Assembly (NCBI GenBank): GCA_016179965.1
Contig: JACPCF010000008.1
Span: 9,601-73,600 of the forward strand
DNA length: 64,000 nucleotides
DNA from: Candidatus Rokuibacteriota bacterium
GTDB lineage: Bacteria; Methylomirabilota; Methylomirabilia; Rokubacteriales; CSP1-6
Direction of reading: 5' to 3'
Part shown: piece by piece, positions 1 to 64,000 of the stretch
Numbering within the stretch: position 1 is the first letter of the stretch
How the letters are laid out: the number at the start of each line of letters is the position of its first letter
Program-made: the position numbers and the translations under genes
Notes under the pieces: model-generated
Told to the model about the DNA's origin: nothing
Database searches by the model: none
What the model saw: the letters and a program-made list of their open reading frames with translations, nothing else

Positions 1-624
1 GCCGCATTGAGGGGGCTTCCGGTCGGCGTCGCGGAAGAGGTCTTGCGGCAGGCGCTCGGCCGGCTGGGCGAGCGCCGTCCGCTTCGCTCGTGGGCGCTCG
101 GGGCCCTCGCGCGGTCTATCGCGACGGCATCCCCCGCTCCGATCAGGCTGGGGCGCGTGATGGTCGAGGTGAGCGGGGATCGGCTCAGGCTCTCCCGGGG
201 AACCGCTGAGCTTCTCACGGAAGCCATCCTTCCGGTCCCGGGCTCCGTCGAGGTCCCTGCCGCCTGGCTGAGGCTCGAAGCGCGCGAATTCAACTGTCCA
301 GAATCCTATACACCTCCCACCGACCCGTGGATCGTCGCCTTCGATCGGCAAGGGCTGCCTGGCACGCTGAGCGTGAGGGGGCGCCGCGCGGGGGACCGCT
401 TCCACCCCTTCGGCGCGCCGGGGAGCAAGCGGCTCAAGGCGTTCCTGATCAACGCCAAGATCCCGCGCTGGCGGCGTGACCACCTGCCCCTCCTCCTGGC
501 CGGCGGGGAGATCGCCTGGGTGGTGGGCGTCCGCCGCGGCGCTCTCGCTCCCGTGACCGCGGCCACCCGCCGGATCGTCGAAATCCGGGCGTGCCCCCTT
601 GGCGGCGGCGCGCGGGCGGAGTAA
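1..624 (+). CDS. tilS: tRNA(Ile)-lysidine synthetase, C-terminal portion (5'-truncated by window edge)
   Basis: C-terminal TilS signature ...GDRFHPFGAPGSKRLKAFLINAKIPRWRRDHLPLLLAGGEIAWVVG; ORF runs from window start to TAA at 622-624. Confidence 0.7.
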   Translation, partial: AALRGLPVGVAEEVLRQALGRLGERRPLRSWALGALARSIATASPAPIRLGRVMVEVSGDRLRLSRGTAELLTEAILPVPGSVEVPAAWLRLEAREFNCPESYTPPTDPWIVAFDRQGLPGTLSVRGRRAGDRFHPFGAPGSKRLKAFLINAKIPRWRRDHLPLLLAGGEIAWVVGVRRGALAPVTAATRRIVEIRACPLGGGARAE

Positions 625-625
625 G

Positions 626-2062
626 ATGGGGGCCGTGCTGACCCGCTGGTCGGTTCTTCTCCTCGTGGGCCTCCTGCTTCTGGCGTGCCCTCCGGACGTC
701 GGAGCCCAGCAGTCCCAGGACCCCAAGGCCACGCTCCGTGCCATGGAGGACGCGTTCGTCGCCGTGGTGGAGCACGTCATGCCCGCGGTGGTCAACGTCA
801 GCACCACCCCCAAGAAAGAGGCGGCCTCCGAGGAGCCCCAGACGGAGGAGCGCTTCCGCGAGTTCTTTGGGCCGGAATTCTTCGAGCGCTTCTTCCGGGG
901 TCGGCCGCCGCGCGAGCCGGCCCGCTCCTCCGGCTCCGGCGTGATCGTGGATCCGCGCGGCTACATCCTCACGAACAATCACGTCATCGAGAACGCCGCC
1001 GACATTCAGGTGCGGCTCTCCGACCAGCGGAAGTTCCCGGCCACGCTCGTGGGCCGGGACCCCAAGACCGATCTGGCGGTGCTGAAGATCGAGGCGCCCG
1101 GCCCGCTCCCCGTCGCGGAGCTCGGCGACTCGGATCGCCTCAAGATCGGCCAGTGGGCCATCGCGATCGGCAACCCCTTCGGCCTCGACCGGACGGTGAC
1201 CCTCGGCATCGTCTCCGCCACGGGGCGGATGCGGCTCGGGGTCTCACAGTTCGAGAACTTCATCCAGACCGATGCCTCCATCAACCCAGGCAACTCCGGC
1301 GGGCCCCTCCTGAACCTGGACGGCAAGGTGGTCGGTATCAACACGGCGATCGTCGCCACCGGGCAGGGGATCGGGTTTTCCATTCCGATCAACATGGCGA
1401 AGGAGGTCATGGCCCAGCTGATCAACCAGGGGCGCGTGGTCCGCGGGTGGCTCGGGATCGTGATCCAGGACCTGAGCGACGAGCTGGCGGGCGGCTTCGG
1501 GGTCGCGCCCCGGAGCGGCGTGCTCGTCGCCGACGTCATGAAGGACAGCCCGGCCGAGGCCGCCGGGCTGCGCGCCGGGGACGTCATCGTCGAGTTCGGC
1601 GGCCGGGCCACGCCCGAGGTGCCGGAGCTCCAGCGCCGCGTCGCCGCGACGCCTCCCGGCCAACCCATCCCGCTGACGATCCTCCGGGAGAAGAAGCAGG
1701 AGCGGCTCACGGTCAAGCTCGGGGAAATGCCCGGGGAGGAAACCCTCGTCGCCACGGCGCCCACGCGCGAGGCGTGGGGGCTTCGCGTGGCGATGCTGAC
1801 TCCGGAGCTGGCGCAGCGCTACGATCTCACCGCCCGGGAGGGCGTGGTGGTCATGGAGGTGGCGCCCGGCGGCCCCGCCGACCGCGCCGGGATCCGTCAG
1901 GGGGATGCGATCCTCGAGGTGAACCGCCGGCCCGTCCGGACCCTCGAGGCGTTCCAGCAGGCCCTCGCCAAGGTGAAGGCGGGCGAGGGCGTGGCCGTCT
2001 ACCTCCAGCGCGGGGGCGGCCGGCACGAGTACGTCGTCCTGAAGGGACCCGAGTCCAAGTAG
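626..2062 (+). CDS. htrA: DegP/HtrA-family periplasmic serine endoprotease with C-terminal PDZ domains
   Basis: ATG at 626 directly after tilS stop; N-terminal signal peptide; trypsin-like motifs TNNHV, DLAVLKI, GNSGGPL; two PDZ-like segments. Confidence 0.9.
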   Translation: MGAVLTRWSVLLLVGLLLLACPPDVGAQQSQDPKATLRAMEDAFVAVVEHVMPAVVNVSTTPKKEAASEEPQTEERFREFFGPEFFERFFRGRPPREPARSSGSGVIVDPRGYILTNNHVIENAADIQVRLSDQRKFPATLVGRDPKTDLAVLKIEAPGPLPVAELGDSDRLKIGQWAIAIGNPFGLDRTVTLGIVSATGRMRLGVSQFENFIQTDASINPGNSGGPLLNLDGKVVGINTAIVATGQGIGFSIPINMAKEVMAQLINQGRVVRGWLGIVIQDLSDELAGGFGVAPRSGVLVADVMKDSPAEAAGLRAGDVIVEFGGRATPEVPELQRRVAATPPGQPIPLTILREKKQERLTVKLGEMPGEETLVATAPTREAWGLRVAMLTPELAQRYDLTAREGVVVMEVAPGGPADRAGIRQGDAILEVNRRPVRTLEAFQQALAKVKAGEGVAVYLQRGGGRHEYVVLKGPESK

Positions 2063-2076
2063 CCCGGGGCGCGCCG

Positions 2077-3480
2077 GTGGCGCTCACGACGGAGAAGGAC
2101 CGACGCCCGGTCGTCCTGACCGTGGACGACGAGCTCGGGGTGCGGGCGGCGATTCGTCAGGTCCTCCAGGACGACTGCGACATCCTCGAGGCGACCGACA
2201 GCCCCTCGGCGCTCGCCCAGCTCCAGTCCCACGACGTGGATCTCGTCCTGCTTGACGTGCGCCTGCCCGGGGAGACCGGTATCGGAATCCTGGAACGGAT
2301 CAAGGCGCTCGAGGAGTCCCTGGAAGTGATCATGGTCACCGCCGTGAACAACGTGCGGACGGCCGTGGAGGCGATCCAGCGGGGGGCCTACGACTACGTC
2401 GTCAAGCCCTTCGACGTGGACGAGATGGAGAACCTGGTCCGCCGCGCCCTCGAGAAGCGCGCGCTCCAGCGCGAGGTGCTCTACCTCCGGTCGGAGCTGG
2501 CCAGCGCCCACGGCTTCGACGAGATCGTCGGGCGCCACCCCGAGATGGTCCGGATCTACGAGCGGGTCGCCCAGGTCGCCGAGACGACGGCCACGGTGCT
2601 GATCATGGGGGAGAGCGGCACAGGCAAGGAGCTCATCGCGCGCGCGATCCACCGCCAGGGCCCCCGGCGCGAGCGGCCGTTCGTCGCCGCCAACCTGGCC
2701 GCGATCCCGGAGCCGCTCCTGGAGTCCGAGCTGTTCGGCCACGAGAAGGGGGCGTTCACCGGGGCCTACCAGAAGAAGCCGGGCAAGTTCGAGCTGGCTC
2801 ACGGCGGGACGCTCTTCCTCGACGAGGTCGGGACGCTCCGCGTGGACCTCCAGGCGAAGCTCCTGCGCGTCCTCCAGGAGCGGGAGATCGAGCGCGTGGG
2901 CGGGACGCGGACCATCAAGGTGGACGTCCGGATCATCGCCGCGACGAACGCGAACCTCAGGCAGGCGGTGAAGGAGCGCGCCTTCCGGGAAGACCTCTTT
3001 TACCGGCTCAACGTGGTCCCGCTGACGGTGCTGCCGCTCCGCGAGCGGCGGGAGGATATCCCGGCGCTCGTCACGCACTTCGTCACGAAGTACAACCGCG
3101 AGTTCGGCAAGGCGATCCGGGGCGTCTCGCCGGGCGTGCTGCCCGTCCTGATGGAGTACGACTGGCCCGGGAACGTCCGCGAGCTGGAAAACATCATCGA
3201 GCGCTCGGTGGCCCTGGCCCGCGGGCTCGTGATCCGCTTGGCGGATCTGCCGCTGGACCTGGCGCTGCCCGAGGCCGCGCCGCGCGGCGAGGAGAAGGGG
3301 CTCACGCTCAAGGAGGCGCGGGAGCGCTTCGAGCGGCAGTTTATCCTGCGCGCCCTGGACCGGGTGGACTGGAACCAGAGCCGGGCGGCGCGCCTCCTGG
3401 GCCTCCACCGCAACACGCTGACGGCCAAGCTGGCCGGCTGGGGGCTTCGCCGCGGCGACGCCGATCAGGCTGCTCTCTAG
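2077..3480 (+). CDS. sigma-54-dependent Fis-family transcriptional activator (REC receiver, AAA+ sigma-54 interaction domain, C-terminal HTH)
   Basis: Receiver domain (VLTVDDE...LLDVRLPG), Walker [15 protein letters not shown] sigma-54 contact motif, C-terminal Fis-type HTH; GTG start inferred because the upstream part of the 931-aa ORF is a non-protein-like GC artefact. Confidence 0.85.
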
Positions 3481-4181
3481 CGGTCCATTCGCGGCTCCAG
3501 GCCCCGCCACAGCAATTCCGCCCACCGGGCATACCCCTGATCCGACGGGTGGTAGCCGTCGGCGGCGATGAGCTCAGGACGCCGCGGCACTTCTCTCCGG
3601 CTCGGCGTGTAGAGATCCACGAGTTCCACGTCGTACATCCGGGCTTGCCGACGCAGCGCCTGGTTGAACAGCGCGACCCGTCGCCCGACCGTGGCGGCCT
3701 CCTCCCCGCCCCTGAAGCGCGGCGTGACCGTGAGATCCGGGATGAGGTTCACCACGAGGACGGCCGTCGTCTCGCGGAGGAGCGTTCGGAAGATCGTCTC
3801 CACGTTGCGCTCGTACGCCCCTGCCTCCCGGCTCCGCGTGATGTCATTCGGCCCGATGGAGAGCGTCACGAGGTCGGGCCGCAGCGCGAGGGCCCGTCCG
3901 AGCTGCCCCTCCACGACGTCCGCAGCGGTGGCGCCGCTCACCCCCAGGTTCATCAGGAGCGCCCCGGGGTACAGCGAGCGAAGGCGCTCGTAGAACCGGC
4001 TCACATAGTTTCGCTCGGGGTCGCTTGCGCCGACTCCATACACGGTGCTGTCGCCGAGGGCCACGTACATCACCGCCGTGCTCCGGTCGCTCGGTAGGCG
4101 ACGGGGAGGCATCACCTGGGCGGACCCGGCGAGGAGCAGCGCGTAGGCCAGCGTGAGGGTGAGGAGGAGCGGATGCTTCAT
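3477..4181 (-). CDS. secreted SGNH/GDSL-family hydrolase
   Basis: Signal peptide followed by a GDS block (YVALGDSTVYG) and a C-terminal DGYH-like block typical of SGNH hydrolases. Confidence 0.7.
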   Translation of the reverse strand: MKHPLLLTLTLAYALLLAGSAQVMPPRRLPSDRSTAVMYVALGDSTVYGVGASDPERNYVSRFYERLRSLYPGALLMNLGVSGATAADVVEGQLGRALALRPDLVTLSIGPNDITRSREAGAYERNVETIFRTLLRETTAVLVVNLIPDLTVTPRFRGGEEAATVGRRVALFNQALRRQARMYDVELVDLYTPSRREVPRRPELIAADGYHPSDQGYARWAELLWRGLEPRMDR

Positions 4182-4248
4182 GCGCGTGCCTCCAGCACGC
4201 CTACCCTAGCCCCCGAGTCTCGACGGGGTCAAGCGACGAGGACACCGC

Positions 4249-4290
4249 TTGACAGGCCTTCCGACTCCGCCTAGACTCCCCCCAAGTCCC
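4249..4290 (+). promoter_or_regulatory. sigma-70-type promoter module (TTGACA, 17 bp, TAGACT) plus conserved CCCCCCAAGTCCC leader; copy A of a duplicated 42-bp element
   Basis: Consensus -35, 17-bp spacer and -10-like hexamer. The same 42 bp with 3 mismatches recurs at 9981-10022 upstream of another + strand gene. Confidence 0.5.
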
Positions 4291-4422
4291 GCACTCTCAC
4301 CGTTTGGCCTAGGGGGGAAGAGGAATGCCCCTGGCTCCGGTCCGTGGGCAGATCCTGGACGCCCTCGTTGGTCATGCCGATGGTCGGCCGGGGCGTTTGC
4401 GCGTTCACGAAAGGAGGAACCC

Positions 4423-5694
4423 ATGGAACCCATCAGTCGCCGCCGATTCCTGACCACCACCGCCGGTCTCGCCGGCATCCTCGCCGCGGGCGTGCCGCCG
4501 GCGCGGGGCCAGCAGCGGGAGATCTCGTACCTGGCCTGGAATAACTTCGCCCCGGCGTCGGACAAGAAGCTGGCCGAGATCGGCCAGCGCTTCACCAAGG
4601 ACACGGGGATCAAGATCCGCATCGACCACATCGCCCACGCCCAGCAGGCAGCCAAGTACGCCTCGGAGGTCCAGAGCCAGGCCGGCCACGATCTGGTGGA
4701 GATGCGGATGCACTTCCCCTGGCTGTACGAGCCCCAGCTCGTGGACGTCTCGGACTTGGTGGCCGATCTGGAGAAGAAGTACGGCAAGGTGATCTCAGCG
4801 GGCTATGAGACAGCGCACGTCAAAGGCGTCTGGCGGGCCGTGCCCCAGTATCACCTGTTCTTCCTCGCGACCTACCGAGAGGACCTCTTTAAGAAGGCGG
4901 GGCTCCCGGTCCCGGACACCTGGGAGGACCTCTACAAGGTCGGCAAGGAGCTGAAGAAGATGGGGCACCCGGTCGGGATCCCCATCAGCCAGAACTACGA
5001 CTCCATCTCGACGGCGGGTCCCGTACTCTGGTCCCTGGGCGGGATGGAGATCGATAAGGACGGCAAAACGGTCCGCATCAACTCGCCCCAGACCGTCGAA
5101 ATGGTCGAGTGGTACAAGAAGATGTTCCGTGACTGCATGGAGCCCGAAGTCCTCTCCTGGAACGACGCGAGCAACAACGAGTCGATCACGGCCGGCAAGG
5201 CGGGGTGGATCCACAACCCGATCAGCGCCTACCTCCTGGCGCGGAACAAGAAGATGGTGACGGCCGACGGGATCAACCACCACCGGAGCCTGGCCGGTCC
5301 CCAGGGCCGCCACGATACCGACGTGCCGCGCCACATGGGGATCTGGAAGTTCTCGAAGAACATCGAGGCGTCCAAGGAGTGGATCCGCTACCTGCTCGGG
5401 AAGAAAGAGGTCTACGACGAGTACATCGTGTCGGGCGACGCCTTCAACCTCCCGGTCTACACGAACCTCCAGGATCACCCCGTGCTCAAGACCGACCCCA
5501 AGTTCGCCGCGGTCAAGCCTGAAGGAGTCCAGTTGCACGCCTACGGCTGGCCCGCTCCGCCCAGCGACAAGGTCCAGCAGATTACCAACTTGTTCGTCCT
5601 GCCGAACATGATCGCCAAGGCGGTGACCGGCACGCCGACCAAGGAGGCCATCGCCTGGGCCGAGAACGAGATGAAGCGGATGCTGGCCGGGTAA
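4423..5694 (+). CDS. ABC transporter substrate-binding protein (family 1, carbohydrate-type) with Tat signal
   Basis: RBS AAGGAGGA before ATG; twin-arginine motif SRRRFLTTTAGLAG; followed immediately by two MalF/MalG-type permease genes. Confidence 0.85.
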   Translation: MEPISRRRFLTTTAGLAGILAAGVPPARGQQREISYLAWNNFAPASDKKLAEIGQRFTKDTGIKIRIDHIAHAQQAAKYASEVQSQAGHDLVEMRMHFPWLYEPQLVDVSDLVADLEKKYGKVISAGYETAHVKGVWRAVPQYHLFFLATYREDLFKKAGLPVPDTWEDLYKVGKELKKMGHPVGIPISQNYDSISTAGPVLWSLGGMEIDKDGKTVRINSPQTVEMVEWYKKMFRDCMEPEVLSWNDASNNESITAGKAGWIHNPISAYLLARNKKMVTADGINHHRSLAGPQGRHDTDVPRHMGIWKFSKNIEASKEWIRYLLGKKEVYDEYIVSGDAFNLPVYTNLQDHPVLKTDPKFAAVKPEGVQLHAYGWPAPPSDKVQQITNLFVLPNMIAKAVTGTPTKEAIAWAENEMKRMLAG

Positions 5695-5699
5695 CCTGA

Positions 5700-6638
5700 G
5701 TGGCTGTCGGAAACGTCGGCGTCGCCACTGTTGCCCGCCGATCGCTGAGAGTCCGGGTCCGGGAGCTGATCGACCGCGAGAAGATCCTGGGCCCGGTCTT
5801 TGTGACACCGGCCCTGCTCCTGCTCGTGCTGCTCGTCGCTTATCCGTTCGCCATGGCGCTCTACTTCTCGGTCTCCAACGCCTTCATCGGCCGGCCAAGC
5901 CACTTCATCGGTGTCCAGAACTTCGTCAACCTCTGGCAGAGTGACGCCTTCCGCCAGACCTTCCAGAACGCCTTCGTTTTCACGGGCAGTGCGGTGGCCA
6001 TCAAGTTAGTTCTGGGGATTTCCCTCGCGTTGCTGCTCAACCAGCAGCTCTGGTTCAAGCGGGCCATCCGGGGGGCCGTCCTCCTGCCCTGGGTGATCCC
6101 CACGGCGCTCTCCACGCTCGGCTGGTGGTGGATGTTCAGCTCGCTTTACAGCGTGGTGAACTGGACCGGCATCGCGGTGGGGATCATGGACCCGCCGGGC
6201 CCCAACTGGCTCGGGCAGAAGTACTACGCGATGACCGCCGTGGTGGCGGTGAACGTCTGGCGGGGGCTCCCATTCTTCGCGATCACGATCCTCGCCGGGC
6301 TGGTCTCGATCCCCCGGGAGCTCTACGAGGCCGCGGAGGCCGACGGCGCCGGGCCGGTGGGGCGTTTCTGGTACGTCACGCTCCCGATGCTGAAACCGGT
6401 CCTGGCGATCGTCGTCCTGTTCTCCACGATCTTCACGTTCAGCGACTTCAACATCGTCTACGTGCTGACCCACGGCGGGCCCATCAACTCCACGCATCTC
6501 TTCGCCACGCTCGCGCGCCAGATAGGGCTGGAGACCGGGCGGATCGCCGAGGGCGCCGCGATCTCGCTGTACCTGTTCCCCCTGCTGGTCTTCGTGGTGT
6601 ACGCCCAGTTGAAGTTCGTGAGGAAGGAGGTCTACTAA
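5700..6638 (+). CDS. ABC transporter permease (MalF/UgpA-type)
   Basis: Six hydrophobic segments and an EAA-like loop (EAAEADGAG); tight spacing with flanking transporter genes. Confidence 0.85.
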   Translation: MAVGNVGVATVARRSLRVRVRELIDREKILGPVFVTPALLLLVLLVAYPFAMALYFSVSNAFIGRPSHFIGVQNFVNLWQSDAFRQTFQNAFVFTGSAVAIKLVLGISLALLLNQQLWFKRAIRGAVLLPWVIPTALSTLGWWWMFSSLYSVVNWTGIAVGIMDPPGPNWLGQKYYAMTAVVAVNVWRGLPFFAITILAGLVSIPRELYEAAEADGAGPVGRFWYVTLPMLKPVLAIVVLFSTIFTFSDFNIVYVLTHGGPINSTHLFATLARQIGLETGRIAEGAAISLYLFPLLVFVVYAQLKFVRKEVY

Positions 6639-7487
6639 GTGGAGGGCCAGTCGGCCCGGAGGCTCCGCTGGAAGGTCGCGAGCCATCTCCTGCTCGTCCC
6701 GTTCCTCCTCTTCGCGCTTTTCCCCTTCTACCACATGGCCCTGACCTCCCTGAAACAGGACCGGGAGCTCTACGACCGGCAGGCCGTTCCGCTCCTGATC
6801 CGCCAGGGGCCCACGCTCGATCACTACCAGAAGCTCCTGTGGGAGAGCGCGTTTCTGACGTGGACGAAGAACAGCCTCCTGGTCACGCTCCTCGCGACAA
6901 CGCTCTCGCTGGTCATCGGGACCGTCGCCGCCTACGCGCTGGCGCGGCTCCGGTTCTTCGGCGTCGCGAGCTTCGGAACCGGCATCTTCGTCACCTACCT
7001 GGTGCCGACGTCCCTCCTCTTCCTGCCGATGGCCCAGGTGGTGAACTGGCTGGGGCTCGGCGACTCCAAGTGGTCGCTGGTGGTGACGTACCCGACCTTC
7101 CTCGTGCCGTTCTGCACGTGGCTCCTGATGGGCTACTTCCGGACCGTCCCCAAGGAGGTGGAGGAGTGCGCGATGGTGGATGGCGCCACCCGGATCCAGG
7201 CCCTGCTCCGGATCGTGCTCCCCATCGCGGTCCCGGGGCTGGTCTGCGCCGCGCTGTTCGCCTTCACCCTCTCGTGGAACGAGTTCATCTACGCGCTGAC
7301 CTTCACCTCGTCCTCCGACCAGATCACGGCGAGCGTGGGGGTGACCAGCGAGCTGATCCGAGGGGACGTCTACTTCTGGGGCCCGCTGATGGCGGGGGCG
7401 ATCCTGGGTTCCGTCCCGATCGTGGTCCTCTACGTCTTCTTCCTCGACTATTACGTCTCCGGCCTGACCGCGGGCGCCCTGAAGTAA
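6639..7487 (+). CDS. ABC transporter permease (MalG/UgpE-type)
   Basis: GTG start abutting the upstream stop; hydrophobic profile with conserved permease loop (ECAMVDGATRIQ). Confidence 0.85.
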   Translation: MEGQSARRLRWKVASHLLLVPFLLFALFPFYHMALTSLKQDRELYDRQAVPLLIRQGPTLDHYQKLLWESAFLTWTKNSLLVTLLATTLSLVIGTVAAYALARLRFFGVASFGTGIFVTYLVPTSLLFLPMAQVVNWLGLGDSKWSLVVTYPTFLVPFCTWLLMGYFRTVPKEVEECAMVDGATRIQALLRIVLPIAVPGLVCAALFAFTLSWNEFIYALTFTSSSDQITASVGVTSELIRGDVYFWGPLMAGAILGSVPIVVLYVFFLDYYVSGLTAGALK

Positions 7488-7496
7488 GGCCCCGGC

Positions 7497-8225
7497 CTAG
7501 CCCATCCCGGCCCCGAAGGCTTCGAGCATTCCGTCGGCGCAGATCCGCCGGGCGGTGATGGCGCGCCGCATGGCGAGGCACCCGCGCGCCTGCTCTTCGT
7601 CGGTGGTCGCGAGCTTCGACAGGATGCGGACGGCGCGGTCGGCGTGGTCGCCTTCGACCTCCACGTGCACGGAGTAGAAGTCGAGCGACGCGCGGGACAC
7701 CCCGTAGTGCTTCTCCATCGCGTCGGCCATGCGCTGCATGTGGATTGGGTTGATCGACTCCGTCGCGATGTTCCCGCCGCAGAGCGCCTCGAGCGTGGAC
7801 GAGCGCTGGAGGAGGAACAGCTCGTTCTTCTCGATGATCGTCGTCGGCAGGTACTGCGTCGCGAAGATCTCGTCCTTGGAGATTCCCAGGGCCTCGGCGA
7901 GCTTGATGAAGAGGTAGGCGTGAGCAGTCGTCTTGCCGCCGACCATGTCCTCGCCGCCCTCCTCGACGACGAGCGGGATGAGGGCGCGCTGGCGCTCCAG
8001 GTCGTCGAAGGTCGGCGTATAGCCTCCGACGGAGATGATCTTCCACGCCGCATGACGGAGCGTGTCGAGGAAGAAACACCCCTGCTGCCTGATGACGCTC
8101 TGGAGCTGGCTCCGGCCAAGCTCCCCTTGGTAGATCATCCGGAACAGGCGATGGTGGAGCCACGGGTGCGTCTCCCGCGCCTCCTCGAGCAGGGCGGCGG
8201 CGAACGCGGCGGGTGAGAGCGCCAT
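7497..8225 (-). CDS. TenA/PqqC-like heme-oxygenase-fold protein (possible diiron HDO-type redox enzyme)
   Basis: 242 aa, all-helical, with H/E-containing helices (TAHAYLFIKLAE, VHVEVEGDHADRAV) resembling the PqqC/TenA/CADD family; family assignment is from pattern recall only. Confidence 0.5.
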   Translation of the reverse strand: MALSPAAFAAALLEEARETHPWLHHRLFRMIYQGELGRSQLQSVIRQQGCFFLDTLRHAAWKIISVGGYTPTFDDLERQRALIPLVVEEGGEDMVGGKTTAHAYLFIKLAEALGISKDEIFATQYLPTTIIEKNELFLLQRSSTLEALCGGNIATESINPIHMQRMADAMEKHYGVSRASLDFYSVHVEVEGDHADRAVRILSKLATTDEEQARGCLAMRRAITARRICADGMLEAFGAGMG

Positions 8226-8240
8226 CGTGTCTTCTCCTCG

Positions 8241-9932
8241 TCAGTCGGCCGGGCGAAGGACGCGGCCGGGCGGCGGGCCCTCAGGCGACTCGGGTAGCCT
8301 TCCGTCGCTGATCACCGCCCGCCCGTTCACGAACGACCAGACGAGACCGCTAGCGCGCTGGACGAGGCGGGGCCCGCCGTCGGGCAGGTCGTGCCGAACC
8401 TCCGGCGCGTGATCGCTGATCGTCGCCGGATCGAAGACCACGATGTCGGCGGCGAGCCCGGGGGTCAGGCGTCCCCGATCGCGGATGCCGAAGACATCCG
8501 CGGGCATCGAGGTGATCCGTCGCACCGCCTCTTCGAGCGTGAGCGCCTTCCGCTCGCGCACCCATTGGCCCAGGAGCCGGCTCGTCTGGCCGGCTTCACA
8601 GAAGAGCGTGAGATGGGCCCCGGCGTCGGAGAGACCCAGGAGCGTCTTGGGGTGCGTGAAGATGTCCGCGACGGACGCCGCGTCGGTGTTCAGGATGGCG
8701 ACCGTGAACTCGGTCTTGAGGTCCTCGTCGAGAGCCAGGTCGAAGAAGGCGTCGATGACGTCTTTTCCCATCTCTCGAGCCACGTCGGCGACGGGCCGGC
8801 CGACGAAACGGGCGTGGGCCGGCGACTGGACCGCATGCACGCGGAGCGGCGCGGTGTCGCCGGTGAAGAGGGGAGTCCGGCCGACGGTCGAGCGGAACTC
8901 CTGCCGGAACCCCGGATCCCGAAAGAGCGCGCGCCAGCCCGACAGCGGAGTTTCCATCACCCGCCGCCACACGGGGAACCGGTAAAAGACGAAGGGTCCC
9001 GTGAGGTCGAAGGTGGCGGTGAGGGGCGAGCAGGTCCCTTGCGGGTAGATGGGTACACCTTCCCGATGGAGCGCCTCGATCCGGGCGAGGACCTCGCGGT
9101 GCTCCGCGGGGCGCGAAGGGTTGTGGCGGATCGAGACGAGCGTGACGGGCCGCCGTCCCGCGCGGGCCAGCTCGGCGAACCGGTCGACCTCCGCGACGCG
9201 ATCGGGTCGCGTGCCTCCGATCGTCAGCTCGAGGATGCCCCGGCCGGTCTCGCCCATCACCTCGACGAGCCGCGTCAGCTCCTCGTCCGCGGCGAGCCGG
9301 CTCGGCACGGGCCGGCCGCGGTCGCCGACGTGGTTCGTGTTCGCCGAGGAGGAGAGACCGAGGGCCCCAGCCCCCATTGCCTCACGGACGACCGCCGCCA
9401 TCTCCGCGATCTCGTCCGCCGACGCCGCCCGCTCCCACGCCGCGTCTCCCATCACGTATTGGCGGACCGCGGAATGGCCGACGAGGGCGCCGACGTTCAC
9501 CCAGAGGCCGCCCCGGTCGAGCGCGTCCAGGTATTCCCGGAAGCTCTCGAAGTCCCAGCGGATCCCCTTCCGCATCGCCTCCAGCGACATGCCCTCGACG
9601 TACTGCAGCATGCGCATCAGCGCCTCGCGGTCCCGCGGCCGGCAGGGCGCGATGGTGAAGCCGCAGTTGCCGGTCACGACCGTGGTGACCCCGTGCCAGG
9701 AGGAGCACGAGGCGAAGGGATCCCAGGTGAGCTGAGCGTCGTAGTGGGTGTGGGGGTCGATGAACCCCGGGGCCACGGCGAGCCCGGTGGCGTCGATCTC
9801 CCGCCCTCCGCGCGCCGTCACGACGCCGACCTCGCCGATCCGCCCGTTCGCCACTGCCAGGTCGCCGTGACGGGCGGGGGCTCCGGTCCCGTCAACGATC
9901 AGGCCGCCGCGAATCACGAGGTCGTGGCTCAT
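8241..9932 (-). CDS. N-acyl-D-amino-acid deacylase (D-aminoacylase) family amidohydrolase
   Basis: N-terminus MSHDLVIRGGLIVDGTG...GFIDPHTHYD metal-binding motif; length and motifs typical of D-aminoacylases; start set at the internal ATG matching homologue N-termini. Confidence 0.85.
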   Translation of the reverse strand: MSHDLVIRGGLIVDGTGAPARHGDLAVANGRIGEVGVVTARGGREIDATGLAVAPGFIDPHTHYDAQLTWDPFASCSSWHGVTTVVTGNCGFTIAPCRPRDREALMRMLQYVEGMSLEAMRKGIRWDFESFREYLDALDRGGLWVNVGALVGHSAVRQYVMGDAAWERAASADEIAEMAAVVREAMGAGALGLSSSANTNHVGDRGRPVPSRLAADEELTRLVEVMGETGRGILELTIGGTRPDRVAEVDRFAELARAGRRPVTLVSIRHNPSRPAEHREVLARIEALHREGVPIYPQGTCSPLTATFDLTGPFVFYRFPVWRRVMETPLSGWRALFRDPGFRQEFRSTVGRTPLFTGDTAPLRVHAVQSPAHARFVGRPVADVAREMGKDVIDAFFDLALDEDLKTEFTVAILNTDAASVADIFTHPKTLLGLSDAGAHLTLFCEAGQTSRLLGQWVRERKALTLEEAVRRITSMPADVFGIRDRGRLTPGLAADIVVFDPATISDHAPEVRHDLPDGGPRLVQRASGLVWSFVNGRAVISDGRLPESPEGPPPGRVLRPAD

Positions 9933-9980
9933 GCCCACCCCCCTGTCGGTGGCTGCCATCATAGCACCGCCCTCGCTTCC

Positions 9981-10022
9981 TTGACAGGCCCTCTGAATCC
10001 GCCTAGACTCCCCCCAAGTCCC
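9981..10022 (+). promoter_or_regulatory. second copy of the 42-bp promoter/leader module (TTGACA, 17 bp, TAGACT, CCCCCCAAGTCCC)
   Basis: 39 of 42 identity with 4249-4290; lies in the divergent intergenic region between the aminoacylase (-) and the CBS gene (+). Confidence 0.5.
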
Positions 10023-10048
10023 AGAGCCCACCGTCGGGAGGGGCGGCC

Positions 10049-10501
10049 ATGAAGAAGATTCGCGATATCATGCGCCAGGGCTTTCTCTTCGTCGTGCAGC
10101 GGTCGGCCACCGTGGCCGAGGCGGTGCGGGTGATGGCGGCCCACAACGTCGGGATCGTGACCGTCCTGGACGGCGAGAAACTTGCCGGCGTGTTCTCGGA
10201 GCGCGACGTCGTGCGGCGCGTGGTGGACCGCGGCCTCGACCCCGCCCGGACGCCGGTCGGCGACGTGATGACGACCGAGCTCGTCGTGGCCGACGCCGAC
10301 GAGGATTACCAGTCGGCGGTGCACAAGATGGACCAGGCCAACATCCGCCACCTGCTCGTGGTGAGCGAGGGACGCATCCTGTCCATGATCTCGATCCGCG
10401 ATCTCATGCGGGTGCACATGGACGACCAGGGCGAGGAGATCCGCTACCTCCGAGAATACCTCTACCAGGTGCCGCCGGACATCACGCGCACGCGAACCTG
10501 A
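10049..10501 (+). CDS. CBS-pair domain protein
   Basis: Two CBS motifs (VMAAHNVGIVTVLD..., IRHLLVVSEGRILSMISIRDL). Confidence 0.8.
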   Translation: MKKIRDIMRQGFLFVVQRSATVAEAVRVMAAHNVGIVTVLDGEKLAGVFSERDVVRRVVDRGLDPARTPVGDVMTTELVVADADEDYQSAVHKMDQANIRHLLVVSEGRILSMISIRDLMRVHMDDQGEEIRYLREYLYQVPPDITRTRT

Positions 10502-10512
10502 TCCCCAGCGCC

Positions 10513-11874
10513 GTGACCTGGAAAGCCGCCCTCGCTGCCTGCTGCCAGATCGCGGTGATGGGACTCCCCTCGCCGGGGGGCGCCCAGGAGGGGCGGTCGG
10601 CGGTGGAGCATTTCCGATTCCTCCCGGCGACCTTCTGCTACGCGGACCACGTCCGGTACGAGTTCGCGTACCGGAACTTCCCGGGCGGGCTCGCGACGGT
10701 GAAGGACGTCGAGGTCATGGCCGATTGGCAGCGGGCGGGGGATCAGGCGACGCTCATGTGGCGGCTCGCTCCCCGACGCGAGGAGCTGGCGCGTCATACG
10801 TCCGCGAGCGGGACCTTCGTGAGCGGCCTGCGCTACTGGCGTCAGGAGGGCGCCCCCCGGGGCGGGGTGGACGTCCAATTCAGGCTGACGCTCACGCTGG
10901 CGGACGGCCGGCACGTGACGGGCACGGCCACGGGCCGCTACGCGGATTCCTGCCCGTCGGTGATCCCCCGGGCGACGCTCGCCGGCGGGCCGACCGGACG
11001 CGTGGGCTTCGAGACCACCACGCCGACCACCACCGAGTTCCTGACCGGGGCGAAGGGCGGCCAGCCCGCGGTCATCTGGGGCGACCTCGAGCTCCCGCCC
11101 TCGGGCGCCGGGCGCCTGCCCGCGGTGATTCTCATCCACGGTTCGGAGGGGGTCGGCCCCCGCGAGGCGCGCTGGGCGGAGGAGCTGGCGGAGATCGGCG
11201 TGGCCACCTTCATCGTGGACAGCACCAGCGGGCGGGGTTTGAAGAACGTGACGGCGGACCTGCCCTCCGGGGCGATGATCCTCGACGTGTATCGCGCGCT
11301 CGGGCTCCTGGCCACCCATCCGCGGATCGACCCGTCCCGCATCGCGCTGCTGGGGGGGTCGCGGGGGGGCGTCGTGAGCCTCTACGCCAGCCTTACCCGC
11401 TTCCGCCGGATGCACGGGCCGGCCGGGGTCGAGTTCGCAGCCTACCTGCCCTTCTACCCGGGCTGCGTCGTGGACTACATCGACGGCGAGCAGGTGAGCG
11501 ATCGGCCGATCCGGATCTTCCACGGCCAGGCCGACGACTGGACGCCGGTCGGTCCGTGCCGGGAATACGCCGAGCGGCTGCGTCGGGCCGGGAAGGATGT
11601 CCAGCTCACGGCGTACCCAGGCGCCCATCACGCCTTCGACGACCCGAGCCTGCCCCCGGCCCAGTTTCGCCCGGGGGTGGTGAACCCGAGCCGCTGCTTC
11701 TTTGTCGAGCTCCCGGGCGGGAGGGTGGTGAATCGCGTCACCCAACAGCCGCTGGATTTCGACGATCCCTGCTTCTCCCAGGGGGCGACCGCGGGCTACG
11801 ACCCGGGCGCCCATCGCCGGGCGATCCGGGCGGTGAAGGAGTTTGTCACTGCCACGTTCCGGCTCGGCCGCTAG
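10513..11874 (+). CDS. dienelactone-hydrolase-family alpha/beta hydrolase with N-terminal extra domain
   Basis: PAVILIHGSEGVG, nucleophile elbow GGSRGG, HGQADDW and GAHHAF blocks. Confidence 0.75.
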   Translation: MTWKAALAACCQIAVMGLPSPGGAQEGRSAVEHFRFLPATFCYADHVRYEFAYRNFPGGLATVKDVEVMADWQRAGDQATLMWRLAPRREELARHTSASGTFVSGLRYWRQEGAPRGGVDVQFRLTLTLADGRHVTGTATGRYADSCPSVIPRATLAGGPTGRVGFETTTPTTTEFLTGAKGGQPAVIWGDLELPPSGAGRLPAVILIHGSEGVGPREARWAEELAEIGVATFIVDSTSGRGLKNVTADLPSGAMILDVYRALGLLATHPRIDPSRIALLGGSRGGVVSLYASLTRFRRMHGPAGVEFAAYLPFYPGCVVDYIDGEQVSDRPIRIFHGQADDWTPVGPCREYAERLRRAGKDVQLTAYPGAHHAFDDPSLPPAQFRPGVVNPSRCFFVELPGGRVVNRVTQQPLDFDDPCFSQGATAGYDPGAHRRAIRAVKEFVTATFRLGR

Positions 11875-11881
11875 GCGCGTG

Positions 11882-12241
11882 ATGCTCGCCCGGAGCGTCG
11901 CGGCAGTGCTGGCGGCGGTGGTCGTCGGGACGGGCGCCGGCTGGGCCCAGGATGTCGCGCGGCATTTCCGTCTCGAATGGGAGGTCGCGAAGGGCCGGCG
12001 GGGCCAGGCCGTCGTGAGCGGCTACCTCTACAACGACTACGGCCTCCCGGCGGTGCGAGTTCAGCTGCTGGTAGAGGTGCTCGACGCCTCCGGCCGGACC
12101 GTCGCGGAGGCCGTCGCCTACGTTGACCGCGAAGTGCCGCCGTTCGGGCGGGCCTACTTCGAGGTCGCCGTGCCGAGGGCCGGCGCGGGCTACCGGGTCA
12201 GGGTGAATTTCTACGACTGGATGGTGGTGCCCGGCGGCTGA
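11882..12241 (+). CDS. hypothetical secreted protein
   Basis: ATG 8 nt after the upstream stop; cleavable signal peptide (AAVLAAVVVGTGAGWAQ); no recognisable family. Confidence 0.45.
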   Translation: MLARSVAAVLAAVVVGTGAGWAQDVARHFRLEWEVAKGRRGQAVVSGYLYNDYGLPAVRVQLLVEVLDASGRTVAEAVAYVDREVPPFGRAYFEVAVPRAGAGYRVRVNFYDWMVVPGG

Positions 12242-12263
12242 GGGGATGGGTGGCGCGGGACGG

Positions 12264-12292
12264 TTGACTGTCCCCGGCCCGCGCCGTACAAT
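12264..12292 (+). promoter_or_regulatory. sigma-70-like promoter (TTGACT, 17 bp, TACAAT)
   Basis: Near-consensus hexamers with 17-bp spacer, 10 nt upstream of a short ORF at 12302. Confidence 0.45.
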
Positions 12293-12301
12293 CGCACAAC
12301 C

Positions 12302-12588
12302 ATGACGACCCCACAAGCGGCCGCCGCGCGGCGGGTTTCCTACCAGCTCGACACGCTCTGGGACTTCGACTACGAGCCCACCCACCAGGATCTCCAGGCG
12401 CTCTACGAGACCGCGAAGAAGAACCAGTGGAACGGCTCCACGGCCATCGACTGGGGCCGCCCCATCGGCAAGTGAAGATGTTCAACCGCTTCCTCTTCAC
12501 CGAGGTCTTGATTCCCCGGCTCCAGCGGTTGGGGCTCATCTCCTCCCGCATCGCGCCCCGCTACCGCGAGATCGGTCTGCTGGACTGA
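12302..12588 (+). other. two short consecutive ORFs (58 aa MTTPQAAAARRVSYQLDTLWDFDYEPTHQDLQALYETAKKNQWN... and 36 aa MFNRFLFTEVL...), possible remnant of a truncated gene
   Basis: Driven by the promoter above; protein-like composition but broken by a stop; too short for the ORF track. Confidence 0.25.
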
Positions 12589-12593
12589 GGCGG

Positions 12594-13460
12594 GTGGTGA
12601 GGCTCCCGCGGGCGCTGGTTCTCGCGCTGTCGGTCTCCGCCCTTCTGCCGGGGTCCGTCTCGGCCTCCGCCCCGCTGACCCTCGTCCTGACGCCCTCCCG
12701 GGATCCGACCGCCCTCCAGGAGGCCGGCGACGCCTTCGCGAAGACGCTCACCCGGCTGTCGGGGGTATCCATCAAGACCATCGTGGCCTCCGATTACGCC
12801 GGCGTGGTGGAGGCGCTTCGCAGCCGGCGCGTTGACCTCGCCTTCGTCCACCCGGTGGGATACGTGCTGGCGAACCGGGAAGCCGGCTGCCATATCCTGG
12901 TGCGCGACATCTGGCAGGGGAAGACGGCGTACACTGCCCGGATCTACGTCCTGAAGGCCAAGGGGCTCACGCGGCTCGAGGATCTCCGGGGGCGGACCAT
13001 CGCCTTCGTGGATCCCGCCTCGAGCTCGGGGTATATCTACCCGATGGTGCTGCTGATGAAGCGCGGGCTCGTGACGAGCCGCGACCCGAAGTCCTTCTTC
13101 AAGGACGCGCTGTTCGCGGGCACCCACGAGGCGGCGCTACGCGCGCTGCTCCGGGGGAGCGTGGACGCCGCGGCGAGCTTCGACACGGCGCTCCAGATCC
13201 ATCTCAAGGGCGACCCGGCGGCGGAGCAGATCACCCACGTGGCCGAGACCCCGCCGATCCCGGAGGCGGGGATCTGCGCCCGCCCCGGGCTCGACCCGGC
13301 GGTGCGCGAGCGGCTCAAGGCCGCCCTCCTGGCCATCAAGAAGCCGGAGTACGCGGCCCTGCTCAAGCAGGTGTACGACATTGACGGCTTCATCGAGGCC
13401 TCCGACCGCGACTACGATCCGGTCCGCGAGGCCATGGACCTGATGGGTCTCACGCGTTAG
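12594..13460 (+). CDS. PhnD/SsuA-family periplasmic substrate-binding protein (phosphonate/phosphite-type), orphan
   Basis: Signal peptide, then LTLVLTPSRDP...YAGVVEALRSRRVDLAF...FVDPASSSGY pattern of PhnD-like binding proteins; no adjacent permease or ATPase. Confidence 0.75.
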   Translation: MVRLPRALVLALSVSALLPGSVSASAPLTLVLTPSRDPTALQEAGDAFAKTLTRLSGVSIKTIVASDYAGVVEALRSRRVDLAFVHPVGYVLANREAGCHILVRDIWQGKTAYTARIYVLKAKGLTRLEDLRGRTIAFVDPASSSGYIYPMVLLMKRGLVTSRDPKSFFKDALFAGTHEAALRALLRGSVDAAASFDTALQIHLKGDPAAEQITHVAETPPIPEAGICARPGLDPAVRERLKAALLAIKKPEYAALLKQVYDIDGFIEASDRDYDPVREAMDLMGLTR

Positions 13461-13500
13461 CGCCGCGCCCGCCCCGGCTCGGTTCTCGACGCGGCGCAGG

Positions 13501-14622
13501 TCAGGAAGCCGTAGCCAGGAAGTCCAAGAGCAGCGACCAGAGGCTGCCGAACTCCACGAGCGTCTTGCCCCACCCAGGCGTTTGCTCTCCCGGCTCGACG
13601 TGACCGAGCACCCCCACGATGACCAGCCGCGTTCCGTGCTTGGCGCGCGCGGCGTCGGCGAGCCTCAGGCTCTCGGTGAAGGGCACCGCGGGATCGCCGC
13701 GGCCGTGCACAAGGAGGAGCCGCCCGCGCACCCGCGGCACGGCCCGCTCGGCAGACAGGCGGGCCAGCAGTTCTTGGAGGCCCGGCGGCAGCGTCCGCAC
13801 GAGGGCATCCACCTGGGCGGCGTCCCGATTTTCCACGAGCCTCAGAACCGCTTGGCCCGCGGGCGACAAGGCGGTCGGTCGGGGCGCGGCGGGGTCGGCG
13901 AGCCAGGCGTCCAGCTGGCGCCGATCCTCCGCGTTCTCCAGGAGGTCGAGGTTTTGACGGAGGAACAGGCGCGCCGCCTCGGGCTGGGGTGAAAGCCGCC
14001 CGGACACTCCGCCGTAGCCGTAGGCTCCCGTGAGGAAGTAGCGCAACAGCTCCGCCGTGGACGCGTACCCGCCGAGGCTCAGCACGGTTCCCACCCGATC
14101 CGCGACGCCGGGGTCGGCGGCGGCCAGGAGCGCCGGCCCGGCTCCCACGCTCACCCCGAGGACGCTGACGGCGCGGGAGCGGTCTTCTCCGGCCAGCGAC
14201 CGGATCGCTGCCACCACCGGCTCGGCGTCCTCGGGCCTCAACCGGAGGCGGGTCAAGCCGGGGATCGTGGGAACCGCCACGCGGAAGCCCGCGCGGGCCA
14301 GGAGGCGCGCCGCCTGAGTGAGGCGTGGGTCGTCCTTGCCCTGGGGCGCCAGGCCATGAACGAGAACGAGGCCGGGCGGCGAGCGGAGGGCGAGGGGGCG
14401 ATAGACGTCCGCGGCGGTCGCCCCCGCTGCCAGCGGCTCGCGCAGGGGGTTCGGGGTGAGCGCGGACAGGAGGGGCACCCTCCCGTCGGAGAGAAACTCC
14501 CCCCAAAACGCCGTCGTGACGCAGACCGTCCACCCGGCCGACAGCGCGGGAAGCGCCAGGAGGAGGGCGAGGACGACCCAGCCGAGCGCCGGGCCGGCGG
14601 ACGCTACTTGCGGTTTCCGCAC
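13501..14622 (-). CDS. alpha/beta-fold hydrolase (paralogue of 59332-60409)
   Basis: N-terminal hydrophobic anchor, LVLVHGL, GVSVGAG nucleophile elbow, C-terminal LLLVHGRGDPAVPF; GTG start chosen to limit overlap with the downstream methyltransferase. Confidence 0.7.
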   Translation of the reverse strand: MRKPQVASAGPALGWVVLALLLALPALSAGWTVCVTTAFWGEFLSDGRVPLLSALTPNPLREPLAAGATAADVYRPLALRSPPGLVLVHGLAPQGKDDPRLTQAARLLARAGFRVAVPTIPGLTRLRLRPEDAEPVVAAIRSLAGEDRSRAVSVLGVSVGAGPALLAAADPGVADRVGTVLSLGGYASTAELLRYFLTGAYGYGGVSGRLSPQPEAARLFLRQNLDLLENAEDRRQLDAWLADPAAPRPTALSPAGQAVLRLVENRDAAQVDALVRTLPPGLQELLARLSAERAVPRVRGRLLLVHGRGDPAVPFTESLRLADAARAKHGTRLVIVGVLGHVEPGEQTPGWGKTLVEFGSLWSLLLDFLATAS

Positions 14623-15236
14623 CTCAAGAGGCGCCAGCCGTTGAACACGTTGACCTTCGTGATGAGCTCGGGCGTGAGCCCCACCTCCCTGAGCAACGGC
14701 TCCAGCGCCAGGTTCGACTTCCATCCCAGCCGCGTGCAGAGAGGCGACACCAGGTCCTCGAGGGCCCCCACCACCCGGGACTGGCTCCGGAAGTGGTTGA
14801 GGATCACGATGGCGCCGCCGGGCTTGACCACCCGCCGCATCTCCCGGAGCACCCCCAGAGGATCGGGGACCGCGCTGATGACGTACGTCGCCACCGCCCG
14901 ATCGAACTCGTTGTCGGCGAAATCCAGGGCGGAGGCATCCATCACCTTGAGGGTCACGTTGTCCAGGCCCAGCTCTTCGATCTTCGCCTGCGCCTTCTCG
15001 AGCATCTTGTCCGACAGATCGATGCCCGTGAGCCGGCAGTGCCGGGGATACAGGGGGAGGTTCAGGCCGGTGCCGATGCCGACTTCGAGGATCCGCTCGT
15101 CAGGTTGGATATCCAGCAGCTTGACCGCGGCCACGCGGCCGGGATGAAAGATCCGGTCGAAGATGAAATCGTAGATGGGTGAGTAGAGCGCGTAGGCGCG
15201 TTTGACCTGCCGTTTCTCCAGCGCCGCATCCACCAC
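14604..15236 (-). CDS. class I SAM-dependent methyltransferase
   Basis: Motif I ILEVGIGTGLN, acidic-loop IDLSDKML, motif VKPGGAIVI. Confidence 0.8.
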   Translation of the reverse strand: MVDAALEKRQVKRAYALYSPIYDFIFDRIFHPGRVAAVKLLDIQPDERILEVGIGTGLNLPLYPRHCRLTGIDLSDKMLEKAQAKIEELGLDNVTLKVMDASALDFADNEFDRAVATYVISAVPDPLGVLREMRRVVKPGGAIVILNHFRSQSRVVGALEDLVSPLCTRLGWKSNLALEPLLREVGLTPELITKVNVFNGWRLLRCGNRK

Positions 15237-15421
15237 TGTGCCCTCCGTCCAGAGCCTGAACCCGAGGCCGCGCCCGCCGAGTCGCGCTGGGGCTGGTTGC
15301 GGGCTATGTGTACCACACCGCCCACATCCCTGCCAAGGGGAAATTTCGGCTCGACCACGCCCGGACCCACTTCGTGGGTACCCCGCGGGACGTGGTGCCC
15401 GCGGAGGAGTGTCTTCGACAG

Positions 15422-16780
15422 CTACAAGAGGAACTTGATCAGCAGCGTGGCCAGGCCCAGGAAGGAGAAGAAGCCGAAGACGTCGGTGAAGGTGGTGATG
15501 ATGACGCTCGAGGCGATGGCCGGGTCCACCCGGAACGTCTTGAGCGCCAGCGGAACCAGCGTGCCCACGACGGCGGCCACCACCATGTTGAAGGTGAGGG
15601 CCGCGCCCAGGATCAGGCTCAGGAGCAGCTGGCCCTTCCAGAGGTACGCGATGACGGCCATGACCACGCCGTTGGCGGCGCCCGTGGTCAGGCCGAGGCT
15701 GATTTCCTTCCGGAGCACGCGCCAGAGCACGGACAGCGTCATGTCCCCGAGGGCGATCCCGCGGACGACCACGGTGGCCGTCTGGGTCGTCCCGATGCCG
15801 CCCATGGAGGCCACGATGGGCATGAAGACGGCGAGGGTGGCCAGGCTCTGGATGGAGCCCTCGAACAGGCCGATGACCGAGGCCGCCAGGATCGCCGTCC
15901 CCAGGTTGATGAACCGCCAGACGAGGCGCTTGGTGAAGACGGCCTGCGGCGGGTCCAGGACGGTCTCGTCGCCGGCCGCCCCGCCGAGGCGATGGATGTC
16001 CTCCGTGGCCTCCTGCTGGATGACGTCGATGACGTCGTCCACGGTGACGGTGCCGAGGAGGCGCCGATCGCCGTCCACCACGGGGACGGCCAGCAGGTTG
16101 TACTTGGCCACGACGCGGGCCACCTCTTCCTGGTCGGTCTCCGGCGTCACGCTCACCACGTCCTCGTGGCGGATCAGCCGGATGGGGGTGGCCGGGTCGG
16201 CGGTGAGGAGGCGGCGCAGGGGCACCACCCCCACCAGGTGGTCGTGATCGTCCACCACGTAGAGGTAGAACGCGTGGTCCGACGAGGCGCTCTTGCGCAC
16301 GTGATCGATGGCCTGGCCCACCGTCATCTCCTCGTGCGCCGCCACGAACTCCGGGGACATGATGCGGCCCGCGGTTTTCTCGCCGTACTCGAGGAGCTCC
16401 TGGACCTCCTCCGACTTCTCCTCCTTCATGAGGTCCAGGACCTTTTCGGCCTGCTCCGCCGGCAGCTCGTCCACGACCTGGGCCGCGTTGTCCGTGGGCA
16501 TCCGCTCGAGGATCCCCGACAGCTCCACCTCGTCCAGGGCCCGCACCAGCCCCAGCAGGGTCTGGTCGTCCATTTCGTGGAGGACGGCGCCGGCCTGCTC
16601 CCGGCTCAGCAGCCTGAAGACGGTGGTCTGCTGCTCGATGGGCAACTCGCGCAAGGTCCGCGTGACGTCGGCCGGGTGGGCCTCCTCCAGAATCTGGGCG
16701 AGCCGCTCCCGGCGGTCGGCCTCGAGGAGATCCTTGACGGTTTCGGCGAGCCGGACAGTCTCTTCCATGTCTTGATTCAC
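15422..16780 (-). CDS. mgtE: magnesium transporter MgtE (N-domain, CBS pair, 5-TM channel)
   Basis: MgtE N-domain, two CBS motifs, C-terminal TM region with the conserved channel motifs. Confidence 0.9.
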   Translation of the reverse strand: MNQDMEETVRLAETVKDLLEADRRERLAQILEEAHPADVTRTLRELPIEQQTTVFRLLSREQAGAVLHEMDDQTLLGLVRALDEVELSGILERMPTDNAAQVVDELPAEQAEKVLDLMKEEKSEEVQELLEYGEKTAGRIMSPEFVAAHEEMTVGQAIDHVRKSASSDHAFYLYVVDDHDHLVGVVPLRRLLTADPATPIRLIRHEDVVSVTPETDQEEVARVVAKYNLLAVPVVDGDRRLLGTVTVDDVIDVIQQEATEDIHRLGGAAGDETVLDPPQAVFTKRLVWRFINLGTAILAASVIGLFEGSIQSLATLAVFMPIVASMGGIGTTQTATVVVRGIALGDMTLSVLWRVLRKEISLGLTTGAANGVVMAVIAYLWKGQLLLSLILGAALTFNMVVAAVVGTLVPLALKTFRVDPAIASSVIITTFTDVFGFFSFLGLATLLIKFLL

Positions 16781-17058
16781 TCGGGCTTCGGGACTGCCGG
16801 CTCCGGCCGGGCGACTTCCAGGTTCCGCACGCGGGCTTCGAGCTGCCGGATCTTCGACCGGAGCTTCCAGCGCTGGACGAAGCCGATCAGGCTCACGATA
16901 ATCGCGCCCACCGCGCCCGAGAGCAGGATGACGGCGGCCAGCGGCGCGCGCTCGACCTGCCAGCCGAGGAACCGAATCGTCACCTGGTCGGGATTCTGCA
17001 GGGCAAAGATCGCGATGGCGACAGCCGCCGCGGCGATGAGCAGGTACAGGACCGGCAT
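16777..17058 (-). CDS. LapA-family / DUF1049 small inner-membrane protein
   Basis: 93 aa with two TM helices and a C-terminal coiled segment (KIRQLEARVRNLE) typical of LapA-like proteins. Confidence 0.55.
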   Translation of the reverse strand: MPVLYLLIAAAAVAIAIFALQNPDQVTIRFLGWQVERAPLAAVILLSGAVGAIIVSLIGFVQRWKLRSKIRQLEARVRNLEVARPEPAVPKPE

Positions 17059-17062
17059 CGGC

Positions 17063-18466
17063 TCAGCCCCGCTCGTTCCCGGCCGCCGACTCCAGGCCGC
17101 CCAGGGCCCGGAGGAAGCGTTCCATCACGCCCTGGCGCACGGTCTCGGCGGTGGCGTCCCCGAGCTCGGCGCGCCAGTCGGCGAGGCGAATGACCGCCTT
17201 GGCCATGGCGCGGTGGCCTCCCGCCGCTCCCAGGTCCCCGAACGCCGCGCGCACCACGTCCCCCGCGCTCTTCACGTACCCCACGTTCCGGACGGAGATG
17301 TGGGCCTCCCCGTTGACGACGCCCGACACCACCGACCACTCGACGCCCTCCACCTGGAGGCACAGGTCGGCGAACTGGGGAATGAGGTCCACGTACGGCA
17401 CGGCCCCCAGGTGGGAGAAGAGGACGCCGCGGATGAGCTGCCGCCGGGCCAGGCCGTGGGCGAACACGTCCAGCGCCTCCTGGGGCAGCTCCGGCCGCTC
17501 GATCCGACGGAGCCAGTTGTGGTTGGCCAGGAGGTACAGGGAGGCGAAGGCCTCCATGTCGGCGCGCGTCCCGCCGCGCTCCAGGTGGAGCGTGTCGGAC
17601 TTGATCCCGTAGAGCAGCGCGGTGGCGAGCCGCTGGGAGATCTTCACCTCCGCGGCCCGCAGGTACTCCGTCAGGATGGTGGAGGTGGCGCCGTAGGCGG
17701 GGCGGATGTCCTTCATCAGCGCCCGAACCGTCCGGTCCTCGGGATGATGGTCGATCACGAGGTCCACCTGGCCGAGGCGCTCCTGGAAGAAGCCGGGCTG
17801 CACGTCCACCATGGCCACCCGGTCGTACTCGTCCATGGCCCACGCCCGAATCTCCTCCACTTCGATGTCCAGGATGCGGCACATCGTGCGGTTCTCCGGC
17901 CGCGTGATCGTCCCGAAGGTCGCGATGGGGGCGGAGGCGCGGTTGCGGCCCAGAAGCGTCCGGAGCGCGAGCGCCGAGGCGATGGCGTCGGGGTCCGGAT
18001 CGTCCTGCATCATGATGAGGACCCGCTCGGCCGGCGCGAAGTGCTGACGGATCCGCTCCACGCGCGCCCGGAGCGCGGCGCGCTCGAGCTCGGGCTGGAG
18101 CACGCGCTCACCGAAGGCCGAGATCGGCAGCGTCGTCACGCCGGGGGGGAGCGCCGCCGGCGACTCCTCCTGATCTCGGAGCACCAGGATGGGGGTCTGG
18201 GGGGCCACCGTCCGGAGGGCCGTCAGGATCTTCGTCAGGCGCTCGGCCGGCGCCGCGACGACCACCGCTTCGCGTCCCGTCCGGAACGCCCGCCGGTAGA
18301 TGGCCGGGTCGTCGAGGTTCCCCGAGAGCGCCTGCTCCCCGCCCCGGGCGATCCGCGTCCGTACCCCGGACTCGGCCACGAGGTAGAGCGGGGGGTCGCC
18401 CGCCACCGTCGTGCCGTGCAGGAGCTGGTGCAGGAAGTCGTCGGGGCAGACCAGCACATACCGCAT
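17063..18466 (-). CDS. DHH/DHHA1-family phosphoesterase with N-terminal regulatory extension
   Basis: DHH motifs (DPDPDAI, VIDHHPED), DHHA1-like C-terminus (GGGHRAMA). Confidence 0.75.
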   Translation of the reverse strand: MRYVLVCPDDFLHQLLHGTTVAGDPPLYLVAESGVRTRIARGGEQALSGNLDDPAIYRRAFRTGREAVVVAAPAERLTKILTALRTVAPQTPILVLRDQEESPAALPPGVTTLPISAFGERVLQPELERAALRARVERIRQHFAPAERVLIMMQDDPDPDAIASALALRTLLGRNRASAPIATFGTITRPENRTMCRILDIEVEEIRAWAMDEYDRVAMVDVQPGFFQERLGQVDLVIDHHPEDRTVRALMKDIRPAYGATSTILTEYLRAAEVKISQRLATALLYGIKSDTLHLERGGTRADMEAFASLYLLANHNWLRRIERPELPQEALDVFAHGLARRQLIRGVLFSHLGAVPYVDLIPQFADLCLQVEGVEWSVVSGVVNGEAHISVRNVGYVKSAGDVVRAAFGDLGAAGGHRAMAKAVIRLADWRAELGDATAETVRQGVMERFLRALGGLESAAGNERG

Positions 18467-18524
18467 GGGATCACCTCAGCCCAGAGCCTGAATTCTACTC
18501 CTCGGCCGGGCCCCGGTGAAACTT

Positions 18525-18941
18525 TTAGCCGCGCCGGGAGCGGCGGAAGGCCTCCCGGCCTGCCTTCACGCCGGCCTTCAAGCCGCGGGAAAGGAGGCGG
18601 GCCTCGCTCGCCGACACGCGCATGAGCTCCCGGCCCTGGGCGAGCGAGCGCTGGAGCGTCGGCTCCACCGAGCGCATGAGCTTCTCCACGCGCCGCCGCC
18701 CGGTCTGAAGCGCCTCGGCGACCCGCTCCCGCGAGATGCGGAGCGCCACCTGGACGCGCTGCACCTGGCTGGCGGCCTCCTTCTCCAATTGCGCCAACCT
18801 CAGGCGGGCCGTGCCGCGCGCCTGGCGCGCCTGTCCCTGGAGGATCTTGAGCTGGCCTTCGAGCTTCAGCAGGCGGCCCTCGAGCTGCTTGATCTTGCCT
18901 CGGGCCTGATCCACTCGTCCTCGTCGCGTTCCACCGGTCAT
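18525..18941 (-). CDS. hypothetical coiled-coil protein
   Basis: Heptad-rich K/R/Q/L composition; no family recognised. Confidence 0.35.
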   Translation of the reverse strand: MTGGTRRGRVDQARGKIKQLEGRLLKLEGQLKILQGQARQARGTARLRLAQLEKEAASQVQRVQVALRISRERVAEALQTGRRRVEKLMRSVEPTLQRSLAQGRELMRVSASEARLLSRGLKAGVKAGREAFRRSRRG

Positions 18942-18954
18942 AAGAAGGCTCCTT

Positions 18955-20397
18955 TCAGATGTGCTGCCTAAAGGCTCTGAACGCCGGGGTCCGTTGGATT
19001 CTCCGGCGGAGCCTCGCGTCCAGCCGCTGTGGGCGGGTGAGCGCCGCGGGCGCGAGCAGCCGGTCCAGGGCCGCCGGGTCCACGAGGCGCCGGCCCAGGA
19101 CGACCTCGCGCAAGGGGCGGCCGCGCGCCAGGGCCTCCTTCACCAGGGCGGCGGCGACATCGTACCCCAGGTAAGGGGAGAGCGCGGTAGCCTCGATCAG
19201 GCTCCCCTCCACCAGCGCCCGGGCCCGCCGGCGGTCCACCCGGAGCCCCTCCACGCAGCGGCTGCGCAGCAGGCGGAGCGCGTGGGTGAGGAGCTCGAGG
19301 CTCCGCCAGAGGTCGAAGGCGATCAGCGGCGTCATGACGTTGAGCTCCAGCTCGCCGGCCTCGGCCGCCCGCGCCACCGTCGCGTCGTTGCCCATGACCT
19401 GGAAGCACACCATCTGCACCGCCTCGGGGACCGACGGGTTGATCTTGCCGGGCATGATGGAGGACCCGGGCTCCACCGCGGGAAGGATCAGCTCCCCCAG
19501 CCCGGTGTGGGGGCCCGAGGCCAGGAGCCGGAGGTCCATGCAGATCTTGGAGACGGTGAGCGCGAGGTCCCGGAGGGCGGCGGAGCAGCGCACGAGGGGC
19601 ACCATGTTCCAGGTGGTCTCCACCGGGCTCCGCGCGGGTCGGAGCGGTAGGCGCGCGATCCGGGCCAGCGCCCGCGCGACCAGCCGCCCGAAGCGCGGGT
19701 GCGCGGTGATCCCCGTCCCCACGGCCGTCCCGCCGAGGCCCACCTCGAGGAGGTCGCCGCGGCAGAGGGTCAACCCCCGGCGGCAGCGCGCGAGCGCCTC
19801 GGCGTAGCCCGTGAACACCTGACCGAATGTGATGGGGACGGCGTCCTGGAGGTGGGTGCGTCCCGGCTTGACCACCCTCGCTGCCGCGCGACCGTGCGCT
19901 CGGAATGCTACCTCGAGCCGGCGGATTTCCTCCGCCAGCGGTGTAAGGAGTTGCAGCGCTGTCAGCCGCGCGGCGGTGGGCGTGACGTCGTTGGAGGACT
20001 GGCCCAGGTTCACGTGATTGTTGGGGTGGACCCGGTCGTAGGCGCCGCGGCGGCCGCCGAGCCGCTCGTTGGCGAGGTTGGCGATCACCTCGTTGGCGTT
20101 CATGTGATGCGGCGTTCCCGCGCCGGCCTGGAAGACGTCGAGGACAAAGGCCGAGTCCACCCGGTTGGCCCGCACCTGGTCCGCGGCCCACTCGATGGCG
20201 CGGGCCAGGCGCGGCGGCAGGAGCCCGAGCCGCCCGTTGGCCTCCGCCGCCGCCTGCTTGATCATCCCGAGCGAGCGGATGAAGGCGGGGTGGGCGCGGA
20301 GGCCGCTCAGGCTGAACGTCTGGCGCGCCCGCTCGGTGAAGATCCCGTAGAGGGCGCCGGCCGGCACCGCCTTCCGGCCGAGGCTGTCCCGCTCCAT
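18955..20397 (-). CDS. aspA: aspartate ammonia-lyase (fumarase/aspartase class II family)
   Basis: Signature GSSIMPGKINPSVPE with downstream VCFQVMGND, closer to AspA than to FumC; start set at the second Met matching AspA N-termini. Confidence 0.85.
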   Translation of the reverse strand: MERDSLGRKAVPAGALYGIFTERARQTFSLSGLRAHPAFIRSLGMIKQAAAEANGRLGLLPPRLARAIEWAADQVRANRVDSAFVLDVFQAGAGTPHHMNANEVIANLANERLGGRRGAYDRVHPNNHVNLGQSSNDVTPTAARLTALQLLTPLAEEIRRLEVAFRAHGRAAARVVKPGRTHLQDAVPITFGQVFTGYAEALARCRRGLTLCRGDLLEVGLGGTAVGTGITAHPRFGRLVARALARIARLPLRPARSPVETTWNMVPLVRCSAALRDLALTVSKICMDLRLLASGPHTGLGELILPAVEPGSSIMPGKINPSVPEAVQMVCFQVMGNDATVARAAEAGELELNVMTPLIAFDLWRSLELLTHALRLLRSRCVEGLRVDRRRARALVEGSLIEATALSPYLGYDVAAALVKEALARGRPLREVVLGRRLVDPAALDRLLAPAALTRPQRLDARLRRRIQRTPAFRAFRQHI

Positions 20398-20426
20398 GCG
20401 GGTGCGACCCCGGGACCCTCGTCGCT

Positions 20427-21575
20427 TCATGGGCGCCGGTAGAGGGCTTTGAGCCAGGGGGGGACGATGAAGGTGGAGGCCATGACCATGATGATCACCG
20501 CGGCGTACAGGGTCTGGTCGATGACCCGGTTGGCCAGGCCGACGCCGGCGAAGATCAACCCCACCTCCCCCCGGGGGATCATCCCCACCCCGACGGGCCA
20601 GCGCCTCACGCCCCGCCGGTAGACTCCGAGGCCGGCCGCGAGCTTCCCGAGCACCGCCACGGCGGTCAGGGCGAGGGCGAAGCCGAGGGCGCCCTCGCCG
20701 AAGGGGTTCAACGCCGCCGGGTCCACCTTCATCCCGACCGTGACGAAGAAGACGGGAACGAACAGGTCTGCCACCGGCTTGATCTGCTCCTCGATGTGGG
20801 CGCGCGGCTCGGTCCGGGCGAGGATCAGACCGGCGGCGAAGGCCCCGATGATCGCCGCGAGGCCGATCCGCTCGGACAGCGCGGCCAGGAGGACGCAGAA
20901 GAGCACCGCATAGACGATGAGGCTCCCTCGCGCCCGCATGCGCCCGACCCAGACGAGGAGGGTGGGGGCAAAGCGGATCCCCAGGGCGACGGCGAGGACG
21001 AGGAAGACCAGCGCCTTGGCGAGGATGAGGGCGACCGTGGCGAGGGAGAAGACGCCCGTCTGCACCAGGCCCGTGACGACGGCCAGGATCACGAGCCCGA
21101 GGACGTCGTCCAGGATCGCTGCGCCCAGCACGACGCGGGCGGCCGCATCCTGGAGGCGGCCCAGGTCCGAGAGCACGCGGGCCGTGATGCCGACGCTCGT
21201 GGCCGTGAGCGTCGCGCCGATGAAGACCGCGACGAGCGCCGGCTTCCCCCAGAAGACCGCGAGCGCGTAGCCCAGGGCGAACGGGCAGGCGATCCCCCCG
21301 AGCGCCACGACCGTGGACTGCAGACCGGCCCGGAGCAGTTCGCTCAGGTCCGACTCGAGGCCGATCTCGAAGAGGAGGATGATGACCCCGATCTCGGCCA
21401 GGACCTGCAGGATCTCCGACTCGCGGACGAGACCCAGGACTGCGGGGCCGACGATCACGCCCGCCAGCAGCTCGCCCAAGACGGCGGTCTGGCCGACGCG
21501 CTCCATCGCCTCGCCGGCCAACTTGGCCGCGAGCCAGACGATCACCAGGCCGAGCAGGAGCTCGCCGAGTCTCAC
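20427..21575 (-). CDS. monovalent cation:proton antiporter (CPA family, KefB-like transmembrane domain only)
   Basis: About 12 TM segments and the GEL/AGV antiporter motifs; intact copy of a module whose remnants recur at 30199-30330 and 31868-32100. Confidence 0.85.
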   Translation of the reverse strand: MRLGELLLGLVIVWLAAKLAGEAMERVGQTAVLGELLAGVIVGPAVLGLVRESEILQVLAEIGVIILLFEIGLESDLSELLRAGLQSTVVALGGIACPFALGYALAVFWGKPALVAVFIGATLTATSVGITARVLSDLGRLQDAAARVVLGAAILDDVLGLVILAVVTGLVQTGVFSLATVALILAKALVFLVLAVALGIRFAPTLLVWVGRMRARGSLIVYAVLFCVLLAALSERIGLAAIIGAFAAGLILARTEPRAHIEEQIKPVADLFVPVFFVTVGMKVDPAALNPFGEGALGFALALTAVAVLGKLAAGLGVYRRGVRRWPVGVGMIPRGEVGLIFAGVGLANRVIDQTLYAAVIIMVMASTFIVPPWLKALYRRP

Positions 21576-21600
21576 CTCTCCAGCTTACCTTACCCGGGCT

Positions 21601-22116
21601 TCAAGTCAGTAGCTTGACGGTTGCGGCAACCGTGAAGGTCACGGCCATCATGGCCAGGGCCGCACCCCAGGCGCTCGATGAGCTTGTAAGTGATCTCTTC
21701 CCGGTGCCGCGGCTCTGCCTTGAACTGGCGGTTGTTTGTGGCTCCCTCCTTTCGGGTCGACACCGCCGGACGGCGTCAGCCATTTCGATGGGGCAGCGCA
21801 CCGCGAGGCCAAACCGGTCCACGGGAAAGCAGGGATCGTAGTCGGGGGAAGAGCGGCGCTTGGGAAGCCGGGCCAGGAGGAGAAGGCCCAGGAAGGTGCA
21901 GAGCCCGGCGAAGAGGATTGTGAGCTCGAAGGCAATTACAACGAAGGGAGGGATCGAGATCACGGGCTTCCCGCCGGTAATCAGGTTCCACTTGAGCGAG
22001 GACCAGATCGTGAACGCGAAGCCGGAGAAGGTCCCAGTGAGTCCCCCAACCAGGGTGAAGAGACGGACTGGGCTGACGGGACGGCCCACCTCCACCGCCT
22101 CCTTGATCTCCTCCAC
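21601..22116 (-). CDS. DUF3341/ActD-like membrane protein; 3' end overlaps a degraded DUF465-gene homologue
   Basis: WNLITGGKPVISIPPFVVIAFELTILFAG...ARLPKRRSSPDYDP pattern resembles ActD-type two-TM proteins; the last ~45 codons of the ORF run through DNA homologous to the DUF465 gene of the antiporter module. Confidence 0.45.
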   Translation of the reverse strand: MEEIKEAVEVGRPVSPVRLFTLVGGLTGTFSGFAFTIWSSLKWNLITGGKPVISIPPFVVIAFELTILFAGLCTFLGLLLLARLPKRRSSPDYDPCFPVDRFGLAVRCPIEMADAVRRCRPERREPQTTASSRQSRGTGKRSLTSSSSAWGAALAMMAVTFTVAATVKLLT

Positions 22117-22261
22117 GGGGACCGGCGAGTACGCGGTGAAGTCGGTGAACCCCCGCGCCCGCAGCTCGCCGATCGCCCGGACAGATTACTGGGATCTCCT
22201 CGTGAGCGATCCTCCGCTTGCTCAGTACCTCGGGGCTCGAGGGTTTGATCTGGAAGTGGAA

Positions 22262-22300
22262 AAACGGGCACGCCCGGTTTGGGCATGCCCGTTTGACGAG
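22262..22300 (-). terminator. rho-independent terminator downstream of the DUF1344 gene (minus strand)
   Basis: On the minus strand AAACGGGCAUGCCC...GGGCGUGCCCGUUUUU: GC-rich hairpin followed by a U5 run, immediately 3' of the stop at 22312. Confidence 0.5.
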
Positions 22301-22311
22301 GGAAGAACCGT

Positions 22312-22566
22312 TTACTGCGAGACCTCAAAGCTCGTGACGATTTTCTTGCCGTCCCGCTCCTCGTAGGTGGCCTTCACGGAAGCCCCCTCCTTCAGGGCGT
22401 CCATTGAGAGGCCCTCGGCCATCCAGAGCTGGGTACCGTCCTCAAGGACGAATATCCGATCGGCGGGATCTACTTTCTGGATCTTCCCCCCGACCTGTCC
22501 AGCCCAGACACCGCCCGCTGAAACGACCAACAGCATCGCCAATGCGACTCCTAAGACCTTCTTCAT
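22312..22566 (-). CDS. DUF1344-like small secreted protein
   Basis: RBS GGAGGA before ATG; signal peptide MKKVLGVALAMLLVVSAGGVWA; about 60-aa mature domain. Confidence 0.6.
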   Translation of the reverse strand: MKKVLGVALAMLLVVSAGGVWAGQVGGKIQKVDPADRIFVLEDGTQLWMAEGLSMDALKEGASVKATYEERDGKKIVTSFEVSQ

Positions 22567-22772
22567 GACGGATCCTCCAGTTTTGGGGTGCAGGTAAGCG
22601 TCGCCGCATGGAGAGCCGGAGCTTCTGCTTCCGGAAACTCTCGCCGCAGGCTTGCCAGCCGACCTTTCCAAACCCTCCTATACCGGCCCTCTCTTACCGG
22701 CTGAAGAAAAATATCCAAACGTAGATGGCGAGCACTACCCCGAACCCCATGACCGTGCCGAGCTGCCCCACC

Positions 22773-23132
22773 CTAGTCACCTCCTGCCCGCGGGAAACCC
22801 CAAGGGCTCTCTCCCCTCGCCCGCAAGCGCCCCCAGCGCCAAGATGAAAGCGCCGCGACCAGCCGAGCGACAGTCTGACCTTGGACGCCTTTATGCGCGC
22901 GGACCCGTGATCGATCGCCAGGACTGACCGGGCCCGGTGGACTCCCCCGCCACCAGCCGTCTATGCGCCGCATGAGGCGCCGGGCTCGGCCGGAGCCCAG
23001 GTGGAGAAGGGCCACCCCAACCAGCAGGGGAAACACACCGGGGAGGTCGGGATGAACGAGCCCGATCGCTCCGACCGTCACCAGGGCCCACCCGAACCAT
23101 CTCCGAAGCCGCCGCCGATTCCTGATAGTCAT
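22773..23132 (-). CDS. small transmembrane protein, PGPGW-family-like
   Basis: Two TM helices flanking a P/G-rich turn (LVHPDLPGVFPLL); weak similarity only. Confidence 0.35.
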   Translation of the reverse strand: MTIRNRRRLRRWFGWALVTVGAIGLVHPDLPGVFPLLVGVALLHLGSGRARRLMRRIDGWWRGSPPGPVSPGDRSRVRAHKGVQGQTVARLVAALSSWRWGRLRARGESPWGFPRAGGD

Positions 23133-23219
23133 CGGCTTCCCTCCTCGATTACCCCAACCGCCACCAGACTCCAGCCGAGCACCTTCCTGGCTACGCCGGT
23201 CATCCTGCCCTCCAAGCTC

Positions 23220-23525
23220 TCACCGGAAGATCCGGAGCATCCCGGAGAGGAAGCCGCCCTCGCCCTCCCCCAGGCGCTCCAGTTCGCCGCAGTCGAGCCA
23301 GATCCCGTCGCAGCGCGAGCACTTGTCGATCTCGACTCCCCGGTAGTGGACCGGCACGAGTTCGCCCCCGCAGCGAGGGCAGAGCATGGCGCCGAGCTTC
23401 GCGATCCGCCGGCGGCTCTCCTCCATCTCTTCCCCCCGTCTGGCCTCCGCCTCCTTCCGCCGCCGCTCGAACTCCATCCGCGCGAAGTACTCTTCCTCCT
23501 GGTTGCTCGGTTTCTGGATTGCCAT
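23220..23525 (-). CDS. zinc-ribbon protein (zf-TFIIB-like CPxCG...CxxCxG)
   Basis: CPRCGGELVPVHYRGVEIDKCSRCDGIWLDCGELE four-Cys ribbon after an acidic, Arg-rich N-terminus. Confidence 0.6.
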   Translation of the reverse strand: MAIQKPSNQEEEYFARMEFERRRKEAEARRGEEMEESRRRIAKLGAMLCPRCGGELVPVHYRGVEIDKCSRCDGIWLDCGELERLGEGEGGFLSGMLRIFR

Positions 23526-23547
23526 CGTCACGCCTCCCTGGCGAAGC

Positions 23548-24888
23548 TCACGACAGCTTCTCACTGCCCGGGTTGGGGACACGCCCCACGGCCTCCCCCC
23601 AAGAGAGCCCCCCGATCCGGAGCTTCAGCAGACCGAAGAACCCCCGCCGGCTCTCCCGGCTCGCTACCAGGAAGAGGACCGAAAACACGAGGTACGAGTA
23701 GGCGAACAGGTAGCCCGCGGCGAACGCGAACCCGGGGAGCGATGCGAACAGCTGGGGGAACATTTGAGGGAGCAACTGGGTGAGGAGCTGGGTTGAGAAG
23801 AGCAAGAAGAGAAGCGTCCCCTCTCTGAGCGAGAGCGAGAAAGAAGCCAGCACCACGACCCCCAGGAGGGACTGGGCCGCGGTGAGGAAGATCTCCTTGA
23901 CCTGCACCGCGTCGAGCGGCATCGCCCCAATTTGGGCTGTGGAGAGGCTGTAGGCCAGGGGCAGTGCCCCTACCAGGAGCGTCCACTGGTTCACCTTGGA
24001 GGACAGGAGGATCCCCATGCCCGCCGCAGCGCTTCCGCGGAGGACGAACAGGGTCGCAACAATGAACTCGGGGGACTCGGAGGCCAGGGGCGCGAGCCAC
24101 TGGATCAGGAGGTACTCCGGGACCTGCAGGATCTTTCCTGTGGCGATCAGGGACTCAGCGAAGGGCTCCGCCGCCACGAGGATCGTAAGCCCGGAGAAGA
24201 GGAACATGACGACGGTGGTCGCCCGTCTCAACGGGATGGGAAGCCGTCGGATGAGCACGGGTGGCCCCACGAGGTGCGGATCCTCCACCGGCTGGCGCGT
24301 GACCGCTCGGAGGTAGAACCCGACGAGGGCGAGGAGCACCACCGAGTCCACCAGCGACAAGGTGCCTTTGAGGGGGATCAAAAAGGAGTAGCCGGTGGCG
24401 AGCAGTAGGTAGCGTAGCTCGATGCCGTGGGCCGGCTCCAGCTGAATCTCCGTCTGCCTCCGCCGGCTCTTAAGCCACAGAACGAAGACAAGCGCGGCCC
24501 AGCCGACCCCGATCAGGAGGCGGTTGGCTCCCGTCATATTGGCCGTGGCGTAGCCGACGTAGGCGGGATCCTTTCCGGCCTGCCAGGCCAGGTAGAGGTC
24601 TACGGCGTACTCGGGGAGGACGGCGATGATGGCCAACGCCGCGATGGCCAGGCTCCGCGGGATGTCCAGCTGGGCCAGCTCGGCTGCCCAGGAGAGGATG
24701 AACGCCGCGCCGAGAATGCCTGCCCCCGAAGAGAGGGCCTCGAGGGCGGACGGGAGGTGGGCCCCGCTCCACCGGACCAGGAGCCACTGGAGCGCCAGCC
24801 CAAACGTGGAGATAAGCCAGATCGCGTGCCCGGTCGTCCCATTACCTCGACCTGCCGCTCCAGCTGCCGTCATGGCATCGAAGCCCAT
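23548..24888 (-). CDS. CaCA-superfamily (Na+/Ca2+ exchanger-like) membrane transporter, divergent
   Basis: 10-11 TM segments with two alpha-repeat-like motifs (VLPEYAVDL and [17 protein letters not shown]); start codon uncertain (24888 or 24873). Confidence 0.55.
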
Positions 24889-25270
24889 CCTTTCCACGAG
24901 GATCGGAGGACGACAAAAAAAGGCCGGCAGAACGCCCCCTACGAGGCATCCCGCCGGCCTGTGCTCCAACTGGCCCTTCCCGGGAGGGAAGTGCCCTCTG
25001 GCGAACCCGCCGTGCGTCTAAACTACTTCAACCTTAGTGGGAGTCGTCCCCCTTGTCAAGGGCTCGTGGCCCACCCAGGACTTTTCGCCGCGCTTGGCCG
25101 CGTGATGCGCCTCGTTGACTTTCCTTCACAGTCCAGAAGATACTGAGGCCGTGGCGACAAGCAGTCCGGAACCGATAGCCCCCGCACCGGCCTGCGCGGA
25201 TCTGCTCTTGATAGAGACCTCAAGCTAGGCGCGGCTCCACAGTTCTCACCCGCAGCCTCGGCGCTCGACG

Positions 25271-25648
25271 ATGGCCGGAAAGACCAAGGGACAGGTCGAA
25301 GCGGAAATCAGCCAGACCCTGGTGAAGTTCGAGCTGGAGTACATGGGCCGAGGCCCTAGCGACGTCCGGACCCATCTCCTGGGGGACATGGTTGTGGTAC
25401 GGCTCAAGGGGATCCTCACCCCGGCGGAGCGGCAGCTCGTCAAGGCCGAGGGCGTAGAGCTGATCAAGCAGGTCAGGGCCAAGCTGCTTGAGACGGGGCG
25501 GTCCGTGCTGAAGCAGCGGGTGGAGCGGATCACCGGCCTCTCTGTCGTGAGCATGCACTCCGATCTCAGCACCACGACGGGAGAGCGGGTCATTCTCTTC
25601 GTCATGAGCGAGAACGTGGAAGAGAAGTTCGCGGGCCTCAGAAGATAA
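25271..25648 (+). CDS. DUF2294 (MpsC-like) protein, paralogue 1
   Basis: 125 aa; conserved with 25831-26196 and 28101-28478 (FELEYMGRGP... / LTPRS.EVR...G..L). Confidence 0.7.
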   Translation: MAGKTKGQVEAEISQTLVKFELEYMGRGPSDVRTHLLGDMVVVRLKGILTPAERQLVKAEGVELIKQVRAKLLETGRSVLKQRVERITGLSVVSMHSDLSTTTGERVILFVMSENVEEKFAGLRR

Positions 25649-25658
25649 ACGGCGTCGG

Positions 25659-25688
25659 CTTGACAGCAGGAGGTCGCCCCGGGTAGAT
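25659..25688 (+). promoter_or_regulatory. sigma-70-like promoter (TTGACA, 18 bp, TAGATT)
   Basis: Consensus -35 and good -10 located after the stop of DUF2294-1 and about 70 nt upstream of a strong terminator. Confidence 0.4.
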
Positions 25689-25754
25689 TGACTCAGAATC
25701 TGACGGCAGACTAGCCAGAAGGCACTTCCCTCTGGAGGGGCCGGCTGGAGCGTA

Positions 25755-25795
25755 GGCCGGGGGAGACTGGCAGAGGTCTCCCCCGGCCTTTTTAT
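25755..25795 (+). terminator. rho-independent terminator (GGCCGGGGGAGAC, loop, GUCUCCCCCGGCC, then UUUUUAUU)
   Basis: 13-bp perfect GC-rich stem, 8-nt loop and T-run. Confidence 0.6.
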
Positions 25796-25830
25796 TGTCC
25801 GGGTCCGAACCAGGAAGGGAGGGATCACCC

Positions 25831-26196
25831 ATGGAGCGGCAAGAGATGGAGCGACGCCTTGCCGAGCTGACACAGGGGTTCTTCCGGGCCAAGCTGCGCC
25901 TGACCCCTCGGTCGATGGAGGTCCGGGAGGAGGGCGACGCGCTGGTTCTCAGGGTCAACGGGTTCGTCGCCCCGGCTGAGAGGGCGATGATTGACCACCC
26001 CAAGGATCGGTGGGCGATTGAGGACTACTACCTCCGCCTGTTCGATCAGCTCACGCCTCTGCTGAGAGCTGGGGTCGGAAAAGCCGGTCCCCTCGTCAAG
26101 GTGCAGACGTTTCTCGATCTTTCAAGTGATGAATACCGCTGTATTTTGACCTTGGCGAGGCAAGGCGAGGTGATGTGGGCGGATTCTCGCGAATAA
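25831..26196 (+). CDS. DUF2294 (MpsC-like) protein, paralogue 2
   Basis: RBS GGAAGGGAGGGA before ATG; about 60% identical to paralogue 3 over the N-terminal 100 aa. Confidence 0.7.
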   Translation: MERQEMERRLAELTQGFFRAKLRLTPRSMEVREEGDALVLRVNGFVAPAERAMIDHPKDRWAIEDYYLRLFDQLTPLLRAGVGKAGPLVKVQTFLDLSSDEYRCILTLARQGEVMWADSRE

Positions 26197-26209
26197 GGAG
26201 GGAGCAGGG

Positions 26210-26455
26210 ATGTGGCCATTTGGGAAAATCGCCTGCGGGGTCTGTGGTGAGCGCTTTTCGAAGGGCGAGCTGAAGCTCTCACTTCGCGAAAGAAGCGTCG
26301 CGGTCTGCCGCCACTGTTTCGAGGGCTGGTGGATGCGGGGCCGGAAATGCGACCGGTGCGGGGAGCAGGTGACAGGGACTCAGGCCGTCGCGGTCTTCCC
26401 CGAGCACCGGAGCCTCGGGCACTTCGACTGCGGCGGGGTCCCCCTGAGCGCATAA
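26210..26455 (+). CDS. small Cys-rich zinc-finger protein (candidate anti-sigma factor or sigma-associated regulator)
   Basis: RBS AAGGAGGGAG; 81 aa with CGVCG...CRHC...CDRCG...C, i.e. at least two CxxC pairs; sits immediately upstream of the sigma-70 gene. Confidence 0.55.
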   Translation: MWPFGKIACGVCGERFSKGELKLSLRERSVAVCRHCFEGWWMRGRKCDRCGEQVTGTQAVAVFPEHRSLGHFDCGGVPLSA

Positions 26456-26592
26456 CCTCCGCCGGGCGCAGGACCGACTTCGAATAATGGGAATGGGGCC
26501 GATCCCTCCCGCTCCTACGAAGCGCGAAGCCGACTCATGAAGCGGCTGGGAGAGCTTCAACACGCCCTCCACCAGCTGAGACGTGCCGTATC

Positions 26593-28047
26593 ATGACCTT
26601 CAGCGAGCTTGTCCATCCCCGTCCGCAAGGCGTGAGCCTGGAGCCGGTTGAGCCCGCCGACCGGACCGTGGTCTGGGACGAGGAGCCTGTGGGCCACGGC
26701 GACGCCCCCCCGTCGCTCCCTTCCGCTCCCCAAGACCTCGTGCGCACCTACCTGAGGGAAATCGGAAACCGCCCCCTGCTGACGGCGGCCCAGGAAGTGG
26801 AGATCTGCCGTCGGCTCGAGAGCGCCCAAGCGGAACTCCGGCGAGCGCTCGCCGCAATCCCGCTGGCTGTCCAGAAACTCATCGACCGTGCCGACAGCGC
26901 GCGGAAGCACGCCACCCCGCTGGATGAGCTGATCCTTCTTCCCGACGGGAGGGAACCCAAACGGGAGGAGGTCAAGCGGATCCTCGCCGCATTTGCCCGG
27001 ATCAAGCGGCTTGAGCGGGAGATCGAAAAGCTCCGGGCTGACCTCAAAGACCGGCGTCGCTCGGCGTCGACCCGCGCGAGCTATCGCGGCCTGATCGCTC
27101 GGCGCCGCGCGGCCATTCAACAGGTAGTGGCTGGCCTTCCCATCAAGCCGGCCCTCGTGGACGAGCTGGCCGCAGAGGTCCAGCGCCTGAACGACGAGAT
27201 CCAAAAGCTCTCGGCGGGCTCCACGGTTCGGCGGCGGGGGCAGCAGCTCCGCGCTCTGGAGGCCAAGATCGGGCTCCCCCGCCAGCAGCTCCAGGGGCTT
27301 CTGGCGATCATCGCCGAAAAGCAGGGGGGCGTGCGTGAGGAGAAGGGCGAGCTGGTCGAGGCGAACCTGAGGCTGGTGGTCTCGGTGGCCAAGCGATACC
27401 AGAGGAGTGACCTGTCGCTCCTGGACCTCATCCAGGAAGGCAACATCGGGCTCATGAAAGCGGTGGGCCGATTCCAGTACCGCCGCGGGTTCAAGTTCTC
27501 GACCTACGCCACCTGGTGGATCCGGCAGGCCATCACCCGCGCGATCGCAGACCAGTCCCGGACCATCCGCATCCCCGTTCACATGGGTGAGGTCCTGCAC
27601 CAGCTCTCACGGCTGCACCGGTCCCTCATGAACGAGTTGGGGCGCGAGCCCACGCTCGAGGAACTCACCCGCCGAATGGGCATTCCTGACAAGAAGGTCC
27701 AGCTTATTCTGACGTCTTCGCGGATCCCGGTATCGCTGGAGAAACCGGTCGGCGAGGACTCCCAGCTCAAAGATTTTCTCCAGGACACGCAGACCGTCTC
27801 GCCCGAGAGCGAGCTCTTCGGCCGGGACTTGAGCCGGCAGGTGAAGCGGGCGCTGTCCACGCTTTCTGATAGGGAGCGGGAGATTCTCCGTCTCCGCTTC
27901 GGGATCGGGCGGGAAGGCGAACACACCTTGGACGAAGTCGGCCGTCACTTCTCGGTGACCCGGGAGCGGATCCGCCAGATCGAGGCCAACGCCTTCCAGA
28001 AGCTCCGGCTCCGGAAGGCAAGCCTCAGGGTGCTGATCAAGAGCTAG
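26593..28047 (+). CDS. RNA polymerase sigma-70 factor, RpoD-like (regions 1.2, 2, 3, 4)
   Basis: Region 2 [34 protein letters not shown] and [30 protein letters not shown] match RpoD better than RpoS; region 4 HTH at the C-terminus. Confidence 0.9.
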
Positions 28048-28100
28048 CCGGAGGCATTCGCTATCTCTTGTCCGTGTCGTGATCCAGGGAGGGCCCGCCC

Positions 28101-28478
28101 ATGGAGCGCCAACAGGTAAGGGAGCGAATCCGCGAGCTGACGCTGGCGTTCTTTCAAGCCAAGCTGGGCCTGACCCCTCGGTCGGTGGAGGTCCGGGGCG
28201 GGGGAGACACGCTCGAGGTCAGGGTCAGGGGGTTTTTCGCGCCGGCAGAGAAGGCGCTGATTGACCACCCCAAGGAGCGACGGGCCATCGAGGACTACTA
28301 CCTCCGGCTGTTTGATCAGCTCCTTCCTCTCTTGAACGCCGGGGTCGGAAAGGCCGGCCCCATTGTCAGGGTCCAGACTCTTCTCGATCTTCGGGGCAAT
28401 GAATGCGTGTTCATGGTGCCCCTGGGGAAGGAAAGCGAAGTAATTATCCAGAATCCTGCGGAGGCCGAGCGGGAGTAA
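28101..28478 (+). CDS. DUF2294 (MpsC-like) protein, paralogue 3
   Basis: Strong similarity to 25831-26196 (LTPRSVEVR, FAPAEKALIDHPKERRAIEDYYLRLFDQL). Confidence 0.7.
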   Translation: MERQQVRERIRELTLAFFQAKLGLTPRSVEVRGGGDTLEVRVRGFFAPAEKALIDHPKERRAIEDYYLRLFDQLLPLLNAGVGKAGPIVRVQTLLDLRGNECVFMVPLGKESEVIIQNPAEAERE

Positions 28479-28984
28479 GCAGCAGCGGCGCGGGAAATAA
28501 GGAGATCGGGGGAGCGATCCAGCGACGAGACGACTCGGAGCGAATGGGACTCTGCGCCAGCAAACGTTACGACGACAAGCGCTGACTATTAGCGTCTTTG
28601 CGAGGAGGAGGCGGCGATGTGGAAATGGGTAGGCGTGACGATCACGGCCACGGCGGTAGCGGCGATGACCCTCGGCTGCTCTCAGCAGCCGTCAGGGACG
28701 GCAGCGGTGATCGAGGACAAGATCTACACGGTGACGCCGGCCTCGGTGAAGGTGAAGGCCGGGATTCTCGCGGGCGAGGTCACGGAGATGAGAGTCACGG
28801 AGCGGGTCGAGAAAGGCTCCGGCCGCGTCGTTTCCCCGGCGAAGCTCACGGGGACGCTCAAGCTGAAGAATAGCTCTAAGGATCAGGCCGTCCGCCTTGT
28901 TGGGGGAAAGATCCAGTACATCGATGCCCAGGGGCAACCGATCAAGCTCGAGGAGACACGGACCGAGCCGACTATTAAGAGCCT

Positions 28985-29170
28985 CTAACAAAATGAGCCT
29001 GCAGGATTCAGGTAATTCCAGCAGATGAGGGAGCACCCGAGAGACAGAAACGCTTCATGAATCTCTGGACGGCGTTCGTAGCGAACACGCAGGCGACGGA
29101 ATTGGTGCAGCCACGCGAGGGTCCGTTCCACCACCCATCGATAGACACCGAGCAGGTTGCCCAGACTCAT
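28985..29170 (-). pseudogene. IS5/IS4-family (DDE_Tnp_1) transposase C-terminal fragment
   Basis: RWVVERTLAWLHQFRRLRVRYERRPEIHEAFLSLGCSLICWNYL is the conserved C-terminal block of IS5-family transposases; the N-terminal ~250 aa are absent. Confidence 0.6.
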
Positions 29171-29193
29171 AACGCTGGATGCTAGCCGTCTCG

Positions 29194-30198
29194 TCAGTGG
29201 CCTGGTGCGCCCAGGGTCGCCACAACCACTGCGCCCACCAAGTAGATGGACGCCATCAGCACCAGGCCAGTCGCAGCCACCAGGCTATGGAGCCGGTTGC
29301 GCCCCAGTATCAGCCCCAGCCCCAGCAAAATCAGGGCGATGGCTACCCCTCCGGCGACGAAGTGGGCGGGCTCGGTCTGATTGGTGAGGATACCGTCGCG
29401 ATAGAAGAGGTCGGCGTAGAACAGGATAGTGACATTGAAAGCGCAGCTACCGTACAGGCAACTGACCGCCAGGTCCACAGCCCCCATGCGGGCGGCGGCG
29501 ATGGTCGATGACGCCTCCGGCATGGTGGTCACCAGGGAGACGGCCAGGATGCCCAGGGTGCTGGAGGCCACGCCCGTGATCTCGGCAATCTGGTCGCTAC
29601 TCCAGGCCAAGAAGAATCCGGCCACTATCACCCCTGCGGAGACCAGGGCAAACATCAACGAGGCCCGCTGCAGGGTCATGGCCGGCTCGTCTCCTTGCTC
29701 CTCATCATTCTGGGGGCGAGTCACGTACACTAGCCGCATTGCCACTACATACAGCACCAGGAGGATCACCGAGGATAGCCCGATGTTCCACAGGGAGACC
29801 TCCATCTTTACCGCGCCGAACATCACGGCTGCTCCGGTCATGATGGCTGCGGACACAATCAGATAGCCCTGCTCCGGCGCTACCCGCTGCAAGAAGCGCT
29901 TGCCACCGAACGCCAGGGCCACCATAGACAGGGTGAGCATGTTGAGCATGTTGGCCCCCAGCACGTTGGCCACCGCCAGCTCCGGGTTGGGCGGACTAAG
30001 CCGCACCGCAGAGATGTTGGTCGCCAGCTCTGGTAGGGATGTGGCTAAAGCCAGCAGGACGGTGCCCACGAAGAGACGGCCCCAGCCGGTCAGGGCGGCC
30101 AGGGCGTCGCTGTATTTGGCGAGCTGGGTGCCAAAGAAAATAACTGACGCAGCGCTGGCCAGGAATATCAATACTGCTATTGCCAGGTCACCACTCAT
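29194..30198 (-). CDS. CaCA-family Na+/Ca2+ exchanger-like membrane protein (YrbG-type), apparently intact cargo gene
   Basis: RBS GAGGT before ATG; 10 TM segments with two alpha-repeats (GTSLPELATNISA and MPEASSTIAAA). Confidence 0.8.
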   Translation of the reverse strand: MSGDLAIAVLIFLASAASVIFFGTQLAKYSDALAALTGWGRLFVGTVLLALATSLPELATNISAVRLSPPNPELAVANVLGANMLNMLTLSMVALAFGGKRFLQRVAPEQGYLIVSAAIMTGAAVMFGAVKMEVSLWNIGLSSVILLVLYVVAMRLVYVTRPQNDEEQGDEPAMTLQRASLMFALVSAGVIVAGFFLAWSSDQIAEITGVASSTLGILAVSLVTTMPEASSTIAAARMGAVDLAVSCLYGSCAFNVTILFYADLFYRDGILTNQTEPAHFVAGGVAIALILLGLGLILGRNRLHSLVAATGLVLMASIYLVGAVVVATLGAPGH

Positions 30199-30330
30199 TC
30201 ACGGATACCTCATCAGTTGCTGGGCCCAGTCGACTTCTCCGGCCTCACGCGCGTGATGCCGGCGCTCTGGCCCGCTCCATTCCTCCCCGGCCAGCTTGGC
30301 GGCCAGCCAGACGATGACCAGCCCGCGGAG
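30199..30330 (-). pseudogene. remnant of the KefB-like antiporter 5' end (N-terminal ~20 codons plus upstream DUF465-gene fragment to 30500)
   Basis: LVIVWLAAKLAGE matches the N-terminus of the 20427-21575 protein; 30380-30500 is homologous to the DUF465 gene (…IARTDNRQFKARLRHDEQIIQGLIEKL). Confidence 0.5.
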
Positions 30331-30581
30331 CTCCGCCATCGTCCCTGGTGTGAAGGATCCCACCGGTAAATTCAGGGGGAGCCGAGCTTCTCGATGAGCC
30401 CTTGAATGATCTGTTCGTCGTGCCTCAGTCGCGCCTTGAATTGACGGTTGTCGGTCCTGGCGATCTCCATGCGGAGATCGCTCAGTGCGCATTTCGGTCG
30501 TCGTGAACACCCCGATCGCTCCATCATGAACGCTCAGATCGGCGCATGGTGATCGGAGCGCAGCGACGCTGGGCGGTTCAG

Positions 30582-31195
30582 TCAGTCGTCGAGCTTGGCC
30601 TCCTTTCTCCGTGAGGGTCCTTTTAGCACAAGTCGGTGGGCGTTGTGAAGGAGGCGGTCGCAGATCGCATCGGCCAGGGTGGCGTCGGCCAGGTAGTTAT
30701 GCCACTGGGCCGGCGGGAGCTGGCTGGTGATGATGGTCGAGCGAGTGCCATAGCGATCCTCGAGGATCTCGAGCAGGTCGCGGCGCTCCGGGTCCTGCAC
30801 GGGGGCGAGGCCCCAGTCGTCGATCACGAGGACGTCGAGGCGGGCGAGCTTGCCGAGCAGGCGGATGTAGGTGCCATCGGCGCGGGCCAGGGTGAGCTCG
30901 TGGAAGAGGCGAGAGGCGCGGCGGTAGCCGGCGCGATAGCCCTTGCGGCACGCCTGATGTGCCAGGGCACACGCGATGAAGCTCTTCCCGACGCCGGTGG
31001 CGCCGACCAGGATCACGTTGTGGTGCTCAGCGACCCAGCGGCAGGTGGCGAGCTGGCGGACGACGGCCTTGTCGAGCTCGCGCCGGGCCGGGTAGTCGAT
31101 CGCCTCGAGACACGCCTGCGAGAGCTTGGCCTCCTGGAGGGCGCGGACCAGGCGCTTGGCCCGATGCGCCCGGGGATCTGCCCAAAGAGGCTCTG
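30582..31195 (-). pseudogene. IS21-family IstB helper ATPase, N-terminally truncated fragment
   Basis: Walker A LVGATGVGKS, Walker B DVLVIDDWG, C-terminal LLHNAHRLVLKG; upstream frame shows ...LVRALQEAKLSQACLEAIDYPARRELDKA matching IstB region 2; about 45 N-terminal residues missing. Confidence 0.7.
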
Positions 31196-31867
31196 TGTCA
31201 AGTGGCTTTCAGCAAGCTGGAGGATGAAGTACCGGGCATGCCGGATCAGGCGCCCACCGGTCTTGAACACCCGCTGCTGTAGGCTCGTTAGTGACCAGCT
31301 CTGAATGGCAGGGGGCAGGACAAGCCGACGCCAAAAACCTTGCTCATTTTGTTAGAGGCTCTAAGTTTCCCACGTACGGCGCCGAGCGGCTCGACCCTGG
31401 GCAGGATGCGACCCAGTCCGTGGACGTGGACTTCCCCGCCGAAGCCCTGAAGGTGAAGAAGCTGAAGGAGATCCGCCTCGAGCTCACGTACATCCCGTCA
31501 CCGTACAAGGAGGAGACGGTCAACTTCACCGTGTCGATCAGCGGCCAGTAAGTCGGGGAGGTGGCTTCCCCCGCAGTCACCTCCGAGAAATCAAGCGTAA
31601 TGTGGGCGGACTCTTCCTAACAAGGAGGCCGGGCGCGGAAAAATGAAAACAACTGGTGGGCAGGGACAGTATTGAACCGCCGCCATCAGGATTTTCAAAT
31701 ACTTGATCCCCATCGCTTGTCTCAGCGAGATGAATGGAAACCCACCAAATTGAGCCCGGGAAGTGAAACCCTTCCACACTACACTCAACAATTCGCCAGT
31801 CGAGGCGGCATTGCTCTGCGACGACGCTGGGTATTGCGGCCACCGAAGGTCGAGACCATGATCATCG

Positions 31868-32100
31868 TGACCAGCGCGGAGTAGAGCTCTTGTTCGACCA
31901 CGCGGTTGGCAAGGCCGATGCCCGCGAAGATCAACCTCACCTCGCCGCGCGGGATCATGCCCACGCCGACTCGCCCAAGACGGCGGTCTGGCCGACGCGC
32001 TCCATCGCCTCGCCGGCCAACTTGGCCGCGAGCCAGACGATCACCAGGCTGAGCAGGAGCTCGCCGAGTCCCACCTCTCCAGCTTACTTTATCCGGCTCC
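31868..32100 (-). pseudogene. third, internally deleted copy of the KefB-like antiporter (C-terminal ~30 codons fused to N-terminal ~35 codons plus native upstream region)
   Basis: 31868-31965 is homologous to 20480-20600 (…ANRVVEQELYSALVTMIMV). 31966-32100 is homologous to 21470-21600 including the start codon and the leader; about 870 bp of the gene is missing. Confidence 0.55.
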
Positions 32101-32120
32101 TGTGTTGGTAGCCCGGAACT

Positions 32121-32315
32121 TCATGCGGAATCCGTCGTCACGGAAGCCGAGCTCAGGCGCTCGATGAGTTTACGAGCAATCTCTTCATCGCGCTTTAGCT
32201 GCGCCTTAAACGTGCGGCTGTCCGTCCGGGCGATCTCGCGGTCGAGATCGGCCAGGTATCTCTTCAGCGTTTCCCGCAGGAACTCATGCTCTTCTCGAGT
32301 CAGCGTGAGCGTCAT
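32121..32315 (-). CDS. DUF465 (YdcH-like) small protein, intact copy
   Basis: 64 aa, LADLDREIARTDSRTFKAQLKRDEEIARKLIERL resembles the YdcH/DUF465 pattern; degraded homologues sit upstream of both other antiporter copies. Confidence 0.55.
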   Translation of the reverse strand: MTLTLTREEHEFLRETLKRYLADLDREIARTDSRTFKAQLKRDEEIARKLIERLSSASVTTDSA

Positions 32316-32336
32316 CGGGTTTCTCCTTTCGGAAGG

Positions 32337-32435
32337 CGTTCCTCAAGGCAGGAGCTTGATGAGTGCCGCGATCCCGAAGATGACTGCCATCATGGCGAGG
32401 GCGACAAGGAGACCCGAGTATTTCCTCTCTTTCTC
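32337..32435 (-). CDS. 32-aa single-TM micro-protein (MQEKERKYSGLLVALAMMAVIFGIAALIKLLP)
   Basis: Short ORF conserved with the sequence ...WGAALAMMAVTFTVAATVKLLT* at 21601-21670; below ORF-track length cutoff. Confidence 0.3.
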
Positions 32436-32848
32436 TTGCATAGCAATCCTCCGTCACAGACTTCGAGTGTAAAATGAGCGAAACCGGTGGATCAGAAGGG
32501 CCGGACGGAGGTCAGGCGTCTTCGGTGGCGTTCCGCGGAGATAGGTCGGATGAGGGGTCCCGGCGCGGGAGAAGCGCGATGCGATTGGAAAGATTCACAT
32601 TCATTCGGAGATCGACCGAGGCCTGCAAGGTAAGTCGTGGCAGGTCGATGGCCAGGCGGAGTGGCTCCACCCGCGGCGGCGGCGCGAGCTCCTGCCCCTG
32701 GACGGGCTGGACCCTGAGTGCGACCACTGACTCGTCGGGGTTGAAACGGAATGCCCCTGCCGAAGGGACCGCCAGGTCCATCACGACGTGGGCCAGAACG
32801 AACAGGATGAAGAGCCGCTTCACGCCTCCTATAATACGTTAATCGGCC

Positions 32849-33523
32849 ATGGTCGAGCCAGCCCCCTTCGTCTTCTTCGGGTGCATCGAGCTGAGGGAGA
32901 TTCTCGGCCTGCGAGCCCGGGACGAGCGGGAACTGATGGAGCTCCTGGAGCGCGCCCCGCTCGGATCGGTCTACTACCACACCCACAGCGTCTTCCTGCG
33001 CCACCACCAGATTACGGGCGCCTATCCGAATGACTTCGCCAACTGGGTGGCCTCGCAGGTGCGGGACCAGGTGCTCGGCGAGCGCCTGGCCGTCGTGGAC
33101 CCGTTCGCCTTCCCCAGTCTGGAGGCCCTGCGGGAGGAACTCGTGTCCATCATCGATCACCACATCGCGGCCCTGCATCCGGTGCCCCGGGTCGTCTTCG
33201 GGGATCCGTTCTTCTTCGTCCAGTCGCACGTGATCGAGGTGCCCACCGGCCTGGAGGCGTGTACCCTCGGCGAGTTTCGCCGGTGCCTCGCGGAAGTGGA
33301 TGCCAGCTCGATCTACTTTCACGCGCTGGAATCCAGGGTTCGGCGCGGGCACCCCCATGGGGATTTCGCCGACTGGATCGGGCAGGCGCTGGGGCTCCAG
33401 TCCCAGGCGGAGGAGATCGCGCGGATCAATCCCTACCTGGGGGGCCTGGAGGAGATCCGCGCCCGGATGCTCCGGCTCCTCGACGCTGCGCTGGGAGGGG
33501 AGGCCCCCGCCGGTGGCGGCTAG
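32849..33523 (+). CDS. hypothetical protein translationally coupled to treT
   Basis: 224-aa protein-like ORF whose stop overlaps the treT GTG start by 11 nt; no family assigned. Confidence 0.5.
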   Translation: MVEPAPFVFFGCIELREILGLRARDERELMELLERAPLGSVYYHTHSVFLRHHQITGAYPNDFANWVASQVRDQVLGERLAVVDPFAFPSLEALREELVSIIDHHIAALHPVPRVVFGDPFFFVQSHVIEVPTGLEACTLGEFRRCLAEVDASSIYFHALESRVRRGHPHGDFADWIGQALGLQSQAEEIARINPYLGGLEEIRARMLRLLDAALGGEAPAGGG

Positions 33524-34721
33524 CGCGCTCACCATCGAGGCCTACCGGGAGGTGGCCCCGAGAGGGACGATCGACTTCCTCCTCCGCCTCGCCGAACGGG
33601 CGCGCGGGCGGCGCTTCCTCCACGTGAACTCGACGCGCTTCGGCGGGGGCGTGGCCGAAATCCTCAGCCGGCTCGTGCCCATCATGGGGGACCTCGGGAT
33701 CAAGGCGGACTGGGAGGTCATGGAGGGTGATTCGGAGTTCTTCGCCACCACCAAGGCCTTCCATAACGCGCTCCAGGGCACCGAGCAGGTGGTCACCGAG
33801 GCAATGCTGGAGCATTATCTCGAGGTCAACCGGGTCAACGCCGAGCGCCTCAGGCCGGCGGCCGATCTGGTGCTGATCCATGACCCCCAGCCGGCGGCGA
33901 TGATCGAGTCCCGCCCGCCGGAGGGGAAGTGGGTCTGGCGCTGTCACATCGATCTCTCCCTCCCTCAGCGCCGCGCCTGGGCGTTTCTGCGAAGGTACGT
34001 GATCCGCTACGACGCGGCCGTGTTCTCCCTCCCGGCCTTCGCCCAGCAACTGCCGATCCCCCAGTTCCTCGTCTATCCCTCCATCGACCCGCTGGCGGAA
34101 AAGAACCGCCGGATGACCAGGAACGAGATCGCGAAGATCCTCGGCGCCCTCCAGATCCCGGACGACAAGCCGATCCTCCTCCAGGTCTCGCGCTTCGATC
34201 GCTTCAAGGATCCGATCGGCGTCATCAACGCCTACCGGATGGTCAAGCGCTACCACGATGTCCGGCTGGTGCTGGCGGGGGGCGGCGCCACGGACGACCC
34301 TGAGGGGGCGCAGGTGCTCGCCGAGGCGCGCGAGGCCGCCGGCCGCGATCCCGACATCTACGTGCTCGACCTGCCGTCCAACGCCCACCTCCAGATCAAC
34401 GCCCTCCAGCGCGCTGCCGCGATCGTCATCCAGAAGTCCACGCGGGAGGGGTTCGGCCTGACGGTGGCCGAGGCGATGTGGAAGGGCAAGCCCGTCGTCG
34501 GGGGAGCGACGGGAGGCCTCACGGTGCAGATCCTCTACGGGGTCACAGGGTACACCGTCAACTCCGTGGAAGGCGCCGCCTACCGGATCCGGTATCTCCT
34601 GAGCAACCCGGCCCTCATGCGGAAGATGGGGGAGGCCGGGCGCGAGCACGTGCGGCGGAATTTCCTCATCACTCGGCACCTCCGGGATTACCTCTCCCTC
34701 CTGGTCCACCTCACCGCCTGA
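33513..34721 (+). CDS. treT: trehalose glycosyltransferring synthase TreT (GT4 family)
   Basis: Collinear with archaeal and bacterial TreT: HVNSTRFGGGVAEIL, FHNALQG, WRCHIDLS, LQVSRFD, EGFGLTVAEAMWKGKPV. Confidence 0.9.
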   Translation: MAASALTIEAYREVAPRGTIDFLLRLAERARGRRFLHVNSTRFGGGVAEILSRLVPIMGDLGIKADWEVMEGDSEFFATTKAFHNALQGTEQVVTEAMLEHYLEVNRVNAERLRPAADLVLIHDPQPAAMIESRPPEGKWVWRCHIDLSLPQRRAWAFLRRYVIRYDAAVFSLPAFAQQLPIPQFLVYPSIDPLAEKNRRMTRNEIAKILGALQIPDDKPILLQVSRFDRFKDPIGVINAYRMVKRYHDVRLVLAGGGATDDPEGAQVLAEAREAAGRDPDIYVLDLPSNAHLQINALQRAAAIVIQKSTREGFGLTVAEAMWKGKPVVGGATGGLTVQILYGVTGYTVNSVEGAAYRIRYLLSNPALMRKMGEAGREHVRRNFLITRHLRDYLSLLVHLTA

Positions 34722-34918
34722 CACACAGGGGCCGAGATGAACCCGATCTTCCAATGGATCGTTGCCCATACCACGGCGAAGTCGCTGGCACGACGCTGCC
34801 CACAATGTCAACGCACGCAAATTGTGGGTCGCAGCCAGGTCCGGGACACGGTACCCTGTGAGTTTTGCCGAACGCCTATTCCGCCGAAGGGCAGTTCGGG
34901 AGAAGGCTCGGGCACCTG

Positions 34919-36619
34919 ATGCCGGAGTTCCCCTTTTTCCGCGATCTCGTCCTGGCGGTCGGCGCGGCGCTCGTCGGAGGAGTGGCCGCTCAGCGCCTCG
35001 GCCAGCCTCCGATCCTCGGCTACCTCCTGGGCGGCATCCTCATCGGCCCTCATACCCCGGGGCCGGTCAGCGACGTCCACCGCGTCTCGACCCTGGCCGA
35101 CATCGGGATCGTCCTGCTGATGTTCGAGCTCGGCGTCGAGTTTCCGGTGTCGCGCTTGCAGAGGGTCCGGGTGATCGCCATCGGCGGCGGTCTGCTCCAG
35201 ATCGTCCTCACAGGGCTGGCGGCGGCGGCGGTGGCCCGGGGCCTCGGCTTTGGCGTCATCGAGCACGTGTTTTTCGGCGCCGTCGTCTCGCTCTCCAGCA
35301 CCATCGTCGCGCTCACGCTCCTGCTGGAGCGAGGGGAGATGGATACCCCCCACGGCGACATCACGGTGGGGATCTGCCTCGTCCAGGATCTGAGCCTGAT
35401 CGCGATGATGGTGCTCTTGCCCGCGTGGGCGGCGGCCGAGGGCGGGGTGGGCATCCCCCTGCTCCTCGCGCTGGGCAAGACCCTGGGACTCTTTGGCGGC
35501 GCCTATTTCGTCGCGTCTCTGCTGCTCCCCATTCTGTTCGCCGCGGTCGCACGCCTCAGGTCACGGGAACTCTTCCTGCTGATGGTGGTGCTCGTGGTGC
35601 TCGGCACAACCGTCACGCTCGCGGCCCTCGGTCTGTCTCCGGCGCTCGGAGCCTACCTGGCGGGGATAGTGGTCAGCCGCTCCCACTACAGCCGACAGGT
35701 GTTGGCGGAGCTGGTTCCGAGCCGCGACCTCTTCGCGAGCCTCTTCTTTGTGTCGGTGGGCATGCTCGTGGACCCGCTGCTGCTCTGGCGCCATCCCGGG
35801 ACGCTCCTGGCGGTCATCGGGCTCATTACGCTCCTGAAGGCGGGCGTGTCGGCGCTGGTTGTTCGCGTGTTCGGCTACCCGGCGGCGACGGCCATCATGG
35901 CCGGGCTCCTGCTCGCGCAGGTAGGGGAACTATCCTTCGTGCTGGCGAAGCTGGGCGTGGACGCCGGCTTTCTCAGCGCGGACCTTTACGGGGTGGTACT
36001 GGGAGGTGCGCTGATCTCGATCGTCCTCAACCCCGTGCTCCTACGGCACGCCGCCCCGTGGCTCGCCCGGCGCCCCGCGCGCCCGCTTGAGACACCGAGC
36101 CCTTTGGCCTCGGCCCTCCCGGAGGCATCGAGGCTGGTCGGCCACGTGGTGATCTGTGGATGCGGTCGGGTCGGCAGCGAGCTGGTGGCCCAGTTGCGCC
36201 CGCGAGGTGTGTCGTATGTGGTGATCGAGTTGAACCCCCTCCGGGTGGATGAGTTGCGACGACAGGGGGAGCCGTGTCTCTTTGGCGACGCCAGCAACTT
36301 CCACATCCTCCGCGCTGCGGGCGTCGAACGGGCCAGTCTCCTGGCCATTACTCACTACGATGCCGCGGCGGCGGAAACGACGGTTCGGAGAGTAATCGAG
36401 ATCCACCCGTCGCTCAAGATCATCGCGAGGGCTCACTACCCGACGGACGTTCAGCGCCTTCGGAAGGCCGGGGTCGCGGAGGTGGTCATGCCGGAGTTTG
36501 AGGCCGGGCTGGAATTTCTCCGCTGGACGCTCGGGCACCTGGGGGTCTCACCCGCCGAGGCCGATGCCCTGATCCAGCGCCGGCGTGCGGAGTTGAGGCC
36601 GGGCGAGACAACACCGTGA
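34919..36619 (+). CDS. CPA2-family K+/H+ antiporter (KefB/KefC-like) with C-terminal RCK/TrkA-N domain
   Basis: 12-13 TM helices, then Rossmann motif ICGCGRVGSELV and RCK core. Confidence 0.85.
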   Translation: MPEFPFFRDLVLAVGAALVGGVAAQRLGQPPILGYLLGGILIGPHTPGPVSDVHRVSTLADIGIVLLMFELGVEFPVSRLQRVRVIAIGGGLLQIVLTGLAAAAVARGLGFGVIEHVFFGAVVSLSSTIVALTLLLERGEMDTPHGDITVGICLVQDLSLIAMMVLLPAWAAAEGGVGIPLLLALGKTLGLFGGAYFVASLLLPILFAAVARLRSRELFLLMVVLVVLGTTVTLAALGLSPALGAYLAGIVVSRSHYSRQVLAELVPSRDLFASLFFVSVGMLVDPLLLWRHPGTLLAVIGLITLLKAGVSALVVRVFGYPAATAIMAGLLLAQVGELSFVLAKLGVDAGFLSADLYGVVLGGALISIVLNPVLLRHAAPWLARRPARPLETPSPLASALPEASRLVGHVVICGCGRVGSELVAQLRPRGVSYVVIELNPLRVDELRRQGEPCLFGDASNFHILRAAGVERASLLAITHYDAAAAETTVRRVIEIHPSLKIIARAHYPTDVQRLRKAGVAEVVMPEFEAGLEFLRWTLGHLGVSPAEADALIQRRRAELRPGETTP

Positions 36620-36634
36620 CCGCCCGAGGCGCCG

Positions 36635-37390
36635 TCAGCCGATGGCGGTCACGAGCCAGGCGAGGAGCCCCCGGACCGCGGCGGGGCCCGGGAGCCGGTA
36701 GTTGGCCCGCGCGGGCTGCCGCCCCACTGCCACGCAGAGCGCTCGGCCGCGGAGCGCTCGGAAGGCCTCCGCGTCCGTTTGATCGTCCCCCAGGTAGAGC
36801 GTGACGGGGACCCCCTGGCCGAGGGACCTGCCCAGAATACGGCGGAGGAGCCCCGCGGCTTCTCCCTTGCCCCAGGCGACGTCGGGTCTCAGCTCGAGTA
36901 CCTTCTGCCCCGCCAGGACTTCCAGAGTGGGGCCCTCGGCCGCGACCCGCCGGACTGCAGCCCGCAATGCCGGAAGGGCCGCCGGGGGGGCGAGCCGGTA
37001 GTGGAGGCTCACCATTAAGCCCTTCCACTCGAGGAGCGTGCCAGGGACGTAGGCGGCGGTCCGCCGGAGTTCCCGCTCAGCCCTTCTCAGGCGCCGAACC
37101 AGCCGTACCGCCCGTGGGTGGCGAAAGCGAACCCCGCGCCAGGCAATCTCGAGGCCGTGGCAGCCAGCGTAGGCCGCGCCGGGGACCCTCACGCGCGCCC
37201 GGACGTCGCGGAGGCTGCGCCCCGAAACGATCCCCACCCGGGCCCGAGGGTGGCGGCTCAGGCGGGCGAGAAGGCGCCGCGTCTCGGGGGGGAGGCGGAC
37301 AGCCTCGGGGCGAGCCCGGATGGGCGCCAGCGTGCCATCCAGGTCGGAGAGGAGGACGAGCCCCCGGCCGCCTCGGAGGGCGGCGGTCAG
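36635..37390 (-). CDS. otsB: trehalose-6-phosphate phosphatase (HAD family) with unresolved start
   Basis: HAD motif I LLSDLDGTLAPI is encoded in-frame upstream of the GTG proposed by the ORF track (37237). That upstream frame has no ATG, GTG or TTG and abuts the otsA stop (frame +1); a CTG at about 37390 is the only candidate. Confidence 0.6.
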   Translation of the reverse strand: MTAALRGGRGLVLLSDLDGTLAPIRARPEAVRLPPETRRLLARLSRHPRARVGIVSGRSLRDVRARVRVPGAAYAGCHGLEIAWRGVRFRHPRAVRLVRRLRRAERELRRTAAYVPGTLLEWKGLMVSLHYRLAPPAALPALRAAVRRVAAEGPTLEVLAGQKVLELRPDVAWGKGEAAGLLRRILGRSLGQGVPVTLYLGDDQTDAEAFRALRGRALCVAVGRQPARANYRLPGPAAVRGLLAWLVTAIG

Positions 37391-37415
37391 GTGAGCGCGG
37401 AGCCGCCGCGTCGCG

Positions 37416-39644
37416 TCAGACCTCCGCGACCCCGGCCCGGTCCACCGAGAGGCGGGTGAGCTCCTCCAGCAGAAGCCCGGCCCAGCGGTAGATGTTGCGC
37501 TCCCGCACGATCTGCTTCATCCGGCGCATGCGGATGGCCCGTTCGGCCGGCGGCATCTCGATGGCAAGGCGGATCGCCTCGGCCATCTCGTCGATGTGAT
37601 AGGGGTTGACCTGAAGCGCGTCCACCAGCTCCCGCGCAGCGCCGGTGAACCGGCTCAGGATCAGGACACCCCGCTCCTCCTCCGCCGCGGACACGTACTC
37701 CTTCGCCACCAGGTTCATCCCGTCGTGGAGGGACGTGACCATGCAAAAATCGGCGTGCCGGTAGTAGGGCCAGATCTCCTTGTGGCTGTGGTGGCCGCGG
37801 AGATACGCGATCGGCTTCCACTGGTTGGTCCGGAGGCTCCAGTTGATCTTCTCCACGGCCCGGTCCACTTCCTCGTCGAGATCCTGGTAGCGCTTGATGT
37901 GGCTCCGGCTCGGCGCGGCCAGCTCGACGAAGACCATCCTCTGGCGATAGTCGGGGTACCGCTCGAAAAAGCGCTCGATGGCCCGGAGCCGTTCGAGGAT
38001 CCCTTTCGTGTAGTCGATCCGGTCCACGCCCACTCCCAGGAACTCCACGGAGGGTCCCAGATCTTTCAAGAGCTCGTCGCGCGAGACCCCGACGTCTGCG
38101 GGGTCAGGGGCGGGAGCGACGCTGATGGGAAACGGCTTCACGTAGGTCGTGTGCCGCCCGCGCACGACCCCGAAGCGCTCCCGGTCCACGCGCGCCTCGA
38201 TGGTCCGGTCCACCGTTTCTAGGAAGTTATTGCAGTGGAACTGAATGTGGAAGCCGATGAGGTCGGCGCCCAGCATCCCCAGGAGGATCTCTTGCTGCCA
38301 CGGGCAGATTCCGAAGGCCTCGGGGTTCGGCCAGGGGATGTGCCAGAACAGCACGATCCGGGCGTCCGGCCGCCGGTCCTTCACGAGTCGCGGGAGGAGC
38401 GCGAAGTGGTAGTCCTGGATCAGCACGTACGGGCGTTCGGTCCCCTCCATCTCTTCCAGCAAGGCCTCGGCGAACTTCTCGTTGACCCGCCGGTAGGCGG
38501 CCCAATCAGACGCGCGGAACACCGGGCGGGTGTGGGCGATGTGGCAGAGCGGCCACAGGCCCTCGTTGGCGAAGCCGTTGTAGTAGCCGTCTTCCTCCTC
38601 TTTGGTGAGCCACACCCGCTTCAACGTGTAGGCGGGCTGCTCGGGGGGGACGCCGACCTTGTCCTGGGCGTCCACGGTCTCTCGGTCGGCGTCGCCGCTG
38701 CCGTGGGCGATCCACAGCCCGCCGCAGGCGTGCATGATCGGCTCGAGGGCCGTGACGAGCCCGCTGGCCGGCTCGACGGTTTCGATCTTTCGTCCCCGCC
38801 ACTGGTGGATGAGCGGCTCCCGATTCGAGACCGCGAACAGCGGGGTGTCGTTCAACTGACTCCGTACGAACTGCTTCAGCCGCTCCGCGGTCCAGAGGGC
38901 CTCGCCCTCCAGGCGCAGCAGCGCCTCGCGCTCCGCCGCCGCCCGGGCGTCATCGAGGCTCCTGGCCAGCTCGGTGAACTCCGACGCGAGCGAGCCAAAG
39001 AGCTGGCCGGAGACCGGCGGAGGGGCCGTCTTGCCTGCGCGCATTTGTTGCGCCCACTCCGCCATTCGTCGCAAGGGATGGGTGATGCTCCATCTGACGA
39101 CAAGGAGGGTGAGCAATGAGACCACGCTGGCCAGGATCATTAGGCGCACGGCGTTCTGCTGCCACAGGGCCGACAGGTGAAACTCCAGCTGACTGGCGTC
39201 GAGAAAGATCACCAGCGCCCCGGCCGGGCGCTCCTCGCCCTGGAGCGGCACCGCGTAGAGATAGGTCTTCTGCCCGCCGAGGGTCTCGACCCCCTTCTGG
39301 GCCTGCCCCGTGGTCAGCGCTTGGGAGATGATGGGAAGCGACGAAGGGAGCCTGGGAGCCAGGTCCGGGGTCGCCACCAGCAGTCCGGCGAACTGATCGT
39401 AAACGGCGATCCCGCGCCTGGGAGACCCGAACTTTTTCAAGATGCGCTCGATCCGCGCGGGTTGGCCGCGCAGGATCGCCGGCTCGATCGCCTCCTTGAG
39501 CCCTTCTCCCATGAGCCAGGCGCGTCGCTCCAGGTCGGTCAGCATGCGGGAGCGCTCGGACTGGACCTGGAGGAAGGCGAACCCGGCGATGATCACCAGC
39601 GAGGAAACCCAGATCGCGCCGAGAAGGCGGATGACGAGTCTCAT
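37416..39644 (-). CDS. otsA: alpha,alpha-trehalose-phosphate synthase fused to an N-terminal membrane-anchored sensor domain and HAMP domain
   Basis: Residues ~1-250: TM helix, ~150-aa periplasmic-type segment, second TM helix, HAMP-like ITHPLRRMAEWAQQMRAGK...ASEFTELARSL. Residues 250-742: GT20 OtsA core (GFANEGLWPLCHI, VLIQDYHFALLP, LGVDRIDYTKG). Confidence 0.85.
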   Translation of the reverse strand: MRLVIRLLGAIWVSSLVIIAGFAFLQVQSERSRMLTDLERRAWLMGEGLKEAIEPAILRGQPARIERILKKFGSPRRGIAVYDQFAGLLVATPDLAPRLPSSLPIISQALTTGQAQKGVETLGGQKTYLYAVPLQGEERPAGALVIFLDASQLEFHLSALWQQNAVRLMILASVVSLLTLLVVRWSITHPLRRMAEWAQQMRAGKTAPPPVSGQLFGSLASEFTELARSLDDARAAAEREALLRLEGEALWTAERLKQFVRSQLNDTPLFAVSNREPLIHQWRGRKIETVEPASGLVTALEPIMHACGGLWIAHGSGDADRETVDAQDKVGVPPEQPAYTLKRVWLTKEEEDGYYNGFANEGLWPLCHIAHTRPVFRASDWAAYRRVNEKFAEALLEEMEGTERPYVLIQDYHFALLPRLVKDRRPDARIVLFWHIPWPNPEAFGICPWQQEILLGMLGADLIGFHIQFHCNNFLETVDRTIEARVDRERFGVVRGRHTTYVKPFPISVAPAPDPADVGVSRDELLKDLGPSVEFLGVGVDRIDYTKGILERLRAIERFFERYPDYRQRMVFVELAAPSRSHIKRYQDLDEEVDRAVEKINWSLRTNQWKPIAYLRGHHSHKEIWPYYRHADFCMVTSLHDGMNLVAKEYVSAAEEERGVLILSRFTGAARELVDALQVNPYHIDEMAEAIRLAIEMPPAERAIRMRRMKQIVRERNIYRWAGLLLEELTRLSVDRAGVAEV

Positions 39645-39730
39645 TTCCGACTCACGATCACAATTTTACTTCGGCCGGGCGTCTTTGGCCAGGTGAGATA
39701 ACTTCTGCCGAAGGCAAGGCGCTCCGACGC

Positions 39731-40237
39731 CTACTCGAGGGCACGCCTCACTGCATCGATGGCCGCCCGATTCTCGGGCGTCGCGAGCATCCCTACCCCA
39801 AAGACGTAGTAGTGCGTGTAGCCGCCCTCATCGAGGCGCGCAAGGAGCTCCCCGCCATCCGAACGGACGAGAAGGAGCCCGCGATGCGTCCGGCAGGCGT
39901 TCGCCATGCACCCCGAGGCTGCCACGTACTCCCATCCCCTGACCTGGATCAGGCGGGGCGGGAACGACCGCGAAAAGAACTCGGGGGCCGCCGCCGCCAC
40001 TCCCGGCCCCCCGACGGCACCCCCGCCCCAGTCCGATCCAAAAAGCGAGCGCACCTTCTCCCGAATTGCCGGATGGTCCAGCATGTCGGCCGCGCTCTTC
40101 CCATACAGCGACGCGCGCGTATGGTCCCCCAGAATCTCGACCCGGGGCGGCAGCGGGGTGCCCGCGGGCGGGGGGACGATGCACCCGGCGGTGAAGAGGG
40201 CCGCGAGCAGCCAGAGCGTGGTCTTTCCTCTTTGCAT
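39731..40237 (-). CDS. hypothetical lipoprotein
   Basis: ATG giving MQRGKTTLWLLAALFTAGC lipobox; only the C-terminal 168 codons of the 448-aa ORF-track entry look like protein. Confidence 0.55.
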   Translation of the reverse strand: MQRGKTTLWLLAALFTAGCIVPPPAGTPLPPRVEILGDHTRASLYGKSAADMLDHPAIREKVRSLFGSDWGGGAVGGPGVAAAAPEFFSRSFPPRLIQVRGWEYVAASGCMANACRTHRGLLLVRSDGGELLARLDEGGYTHYYVFGVGMLATPENRAAIDAVRRALE

Positions 40238-40269
40238 GATGGGGCTGATCCTGCTTGGCTTTCCGCCGG

Positions 40270-41472
40270 TCAGGCGCCGAACTTGGTCAGGCGCAACCCG
40301 TTGGCCAGAATGAGAGGCATCAACTCCTGGGCGGCGAGCACGCCCAGGCTCCCGGCGGCGCAGGCGCGCTCGGTAAACTCGGTCACGGGGTCGGCGCCGC
40401 AGTAGGCGCTCCAGAGCAGGAGGGGCACGGGCTGCCAGCCGTGGCCCTTCAGGACCGCCGGACTCGCGTGATCGCCCGTGACGGCCAGGACGTCGGGCTT
40501 GAGGCTCAGGATCTGGGGGATGAACCCGTCCAGCCGCTCCAGGGCGGCGACCTTGCCCGCGAAATCCCCGTCCTCGCCGGCCTTGTCCGTGTCCTTGTAA
40601 TGGAGGAAGAAAAAGTCGTACGCCTCCCGGTGCTGGCGGAGCGTGGCGACCTCGTCGGCGAAGGTCGCGCCCGTTTTCAAGACCTCCATGCCCACGAGGC
40701 GCGCCAGCCCGCGGTACATCGGGTAGGCGGCGATGGCTGCGGCCTTCAGGCCGAACGTCTTGGGAAACGACGGCAGGCGGGGGAGTTGGTCGAAGCCGCG
40801 GAGGAGGATCATGTTCGCCGGCGCCTCCCCGGCGAGCGCCTTCCGGGCGGCGGCCACGAAGCGGTTCACCAGGGCCGCGGTGCGCTTGGCCGCGGGCGCG
40901 AGCGCCTTGACCGGCAGCGCCGGGACGCCGAGGCTCTGCGGGTCCGACTCCGACAGCCGTCCGGACAGGCCGGCCCCGCGGAGGATGAGCACGAAGCGGT
41001 GCTCCTTGACCGGCTCCACGAAGAGCTTCACGCCGGGGAAGCGGATGGCTCGGAGGCGCTGGCAGAGGCTGACGCACAGATCGGTGGCGATGCGACCCGC
41101 CCGCCGATCCGTGATGCGGCCTTCCCGATCCACCGTGCAGAGGTTGCCGCGCGCGGCCACGTCACCCGCGCGAAGCTCGAAGTCGATGCCGAGGGCTTCA
41201 AGAACTCCCCGGCCAACCTGGTACTTGAGGGGGTCGTACCCGAAGAGGCCGAGGTGGCCGGGCCCGCTTCCCGGCGTGATGCCCGGCCCCACGTGGCGGA
41301 GCAGACCGCACGCCGAGCGCGCCGCGAGGGCGTGGAGGGTCGGGATTCGCGCCGTCTCGAGCTCCGACTTGCCGGTGTTGGGGTGGGGGAGCCCTCCCAG
41401 GCCGTCGAGGGAAAGGAGCACGAGCTTCGTCGTGTTCGGGATGATCAGATTGCGGATCAGCTCGAGATCCAT
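40270..41472 (-). CDS. cofactor-independent phosphoglycerate mutase, archaeal-type (ApgM family)
   Basis: 400-aa C-terminal part of the 722-aa ORF; SLDGLGG, GSGPGHLG, ...AVTGDHASP blocks typical of ApgM and phosphopentomutase-like metalloenzymes. Confidence 0.75.
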   Translation of the reverse strand: MDLELIRNLIIPNTTKLVLLSLDGLGGLPHPNTGKSELETARIPTLHALAARSACGLLRHVGPGITPGSGPGHLGLFGYDPLKYQVGRGVLEALGIDFELRAGDVAARGNLCTVDREGRITDRRAGRIATDLCVSLCQRLRAIRFPGVKLFVEPVKEHRFVLILRGAGLSGRLSESDPQSLGVPALPVKALAPAAKRTAALVNRFVAAARKALAGEAPANMILLRGFDQLPRLPSFPKTFGLKAAAIAAYPMYRGLARLVGMEVLKTGATFADEVATLRQHREAYDFFFLHYKDTDKAGEDGDFAGKVAALERLDGFIPQILSLKPDVLAVTGDHASPAVLKGHGWQPVPLLLWSAYCGADPVTEFTERACAAGSLGVLAAQELMPLILANGLRLTKFGA

Positions 41473-41765
41473 GCGGTTCCTTCCCCGATCCACTCGGCCA
41501 CGTGGACCCGCGTTTCGCCCAGGTACCGGAAGGCCGGATCGAACTCGTAGGCTACGACGCACTGGTCGTCGCCATCCAGGTAGCGGATGACGAAGCGGTC
41601 GCTCCCGAGCGCCCGCGCGTCGATGCTCCGGCATCCCTCCATGGCCAGGCCGAGCCGCTCCATGAGCTCCACCAGGGTGAAGACGCGATCCCCCAGCATG
41701 AGGAGCGGGGATCCCGTCCCCAGAGCCCCGAACCGCGCCTCGAAGGCCGCCCGCCGTTCCGCCAT
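41457..41765 (-). CDS. hypothetical protein
   Basis: About 100-aa protein-like ORF overlapping the apgM-like start by 16 nt; no family recognised. Confidence 0.3.
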   Translation of the reverse strand: MAERRAAFEARFGALGTGSPLLMLGDRVFTLVELMERLGLAMEGCRSIDARALGSDRFVIRYLDGDDQCVVAYEFDPAFRYLGETRVHVAEWIGEGTAWISS

Positions 41766-41932
41766 CGCCGTTCCCGCAGGGGCAGCATACCATCCGCGCG
41801 CAAAGCCGGGCAACCGCCCGTCCCTTGTCGCCGGGGGGGAAATCCCCTATAATCGCCGCACTCTGGACCCGTGAAGGCGAAAGACCTCCTGGCTGCCCCA
41901 CGACGCTGGCCCTGAAGGAGGGACACGACTCA

Positions 41933-43357
41933 ATGGCTGAGCCCGAGCCCCTCAAAGGCGGGCGCCGGGGCCGACCGCCCTGGCCCGCAACCCCTCCGCC
42001 GACCCCCGACGAGGTGTATGGCAGCCTCGCCGAGCAGGCGCGGGAGTACCCGAAGTTCCTCGAGTCCATCGTCCACCCGGACAAAACCTTCAACAAGCCC
42101 GAGGCGCTCGACCGCATCCGCGTCCTGGACTGCTCCACGGGCATGATCATCGGCCACTGGGCTTCGTCCATGCTGGCGGAGCTGGGCGCGGAGGTCATCC
42201 AGGTGGAGCCGCCGGGGGGCGATCCCCTTCGCCAGCTCACCCCGTTCGGACGCAAGGAGTACATGGTCAAGGACAAGCAGCGCGGGGAGCCCGTCGGGCT
42301 GCACTTTCTCCACGAGATGAGGAACAAGCTCGCGGTCACCCTCGACCTGGACAAGAAGGAAGGGCGCGAGATCCTCCAGAAGCTCGCCACCCACGTGGAC
42401 GTCATCATCGAGAACGCGCCTCCCGGCCAGTGGGACAAGTGGGGGATCGGCTACCGCCAGCTCTCGAAGCTAAACCCGCGCCTGGTCTACTGCTGGGTGG
42501 GCCAGCGCGGGCAGTGGGGGCCGCTCAAGGACAAGCCGGGCATGCGCGACCCGGTGGCCCAGTGCGCCTCGGGCTTCGTCCACGCCACCGGGGACCCGAA
42601 GGAGTTCGGCGGGCGGCCCACGCGCTCGGGGATGTGGGTGGCCGATCACGTCGGCGGCACGGCCGCCGCCATGGGGATCGTCGCGGCCCTCAATCACCGC
42701 GAGCGCACCTCGGGCAAAGGCCAGTTCATCGAGGCCACCGCCGCGGAGGGGATCATCCGCATCCTGGATTACAACTGGGTGTGGCACGGCATGGACGGGT
42801 CCATTCGTCCCCGGTACGGCAACTGGGACCTAGCCATCAACATCTACGCGGTCAACCCGTGCAAGGACGGCTACATGATGGTGGGCGGCGGCCACGACCG
42901 CCTCTGGTACCGGATCTGGAAGACGGTCGGCGACGAGGTACCGCAGGCCGAGGAGGAGATCATCGCCGACACCAACCTCCGCAACATCTCCGAGCGGCTT
43001 CCCCACACCCGCCAGGTGAAGACGTACACGCTGCTCTGCGAATGGCTGAAGGACAACACGCGCGCCGAAGCGGAACGGAAGCTGGTCCGCCAGGAGGTCG
43101 CCTCGGGCGGCGTCATGGCCATCCACGAGGTGGCGGAGTACCCGCACTTCAAGTACCGGAAGCAGGTCGCCGAGTTCGACGACCAGCTCTACGGTAAGGT
43201 GCTGGTCGGCACCTCGCCGCACCTCGCCGAGAAGATCCCCGCCCGGCTGAAGTGGATCGGCCGGCCCGTGGGGTATGACAACGAAGAGGTGTACCGGCGC
43301 CTGCTGGGCTTCACCCGCGACGATTTCGACCGACTCGCCAAGCAGGGGGTAATGTGA
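41933..43357 (+). CDS. family III CoA-transferase (CaiB/BaiF/Frc family), paralogue 1
   Basis: N-terminal L(D/E)xxRVLD...G.WASSMLAELGAEVIQVEPPGGDPLR, central GYRQL and PRLVYC blocks. Confidence 0.85.
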   Translation: MAEPEPLKGGRRGRPPWPATPPPTPDEVYGSLAEQAREYPKFLESIVHPDKTFNKPEALDRIRVLDCSTGMIIGHWASSMLAELGAEVIQVEPPGGDPLRQLTPFGRKEYMVKDKQRGEPVGLHFLHEMRNKLAVTLDLDKKEGREILQKLATHVDVIIENAPPGQWDKWGIGYRQLSKLNPRLVYCWVGQRGQWGPLKDKPGMRDPVAQCASGFVHATGDPKEFGGRPTRSGMWVADHVGGTAAAMGIVAALNHRERTSGKGQFIEATAAEGIIRILDYNWVWHGMDGSIRPRYGNWDLAINIYAVNPCKDGYMMVGGGHDRLWYRIWKTVGDEVPQAEEEIIADTNLRNISERLPHTRQVKTYTLLCEWLKDNTRAEAERKLVRQEVASGGVMAIHEVAEYPHFKYRKQVAEFDDQLYGKVLVGTSPHLAEKIPARLKWIGRPVGYDNEEVYRRLLGFTRDDFDRLAKQGVM

Positions 43358-44754
43358 TGGCGGCCAGGGGGAAGAAGCCCAACAACCAGAACGCGCGCCC
43401 GCCGAAGCCGGTCGCCAACCCAGACTTCGAGCGCTACTGCCGTCAGACCTTCAGCCCCGCGTCCACCTTCGCCAAGCCCGAGGTCCTCAAGGGCTACCGG
43501 GTCCTCTCCTGCACCCAGTACATTCTGGGGCCCTCCTGCGCCACCTATCTGGGCGAGCTCGGCGCCGAGGTGATCAAGATGGAGCTGCCGCGCCGCGGCG
43601 AGCCCATGCGCCACTCGACGCCGGGCAACGAGGGCTTCCTCTATCCGCTGTCGCGCTGGGTGCCGCAGTCGGGGACCGGCCTCGGCTTTTTCGGCGCCAA
43701 CTTCAATGAGTATTTCATCTCCATGGACTTCCACCGGTCCGAGGCGCGGGAGCTCATGTATCGGCTCGCCGCCAAGGCCGACGTCATGGTGGAGAACTAC
43801 CGCCCCGGCACCTTCGACCGCTGGGGGATCGGCTACCGCCAGCTCCGCGAGATCAATCCACGCCTGATCTACGTCTGGCTCGGCGGCTTCGGGGGTTGGG
43901 GACCCGGGCGCGTGCGGGCGTCGTACGACATCCTGGGCCAGGCCCAGGGCGGCGCCTTTTCGATTACGGGACAGCCGGAGGAGTTCGGCGGCTCCCCCTC
44001 CAAGCACACCATCTGGCTCGCCGACTACTGGGGCGGGATGATGGGGGCGCTGCACGCGCTCTCGGCGCTCTACTGGCGCGACAACGTGTCGGGGGAGGGG
44101 ACCTTCATCGAGTACAGTCAGGTCCACGGCGTCAGCCGCCAGCTCGAGTATGCGCTCCCCCTCTACGGTCGCCAGGGCGTGATCCGCGAGCGCTGGGGCA
44201 ACTGGGACACCGAGCTCTGCGTGCACGGGATCATCAAGTGCGGCAAGTCGTCCTATCCCAACTCCGACAACCCCCAGGAGCAGGAGGAAGGGTACGTCCT
44301 GATCTCGGCCTACGAGGACGAGGACTTCGCCCGCCTCGCGAAGGCTATCGGCCAGGAGAAGTGGGTGCGGCTTTATAAGAGCCATGATGCGCGCGTCAGC
44401 CCGGAGAGCCAGCGCGAGATCTACCCCGCGCTCGAGGCCTGGGCCAAGGACAAGACCAAGGAGCAGGTCGCCCAGATCCTGGATCGCGCCGGGATCATCA
44501 CGCAGCCGGTCTGGAACGCCAAGGAGGTGGCCGGCCATCCCCACTGGCGCGAGCGCGGCTCGATCCGCTGGCTCGACGATCCGACCTACGGGGACGTGCT
44601 CTCCCAGGGGCCGGCCTACAAGATGTCGGACACGCCCCCCCGGGTGAAGTGGGCGCTCAAGCCCATCGGCGCCGACAACGAGCTGATCTACGGCAAGCTG
44701 TGCGGCCTCTCTGCCGAGGAGCTCAAGCGCCTCGAGGCCGAGGAAATCATCTGA
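43354..44754 (+). CDS. family III CoA-transferase, paralogue 2
   Basis: Same architecture (YRVLSCTQYILGPSCATYLGELGAEVIKMELP, GIGYRQLREINPRLIYV); start overlaps the upstream stop. Confidence 0.85.
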   Translation: MMAARGKKPNNQNARPPKPVANPDFERYCRQTFSPASTFAKPEVLKGYRVLSCTQYILGPSCATYLGELGAEVIKMELPRRGEPMRHSTPGNEGFLYPLSRWVPQSGTGLGFFGANFNEYFISMDFHRSEARELMYRLAAKADVMVENYRPGTFDRWGIGYRQLREINPRLIYVWLGGFGGWGPGRVRASYDILGQAQGGAFSITGQPEEFGGSPSKHTIWLADYWGGMMGALHALSALYWRDNVSGEGTFIEYSQVHGVSRQLEYALPLYGRQGVIRERWGNWDTELCVHGIIKCGKSSYPNSDNPQEQEEGYVLISAYEDEDFARLAKAIGQEKWVRLYKSHDARVSPESQREIYPALEAWAKDKTKEQVAQILDRAGIITQPVWNAKEVAGHPHWRERGSIRWLDDPTYGDVLSQGPAYKMSDTPPRVKWALKPIGADNELIYGKLCGLSAEELKRLEAEEII

Positions 44755-45149
44755 TGCTGCTGAAGTGCGACAAGTGCGGGGTGAAGAACTACCTGGACCC
44801 GTATCCCTTCTGGAACTTCAAGGGGAAGACGAAGTGCGCCGGCTGCGACACCTACTACGCCGTGGAGATCGCCAACGGCAGCCCGGTCAGGCCGGCGCAG
44901 CCTGTCGGCGGGACGCTGAAAGACCCTGACCTCCGGCTCCCCGGCTTCGCCGACACGCCTGACTTCAAGCCCGTGACGGGGGAGGGGAAAACCCGCCCGG
45001 CCCCCCGCGCCCGGGCCGACGTCTATGGCAAGCCCAAGCCCGTCGTGAGGAACTCCCGGGGGCGCCTTGTGGCGGGGCGCCCGCTCAAACCCGAAGAGCT
45101 GGTGGGATCCCGCGCCCGCTACATCGCGGAGGGGAAAGAGCCCCGGTGA
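44754..45149 (+). CDS. small zinc-ribbon protein embedded in the CoA-transferase cluster
   Basis: ATGA overlap with upstream stop; MLLKCDKCGVKNY...KTKCAGCDTYY has two CxxC pairs; basic C-terminus. Confidence 0.5.
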   Translation: MLLKCDKCGVKNYLDPYPFWNFKGKTKCAGCDTYYAVEIANGSPVRPAQPVGGTLKDPDLRLPGFADTPDFKPVTGEGKTRPAPRARADVYGKPKPVVRNSRGRLVAGRPLKPEELVGSRARYIAEGKEPR

Positions 45150-45303
45150 GACACCCGGCGTTCCGACATTATCTGGACGCCGTTCGGGCGCGGGCCTTGC
45201 CGCGACCCGCGCCACGTAAAGTGGCGCGGGTGCCCGTAGAGGTGGCTCGCCTTCGCTCGCGCTTGCGTCAAGGGGGAAGGGGGGCGGAGCCCCCCTCCGA
45301 GGT

Positions 45304-46635
45304 ATGAGTGAGTCGTACTTCGACTGGACGCGGAAGCTCTTCGATCGGACCCGGATCTTCGACAAGCCCGAGGCCCTGCGCGGGGTCCGGGTCCTCGAGC
45401 TGACCACCCTCGTCCTCGGACCCTCCACCGCCGACTTCCTCGGCGAGTTCGGCGCCGAGGTCGTCAAGGTGGAGCTGCCCCCCGGCGGCGACACCATGCG
45501 CTACGTGACGCCCGAGGCCACCTACTGGCAGAACGCGTCGCTCGGGTTCTTCCCCACGAATCACTCCAAGTACCACGTGGGAATCGACCTCCACGCCCCC
45601 GAGGGCAAGGAGCTTTTCAAGCGGCTGGCGGCCAAGTCCGACATCTTCGTGGAGAATTTCCGGGCGGGCACGCTCGATAAGTGGGAGATCGGCTACCGGC
45701 AGCTCCGCGAGGCGAACCCGCGCCTGATCTATGTCGCCGACTCGGGCTTCGGCCAGTGGGGGCCGTTCTCCCAGGGGCGCGCCTCCTACGACGCCGTGGC
45801 GCAGACGGTGAGCGGCATGATCGGGATCACGGGCTTCCCCGGCCGGCCGCCGATCCTGTGCGGGATCTTCGTCGGGGACTGGTTCGGGGGGCTGATGGCT
45901 TCCACCGCCGCGCTGGTCGCGCTCCATCATCGCCACAAGACCGGCGAGGGGCAGTTCATCGATTTCGCTCAGTCGGAAGGGCTGATCCGCTCCCTGGACT
46001 GGACGTGGGTCCGCCACGGACTGACGGGCCAGGACCGCGGACCGGCGGGGAACCGCGACGAGGCCATCGTGCCGGCCGATTTCCTGGCCTGCCGCGACGG
46101 GTTCGTGGCCCTGGCCGCGGGCAGGGACGAGGAGTTCAGGGGCCTCTGCGCCGCCATGGGAAGCACGGAGCTGGCCAAGGACCCCCGCTTCGCGACCCTG
46201 GAGGTGCGCCAGGTTCCCGCCAACGCCGGGGCGCTGCTCGCCCTCATCAGGAAGTGGGCCGCGGACAAGTCGCGCGCGGAGCTTGAGGGGCTGGGGGAAA
46301 AGCACGGCTTCGCGTGCTGCCGGGTGGCGAACGCCGAAGACCGGTATCGCGATGAACACCTCCGCGAGCGGGGGGCGGTCTGGCAGTACGATGATCCCCT
46401 GTACGGCCCGATGGTGGAGCAGGGGCCCGCTCCCAAGCTGTCGGCCACGCCGGGCCGCATGCGCTGGGCGGCCAAGCCGGTGGGCTGGCACAACGAAGAA
46501 GTGCTGACCCGCCTCCTCGGGCTTTCTCCCGGCCGGATCAAGCAGCTGGAGGAAAAGAAGGTCGTCGGCCGGTGGGCCGACCGCCCGGGGGCGAAGCCCC
46601 CCGACCAGTGGCTGAAAGCCCACGAGCAAAAATGA
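45304..46635 (+). CDS. family III CoA-transferase, paralogue 3
   Basis: RVLELTTLVLGPSTADFLGEFGAEVVKVELPPGGD, GYRQLREANPRLIYV. Confidence 0.85.
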   Translation: MSESYFDWTRKLFDRTRIFDKPEALRGVRVLELTTLVLGPSTADFLGEFGAEVVKVELPPGGDTMRYVTPEATYWQNASLGFFPTNHSKYHVGIDLHAPEGKELFKRLAAKSDIFVENFRAGTLDKWEIGYRQLREANPRLIYVADSGFGQWGPFSQGRASYDAVAQTVSGMIGITGFPGRPPILCGIFVGDWFGGLMASTAALVALHHRHKTGEGQFIDFAQSEGLIRSLDWTWVRHGLTGQDRGPAGNRDEAIVPADFLACRDGFVALAAGRDEEFRGLCAAMGSTELAKDPRFATLEVRQVPANAGALLALIRKWAADKSRAELEGLGEKHGFACCRVANAEDRYRDEHLRERGAVWQYDDPLYGPMVEQGPAPKLSATPGRMRWAAKPVGWHNEEVLTRLLGLSPGRIKQLEEKKVVGRWADRPGAKPPDQWLKAHEQK

Positions 46636-47942
46636 CCGATCAACCCCACTCCTGGCCCCGGTACGCGAAGGAGATCACCGACCCCGCGCTGGCTCACGAG
46701 AAGCCGGAGGCGCTGGACGACCTCCGGGTGCTCGACGCCAGCAGCGGGAACTTCGCCGCCCTGTTCGCCTCGTCGATCCTCGCGGAGTTCGGGGCCGAAG
46801 TGATCCGCCTGGAGCCGCCGGGGGGGGACGTGGCCCGGCTGTTCTCCCCTCAAGGCGTGAAGCACCGGGGCACGGGCCTGGCCTACCTGGTCGAGGCGCG
46901 GAACAAGCGCCACATCACGCTGAACCTCGACAAGCCGGCGGGGCGCGAGCTGTTCGCCCGCCTGGCCCGGCACGTGGACGTCGTGATCGAAAGCGCCAAG
47001 CCGGGGCAGATGGATGCCTGGGGCATCGGCTACCGGCGGCTGAGCGCGGGAAACCCGAGGCTGATCTACCTGGCGTTCTCGACCTACGGCCAGTTCGGGC
47101 CCAAGGCCGCCTCGCCGATCCCCGATTACGACATCACGAACCAGGCCCTCTCCGGCACGCCCTACACGACCGGGGAACCCGCAGGGGAGGGCGGGCCCGA
47201 ATCCTCGGTTCCCACGAAGCAGGGCAACTGGATGGCCTGGTACGTCGGCGGCGGGTGGGGGGCCTTCGCCGTGCTGGCGGCCCTGATCTGGCGGGAGGCC
47301 TCCGGCCAGGGGCAGTTCATCGACTGCTCGCCGGCCGAGGCCGAGATGCGCTTCACGGACTACGACATCCACTGGTATCACGCGAACAAGCGGATCCGCG
47401 AGCGTCTGGGGGCGCTGAACGTCAGCGTCTTTCCCTACACGCTCATTAAGACGAAGGACTCCTACTCGTTCATCGCCGGGTTCTCCGATATCAACTGGAC
47501 CGGCCTCACCAACATCGTGGGTCGGCCCGATCTGAAGGAACGCTACCCCACGACGAAGGCCCGGATCGGGGAGAGCAAGCTGCTCCACCGCGAGCTGGAG
47601 GGCTGGGCCGCCGGCCTCACCTCCCAGGAAGTCCTCGACCGAGTCCAGGACTACGTGGCCAACAAGCGGGGCCCGGGGACCGTGGCCTCCGCCCGCCTCA
47701 ATCGGCCTTCCGATACCCTCGGCGAAACTCATTGGTGGGAACGGGGGGTCTTTGAGAGAATAGGAGATCCGGACTACGGGGAGCTCCTGCTGCAGGCGCC
47801 CCCGTGGAAGATGTCCCGGACGCCGCCCCGGATCAAGTGGGCCTGCCGGCCGGTGGGGGCGGACAACGAGATGGTGTACCTGAAGTACCTGGGCCTGGGC
47901 CGGGAGCGGCTCCAGGCCCTGAAGGCCGAGGGCGTCATCTAG
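46632..47942 (+). CDS. family III CoA-transferase, paralogue 4
   Basis: ATGA overlap with paralogue 3; LRVLDASSGNFAALFASSILAEFGAEVIRLEPPGGD. Confidence 0.85.
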   Translation: MTDQPHSWPRYAKEITDPALAHEKPEALDDLRVLDASSGNFAALFASSILAEFGAEVIRLEPPGGDVARLFSPQGVKHRGTGLAYLVEARNKRHITLNLDKPAGRELFARLARHVDVVIESAKPGQMDAWGIGYRRLSAGNPRLIYLAFSTYGQFGPKAASPIPDYDITNQALSGTPYTTGEPAGEGGPESSVPTKQGNWMAWYVGGGWGAFAVLAALIWREASGQGQFIDCSPAEAEMRFTDYDIHWYHANKRIRERLGALNVSVFPYTLIKTKDSYSFIAGFSDINWTGLTNIVGRPDLKERYPTTKARIGESKLLHRELEGWAAGLTSQEVLDRVQDYVANKRGPGTVASARLNRPSDTLGETHWWERGVFERIGDPDYGELLLQAPPWKMSRTPPRIKWACRPVGADNEMVYLKYLGLGRERLQALKAEGVI

Positions 47943-47983
47943 CGCCCCGGCGAGCGTGCGGCGCGGTAGAAAAGGAGGACGCG

Positions 47984-48373
47984 ATGGGTTTCAAACTGGT
48001 GAGCGCGGTCCTGATGGTAGCCCTGGCTCTGAGCGGGCCCTTGGTGCCCCTGGTCTGGGCGCAGGAGAAGACCGAGGGGCAGATGGCTCCCGCCAAGAAG
48101 GATGACGGTGCCTGGGAGTTCGCCGCGGGGGTCACCAACACGATCGCCGTCCCCGGCCGGGCCTTCCTGTGTGGCGTTGGCGCGCTGACAGGGGTGGCGG
48201 TGCTCCTGATCACGTTCGGCAGCGGCACCGAGGCGGCAGCGGGCGTCTGGAACGGGTCGTGCGCGGGCAAGTGGACCGTCACGGCGGCGGACCTGAAGCC
48301 GAAGGGTGAGGACTCGCAGTACATTACTGACCGGCCGGACTATAGGAAGTCGGACTACCAGAGGACAGAATAA
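47984..48373 (+). CDS. small secreted protein, hypothetical
   Basis: RBS AAAGGAGGA; signal peptide MGFKLVSAVLMVALALSGPLVPLVWAQ. Confidence 0.5.
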   Translation: MGFKLVSAVLMVALALSGPLVPLVWAQEKTEGQMAPAKKDDGAWEFAAGVTNTIAVPGRAFLCGVGALTGVAVLLITFGSGTEAAAGVWNGSCAGKWTVTAADLKPKGEDSQYITDRPDYRKSDYQRTE

Positions 48374-48386
48374 CCAGAGGTCAGCC

Positions 48387-48983
48387 ATGGGGGAGATCCT
48401 CTGCCCGAGCTGCCACCACTTTGTCCCGGCCCTGGACCCAAACATCGCCCGGGCCTTCCTCGGCGCCTGCAAGAAAAAGGAGGCGCCGTTCCTCCTGATC
48501 CTGCCGAAGGAGGGCGTCACCGAGTGCGACGTGTACCTGAAGGCTTCGAAACGGGCTCAGGTGGCGGGCCCGGAAAGGGTCGGCGTCAGCCCGGCAGCGA
48601 AGGCCGCGGGCCCCGCCGAGAAGCGCCTGGCGTTCTTCTACTCCAGCGCCACCGTGCCGGGGGAGCAGTTTCCGTGTGATCCGAAGAAGGCCCTGTCCCT
48701 CCTGGAGCAGCTCAAGGCCCGGGGAGTCCAGTGCGAGGTCCGAGATGTCGCGAAGCAGAAGGACGTGTTCCCCGACTACCACAAGGCGGTGACCGGCCCC
48801 AGCGCCCAGAAGCGGCCGGTCTTCGGAGCCAAGGGCGCTCTCGAGGAGGACTTCGGCCGCCGGGTCCCAGCGCTCATGATCTTCGAGGGCGATCGCTATC
48901 CGACTGAAGTCTTTCCCCGGATGGATCGAGAGCTGAACCGGGTCCTCGGCGTGGAGGAGGCCCTCGAGCGCCTGCTGAAGTAA
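48387..48983 (+). CDS. thioredoxin-fold protein with N-terminal CPSC motif (glutaredoxin/ArsC-like), hypothetical
   Basis: ILCPSCHHF redox motif near the N-terminus; second half (VQCEVRDVAKQKDV...) ArsC/Spx-like. Confidence 0.45.
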   Translation: MGEILCPSCHHFVPALDPNIARAFLGACKKKEAPFLLILPKEGVTECDVYLKASKRAQVAGPERVGVSPAAKAAGPAEKRLAFFYSSATVPGEQFPCDPKKALSLLEQLKARGVQCEVRDVAKQKDVFPDYHKAVTGPSAQKRPVFGAKGALEEDFGRRVPALMIFEGDRYPTEVFPRMDRELNRVLGVEEALERLLK

Positions 48984-48993
48984 TCACCCTGCG

Positions 48994-50649
48994 ATGGGCA
49001 AGATCCCTCCGCACTACCTGCCGCCGAAGGAGCTCTGGCCTCAGCGGCTCTATACCCTGCCTGAGCACAAGACGTATCCCCAGAAGCTGAACTCCACCGA
49101 AGAACTGGTGGACCGCCACGTGGAGGCCGGCAGCGGCGACCGCGTGGCGATCCTCTTCGAAGACCAGAAGATCACCTACAAGGCCCTCCAGGCGGGGGTC
49201 AACAAGCTCGGCTCGTCGCTCAAGGGGCTCGGCATCGAGGAGGAGGACCGCGTGCTCCTCCGCTCCCCGTCCATCCCCCCGGCTCTGGTCGCCAACTTCG
49301 CCGTCATCAAGATCGGGGCGATCGCCGTGCCGACCTCGCCCCTCTTCTCCCGAGCGGAGCTCGCCCACGTGGCGGCGAACACGGAGGCCGTCGCCCTCAT
49401 CGTGGCGGCCCCCCTGCTGGAGGAGGTGGAGAAGGCGCGCGCCGACCTCAAGACGATCACGCACATCATCGTCATCGGTGGCGAGCCCGCGGATCTGAAG
49501 GCCAAGGGCTACATCCCCTACGGCGAGCTGATGGCCAAGGGGTCGGAGAGGCTCGAGCCCGTTCGCCGGGACCGGATGGCGGTGTCGGTGCTGCTCTTCA
49601 CCTCAGGGACCACCGGCCTCCCCAAGGGCACCGTTCACTTCATGGAGGAGGCGCTGATCGTCCCCGACGGCTTCGGCAAGTACGGCTGGCGGGTCACCCC
49701 GGACGACGTGATCGGCGGTCCGGCGCCGCTGTCGCTGGCGGCGGGCTACTCGACCCAGGCCGTCATCCCCTTCCGCTTCGGCGGCGCGGTCTCGCTGCTG
49801 CCGCGCTTCACGCCGGAGGGGATGTTCGAGACGATCCAAAAGCACCGAGTCACGGTCGTGTCCATCCTCCCCACCGCGTACCGGAAGATGCTCCAGGTGC
49901 CGAACGCGGAGAAGACCTATGACATCTCCTCGGTCAGGATCTTCACCGGGGGCGGGGAATCGCTGACCGCCCAGACCTACCACGACTGGAAGACCAAGTT
50001 CGGCAAGGAGATCTACGAGGGGCTCGGCACCACGGAGATGATGTTCGTCTTCGTCTCCTCCGCCGTCACCCGCAAGGTGAAGCCCGGCGCCATCGGCCCG
50101 GCCGTGCCCGGCTACGAGCTCCGGGTGATCACCGAGGACGGCAAGGAGTGCAAGCCCGGGGAGGTCGGGCTCCTGATCGCGCGGGGGCCCACGGGGACGG
50201 TGTATTGGCGTGATCCAGATAAGCAGCGCTCCGCGGTGAGGGAGGGCTGGTGCCGCGCCGGCGACTTCGTCACGCTGGATGAGGACGGCTACGTCTGGTT
50301 CCTCTCGCGGGAAGACGACCTGATCAAGTCCTCAGGCTACCGGATCGGCCCCGAGGAAATCGAGGAGGCCCTGGCCAAGCATGCCGCCGTGGCCGACGTG
50401 GGCGTCATCGGGGTCCCCGACGCCGTGCGCGGCCAGAACACGCGCGCCTATGTAGTTCCCAAGCCCGGCTCGGCGCCCTCGGAGGCGCTCAAGCAGGAGC
50501 TGATCGAGTTCTGCCGCGACAAGATCGCGGTGTACAAACTCCCCCGCGAGATCGAGTTCACCGAGAGCCTGCCTCGCGCCCCGGGCCCCGCCGGCCCGGG
50601 GACCGGAAAGCTCCTGCGCCGCGTCCTCCGCGAGAAGCTGAAGGCTTAG
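48994..50649 (+). CDS. AMP-forming acyl-CoA or aryl-CoA ligase (adenylate-forming family)
   Basis: AMP-binding signature TSGTTGLPKG, YGTTE-like GLGTTE, GYRIGPEEIE hinge, C-terminal conserved Lys region. Confidence 0.85.
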   Translation: MGKIPPHYLPPKELWPQRLYTLPEHKTYPQKLNSTEELVDRHVEAGSGDRVAILFEDQKITYKALQAGVNKLGSSLKGLGIEEEDRVLLRSPSIPPALVANFAVIKIGAIAVPTSPLFSRAELAHVAANTEAVALIVAAPLLEEVEKARADLKTITHIIVIGGEPADLKAKGYIPYGELMAKGSERLEPVRRDRMAVSVLLFTSGTTGLPKGTVHFMEEALIVPDGFGKYGWRVTPDDVIGGPAPLSLAAGYSTQAVIPFRFGGAVSLLPRFTPEGMFETIQKHRVTVVSILPTAYRKMLQVPNAEKTYDISSVRIFTGGGESLTAQTYHDWKTKFGKEIYEGLGTTEMMFVFVSSAVTRKVKPGAIGPAVPGYELRVITEDGKECKPGEVGLLIARGPTGTVYWRDPDKQRSAVREGWCRAGDFVTLDEDGYVWFLSREDDLIKSSGYRIGPEEIEEALAKHAAVADVGVIGVPDAVRGQNTRAYVVPKPGSAPSEALKQELIEFCRDKIAVYKLPREIEFTESLPRAPGPAGPGTGKLLRRVLREKLKA

Positions 50650-50657
50650 CGTCTCAG

Positions 50658-50716
50658 GGGGTCAGGTCTTGCAATAACGCATCGTAACGAATTGTTGGAT
50701 TGCAAGACCTGACCCC
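50658..50716 (+). promoter_or_regulatory. 18-bp perfect inverted repeat (GGGGTCAGGTCTTGCAAT, 23-nt loop, ATTGCAAGACCTGACCCC) ending at the ATG of the next gene
   Basis: Sits 9 nt after the ligase stop; right arm abuts the CusF-like start codon at 50717 with no free Shine-Dalgarno; no T-run. Confidence 0.5.
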
Positions 50717-51040
50717 ATGTGGAAGGTGGTCGCCCTGTTCGTGGTTCTCCTGCTGGGTTTCGCCCTCGGCATCTGGGGGACCTACCGCGCGGTCTATCCC
50801 GAGAAGGGGGTGCACCGTCTGACTGCGGTCTTCCAGTCGCGGGCGGGGGACACGGCGATCCTGGTCGGCCACGAGGCCATTCCCGCCCTCTCGATGGGCT
50901 CCATGGAACTGATGGCCTTCGACGTCGAGTCGAGGGCCTTGGTGGATCAGGCCGGGCTCAAGCCCGGTGACCGCGTCCGGCTCACCATCCGTCAGACGCG
51001 CGATCGCCTCCTGGTGGTGAAAATCGACAAGTTCCGGTGA
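50717..51040 (+). CDS. CusF-like periplasmic Cu(I)/Ag(I)-binding protein
   Basis: N-terminal TM/signal, then small beta-barrel pattern AILVGHEAIPALSMGSMELMAF...GDRVRLTI collinear with CusF (His, Met, Met ligands). Confidence 0.6.
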   Translation: MWKVVALFVVLLLGFALGIWGTYRAVYPEKGVHRLTAVFQSRAGDTAILVGHEAIPALSMGSMELMAFDVESRALVDQAGLKPGDRVRLTIRQTRDRLLVVKIDKFR

Positions 51041-51194
51041 CGCGTCAGAACCAGCGCCGCAGCCACCACTTCTCGAACCAGATCTTCCCCCAGTGCCAGA
51101 TCCTGCCGGGGGAACGCAGCCTGAGGACGGGAGCCGGGTCCGCGTAAAAGTTCCCCCCTGCGTAGGCGGCCACACCGTGGCCCATTTCCAGGAT

Positions 51195-52193
51195 TCAGTA
51201 GCCGTCGCCCTGGAAGGCCCGCCGGCCGCCGCGGCCGGTGATCTCGGCCGCGATGTTCGCGGCCACGGCCTCCGCCTCGTAGTGGGCGAAGACCCCGGCC
51301 TTGGGGAGCATCAGTCCGACCGGCAGCTTGATCGCCGTGACATCACCGAGGGCATAGACGCCCTCATGAGCGGTCTGGAGGGTCCCCTTGTCTACCGGCA
51401 CCCAGCCGGCCTCTCCCACCAGCCCGGACTCCTTGACCACAGGCGGGCAGCGGTGGGGCGGAATCGCCACGAGGAGGTCGTAGTCGGCCCGCTCCCCGTT
51501 CTCGAAGACCAGCTCCTGCCGCTCGGATTCCACCGCCTGGAGCTTGTGCTGAGGGTGGAAGTCGATGCCCTTGCTCGCGACCATGGCCTTCACGGCTTCT
51601 CCCATCGCCTTGCCCGCGACGGGCATCGGAAGAGGCTCGGGGGTGTAGATGTCCAGCCGAGCCCGCTCGCGGAGCCCCCGCTCCCGGAGGGAGGCCTCGA
51701 TCAGCATCGCCGCCTCGTAGGGGGCCCCGGGGCACTTGAAGGGCAGGCTTGCTACCGTCACCGTCACCCGGCCTTCCTTGAACGACGTGAGGGCCTGACG
51801 GAGCCCCAGCACGCCGTCCAGATCGTAGAGGTTATGGCCGCCCTCTGCCAGGCCGGGGACCGCCTCCGCCCGCCCCTCGGCCCCGAGGGCCACGATCAGG
51901 AAGTCGCCTGAGATCTGGCGCTTGTCGGTCCTGACGAGGCGCCGGGCCGGGTCGATCTCCCTGATCTCCTCGTGCACCACTTCGATTCCCTTCCGCTCCA
52001 GCCGGCTCAGGTCGCGGGTGATCTCCCGCGGCTCCCGCCATCCGAGCATCATCCAGAGAAAGGACGGGGTATAGACGTGCTGCGCCGCGCGGTCCACGAG
52101 GACGATCCGGTGCTTCCGGTCGAGGCTCCGCCTCAGCGTGTTGGCGGCCACCAGCCCTCCCACGCCCCCGCCGAGAATCACGATCGTCGCCAT
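51195..52193 (-). CDS. FAD-dependent pyridine-nucleotide-disulfide-family oxidoreductase, sulfide:quinone oxidoreductase-like
   Basis: Rossmann motif IVILGGGVGG at the N-terminus, second dinucleotide site, Cys-containing FKCPGAPYE segment, C-terminal GDV motif; 332-aa real CDS within a 524-aa ORF-track artefact. Confidence 0.7.
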   Translation of the reverse strand: MATIVILGGGVGGLVAANTLRRSLDRKHRIVLVDRAAQHVYTPSFLWMMLGWREPREITRDLSRLERKGIEVVHEEIREIDPARRLVRTDKRQISGDFLIVALGAEGRAEAVPGLAEGGHNLYDLDGVLGLRQALTSFKEGRVTVTVASLPFKCPGAPYEAAMLIEASLRERGLRERARLDIYTPEPLPMPVAGKAMGEAVKAMVASKGIDFHPQHKLQAVESERQELVFENGERADYDLLVAIPPHRCPPVVKESGLVGEAGWVPVDKGTLQTAHEGVYALGDVTAIKLPVGLMLPKAGVFAHYEAEAVAANIAAEITGRGGRRAFQGDGY

Positions 52194-52204
52194 CGCTTGG
52201 CTCC

Positions 52205-52867
52205 TTACCCCCGTCGCCCCGTCACGGCCAGAAAGGTGGCCAGCCCGGGCGTCCACCGGGCCCCTGCTGTTTCCCAGCCTCGAAGATACCGCACCCCGCG
52301 ACGGCGGGAAACGGGCAAGAAGTGGACCGCCCCGCGCCACCGGAGATCGCGGAATCCCCCCTCCTCCAGCAGCCGCCTCAGGTCTCCGAGGCCCAGAAAG
52401 GCCGCGTGCCGCCAGACGGATCGGACGAAGTGTCGCTTCAGGCGGCGCCAGAGGGTCCAGAGCCCGGTCCGATTCAGGATCGCGACAAGGTCGAAGGCAC
52501 CTGCCCGGAAGGGCAGCGCGCCTCCGTCCGCTCGGACTAGCGCGAGGGCGATTCCCCCGCGCCGGGCCTTGGCGCGGGCGACCCGGAGCATCGGCTCGGA
52601 GACGTCCACGCCCACCACCCTGAAGCCCCGCTGGGCCAGCGCCAGGGCGTAGTTCCCCGTGCCGCAGGAGAGGTCGAGAGCCAGCGCGCCCGGCCTGGGC
52701 TCCAGCAGGGTGAAGATGGCGTTCTTCTCCGGCTGATCGACGAGCCGGCCGACGGGCGTCTCGTACCACAGGTCGTACGACGAGGCAAGCGCGTCGAACG
52801 CCGCAGCCGGCTCTGGACCCGGCTCGGCCCTACCACCCCCTTCCCGCGGGCTTCGTTCGGCCCTCAA
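52205..52867 (-). CDS. class I SAM-dependent methyltransferase (start uncertain)
   Basis: Motif I LDLSCGTGNYALALA, post-I VGVDVSEPML; the only in-frame start candidates downstream of the small upstream ORF are TTG/CTG. Confidence 0.55.
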   Translation of the reverse strand: MRAERSPREGGGRAEPGPEPAAAFDALASSYDLWYETPVGRLVDQPEKNAIFTLLEPRPGALALDLSCGTGNYALALAQRGFRVVGVDVSEPMLRVARAKARRGGIALALVRADGGALPFRAGAFDLVAILNRTGLWTLWRRLKRHFVRSVWRHAAFLGLGDLRRLLEEGGFRDLRWRGAVHFLPVSRRRGVRYLRGWETAGARWTPGLATFLAVTGRRG

Positions 52868-52920
52868 GGCCTTCCGCCCTTCTCTCTCACCCCTGCGGCC
52901 CGCAGGATGACCATGGACGG

Positions 52921-53074
52921 TCAGAAGTTCGTGAAGGCCGACTGGATCAGGTTCACCCCCATCAGGCCGGCCAGCCACAGCCATAGAGGGGTGTGGTAAA
53001 CGGCGAGGAGGACGCTGGCGAGGACTATGATCCCCCCCCAGCAGTCGGAGCCACTGCTCCATGTACAGCGTCAC
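52921..53074 (-). other. candidate about 50-aa small membrane protein (DUF2892-like end ...[12 protein letters not shown]) whose reading frame is broken at a G8 homopolymer
   Basis: Strong RBS AAAGGAGGTGA 7 nt before GTG 53074. N-terminal [14 protein letters not shown] runs into GGGGGGGG (~53022-53029), after which the +1 frame gives [36 protein letters not shown]. Confidence 0.3.
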
Positions 53075-53090
53075 AGTTGGTCACCTCCTT

Positions 53091-54350
53091 TCAGAAGGCG
53101 TAGCGGACGACGGCGTAGAGGTTCGAGTTTCCCTCGAACTGGCCGAACTCGGCGCGGCGAGGGCCGCCGAAGAGGTTCAGGCCAAGGGCGGCCCACAGGG
53201 CATCCGTCACGTTGTATTTGACCTCGGGGTTCACGTAGAAGTCCCCCTCGTTGGGGCTTCCGAGGACGAACAGGCCGAGCCTCAGCGTCTGGTTCCAGAA
53301 GAGCTGGGTGAGCCGCGCCGTGAGGACATGGCGGATGGTCGGGCGGTTGGCCATCCCGGGCCCCCGGGTCGCCCGGTACGCGTCGTGGTCCTCCATGACG
53401 TCGCCGGCGTACTGGAGGCCCAGCGTCAGGTCCGGCGCCAGCTCCCGCTGGTATCCGGCCAGATACTTCCCCCGGGAGTTCTCGACGGCGGCGTTCCGCC
53501 CCGACCGGTCCCGCCGCGAGTCGTAATAGCCCCCCTCGAGGCTCACCACCCCGCCCAGCGCCGCCCCCTGGGCGCTCCAGCCGTAGACGTTGAGCGGCGG
53601 GAAGAAAAGGCGGAGGCGCGGGCCCGGCTCGACCTCCCCCGCCGGGGCGCGGTGGAACCCGCGGTAGGCGTAGAGCGACAGGTCCCAGCCCAGGAGGTTC
53701 CTGAAGAGCCTTCCCCCCACCTCCGGGCCTTCGGCGCCCGGCGAGGGGTCATCAGTGTTACGGCTCTCGATCGCGGCCATGGGGTCGTTGAAGCGCAGCC
53801 GTCCCCCTGCTTCGGGCAGCGTGTCGGCCTCGAAGCGGGGAACGAGCACGACCTGAAGCGACGTGCCGCCCCAGTGGCCGGTGGCCGAGAGCCCGTCCGA
53901 CCCTTTTTTCAGATATTCGAGCGGGAGGCCGGAGATGAAGGCCACCCAGTCCTTGGGGAAGACGTCGTTGATGAAGATCAGGTCGCCCACTCCCCAGGTG
54001 ATGATCTGCCGTCCCAGTCTGAGGTCCACGGCCGGAAATCGAAGGTCCAGGTAGCCTTCCCGCAGGTCGCCGTCCACCTCGCCCCCCACGGCATCGCCGA
54101 TCAGCTCGCCCTTGGCGACGAGCCCCCACCACTCGCCGCGCGGGGTCAGCTCGAGCCGCCCCCGCCCCTCGCCGAGGACGAACTCCTCCCGGCACGCGAG
54201 CCGCTGGGTTCGAGGGCAACGGTCGGGCTGGATCAGCCGGTAGGCGGACGCGGCCTGGACAAAGCCGTGGAGCGGGATCTCCTCCGCCGCCGCGGCCCCC
54301 CGGGCGACCAGGAGCGAGGCGAGCAGGAGGAGCCCGAACCGGCGCCTCAC
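53091..54350 (-). CDS. outer-membrane beta-barrel protein (DUF1302-like), third gene of the MMPL export cassette
   Basis: Signal peptide RRFGLLLLASLLVARGAAAA; alternating amphipathic beta-strand pattern; C-terminal aromatic signature ...YAVVRYAF. Confidence 0.7.
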   Translation of the reverse strand: MRRRFGLLLLASLLVARGAAAAEEIPLHGFVQAASAYRLIQPDRCPRTQRLACREEFVLGEGRGRLELTPRGEWWGLVAKGELIGDAVGGEVDGDLREGYLDLRFPAVDLRLGRQIITWGVGDLIFINDVFPKDWVAFISGLPLEYLKKGSDGLSATGHWGGTSLQVVLVPRFEADTLPEAGGRLRFNDPMAAIESRNTDDPSPGAEGPEVGGRLFRNLLGWDLSLYAYRGFHRAPAGEVEPGPRLRLFFPPLNVYGWSAQGAALGGVVSLEGGYYDSRRDRSGRNAAVENSRGKYLAGYQRELAPDLTLGLQYAGDVMEDHDAYRATRGPGMANRPTIRHVLTARLTQLFWNQTLRLGLFVLGSPNEGDFYVNPEVKYNVTDALWAALGLNLFGGPRRAEFGQFEGNSNLYAVVRYAF

Positions 54351-55165
54351 CGGGAGAGTTCGGCCGGCGGCGCCCGGAGCGCGCGCTCGCTGAAGAGGTC
54401 GGGGGAGAGCTTCTGGTTGTAGCGGACGTCGGCAAAGACGGCCTCCGTGAAGTGGCCGGTCTGGGTGTTCTTCATGACCCGTTTGGTGACCGTCCAGAAC
54501 CCCTGGATCTCCTTCAGCTCCTCGGCCGTGAAGACCCGCGCGAGCTCGCCGCGCCGGTCGTAGTACTCTTCCTTCAGCGGAAGCCACGTGGCCTTGTCGA
54601 TCCAGGACACCTTCCGAGTGAAGTCCACGCTGCCCGGGTCCTTCGGGACGCTCTCGACGACGGAGGCGGCGCGCTCGCCGACCTTCTCCCCCCGGAGCAG
54701 CTTGTGGGTGTCCTCCTCGGGCTCCCGGCCGGAGACGTCCTCGTAGGAGAAGTCGGAGCCCGCGAAGCTCGACCGCTTGTCGCTGGCGGCGATCCGGCGC
54801 ACCAGCTTGAGGGCCGGGACGTAGAGCCAGCGGTCGTCGTCCCTCCCCGGGTACTTCCAGACCAGGAATGTCATGTCGCGCACGTCGGGTGGGCGGTGGA
54901 AGTAGATGAAGTACCGCTGCTCGCCCCCGTCCTGGAGGTCCCGCCGTGACATGGTGAGCTCCCGGACCCTCTCCTTGCCGTCCCGCGACACGAGGCGCAT
55001 CGTCACGCGCGCCCGCATGTCCTCCCCGGGGTAGAACATGGCCAGGTGGGCCTTGGCCATGATCTCCTCGGCCGTGGGCTGCGCGGCGGCCGGCGCCACC
55101 GCAAGCACAGCGAGACCCGCCACCACTGCCACCCAACCGGCCCGCCGAAGGCCGAGGACCATCAT
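54347..55165 (-). CDS. LolA-like outer-membrane lipoprotein-sorting-fold protein (DUF1329-like)
   Basis: Signal peptide; LolA-like domain; ATGA-type overlaps on both sides with the MMPL and OMP genes. Confidence 0.7.
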   Translation of the reverse strand: MMVLGLRRAGWVAVVAGLAVLAVAPAAAQPTAEEIMAKAHLAMFYPGEDMRARVTMRLVSRDGKERVRELTMSRRDLQDGGEQRYFIYFHRPPDVRDMTFLVWKYPGRDDDRWLYVPALKLVRRIAASDKRSSFAGSDFSYEDVSGREPEEDTHKLLRGEKVGERAASVVESVPKDPGSVDFTRKVSWIDKATWLPLKEEYYDRRGELARVFTAEELKEIQGFWTVTKRVMKNTQTGHFTEAVFADVRYNQKLSPDLFSERALRAPPAELSR

Positions 55166-57480
55166 GTCGATCCTCCTCTGAACAGCCAGCCCTCCAGCAA
55201 GATGATCAGCGCGGGCAGATAGATGATCACCATCAGGGCGCTCAGCATCATCATGCTCACGATGAACGCGCCGACGGTAATGTACGGGGTCAGCGGGGCG
55301 AACATCATCACGGCGAAGGACGCTGCGAAGAGCACGGCGTTACGCATGATCCCTTTGCCGGGCCGTGCGGCCGTCCACAGCAATGACTCGGTGATGAGTT
55401 CGGAGTTCGGGGTGCCGACCGAACTTTCCGCCAGCCGTTGTTTGAACCTGCCGATGAAATGAATCGCAAAATCCACTGCCATGCCTAAAGAGAGACACGA
55501 AAGCACGGAGATGGGCATGTCAAACCTCTTGCCGCTGAATCCCACCACTCCGTAAATGAGGAGGATCGTGAACAGGAGCGGGACATAGCCGACGACGGCC
55601 CACTTGAAAGAACGGAAGTTGAAGATGAGGATGACGAATACCGCGATAAGGGCGGCAATGAACCCCTTGACCATATCCCACAGGACCTCGTCATTCCAGA
55701 CGAGATTGAAATACGCGATTCCTGCCGGCTTGAGCTCCAGCGGGAACGGATGCGCCTTCTTGTAGTCATCGACCGCTCGTATGACTTCCTCCATCGCCTG
55801 CGCGTCCCAGGTCTTGAGCTGAACCCATATGTTGGCTTGGCTAAAAGGATAATCAACCACATTGTTCAGGTCCGATGCTTTCGCGGACATGCTGAAGAGG
55901 AACAGGTATTGGCCGACAGCCTCCTTTGTCTCAGGGATCACGTCAAATCCGGCATCGTCGTCATGGAGGACGCGGTTGATCCTCTTCACGTAATCCGCGA
56001 CAGAGAAGGTTTTCCCCACAATGGGCAGTTTTTCCAGATGCCGCTGGAGGCTCTCGATGTATCTCATTGCTTCGGGGTTCTTGATGAAGTCCTCCTCCTT
56101 CGAGATCGCCACCACATAACCTGTGGACGTGCCGCCGAGCGCCCTGTTGATCTGGGTGTCCGCGATCCGTATCTCGCTCTGTTTCTTGAACCACTCCACC
56201 ATGTTATTGTTCACCACGATGTTTGTGACCCCGATGATCGCCACGACACACAGCAGAGCGCCCACGAGGACGGTCACTTGGGGCCGATGGGCGCCAAATC
56301 CGGCGAGCCCTCTCAGGAACCGCGATGCCTTGCTGAACGAGACATCCTCTCCCCGTGCTGCCTTCTCTATATTTTTCTCCTTCACGAAGGTAAACATCGC
56401 GGGAACGAAGCTGAAGCTCAAGATCCTCAGCGCCACCGTGCCGAATGCCACCAGACCTCCAAAGACCCTGACCGGAATGATGTTCATGAACAATAACACG
56501 GCGAAGCCTGCAGCCGTTGCCAGGGCCGTGTACCGCACAGGGCGGCCTACCGCATGCATGGTCTCTATGATTGCAACCTTCTTATCTTTGCGCTCCCTGT
56601 AGCGGAAGTAGAACTCATTGAAGATGTGAATGCTGTCTGTCGCGATGGCCATCAAGAAGACGGGAGCCATTGAGCTCATGATGTGAATAGGGAATCCGAA
56701 CGCTATCAAGAGCCCCATGCTCCAGACGATGCTGATCATCGCATCCATCATCAGCGTGATGGAGAGGAAAAGGTCCCTGAACATGAGATACCGGACCGCC
56801 AGCATCACCATGCCTGCGATCGGCGCAAAGATTGCCATGAGCCTGAACATCTCGGCGCCGAATGTGTCCCTCGCGACCGGATCGCCCGCGATGTAGTATT
56901 TCTCCGCGCCCTTCTCTTTCCTCACGATCTCCCGGATCTTGTCGGCCACCTCCTTGCCATTGGCCCCCTTTTCCAGAGGGACATAGATGGCCGTGGTCTT
57001 GCCATCCTTCGAGATGATGCGGTCGACGAAGAGGGGATTTCCGAAAAGCATCTTGCGGAGCTTCGCAACCTCTTGATCCGTCTTCGGGACCTCCGGCATG
57101 AGAGGGGCGACCGTCAAGATCCCGGACTCGGATGTCACGTTGGTGATGGTGGGGAAGCCGTTGACATCCTGGACGGCCGCTCCCTTGAGCTTGAGGATTG
57201 CGTCCGTGATACTGCTGATCCTCGCGAGGGTCTCGCGGTTGAGGACGCCTCTGTCATTCACGATCCCCAGGACGATCATGTCCTCGTAGAGCGCAAACGT
57301 CTTGTCCACTTCGTCGTTCCACACCCTGACATCGGATGTGGCCGGAAGCATGTTCTTGGGATTCGTATCGGTCTTCATCCTCGGGAACTGCGTCATAAAG
57401 GCGAGGGTGAAGATTATCGTCAGAGAGACAATCAACTTCGGATGTGCGACGGAAAATTCAACAAGTGAAAACTTCAGCAT
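55162..57480 (-). CDS. MMPL/RND-superfamily exporter (HpnN-like, two 6-TM bundles with periplasmic loops)
   Basis: 772 aa, TM1, large loop, TM2-6, repeated; MMPL-type sterol-sensing-like region. Confidence 0.85.
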   Translation of the reverse strand: MLKFSLVEFSVAHPKLIVSLTIIFTLAFMTQFPRMKTDTNPKNMLPATSDVRVWNDEVDKTFALYEDMIVLGIVNDRGVLNRETLARISSITDAILKLKGAAVQDVNGFPTITNVTSESGILTVAPLMPEVPKTDQEVAKLRKMLFGNPLFVDRIISKDGKTTAIYVPLEKGANGKEVADKIREIVRKEKGAEKYYIAGDPVARDTFGAEMFRLMAIFAPIAGMVMLAVRYLMFRDLFLSITLMMDAMISIVWSMGLLIAFGFPIHIMSSMAPVFLMAIATDSIHIFNEFYFRYRERKDKKVAIIETMHAVGRPVRYTALATAAGFAVLLFMNIIPVRVFGGLVAFGTVALRILSFSFVPAMFTFVKEKNIEKAARGEDVSFSKASRFLRGLAGFGAHRPQVTVLVGALLCVVAIIGVTNIVVNNNMVEWFKKQSEIRIADTQINRALGGTSTGYVVAISKEEDFIKNPEAMRYIESLQRHLEKLPIVGKTFSVADYVKRINRVLHDDDAGFDVIPETKEAVGQYLFLFSMSAKASDLNNVVDYPFSQANIWVQLKTWDAQAMEEVIRAVDDYKKAHPFPLELKPAGIAYFNLVWNDEVLWDMVKGFIAALIAVFVILIFNFRSFKWAVVGYVPLLFTILLIYGVVGFSGKRFDMPISVLSCLSLGMAVDFAIHFIGRFKQRLAESSVGTPNSELITESLLWTAARPGKGIMRNAVLFAASFAVMMFAPLTPYITVGAFIVSMMMLSALMVIIYLPALIILLEGWLFRGGST

Positions 57481-57481
57481 A

Positions 57482-57811
57482 TCAGAGCGCGCCGATCACG
57501 CGATCGTGGTCAACGGCCAGCAGCGCCGACACCCCGGCGTGACCGAGGGGAACCGCGGGCTCGCAGGGCCTGAGCCCGCGGGCGGCGAGATCCTCGTCGA
57601 GAACGAGCAACCGGGCCCCGCGCTCGAGGAGCCGTTCGAGCCGGGTCGCGGTCTCGCGGGGTAAGTGGTCGCCTGCTAGAAGCACCGCGTCCTGGAGGCA
57701 GCAGAGGGTGAGGACGTGCCCTTGGTCCACGAGAGACTCAACGATCGACAGCGCGCGCTGCCCAGCCGAAGACGCGGGAGAGCTCGATAGCACCACGAGG
57801 ATCGAGGCCAT
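57482..57811 (-). CDS. TusB/DsrH-like sulfur-relay subunit
   Basis: LTLCCLQDAV and LVLDEDLAARGL align with E. coli TusB LLLLQDGV and YALNEDLIARGL. Confidence 0.6.
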   Translation of the reverse strand: MASILVVLSSSPASSAGQRALSIVESLVDQGHVLTLCCLQDAVLLAGDHLPRETATRLERLLERGARLLVLDEDLAARGLRPCEPAVPLGHAGVSALLAVDHDRVIGAL

Positions 57812-57821
57812 GGCGTCCTCC

Positions 57822-58187
57822 TCAGAAGATCAGCGTGCGGTCGCAGCGGGCGAGGGCTCCCGCGATCTCCTCCAGCGACGACGCCCGGGTCCCCTGGATG
57901 AAGTCGCTGGCGCGGAGTCCCCGGACCTCGAGGGCTCCCTCGTCTACGAGCACGGCGGCCCGTCCGTTTCCCTTCCGGATGAACTCGGCCACGGCTTCTC
58001 CGAGACACGTCCATTCATCGGCCGGTGGCGACTGGCCAGGCAGCGCGGTGAGGACCGCATCTCCCGTCAAGGCCAGGACCACCTCCCACCCTTTCCCCAG
58101 GGCGCCCAGCGCATGGCGGAGGGCCTCGGCCGGCTGGATGCTCCCGTAGGGCGCGCGATCTACGAGGACGCAGAGCGACTTCGCCAC
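57822..58187 (-). CDS. TusC/DsrF-like sulfur-relay subunit
   Basis: 121 aa, DsrE/DsrF-fold pattern (LCVLVDRAPYG...VVLALTGDAV...AAVLVDEGALEVRGL). Confidence 0.6.
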   Translation of the reverse strand: MAKSLCVLVDRAPYGSIQPAEALRHALGALGKGWEVVLALTGDAVLTALPGQSPPADEWTCLGEAVAEFIRKGNGRAAVLVDEGALEVRGLRASDFIQGTRASSLEEIAGALARCDRTLIF

Positions 58188-58191
58188 GGCC

Positions 58192-58548
58192 CTACCCCCC
58201 GAAGGTCAGGACGGCGTGGCTCTCGTCGAGGTGAGCCAGCAGCCGCGAGAGCGAGCCGACGCGCGCGCCCTCCAGGAGATCCTCATCCGCGATTCCCCTG
58301 AATCGCAGGCAGGACCCTCAGAGGTCCACGGCCCCGCCGCGGGCGAGGAATGCCTGGGCGGCGCCGCCGACGTCGAAGACGGACGCCGCCTTCTGCTCCC
58401 TGACGAAGCCGTACACGCCGTCGCCGGTGGCGAAGATCGTGGGCCGGTGCCCGGCCTCGAGCGCCGCCGCGGCGAGCTTGAGCGCCGTGCCGGCTGCCTG
58501 GCCGGAGTAGGGGCTGGCGGTCAGGACGAAGGTCAGGCGCTTCTCCAT
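58192..58548 (-). CDS. TusD/DsrE-like sulfur-relay subunit with in-frame UGA at the catalytic-Cys position: candidate selenoprotein (Sec77)
   Basis: MEKRLTFVLTASPYSG...GGAVDL[UGA]GSCLRFRGIADEDLLEGARVG...AVLTFGG. The TGA (58318-58320, minus strand) aligns with Cys78 of TusD/DsrE (NIC|VAAALRRG). Reading through gives a full-length 118-aa TusD. A 9-bp stem / AGGG loop lies 9 nt downstream of the UGA. Confidence 0.6.
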
Positions 58549-58552
58549 CGCG

Positions 58553-58870
58553 TTAGCTCCGCGCGCCGCTCCGCCGGCTGCCGGCCGTGGCCGCTTTGAC
58601 CAGCCGCCGCCCCTCGGAGAGCTGCTCGAACAGCACCTCCCGCATGATGTCGAACGCGCGGAGGATCTTGGGGTTGGCCGCTTTGAGGATCGCCAGGTGC
58701 TGCGAGAGGTTCGGCATGCTGGTCCCGACCCGTCGCGCCAGCTCGGCCACGGCCATCTCCTGCTCCCGCAGCGCATTGAGGATCTTGAGCCGCGTGGGAT
58801 TGGACAGGATCTGGCAGACGCTCGCGTGCAGCTCGTAGATCCGGTCGTCGGTGTGCCTCGCTGGCTCCAC
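58553..58870 (-). CDS. ArsR/SmtB-family metalloregulatory transcription factor
   Basis: wHTH SNPTRLKILNALREQEMAVAELARRVGTSMPNLSQHLAILKAAN; first gene of the minus-strand arsR-tusDCB-MMPL operon. Confidence 0.8.
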   Translation of the reverse strand: MEPARHTDDRIYELHASVCQILSNPTRLKILNALREQEMAVAELARRVGTSMPNLSQHLAILKAANPKILRAFDIMREVLFEQLSEGRRLVKAATAGSRRSGARS

Positions 58871-58914
58871 GGTTCAGTATTTAAGCATGTTCGAAAGTAT
58901 AGATCAAGTCGAAT

Positions 58915-59304
58915 TTATTGATTCGCGGGGAGGGCGCGGAGGAAGCGGACGAGGTCCTGGATCTCGGGGTCGGAGAGGTAGAAGCCGAAGGCGGGCATGC
59001 CGGGCTTGCCGAAGGAGGCCCCACCGTTCTTGATGAAGTCGAAAAGGTACTGGTCGGAGAGCCCCTGCATCCGGCGGGTGTCGGAGAGGTCGCCGGGCCG
59101 GATGAGGAGGAGCGTCACTCGCCAAGTGCCCTGGCCCTCGACCCCGTGGCAGCGGGCGCAGTAGGCGAAGTAGGCGCGCTGGGCGCGAGATGCGTTCGGA
59201 GGCGGCGCGGGCGGGGGCCAGAAGGCGGCGAAGACGGCGGCGTTGACCAGGATCACGCCGATGGCCGCCGGGACCAGGAGCCAGCGGGGGAGCATCGGGA
59301 ACAT
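58915..59304 (-). CDS. membrane-anchored class I c-type cytochrome
   Basis: N-terminal TM helix, heme motif CARCHG, Met ligand region (FGKPGMPAF). Confidence 0.7.
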   Translation of the reverse strand: MFPMLPRWLLVPAAIGVILVNAAVFAAFWPPPAPPPNASRAQRAYFAYCARCHGVEGQGTWRVTLLLIRPGDLSDTRRMQGLSDQYLFDFIKNGGASFGKPGMPAFGFYLSDPEIQDLVRFLRALPANQ

Positions 59305-59331
59305 AGATGTATTATCGCGCGGGCCGGCCCC

Positions 59332-60409
59332 TCACCCTACCTCTCCCCACGGGGGAGAGGATAAAGGTGAGGGGGCGATCCGCAGCAGGTCGTCGAGGAG
59401 GAGGACGAGGCGTTCCAGATCTCGGGCCTGGCGGAGCCGGGAGCGCCACCCCCCCTCGGACGGGAATGCGTGAGTGAAGCCGTCGAAGATGACGAGGCGC
59501 CCCAGGTTCGGGGCGGCCCGGGCGAGGCTCACGCTCTCCGTGTAGGGGATCGAGTCGTCATTGCGGCCGTGGGCGATGAGGAGGCGCGCCTTCACTCCGC
59601 CGCAGCGAGGCGAGCAGATCGGCCACGCGATCGTGCCGGCGGTTTTCTACGAGAGCCAGAAGCCGCCACCCCTCGACCCCGAGCTTCCCCAGCTCTCGCC
59701 TCACGTCCTCGCCGGGGTTCGCCAGCTTCCGGTCCACCAAGCGCTGAAGGCGCTCGCGCTCGCCAGGATCCGCGACGTACGGCACGAGGGCAGCCACGAG
59801 CTTCCAGCGGTTGAAGGACTGCTGAGTGGCCTGGCGCCCTTGTCCGTCCTCCTCGTACCACCCCGTAGTGACGAAGCCGATGACACCGGCGAGGTCCCAG
59901 TAACCACCGAAACTGCCGACGAGGGCGACCTGATCCCGGATCGCGGGGTCCGCAGCGGCAAGGAGCGCCGGCCCCGCGCCGAAGGAAAAGCCGAGGATGC
60001 CGATAGGATCCCCAGCCTCAGCCCTCAGGACCTGAACAGCCCTCACGATCGTGTGCACATCGCCCTCTGAGACGTGGAAGGCGCGGAGGTCGGGAAAGTC
60101 GGGGGCCAGCACCACGAAGCCCGCCCGGGCGAGGCTCCTGGCCAGGCGCTGAAAGGCCGGATGGTCCTTCCCCTGCCGCGAGAGCCCGGGGACGAGGACG
60201 AGCCCGCCACGCGCGGGACGCCCCGGGCGATAGAGGTCGGCGTCGGTGGCGTCGAAGGAAGCCCGATCGAGGCTGACAGAGTGAACCGTGGGCACCCAGC
60301 CGGGGACGAGCAGGTCCAGGGCCAGGAGGTGGGCGGACGCGAGGCGGCCCATCCTGGGGGCCGCGAGGAGGACGAGGACGGCCAGGGCCAGGGCGAGGCT
60401 GCGCCTCAT
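59332..60409 (-). pseudogene. alpha/beta hydrolase (paralogue of 13501-14622) with a frameshift near 59600
   Basis: Collinear with the 13501 protein up to ...LALVENRRHDRVADLLASL; the continuation VKARLLIAHGRNDDSIPYTESV...FDGFTHAF is in the -1 frame (ORF 59332-59595). Confidence 0.55.
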
Positions 60410-60937
60410 CCCATGGGCTGGTCCACCCCGGGGATCAGCTCGATGAGGCTCCGGCGCAGGCGGTCGTCCTGGAGGAGCTCGGCTCCGGGCCCCGAGAGCG
60501 CCACGCGGCCTTCTTCCAAGAGGTAGGCGCGATGAGCGAGGCGCAGGAGCCGGCGCACGTGCTGCCCCGCCGCGAGGATCGTCATCCCCTCGGCCGTGAT
60601 CTCCCTGATGGCCTGACAGAAGCGGTTGATCACGGGGCGCGCGAGCCCCAGGAACGGGTCGTCCAGGCAGAGCAGCCGCGGGCGCGCCATGAGCCCCCGG
60701 GCCAGGGCGAGCATCTGCTGCTCGCCCGTCGATCCGTTCCCCGTCGAGGCGGATGGCGCCGGCCCTGACGGGCAAAAGCCCAGTGATGGTCTTGAGCAGC
60801 GTGGACTTTCCCGCGCCGTTGGGGCCGACGAGCGCGATGAACTCGCCGGCCCTCACCTCGAGGGAACACGCATGGAGCACGCGCACGTCATCATAGCCCG
60901 CCTCGACCCGGTCCACTTCCAGGAGGCGCGCGATCAT
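60406..60937 (-). pseudogene. livF: livF-type ABC ATPase with ~190-nt internal deletion plus frameshift (Q-loop to signature-motif region missing)
   Basis: N-fragment (Walker A GPNGAGKST ... IRLDGERIDG, frame 1) is joined within ~10 nt to the C-fragment starting MLALARGLMARPRLLCLDDP (Walker B, D-loop, H-loop; frame 3). About 65 residues present in all LivF homologues are absent. Confidence 0.65.
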
Positions 60938-61665
60938 TATTCGTCCTCGCCGAGGTAGGCCTGCATGACGCGCGGGGAGCCGAGCACCTGGGCGGGGCGG
61001 CCTTCGGCGACGATCGTCCCCTGATCGAGCACGACGAGGCGGTCGGCCACGTGGGCGAGCACCCGGAAGGAGTGCTCGATGGCAAAGATCGTCAGGCCGC
61101 GCTCCTTGAGCCGTCCGTAGAACCGGATCACTTCCTCGCGCCCCTTGGGGGAGAGTCCCGACGCCAGCTCATCCAGGAGGAGAACCGTGGGACGCGTGGA
61201 GAGCGCCATCGCCAGCTCCAGCCGCTTTCGCTCTCCGAGCGAGAGCTCGTTGGCGCGGGCCGACGCCTTCGGGGCGAGGCCCACCATCGCGAGGAGCCGC
61301 TCGGCCTCCCGCCGGCGGTCGAGGACTCTCCGGTAGTGGTGCCGGGAGCGGAACGTGATGCCCACCAACACGTTGTCGAAGACAGTCGAGTGGGCAAAGG
61401 GGCGCGCGATCTGAAAGGTGCGCCCGATGCCAAGGCCGGAAAGTCTCCATGGCGCGAGGTTCGTCACGCGGCAGCCCGCGAACCAGACCTCGCCGGCGGT
61501 GGGACGCAGGAGGCCCGAGAGGATGTTGAAGAGCGTGGTCTTGCCCGAGCCGTTGGGGCCGAGGAGGCCGACCACCTGGTGCTCCTCGACGGCGATGTCC
61601 ACGCCCCGGAGGGCCAGGAGCCCGCCGAAGGCCATGGAGAGGCCGCGGCCCTCAAGCAGCGCCAC
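60937..61665 (-). CDS. livG: branched-chain amino acid ABC transporter ATP-binding protein LivG
   Basis: GPNGSGKTT, LSLGERKRLELAMAL, LLLDELASG, plus the LivG-specific insertion. Confidence 0.9.
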   Translation of the reverse strand: MALLEGRGLSMAFGGLLALRGVDIAVEEHQVVGLLGPNGSGKTTLFNILSGLLRPTAGEVWFAGCRVTNLAPWRLSGLGIGRTFQIARPFAHSTVFDNVLVGITFRSRHHYRRVLDRRREAERLLAMVGLAPKASARANELSLGERKRLELAMALSTRPTVLLLDELASGLSPKGREEVIRFYGRLKERGLTIFAIEHSFRVLAHVADRLVVLDQGTIVAEGRPAQVLGSPRVMQAYLGEDE

Positions 61666-62605
61666 TGCGTTTACCGGGGAGAAGACCAGCGAGCCCGCCG
61701 GGGAGATACAGCACGACCGCGATCAGCGCCAGCGCGTAGGGGAGCTGGTGAAACGCGGGGACGTAGGGGTGCAGGAGGAGCTCGCTCACCAGATAGAGCC
61801 CGAGGGCCGCCATGGCCGGCCCCAGGAGGGTGTGGAGCCCGCCGAACGTCGCCATCACGAGCGGCAGGATCGAGAAGTAGCGGTTGAAGACGAGGTCGGG
61901 TTCCACCACGCGGACCATGTGGACGTAGAGCCCGCCCGCCAGCCCGCTGAAGAGGCCTGAGAGGGCGAACGCCAGAACCTTCCAGGGGAGCGCGCGGACT
62001 CCGAGCAAGCTCGCACGCTCCTCTTCCTCGCGGACCGCCGCGAAGGCCAGCCCGACGCGCGAGCGAAGAATCCCTCCGAAGACCGCGATGACCACCACGA
62101 GAAAGGCCAGCGACAAGTAATAGCTGCCCGCCCGTCCGCGGGTGAAGTCCACGGGAAGCCAGGCCAGCGTCGGGAGCGGCGGGATGCCGATGAGGCCGGC
62201 GCCGCCCCCCGAGACCGCAGTCCAGTTGTGGGCGATGCCTCGCCAGATCTCGGCGTAGGCGAGCGTGGCGAGGGCCAAGTAGGCGCCCCTGAGCCGCGCC
62301 GAGGCGAGGCTGATTCCCGCGGCGCCGACGGCCCCGACGGCGCCGCCGAGGGCGATCGCGACCCAGGGAGAGAGGCCCCCGAGCGACGCGAGGGCCGCGC
62401 CGTAGCCGCCGAGACCAAAGAAGGCGGCGTGGCCGAAGGAGATCTGGCCGGCGTAGGCGAGGAGGTTCCAGCTCGTGGCCACGGTGCCGAAGAGGAGCGC
62501 CGTCGAGACGAGGTAGAGATAGTACGGATGGAAGCCCGTGAGCGGCGGCAGGACGAGCAGCGCCGCGGCCACAAGGCCGGCCCCGATCCATCCCCGGCGT
62601 CCCAT
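61652..62605 (-). CDS. livM: branched-chain amino acid ABC transporter permease LivM
   Basis: Hydrophobic 8-10 TM protein of the LivM type; start at the internal Met after a GC-artefact N-extension. Confidence 0.8.
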   Translation of the reverse strand: MGRRGWIGAGLVAAALLVLPPLTGFHPYYLYLVSTALLFGTVATSWNLLAYAGQISFGHAAFFGLGGYGAALASLGGLSPWVAIALGGAVGAVGAAGISLASARLRGAYLALATLAYAEIWRGIAHNWTAVSGGGAGLIGIPPLPTLAWLPVDFTRGRAGSYYLSLAFLVVVIAVFGGILRSRVGLAFAAVREEEERASLLGVRALPWKVLAFALSGLFSGLAGGLYVHMVRVVEPDLVFNRYFSILPLVMATFGGLHTLLGPAMAALGLYLVSELLLHPYVPAFHQLPYALALIAVVLYLPGGLAGLLPGKRSGAA

Positions 62606-63474
62606 CAGTGGCTCCAGCCGCGGGCGAGGCCGCCCGATCGGGCCAGCAGGGACGCGAGCAGCATCAGCGAGACGACCAGCTCGCGCCAGCGGGGCCCGCT
62701 CCACGCGACGGTCAACGCCTCGACCACGCCCAGGAGAATCCCCGCCACGAGCACGCTCCGGAGGCGCCCCACACCCGCCCAGATCGTCAGCACGATCGCC
62801 AGCAGCGTCAGCTCGATGCCGCCCGCGGGGTAGAGGTAGTGGAGGGTCGCGAACAGCACTCCCGCCACCCCGCTCAGGCAAAAGGCAAGGAGGAACGTGG
62901 TGCGCGTGGCCTCGTCCACGTTGATGCCGAGCAGCGCCGCGGCCTCGCGGTCCAGGCTCGTGGCGCGGATTGCGCGCCCCCAGCGGGTGCGGGTGAGTCC
63001 CAAATAGAGCGCGCCGACAACGGCGAGAGCCGCCGCCGCCACGACGAGCCGCCCCTGGTTCAGCCTGAGCCCGGCCAGGGCGAGGCTGCCCGTGAGCGAC
63101 TCGCTCGCGATCAGCCGGTACTCGCCCCGCCAGAGCGCGAGCATGATGTTCTGGAGCAGGAGGGAGAGGCCGAAGGTGAGGACGAGGCTCGACAGCTCCC
63201 GTGGCTCAGGGAGCCGGTGGAAGAGCCAGTGCCAGAGGAGGGCTAACGGAAGAAGCGCGGCGCCGGCGACAGGAACCAGGAAGAGCGGGTGGAGCCCCGA
63301 GCCGCTCCAGAGCCAGTAGCCGAGGTAGCCGCCGAGGATGATCAGATCGCCGTGGGAAAGGTTGAGCGCGCGGGTGACGCCCAGGATCATGGAGAACGCC
63401 AGCGCCATGAGGGTGTAAAAGCACCCCAGCAGGGCTCCGGAGACCAGCGCCTGGGCGAGCGTGTTGAGGGACAC
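62605..63474 (-). CDS. livH: branched-chain amino acid ABC transporter permease LivH
   Basis: LivH-type permease; GTG start (VSLNTLAQALVSGALLG...) abutting livM. Confidence 0.8.
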   Translation of the reverse strand: MSLNTLAQALVSGALLGCFYTLMALAFSMILGVTRALNLSHGDLIILGGYLGYWLWSGSGLHPLFLVPVAGAALLPLALLWHWLFHRLPEPRELSSLVLTFGLSLLLQNIMLALWRGEYRLIASESLTGSLALAGLRLNQGRLVVAAAALAVVGALYLGLTRTRWGRAIRATSLDREAAALLGINVDEATRTTFLLAFCLSGVAGVLFATLHYLYPAGGIELTLLAIVLTIWAGVGRLRSVLVAGILLGVVEALTVAWSGPRWRELVVSLMLLASLLARSGGLARGWSH

Positions 63475-63539
63475 GGTTTGACAAAAAGGCGTCCCGATAG
63501 TAGCGTTCACCCACCCGAACGTCAATTGCGAAGGTCGCT

Positions 63540-64000
63540 GCCTGTGATCTACGTCGGCTCGCATCTATTCGCTCGCGGTGTCGCTCGACGATCGGCTGCA
63601 CGTCGGCGCCCGGGGCGGGGTCTATCGCCGCGACGGGGCCACGTGGAAGGCCCTGGGAGACAATGGCAAACGCTGGTGGCGCCTCGGGCTCACCTTGCCC
63701 TCGGGCACGCCGGAGCCCCACACGCCGCGGGTCACCGCGATTCTGTTCGTGGGCGGCGATCAATGACGGCCTTCCGTCGCTCGACGTCCACGCCCTGGCT
63801 CTCGCGGCGGATGGGGCGATCCTGGCTGCCACGCCCCGCGGGGTGGCGGTGCGACGGGGAGAGATGGGCCCCGGCGGTCTCGGACTCCCCCGACCGCTAC
63901 TTCCGCGCGCTGGCCTCCAAACCGGGTGACGCCGCTACGCTGTACGCCGGGCTGGGAGACGGGCCGCCGGGTACCCGGGGGACTGTCGTGGTTTCCACGG
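63540..64000 (+). pseudogene. BNR/Ycf48-like repeat protein fragment spread over three reading frames (partial, runs off window)
   Basis: Repeats of the type ...VGARGGVYRRDGATWKAL..., ...AILAATPRGVAVRRGEMGPGG..., ...TLYAGLGDGPPGTRGTVVVS... appear in three different + frames. Confidence 0.2.

Follow-up and report, generated by a model that had tools for sequence, protein, structure and literature searches.

Whether the in-frame TGA that interrupts a small DsrE-like gene marks the end of a protein, or instead encodes selenocysteine (Sec) at the active site of a longer one, is the question raised by this locus. A sequence-only reading of the window (the whole stretch of 64,000 nucleotides analysed here) had proposed the second answer, having noticed a minus-strand ORF halted by TGA, a same-frame run to a TAG that would yield 118 amino acids, and a stem-loop a few nucleotides downstream. 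The reading frame is as described: the ORF (58548-58321) opens with ATG at 58548 and runs through 76 sense codons to the TGA at 58320-58318, beyond which the frame remains open for 41 codons (GSCLRFRGIADEDLLEGARVGSLSRLLAHLDESHAVLTFGG) and closes with TAG at 58194-58192. Three features are at issue:

58192..58548, minus strand: putative selenoprotein gene of DsrE-like type (118 codons, then TAG), Sec being codon 77 in the motif U77-G-S-C80
58318..58320, minus strand: in-frame UGA, the probable selenocysteine codon, judged by its invariance in homologous loci, the Cys of full-length homologues and the TusD Cys78 column
58287..58308, minus strand: SECIS-like hairpin CUGCGAUUC-AGGG-GAAUCGCGG, judged by its fold, synonymous-site entropy and rare codons

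The TGA almost certainly encodes selenocysteine, within a small sulfur carrier of DsrE/YchN type, and it is very probable that the locus as a whole is best explained by a 118-residue selenoprotein of DsrE/YchN fold, produced by Sec decoding, that belongs to a three-gene module and handles sulfane sulfur.

Reading through the UGA restores a complete protein domain. When Cys is substituted for U, the 118-residue product covers profile positions 1-116 of the 116 in Pfam DsrE (PF02635) at E 1.5e-19, scoring 70.7 bits against a cutoff of 22.7. In a profile alignment to E. coli TusD (PDB 2D1P chain A) the U column coincides with the Cys in '...ALNIC VAAALRRG' (Cys78), exactly where it had been placed from sequence alone. 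Databases nevertheless annotate the window gene as a truncated 76-residue protein, and some 100 database clusters are recorded at 75-76 aa under the names 'DsrE family', 'TusD' or 'hypothetical'; such annotation is wrong, and these records lack the reactive half of the protein. As TGA is the ordinary stop used most often in the window (by 16 of 32 genes), global recoding of the codon does not account for the read-through, and a scan of the window for further in-frame TGA junctions, guided by GC3, gave no second convincing selenoprotein candidate. The next gene of the trio begins 4 nt past the TAG, and therefore only use of the full-length ORF gives the tight spacing of an operon.

Comparison with homologous loci carries most of the argument. 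TGA occupies the active-site column, and is followed by a conserved tail, in 35 of 35 Rokubacteria-type loci (the window's included), which come from independent assemblies and samples. The same arrangement is found in 20 Desulfobacterales or deltaproteobacterial loci and in one Nitrospirae locus, and all 56 TGA-bearing loci encode U-G-[ST]-C. Among 62 more distant, full-length homologues, C-G-x-C (as L-C-G-x-C) and a downstream Arg are invariant, and homologues with Cys encode it by TGC or TGT; archaeal and Chloroflexi homologues likewise have CxxC at the Sec column. Orthologous genes share the architecture of the window gene. The earlier proposal of Sec in place of an active-site Cys was sound as far as it went, and overlooked that the residue forms part of a U-x-x-C motif with an invariant second Cys.

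An original TGC or TGT, misread or misassembled as TGA, might be suspected on a contig with three indel-type lesions nearby, yet 34 further Rokubacteria-type loci, whose samples and assemblers were independent, have the same TGA, which effectively refutes this reading and leaves it next to no probability. Three damaged genes lie just upstream in the window; together with the many clusters called as 75-76 aa proteins, these could be taken to suggest that the TGA is a true stop, with a 76-residue DsrE fragment as product and a tail that is non-coding or the remnant of a decayed pseudogene. The tail behaves otherwise. Against the orthologue from locus L064 it is 97.6% identical, compared with 77.6% for the N-terminal part; its variable columns fall 19/15/30 by codon position, a bias to the third; and the 'GSCLRFRG' that follows the TGA is identical in Cys homologues. 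Taken together, these observations place the tail under protein-level constraint. In addition, it completes the Pfam domain, positions 1 to 116, and always ends at the same point, abutting the next gene, and a 76-residue fragment would, on the modelled fold, be left without the helix of the active site and two more structural elements. Conservation of the TGA across loci, with a tail better conserved than the N-terminal part, leads to rejection of the pseudogene reading, and we consider a true stop extremely improbable. Selenocysteine read-through of the TGA remains the preferred reading.

The 9-bp stem that had been described downstream of the UGA is present at the described distance, with arms CUGCGAUUC (58308-58300) and GAAUCGCGG (58295-58287), one G.U pair and an AGGG loop (58299-58296), beginning 9 nt past the UGA. 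Its conserved part is confined to the inner 7 bp, GCGAUUC (58306-58300) and GAAUCGC (58295-58289) about the same loop, and begins 11 nt past the UGA. As a fold on a single sequence the hairpin exceeds chance only by a modest margin (MFE -22.3 kcal/mol, z = -2.1, with 7 of 200 shuffles folding equally well). The six hairpin codons are, however, frozen at their synonymous sites across 26 distinct Rokubacteria sequences, with a mean synonymous entropy of 0.04 bits against 0.87 bits for 65 other conserved codons, and this constraint lifts the hairpin far above chance. Its codons include the rare CGA, AGG and GGA (P of the codon string given the peptide = 8e-5), and the GCGAUUC-AGGG-GAAUCGC hairpin is absent from a Cys homologue that encodes the same peptide. 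Judging from these synonymous sites, the hairpin is under selection at the RNA level, as expected of a bacterial SECIS. Because the Rokubacteria hairpins are invariant they offer no covariation, and the synonymous-site test served instead. At the corresponding site Desulfobacterales have another hairpin, with a GGUCU loop, in which one pair covaries (CG in 12, UG in 4 and UA in 3 sequences), a statistically weak signal whose score was reached by 20 of 500 shuffles. Rfam searches of the whole window at gathering thresholds, and of 58150-58400 at E <= 10, returned no SECIS family; the only matches, mir-296 and Scr1601, were judged to be chance. The element agrees with that of known family members in following shortly after the UGA and in having a G in a small apical loop (AGGG), as judged by its fold, its frozen synonymous sites and its rare codons. 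Strong comparative evidence thus supports a candidate selenoprotein in which Sec replaces the active-site Cys upstream of a SECIS-like hairpin.

Under this preferred reading, the UGA at codon 77 would be decoded as selenocysteine by SelB and tRNA-Sec, recruited by the hairpin core 11 nt downstream, within the coding sequence; when selenium is short, translation would be expected to stop at codon 77 and to leave the 76-residue fragment that is now annotated. Some 40 ORFs of the window, scanned against Pfam, included no SelA, SelB or SelD, and the fetched Rokubacteria loci have no selA, selB or selD either; ARAGORN found no tRNA of any kind, tRNA-Sec included, whether in the window or in 25 Rokubacteria loci. 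A literature search for Rokubacteria with selenocysteine or a selenoprotein returned nothing relevant. We take Rokubacteria to belong within Methylomirabilota, where GTDB places them; NCBI taxonomy treats Rokuibacteriota as a separate phylum. Sec use has been reported in Methylomirabilota (PMC13188914, PMC13582414).

One must consider here that the comparative data prove read-through and a required RNA element without identifying the inserted residue, and UGA recoding through a non-canonical tRNA with a UCA anticodon, possibly with SelB, has been documented (Vargas-Rodriguez et al. 2018, as cited in PMC13582414). The insertion of Cys by such a route is difficult to reconcile with homologues that simply use TGC or TGT, and the persistence of the UGA, together with a costly hairpin, across three phyla bears the signature of Sec, in a family already catalogued as a selenoprotein family (PMC13188914). 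Read-through as Cys or another standard residue is therefore highly unlikely, and Sec remains the residue on which the following discussion is based.

The gene does not stand by itself, and its neighbours, all on the same strand, bear upon its function:

58553..58870, minus strand: ArsR/SmtB-family regulator directly upstream (HTH_5, HTH_20, NF033788), in a conserved position
57822..58187, minus strand: second DsrE-family gene, in the DsrF/TusC position (DsrE 2.2e-13), of a trio conserved across phyla
57482..57811, minus strand: third trio gene, a weak DsrH/TusB-like match (DsrH 24.0 bits, cutoff 24.4; TusB 24.2 bits, cutoff 49.2)
55162..57480, minus strand: MMPL/RND-type membrane transporter of 772 aa (MMPL 1.1e-29), supported by synteny, with deviant GC content
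54347..55165, minus strand: LolA-like / DUF1329 protein of 272 aa (LolA_like 8.3e-64), supported by synteny
53091..54350, minus strand: conserved protein lacking any Pfam match, about 415 aa long, its start codon uncertain; an orthologue is 95% identical
51195..52193, minus strand: SQR/FCSD-like flavoprotein that closes the cluster (Pyr_redox_2 2.7e-25, FCSD_central 2e-7)

The trio behind an ArsR gene is thus present as had been read, in the order DsrE(U), DsrE-family, DsrH-like. Relative to loci L064 and L068, the window's ArsR gene has an in-frame 51-nt deletion of the wing. The second DsrE-family gene has no Cys at the active-site column; the third is a weak DsrH match in orthologous trios too, and single-sequence PDB searches with these two genes gave marginal or irrelevant matches only. 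The SQR/FCSD-like gene is 70.8% identical to that of L068, with its start taken from a 332-aa orthologue.

Gene order, fold and a reactive residue on the Cys78 column, with a JGI annotation of 'tRNA 2-thiouridine synthesizing protein D', might suggest that the trio is the organism's TusBCD, serving tRNA 2-thiouridine synthesis. As regards the fold, a Cys homologue, modelled by AlphaFold at pLDDT 94, finds its best PDB match in YchN (TM 0.91), followed by TusD, DsrF and DsrE, and so confirms it for that homologue. Orthology is another matter. The TusD/DsrE equivalog models TIGR03012 and NF001237 score 22.9 bits against a cutoff of 89.25 and 21.8 against 92, respectively, TusC reaches 27.1 bits against 94.15, and TusB falls short as listed above. 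The second invariant Cys is not found in TusD, and the neighbours are ArsR and SQR-type genes, with neither tusA/tusE/mnmA nor dsrAB/dsrC in the window or any neighbourhood examined. Of the earlier description as a TusD/DsrE homologue, the DsrE/TusD fold therefore stands, TusD orthology is rejected on scores far below the equivalog cutoffs, and a role as TusBCD has only a very small chance of being correct.

What, then, might a Sec-headed DsrE-type trio do? The Sec subunit is always first in the DsrE-F-H-like trio, which lies repeatedly near SQR-type flavoproteins and ArsR regulators. The SQR/FCSD-like family adjoins Cys-type trios also, one Cys-type locus carries ArsR-rhodanese and Lactamase_B-rhodanese genes, and the trio is also found with no sulfur gene nearby. 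The ArsR and SQR-type neighbours point to sulfide/persulfide metabolism. On the model, Sec77 would sit at the TusD/DsrE Cys78 active-site position, where a strand ends and a helix begins, paired with Cys80 as U-G-S-C, and U-x-x-C with its invariant second Cys suggests two-residue chemistry in place of a single-residue carrier of the TusD type. In a module of the DsrE(U)-DsrF-like-DsrH-like kind, presumably forming a hetero-oligomer of TusBCD/DsrEFH type, the protein would be the reactive subunit; the three genes keep a conserved order and tight spacing. Within such a module the protein may handle sulfane sulfur: as the gene neighbourhoods suggest, Sec could attack a persulfide or polysulfide generated by the SQR/FCSD-type flavoprotein nearby, forming an Se-S adduct that Cys80 would then resolve or pass on.

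A genuine selenoprotein could equally be imagined to bind or detoxify a metal or metalloid (As, Hg, Cd, Se or Te species) instead of relaying sulfur, with the U-x-x-C pair as ligand, ArsR as sensor and the MMPL system as exporter. An ArsR/SmtB-family regulator adjoins the trio in Rokubacteria, Desulfobacterota and Cys-type loci alike, and in Rokubacteria the trio is followed by the MMPL transporter, the LolA-like protein and the conserved protein without a Pfam match. DsrE-like CxxC proteins (SaoD) are tied to metal and organometal chemistry (bioRxiv 10.1101/2022.07.06.499078), and YedF, with its DsrE-like CGxC domain, to selenium metabolism. Yet the MMPL part of the cluster is Rokubacteria-specific and exchangeable, with lineage-specific replacement; the enzymes that recur beside the trio are flavoproteins, either SQR/FCSD-like or of the class-I disulfide reductase type; one locus, with its rhodanese-fused ArsR and persulfide-dioxygenase-like gene, is a classic sulfide-detoxification set; and the window protein has no NCBIfam match of SaoD type. 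Metal handling is accordingly unlikely, though it deserves to be weighed, and sulfane-sulfur handling is preferred. A bolder version would make the Sec DsrE(U)-F-H-like complex of Rokubacteria the sulfur-accepting heart of an undescribed selenium-dependent pathway, in which zero-valent sulfur from the SQR-type flavoprotein is passed to MMPL/LolA-like/outer-membrane export under control of a one-Cys ArsR. This is speculative and we think it rather improbable; were it true, a Sec-based persulfide relay would be coupled to envelope export, and the DsrE-like selenoprotein family would gain its first assigned functional role.

The novelty of the protein had been overrated in the sequence-only reading. 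DsrE-like PF02635 proteins with UxxC are a recognised selenoprotein family (Zhang, Fomenko & Gladyshev 2005, PMC1088965; PMC1794560; PMC13188914) whose function is still uncharacterised (PMC13188914). By its domain, the single UGA in UxxC, Cys homologues, hairpin and Sec-to-Sec homology, the window protein is a member, so that the finding, as far as sequence can tell, is sound but not new, belonging to a family catalogued since 2005. General knowledge of selenocysteine decoding and of sulfur relays is unchanged by it. The setting in a trio, with ArsR, MMPL and SQR-like genes, goes unmentioned in these papers on the family (PMC1088965, PMC1794560, PMC13188914), and a Sec-headed trio with SQR-type and ArsR neighbours provides a concrete, testable hypothesis of Sec-assisted persulfide handling. 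Two other assignments were rejected: the UGSC-containing selenoprotein NF041046, which gave no match at E <= 0.01 in spite of the literal U-G-S-C, and SaoD, for the NCBIfam result given above.

Among characterised structures, E. coli YchN (PDB 1JX7) is the closest relative by both sequence profile (E 3.3e-13) and fold; it has the same length and a C-x-x-C ('LCKTC') at the Sec site, and differs in carrying Cys for Sec, in being a single protein species in its solved structure, and in having no known function. TusBCD (E. coli, PDB 2D1P) and DsrEFH (Allochromatium vinosum, PDB 2HY5) resemble the window trio in fold, in gene order (E/D-F/C-H/B) and in having their reactive residue on the Cys78 column; TusD and DsrE lack the invariant extra Cys three residues downstream, and the window trio lacks their tusA/tusE/mnmA or dsrAB/dsrC neighbours. 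YedF, which joins a SirA-like to a DsrE-like domain, has C-G-x-C with the same spacing and Gly as U-G-S-C and is genomically linked to selenium metabolism, according to PMC5322559, in which this two-domain protein is not reported as a selenoprotein; the window cluster, unlike YedF, has no SirA/TusA domain or yedE. SaoD (CD2369-family, SAO system) is DsrE-like with an invariant CxxC, as here, and is distinguished by a further invariant Cys, by metal-transport neighbours and by having been 'never detected as a selenoprotein' (bioRxiv 10.1101/2022.07.06.499078). The closest parallel in kind is the DsrE-like UxxC family itself, which has in common with the window protein the PF02635 domain, a single Sec in U-x-x-C, Cys homologues with CxxC, a hairpin just after the UGA and some 41 residues past the Sec. 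With the founding Sargasso Sea member AACY01115178 the window protein aligns U to U (BLASTP E 4e-5, 25% identity), both having UGxCxxxRG and a tail ending in V(V/L)TF. It is nonetheless only distantly related to the founding sequences, which are marine, whereas the clade of the window protein comprises Rokubacteria of groundwater and soil.

On the minus strand, a reading frame opens with ATG at 58548, runs for 76 codons and meets a TGA at 58320-58318, beyond which the same frame stays open for a further 41 codons (GSCLRFRGIADEDLLEGARVGSLSRLLAHLDESHAVLTFGG) and ends in TAG at 58194-58192. The interrupted frame was as described in the earlier sequence-only reading, and its proposal that read-through restores a full-length DsrE-fold protein holds: with TGA entered as Cys, the 118-residue product aligns to Pfam DsrE (PF02635) along the full 116-position profile (1-116, E 1.5e-19), so the 76-residue form would be a domain severed midway. 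The TAG of this gene, hereafter DsrE(U), lies 4 nt from the start of the next, whereas a protein ending at the TGA would leave a ~130-nt gap in an otherwise tightly packed operon.

The window's 76-residue product is 100% identical to a database 'DsrE family protein' from a Candidatus Rokubacteria MAG, and ~50 further clusters (64-92% identical) are all called at 75-76 residues and thus share the same stopping point. Comparison of orthologues at this column, a check proposed at the outset, returned TGA in the relatives tabulated below and Cys in full-length homologues.

Codon at the probable selenocysteine (Sec) column, by source of loci
Species-representative genomes, Rokubacteria: 5 loci, TGA
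Species-representative genomes, Desulfobacterales or deltaproteobacterial: 20 loci, TGA
Species-representative genomes, Nitrospirae: 1 locus, TGA
Metagenomes, Rokubacteria-type: 22 loci, TGA
Contig look-ups, Rokubacteria-type: 7 loci, TGA

In the genome loci, the in-frame TGA precedes G-[ST]-C-[LF]-x-F-R-G and a conserved ~40-residue tail with an identical end position; the same architecture recurs in 22/22 Rokubacteria-type metagenome loci and the 7 contig look-up loci. Variable columns are distributed over the codon positions as 19/15/30 in the tail vs 14/21/34 in the 40 codons preceding the TGA and, judged by this pattern, the tail behaves as coding sequence. Against the orthologue at L064 (like L068, a Rokubacteria-type locus), the 41-residue tail (58195-58317) is 97.6% identical vs 77.6% for the N-terminal 76 residues (58321-58548). 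TGA is also the most frequent ordinary stop in the window (16/32 Pfam-supported genes), showing that this lineage has not reassigned it globally. As TGA and a coding-like tail are conserved together across loci whilst TGA still serves as a normal stop, both a sequencing error and a pseudogene are excluded for practical purposes. Two relatives, the locus L059 and the protein P0039, diverge abruptly from the family within the N-terminal region, after ~residue 59 and ~residue 76, respectively, and appear to stem from chimeric or rearranged contigs and not to be TGA-free variants. The Leu codon immediately 5' of the UGA is CUC in 26/26 sequences.

Eight full-length homologues (116-119 residues, 45-50% identical) read ...VEL-C-GSCLRFRGL..., with Cys at the exact position of the TGA and an identical downstream peptide. 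A profile search gave 554 family members, the top-scoring ~75 of which are full-length Cys forms; L-C-G-x-C and a downstream Arg are invariant in 62 of these ~75, and CxxC also occurs in archaeal and Chloroflexi homologues. UGA in some members and Cys in others, at one invariant reactive position, is what classically marks a selenoprotein.

Downstream of the UGA, the mRNA can form a hairpin (CUGCGAUUC, 58308-58300; loop AGGG, 58299-58296; GAAUCGCGG, 58295-58287) that begins after 9 nt and comprises 9 bp with one G.U, as originally reported; its two outer pairs, however, vary among orthologues, and what is conserved is a 7-bp core stem (GCGAUUC/GAAUCGC) that carries the AGGG loop and starts 11 nt past the UGA. 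A small apical loop containing G, shortly after the UGA, is a hallmark of the bacterial SECIS, the hairpin for Sec insertion (PMC1088965); an Rfam search returned no model matching this hairpin. Its folding energy (-22.3 kcal/mol, z = -2.1, 7/200 shuffles equally stable) is by itself only modestly unusual for sequence of 68% G+C. Hairpin codons +4 to +9 (CUG CGA UUC AGG GGA AUC) are frozen synonymously across 26 distinct Rokubacteria sequences, with a mean synonymous entropy of 0.04 bits vs 0.87 bits for 65 other conserved codons, just 15% of which are invariant. Three of the six are rare in the window (CGA 5.3% and AGG 6.0% of Arg codons; GGA 8.0% of Gly codons), and, with the peptide and the local codon usage taken as given, exactly these codons would be drawn with a probability of 8e-5. 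In Desulfobacterales, other codons spell a similar peptide (GTCFSFRGLRK) and form another hairpin (UUCCGC-GGUCU-GCGGAA), whose centre is again at the Arg-Gly codons; one of its pairs is C-G, U-G or U-A in 12, 4 and 3 sequences, both sides changing synonymously, a covariation that is statistically weak (score matched by 20/500 shuffles). In a single control, a Cys homologue in which the peptide is the same reads CGA UUU CGC GGC CUC and has no equivalent G-loop hairpin; its GC-rich mRNA also folds stably.

Rokubacteria are placed by GTDB inside Methylomirabilota, from which NCBI taxonomy holds Rokuibacteriota apart. A 2026 review reports 63 predicted selenoproteins in one Methylomirabilota MAG (PMC13188914), and Sec-type [NiFe] hydrogenases are described from Methylomirabilota in a 2026 study (PMC13582414); both support Sec use in the lineage indirectly. 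As this lineage support is indirect, and searches for selA, selB, selD and tRNA-Sec found none in the 64-kb window or the Rokubacteria loci examined, the identity of the inserted residue is something we infer, albeit strongly, to be Sec. The TGA/Cys column, the conserved tail and the frozen hairpin together support the initial proposal of a selenoprotein with UGA in place of a catalytic Cys, and read-through of the DsrE(U) UGA as Sec is very probable.

The initial label of TusD/DsrE homologue stands in part. The fold is DsrE and the U column aligns, as claimed, with TusD Cys78 in the profile alignment to 2D1P_A; TusD orthology is rejected, the TusD/TusC equivalog models scoring 22-27 bits vs cutoffs of 79-94. 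By sequence profile, E. coli YchN (1JX7, E 3.3e-13), which has 'LCKTC' where DsrE(U) has its U-G-S-C site, is the nearest solved structure, with TusD (2D1P_A) second (E 1.5e-6). In an AlphaFold model of P0051, a Cys homologue (pLDDT 94.2), the reactive Cys ends strand 74-78 and leads into helix 79-84, and the model superposes best on YchN (TM 0.91), then TusD, DsrF and DsrE. Overlooked at first was that the Sec belongs to a U-G-S-C motif whose second Cys is invariant, whereas TusD and DsrE are without a partner Cys.

Gene cluster around DsrE(U)
58870-58553, minus: ArsR
58548-58192, minus: DsrE(U)
58187-57822, minus: DsrE-family, F/C position
57811-57482, minus: DsrH-like
57480-55162, minus: MMPL transporter
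55165-54347, minus: LolA-like / DUF1329
~54350-53091, minus: conserved unknown
~52193-51195, minus: SQR/FCSD-like flavoprotein

The trio of DsrE(U), the DsrE-family gene in DsrF/TusC position and the DsrH-like gene does lie behind an ArsR regulator, as first noted, and the cluster order is repeated in other Rokubacteria. Across phyla the trio is the sole constant part: it stands alone on one Desulfobacterota contig and accompanies an ArsR gene and a class-I pyridine-nucleotide disulfide oxidoreductase on others. Cys-type trios have an SQR/FCSD-like flavoprotein gene after them and, in one genome, adjoin an ArsR-rhodanese fusion and a Lactamase_B-rhodanese gene (persulfide-dioxygenase-like). 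The neighbourhoods speak for a protein that handles sulfane sulfur derived from sulfide; persulfide handling, its mechanism inferred, is a slightly better than even prospect. The main functional rival, a metal(loid) role, draws on the ArsR gene, the CxxC and the exporter.

Several genes nearby depart from their orthologues. The ArsR gene (58553-58870, minus), immediately upstream of DsrE(U), has an in-frame 51-nt deletion that takes out the winged-helix wing (17 residues, RHVVLTRREGVTIYYRI), and this copy may be unable to bind DNA. Just upstream (59341-60925, minus), two genes appear damaged relative to intact L064 orthologues: a LivF-like ABC ATPase lacks residues 68-128, its halves in different frames, and an alpha/beta-hydrolase lacks ~13 residues, with a frame change near 59603-59613. 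With the ArsR deletion, this makes three lesions within 2.4 kb, either assembly artefacts or real decay. The MMPL transporter gene (55162-57480, minus) has a G+C of 55.7% and GC3 of 0.775 vs ~70% and ~0.93 in its neighbours, and shares 95.9% identity with its L064 orthologue but just 39.6% with the same-position gene in L068, the adjacent LolA-like gene being 87-89% identical to both; this looks like an exchange of the transporter between lineages. Elsewhere, four consecutive CoA-transferase family III genes (41825-47942, plus) are followed by an AMP-binding enzyme (48994-50649), and an IstB-like IS21 helper ATPase match at 30582-31016 (minus) is confined to profile positions 95-236 of 238, suggesting the truncated remnant of an insertion sequence.

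A 'DsrE-like protein, Pfam02635, UXXC' selenoprotein family was introduced from Sargasso Sea data in 2005 (PMC1088965); a DsrE-like selenoprotein was subsequently recorded in Desulfovibrio vulgaris, and a 2026 review lists it as a family of unknown function (PMC13188914). Membership of the separate 'UGSC-containing' selenoprotein family is rejected despite the literal U-G-S-C, there being no NF041046 match. Among the matches listed, ~100 protein clusters of the family are stored in public databases as 75-76 residues under the names 'DsrE family', 'TusD component', 'DsrF/TusC family' or 'hypothetical', and none of the names shown for them carries a selenoprotein label. The present result is of use in that it corrects annotations and gives this uncharacterised family a hypothesis about its function that can be tested. 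Since that family is already catalogued, and Sec aligns to Sec (BLASTP E 4e-5, 25% identity) between the window protein and the 2005 supplement sequence (...VPIYI-U-GGCAEARGVSESDL...VVTF; PMC1088965), which have the UGxCxxxRG motif and the length of the tail in common, DsrE(U) is a misannotated new member of a known selenoprotein family, correctly rediscovered; it probably forms a distinct clade within that family.
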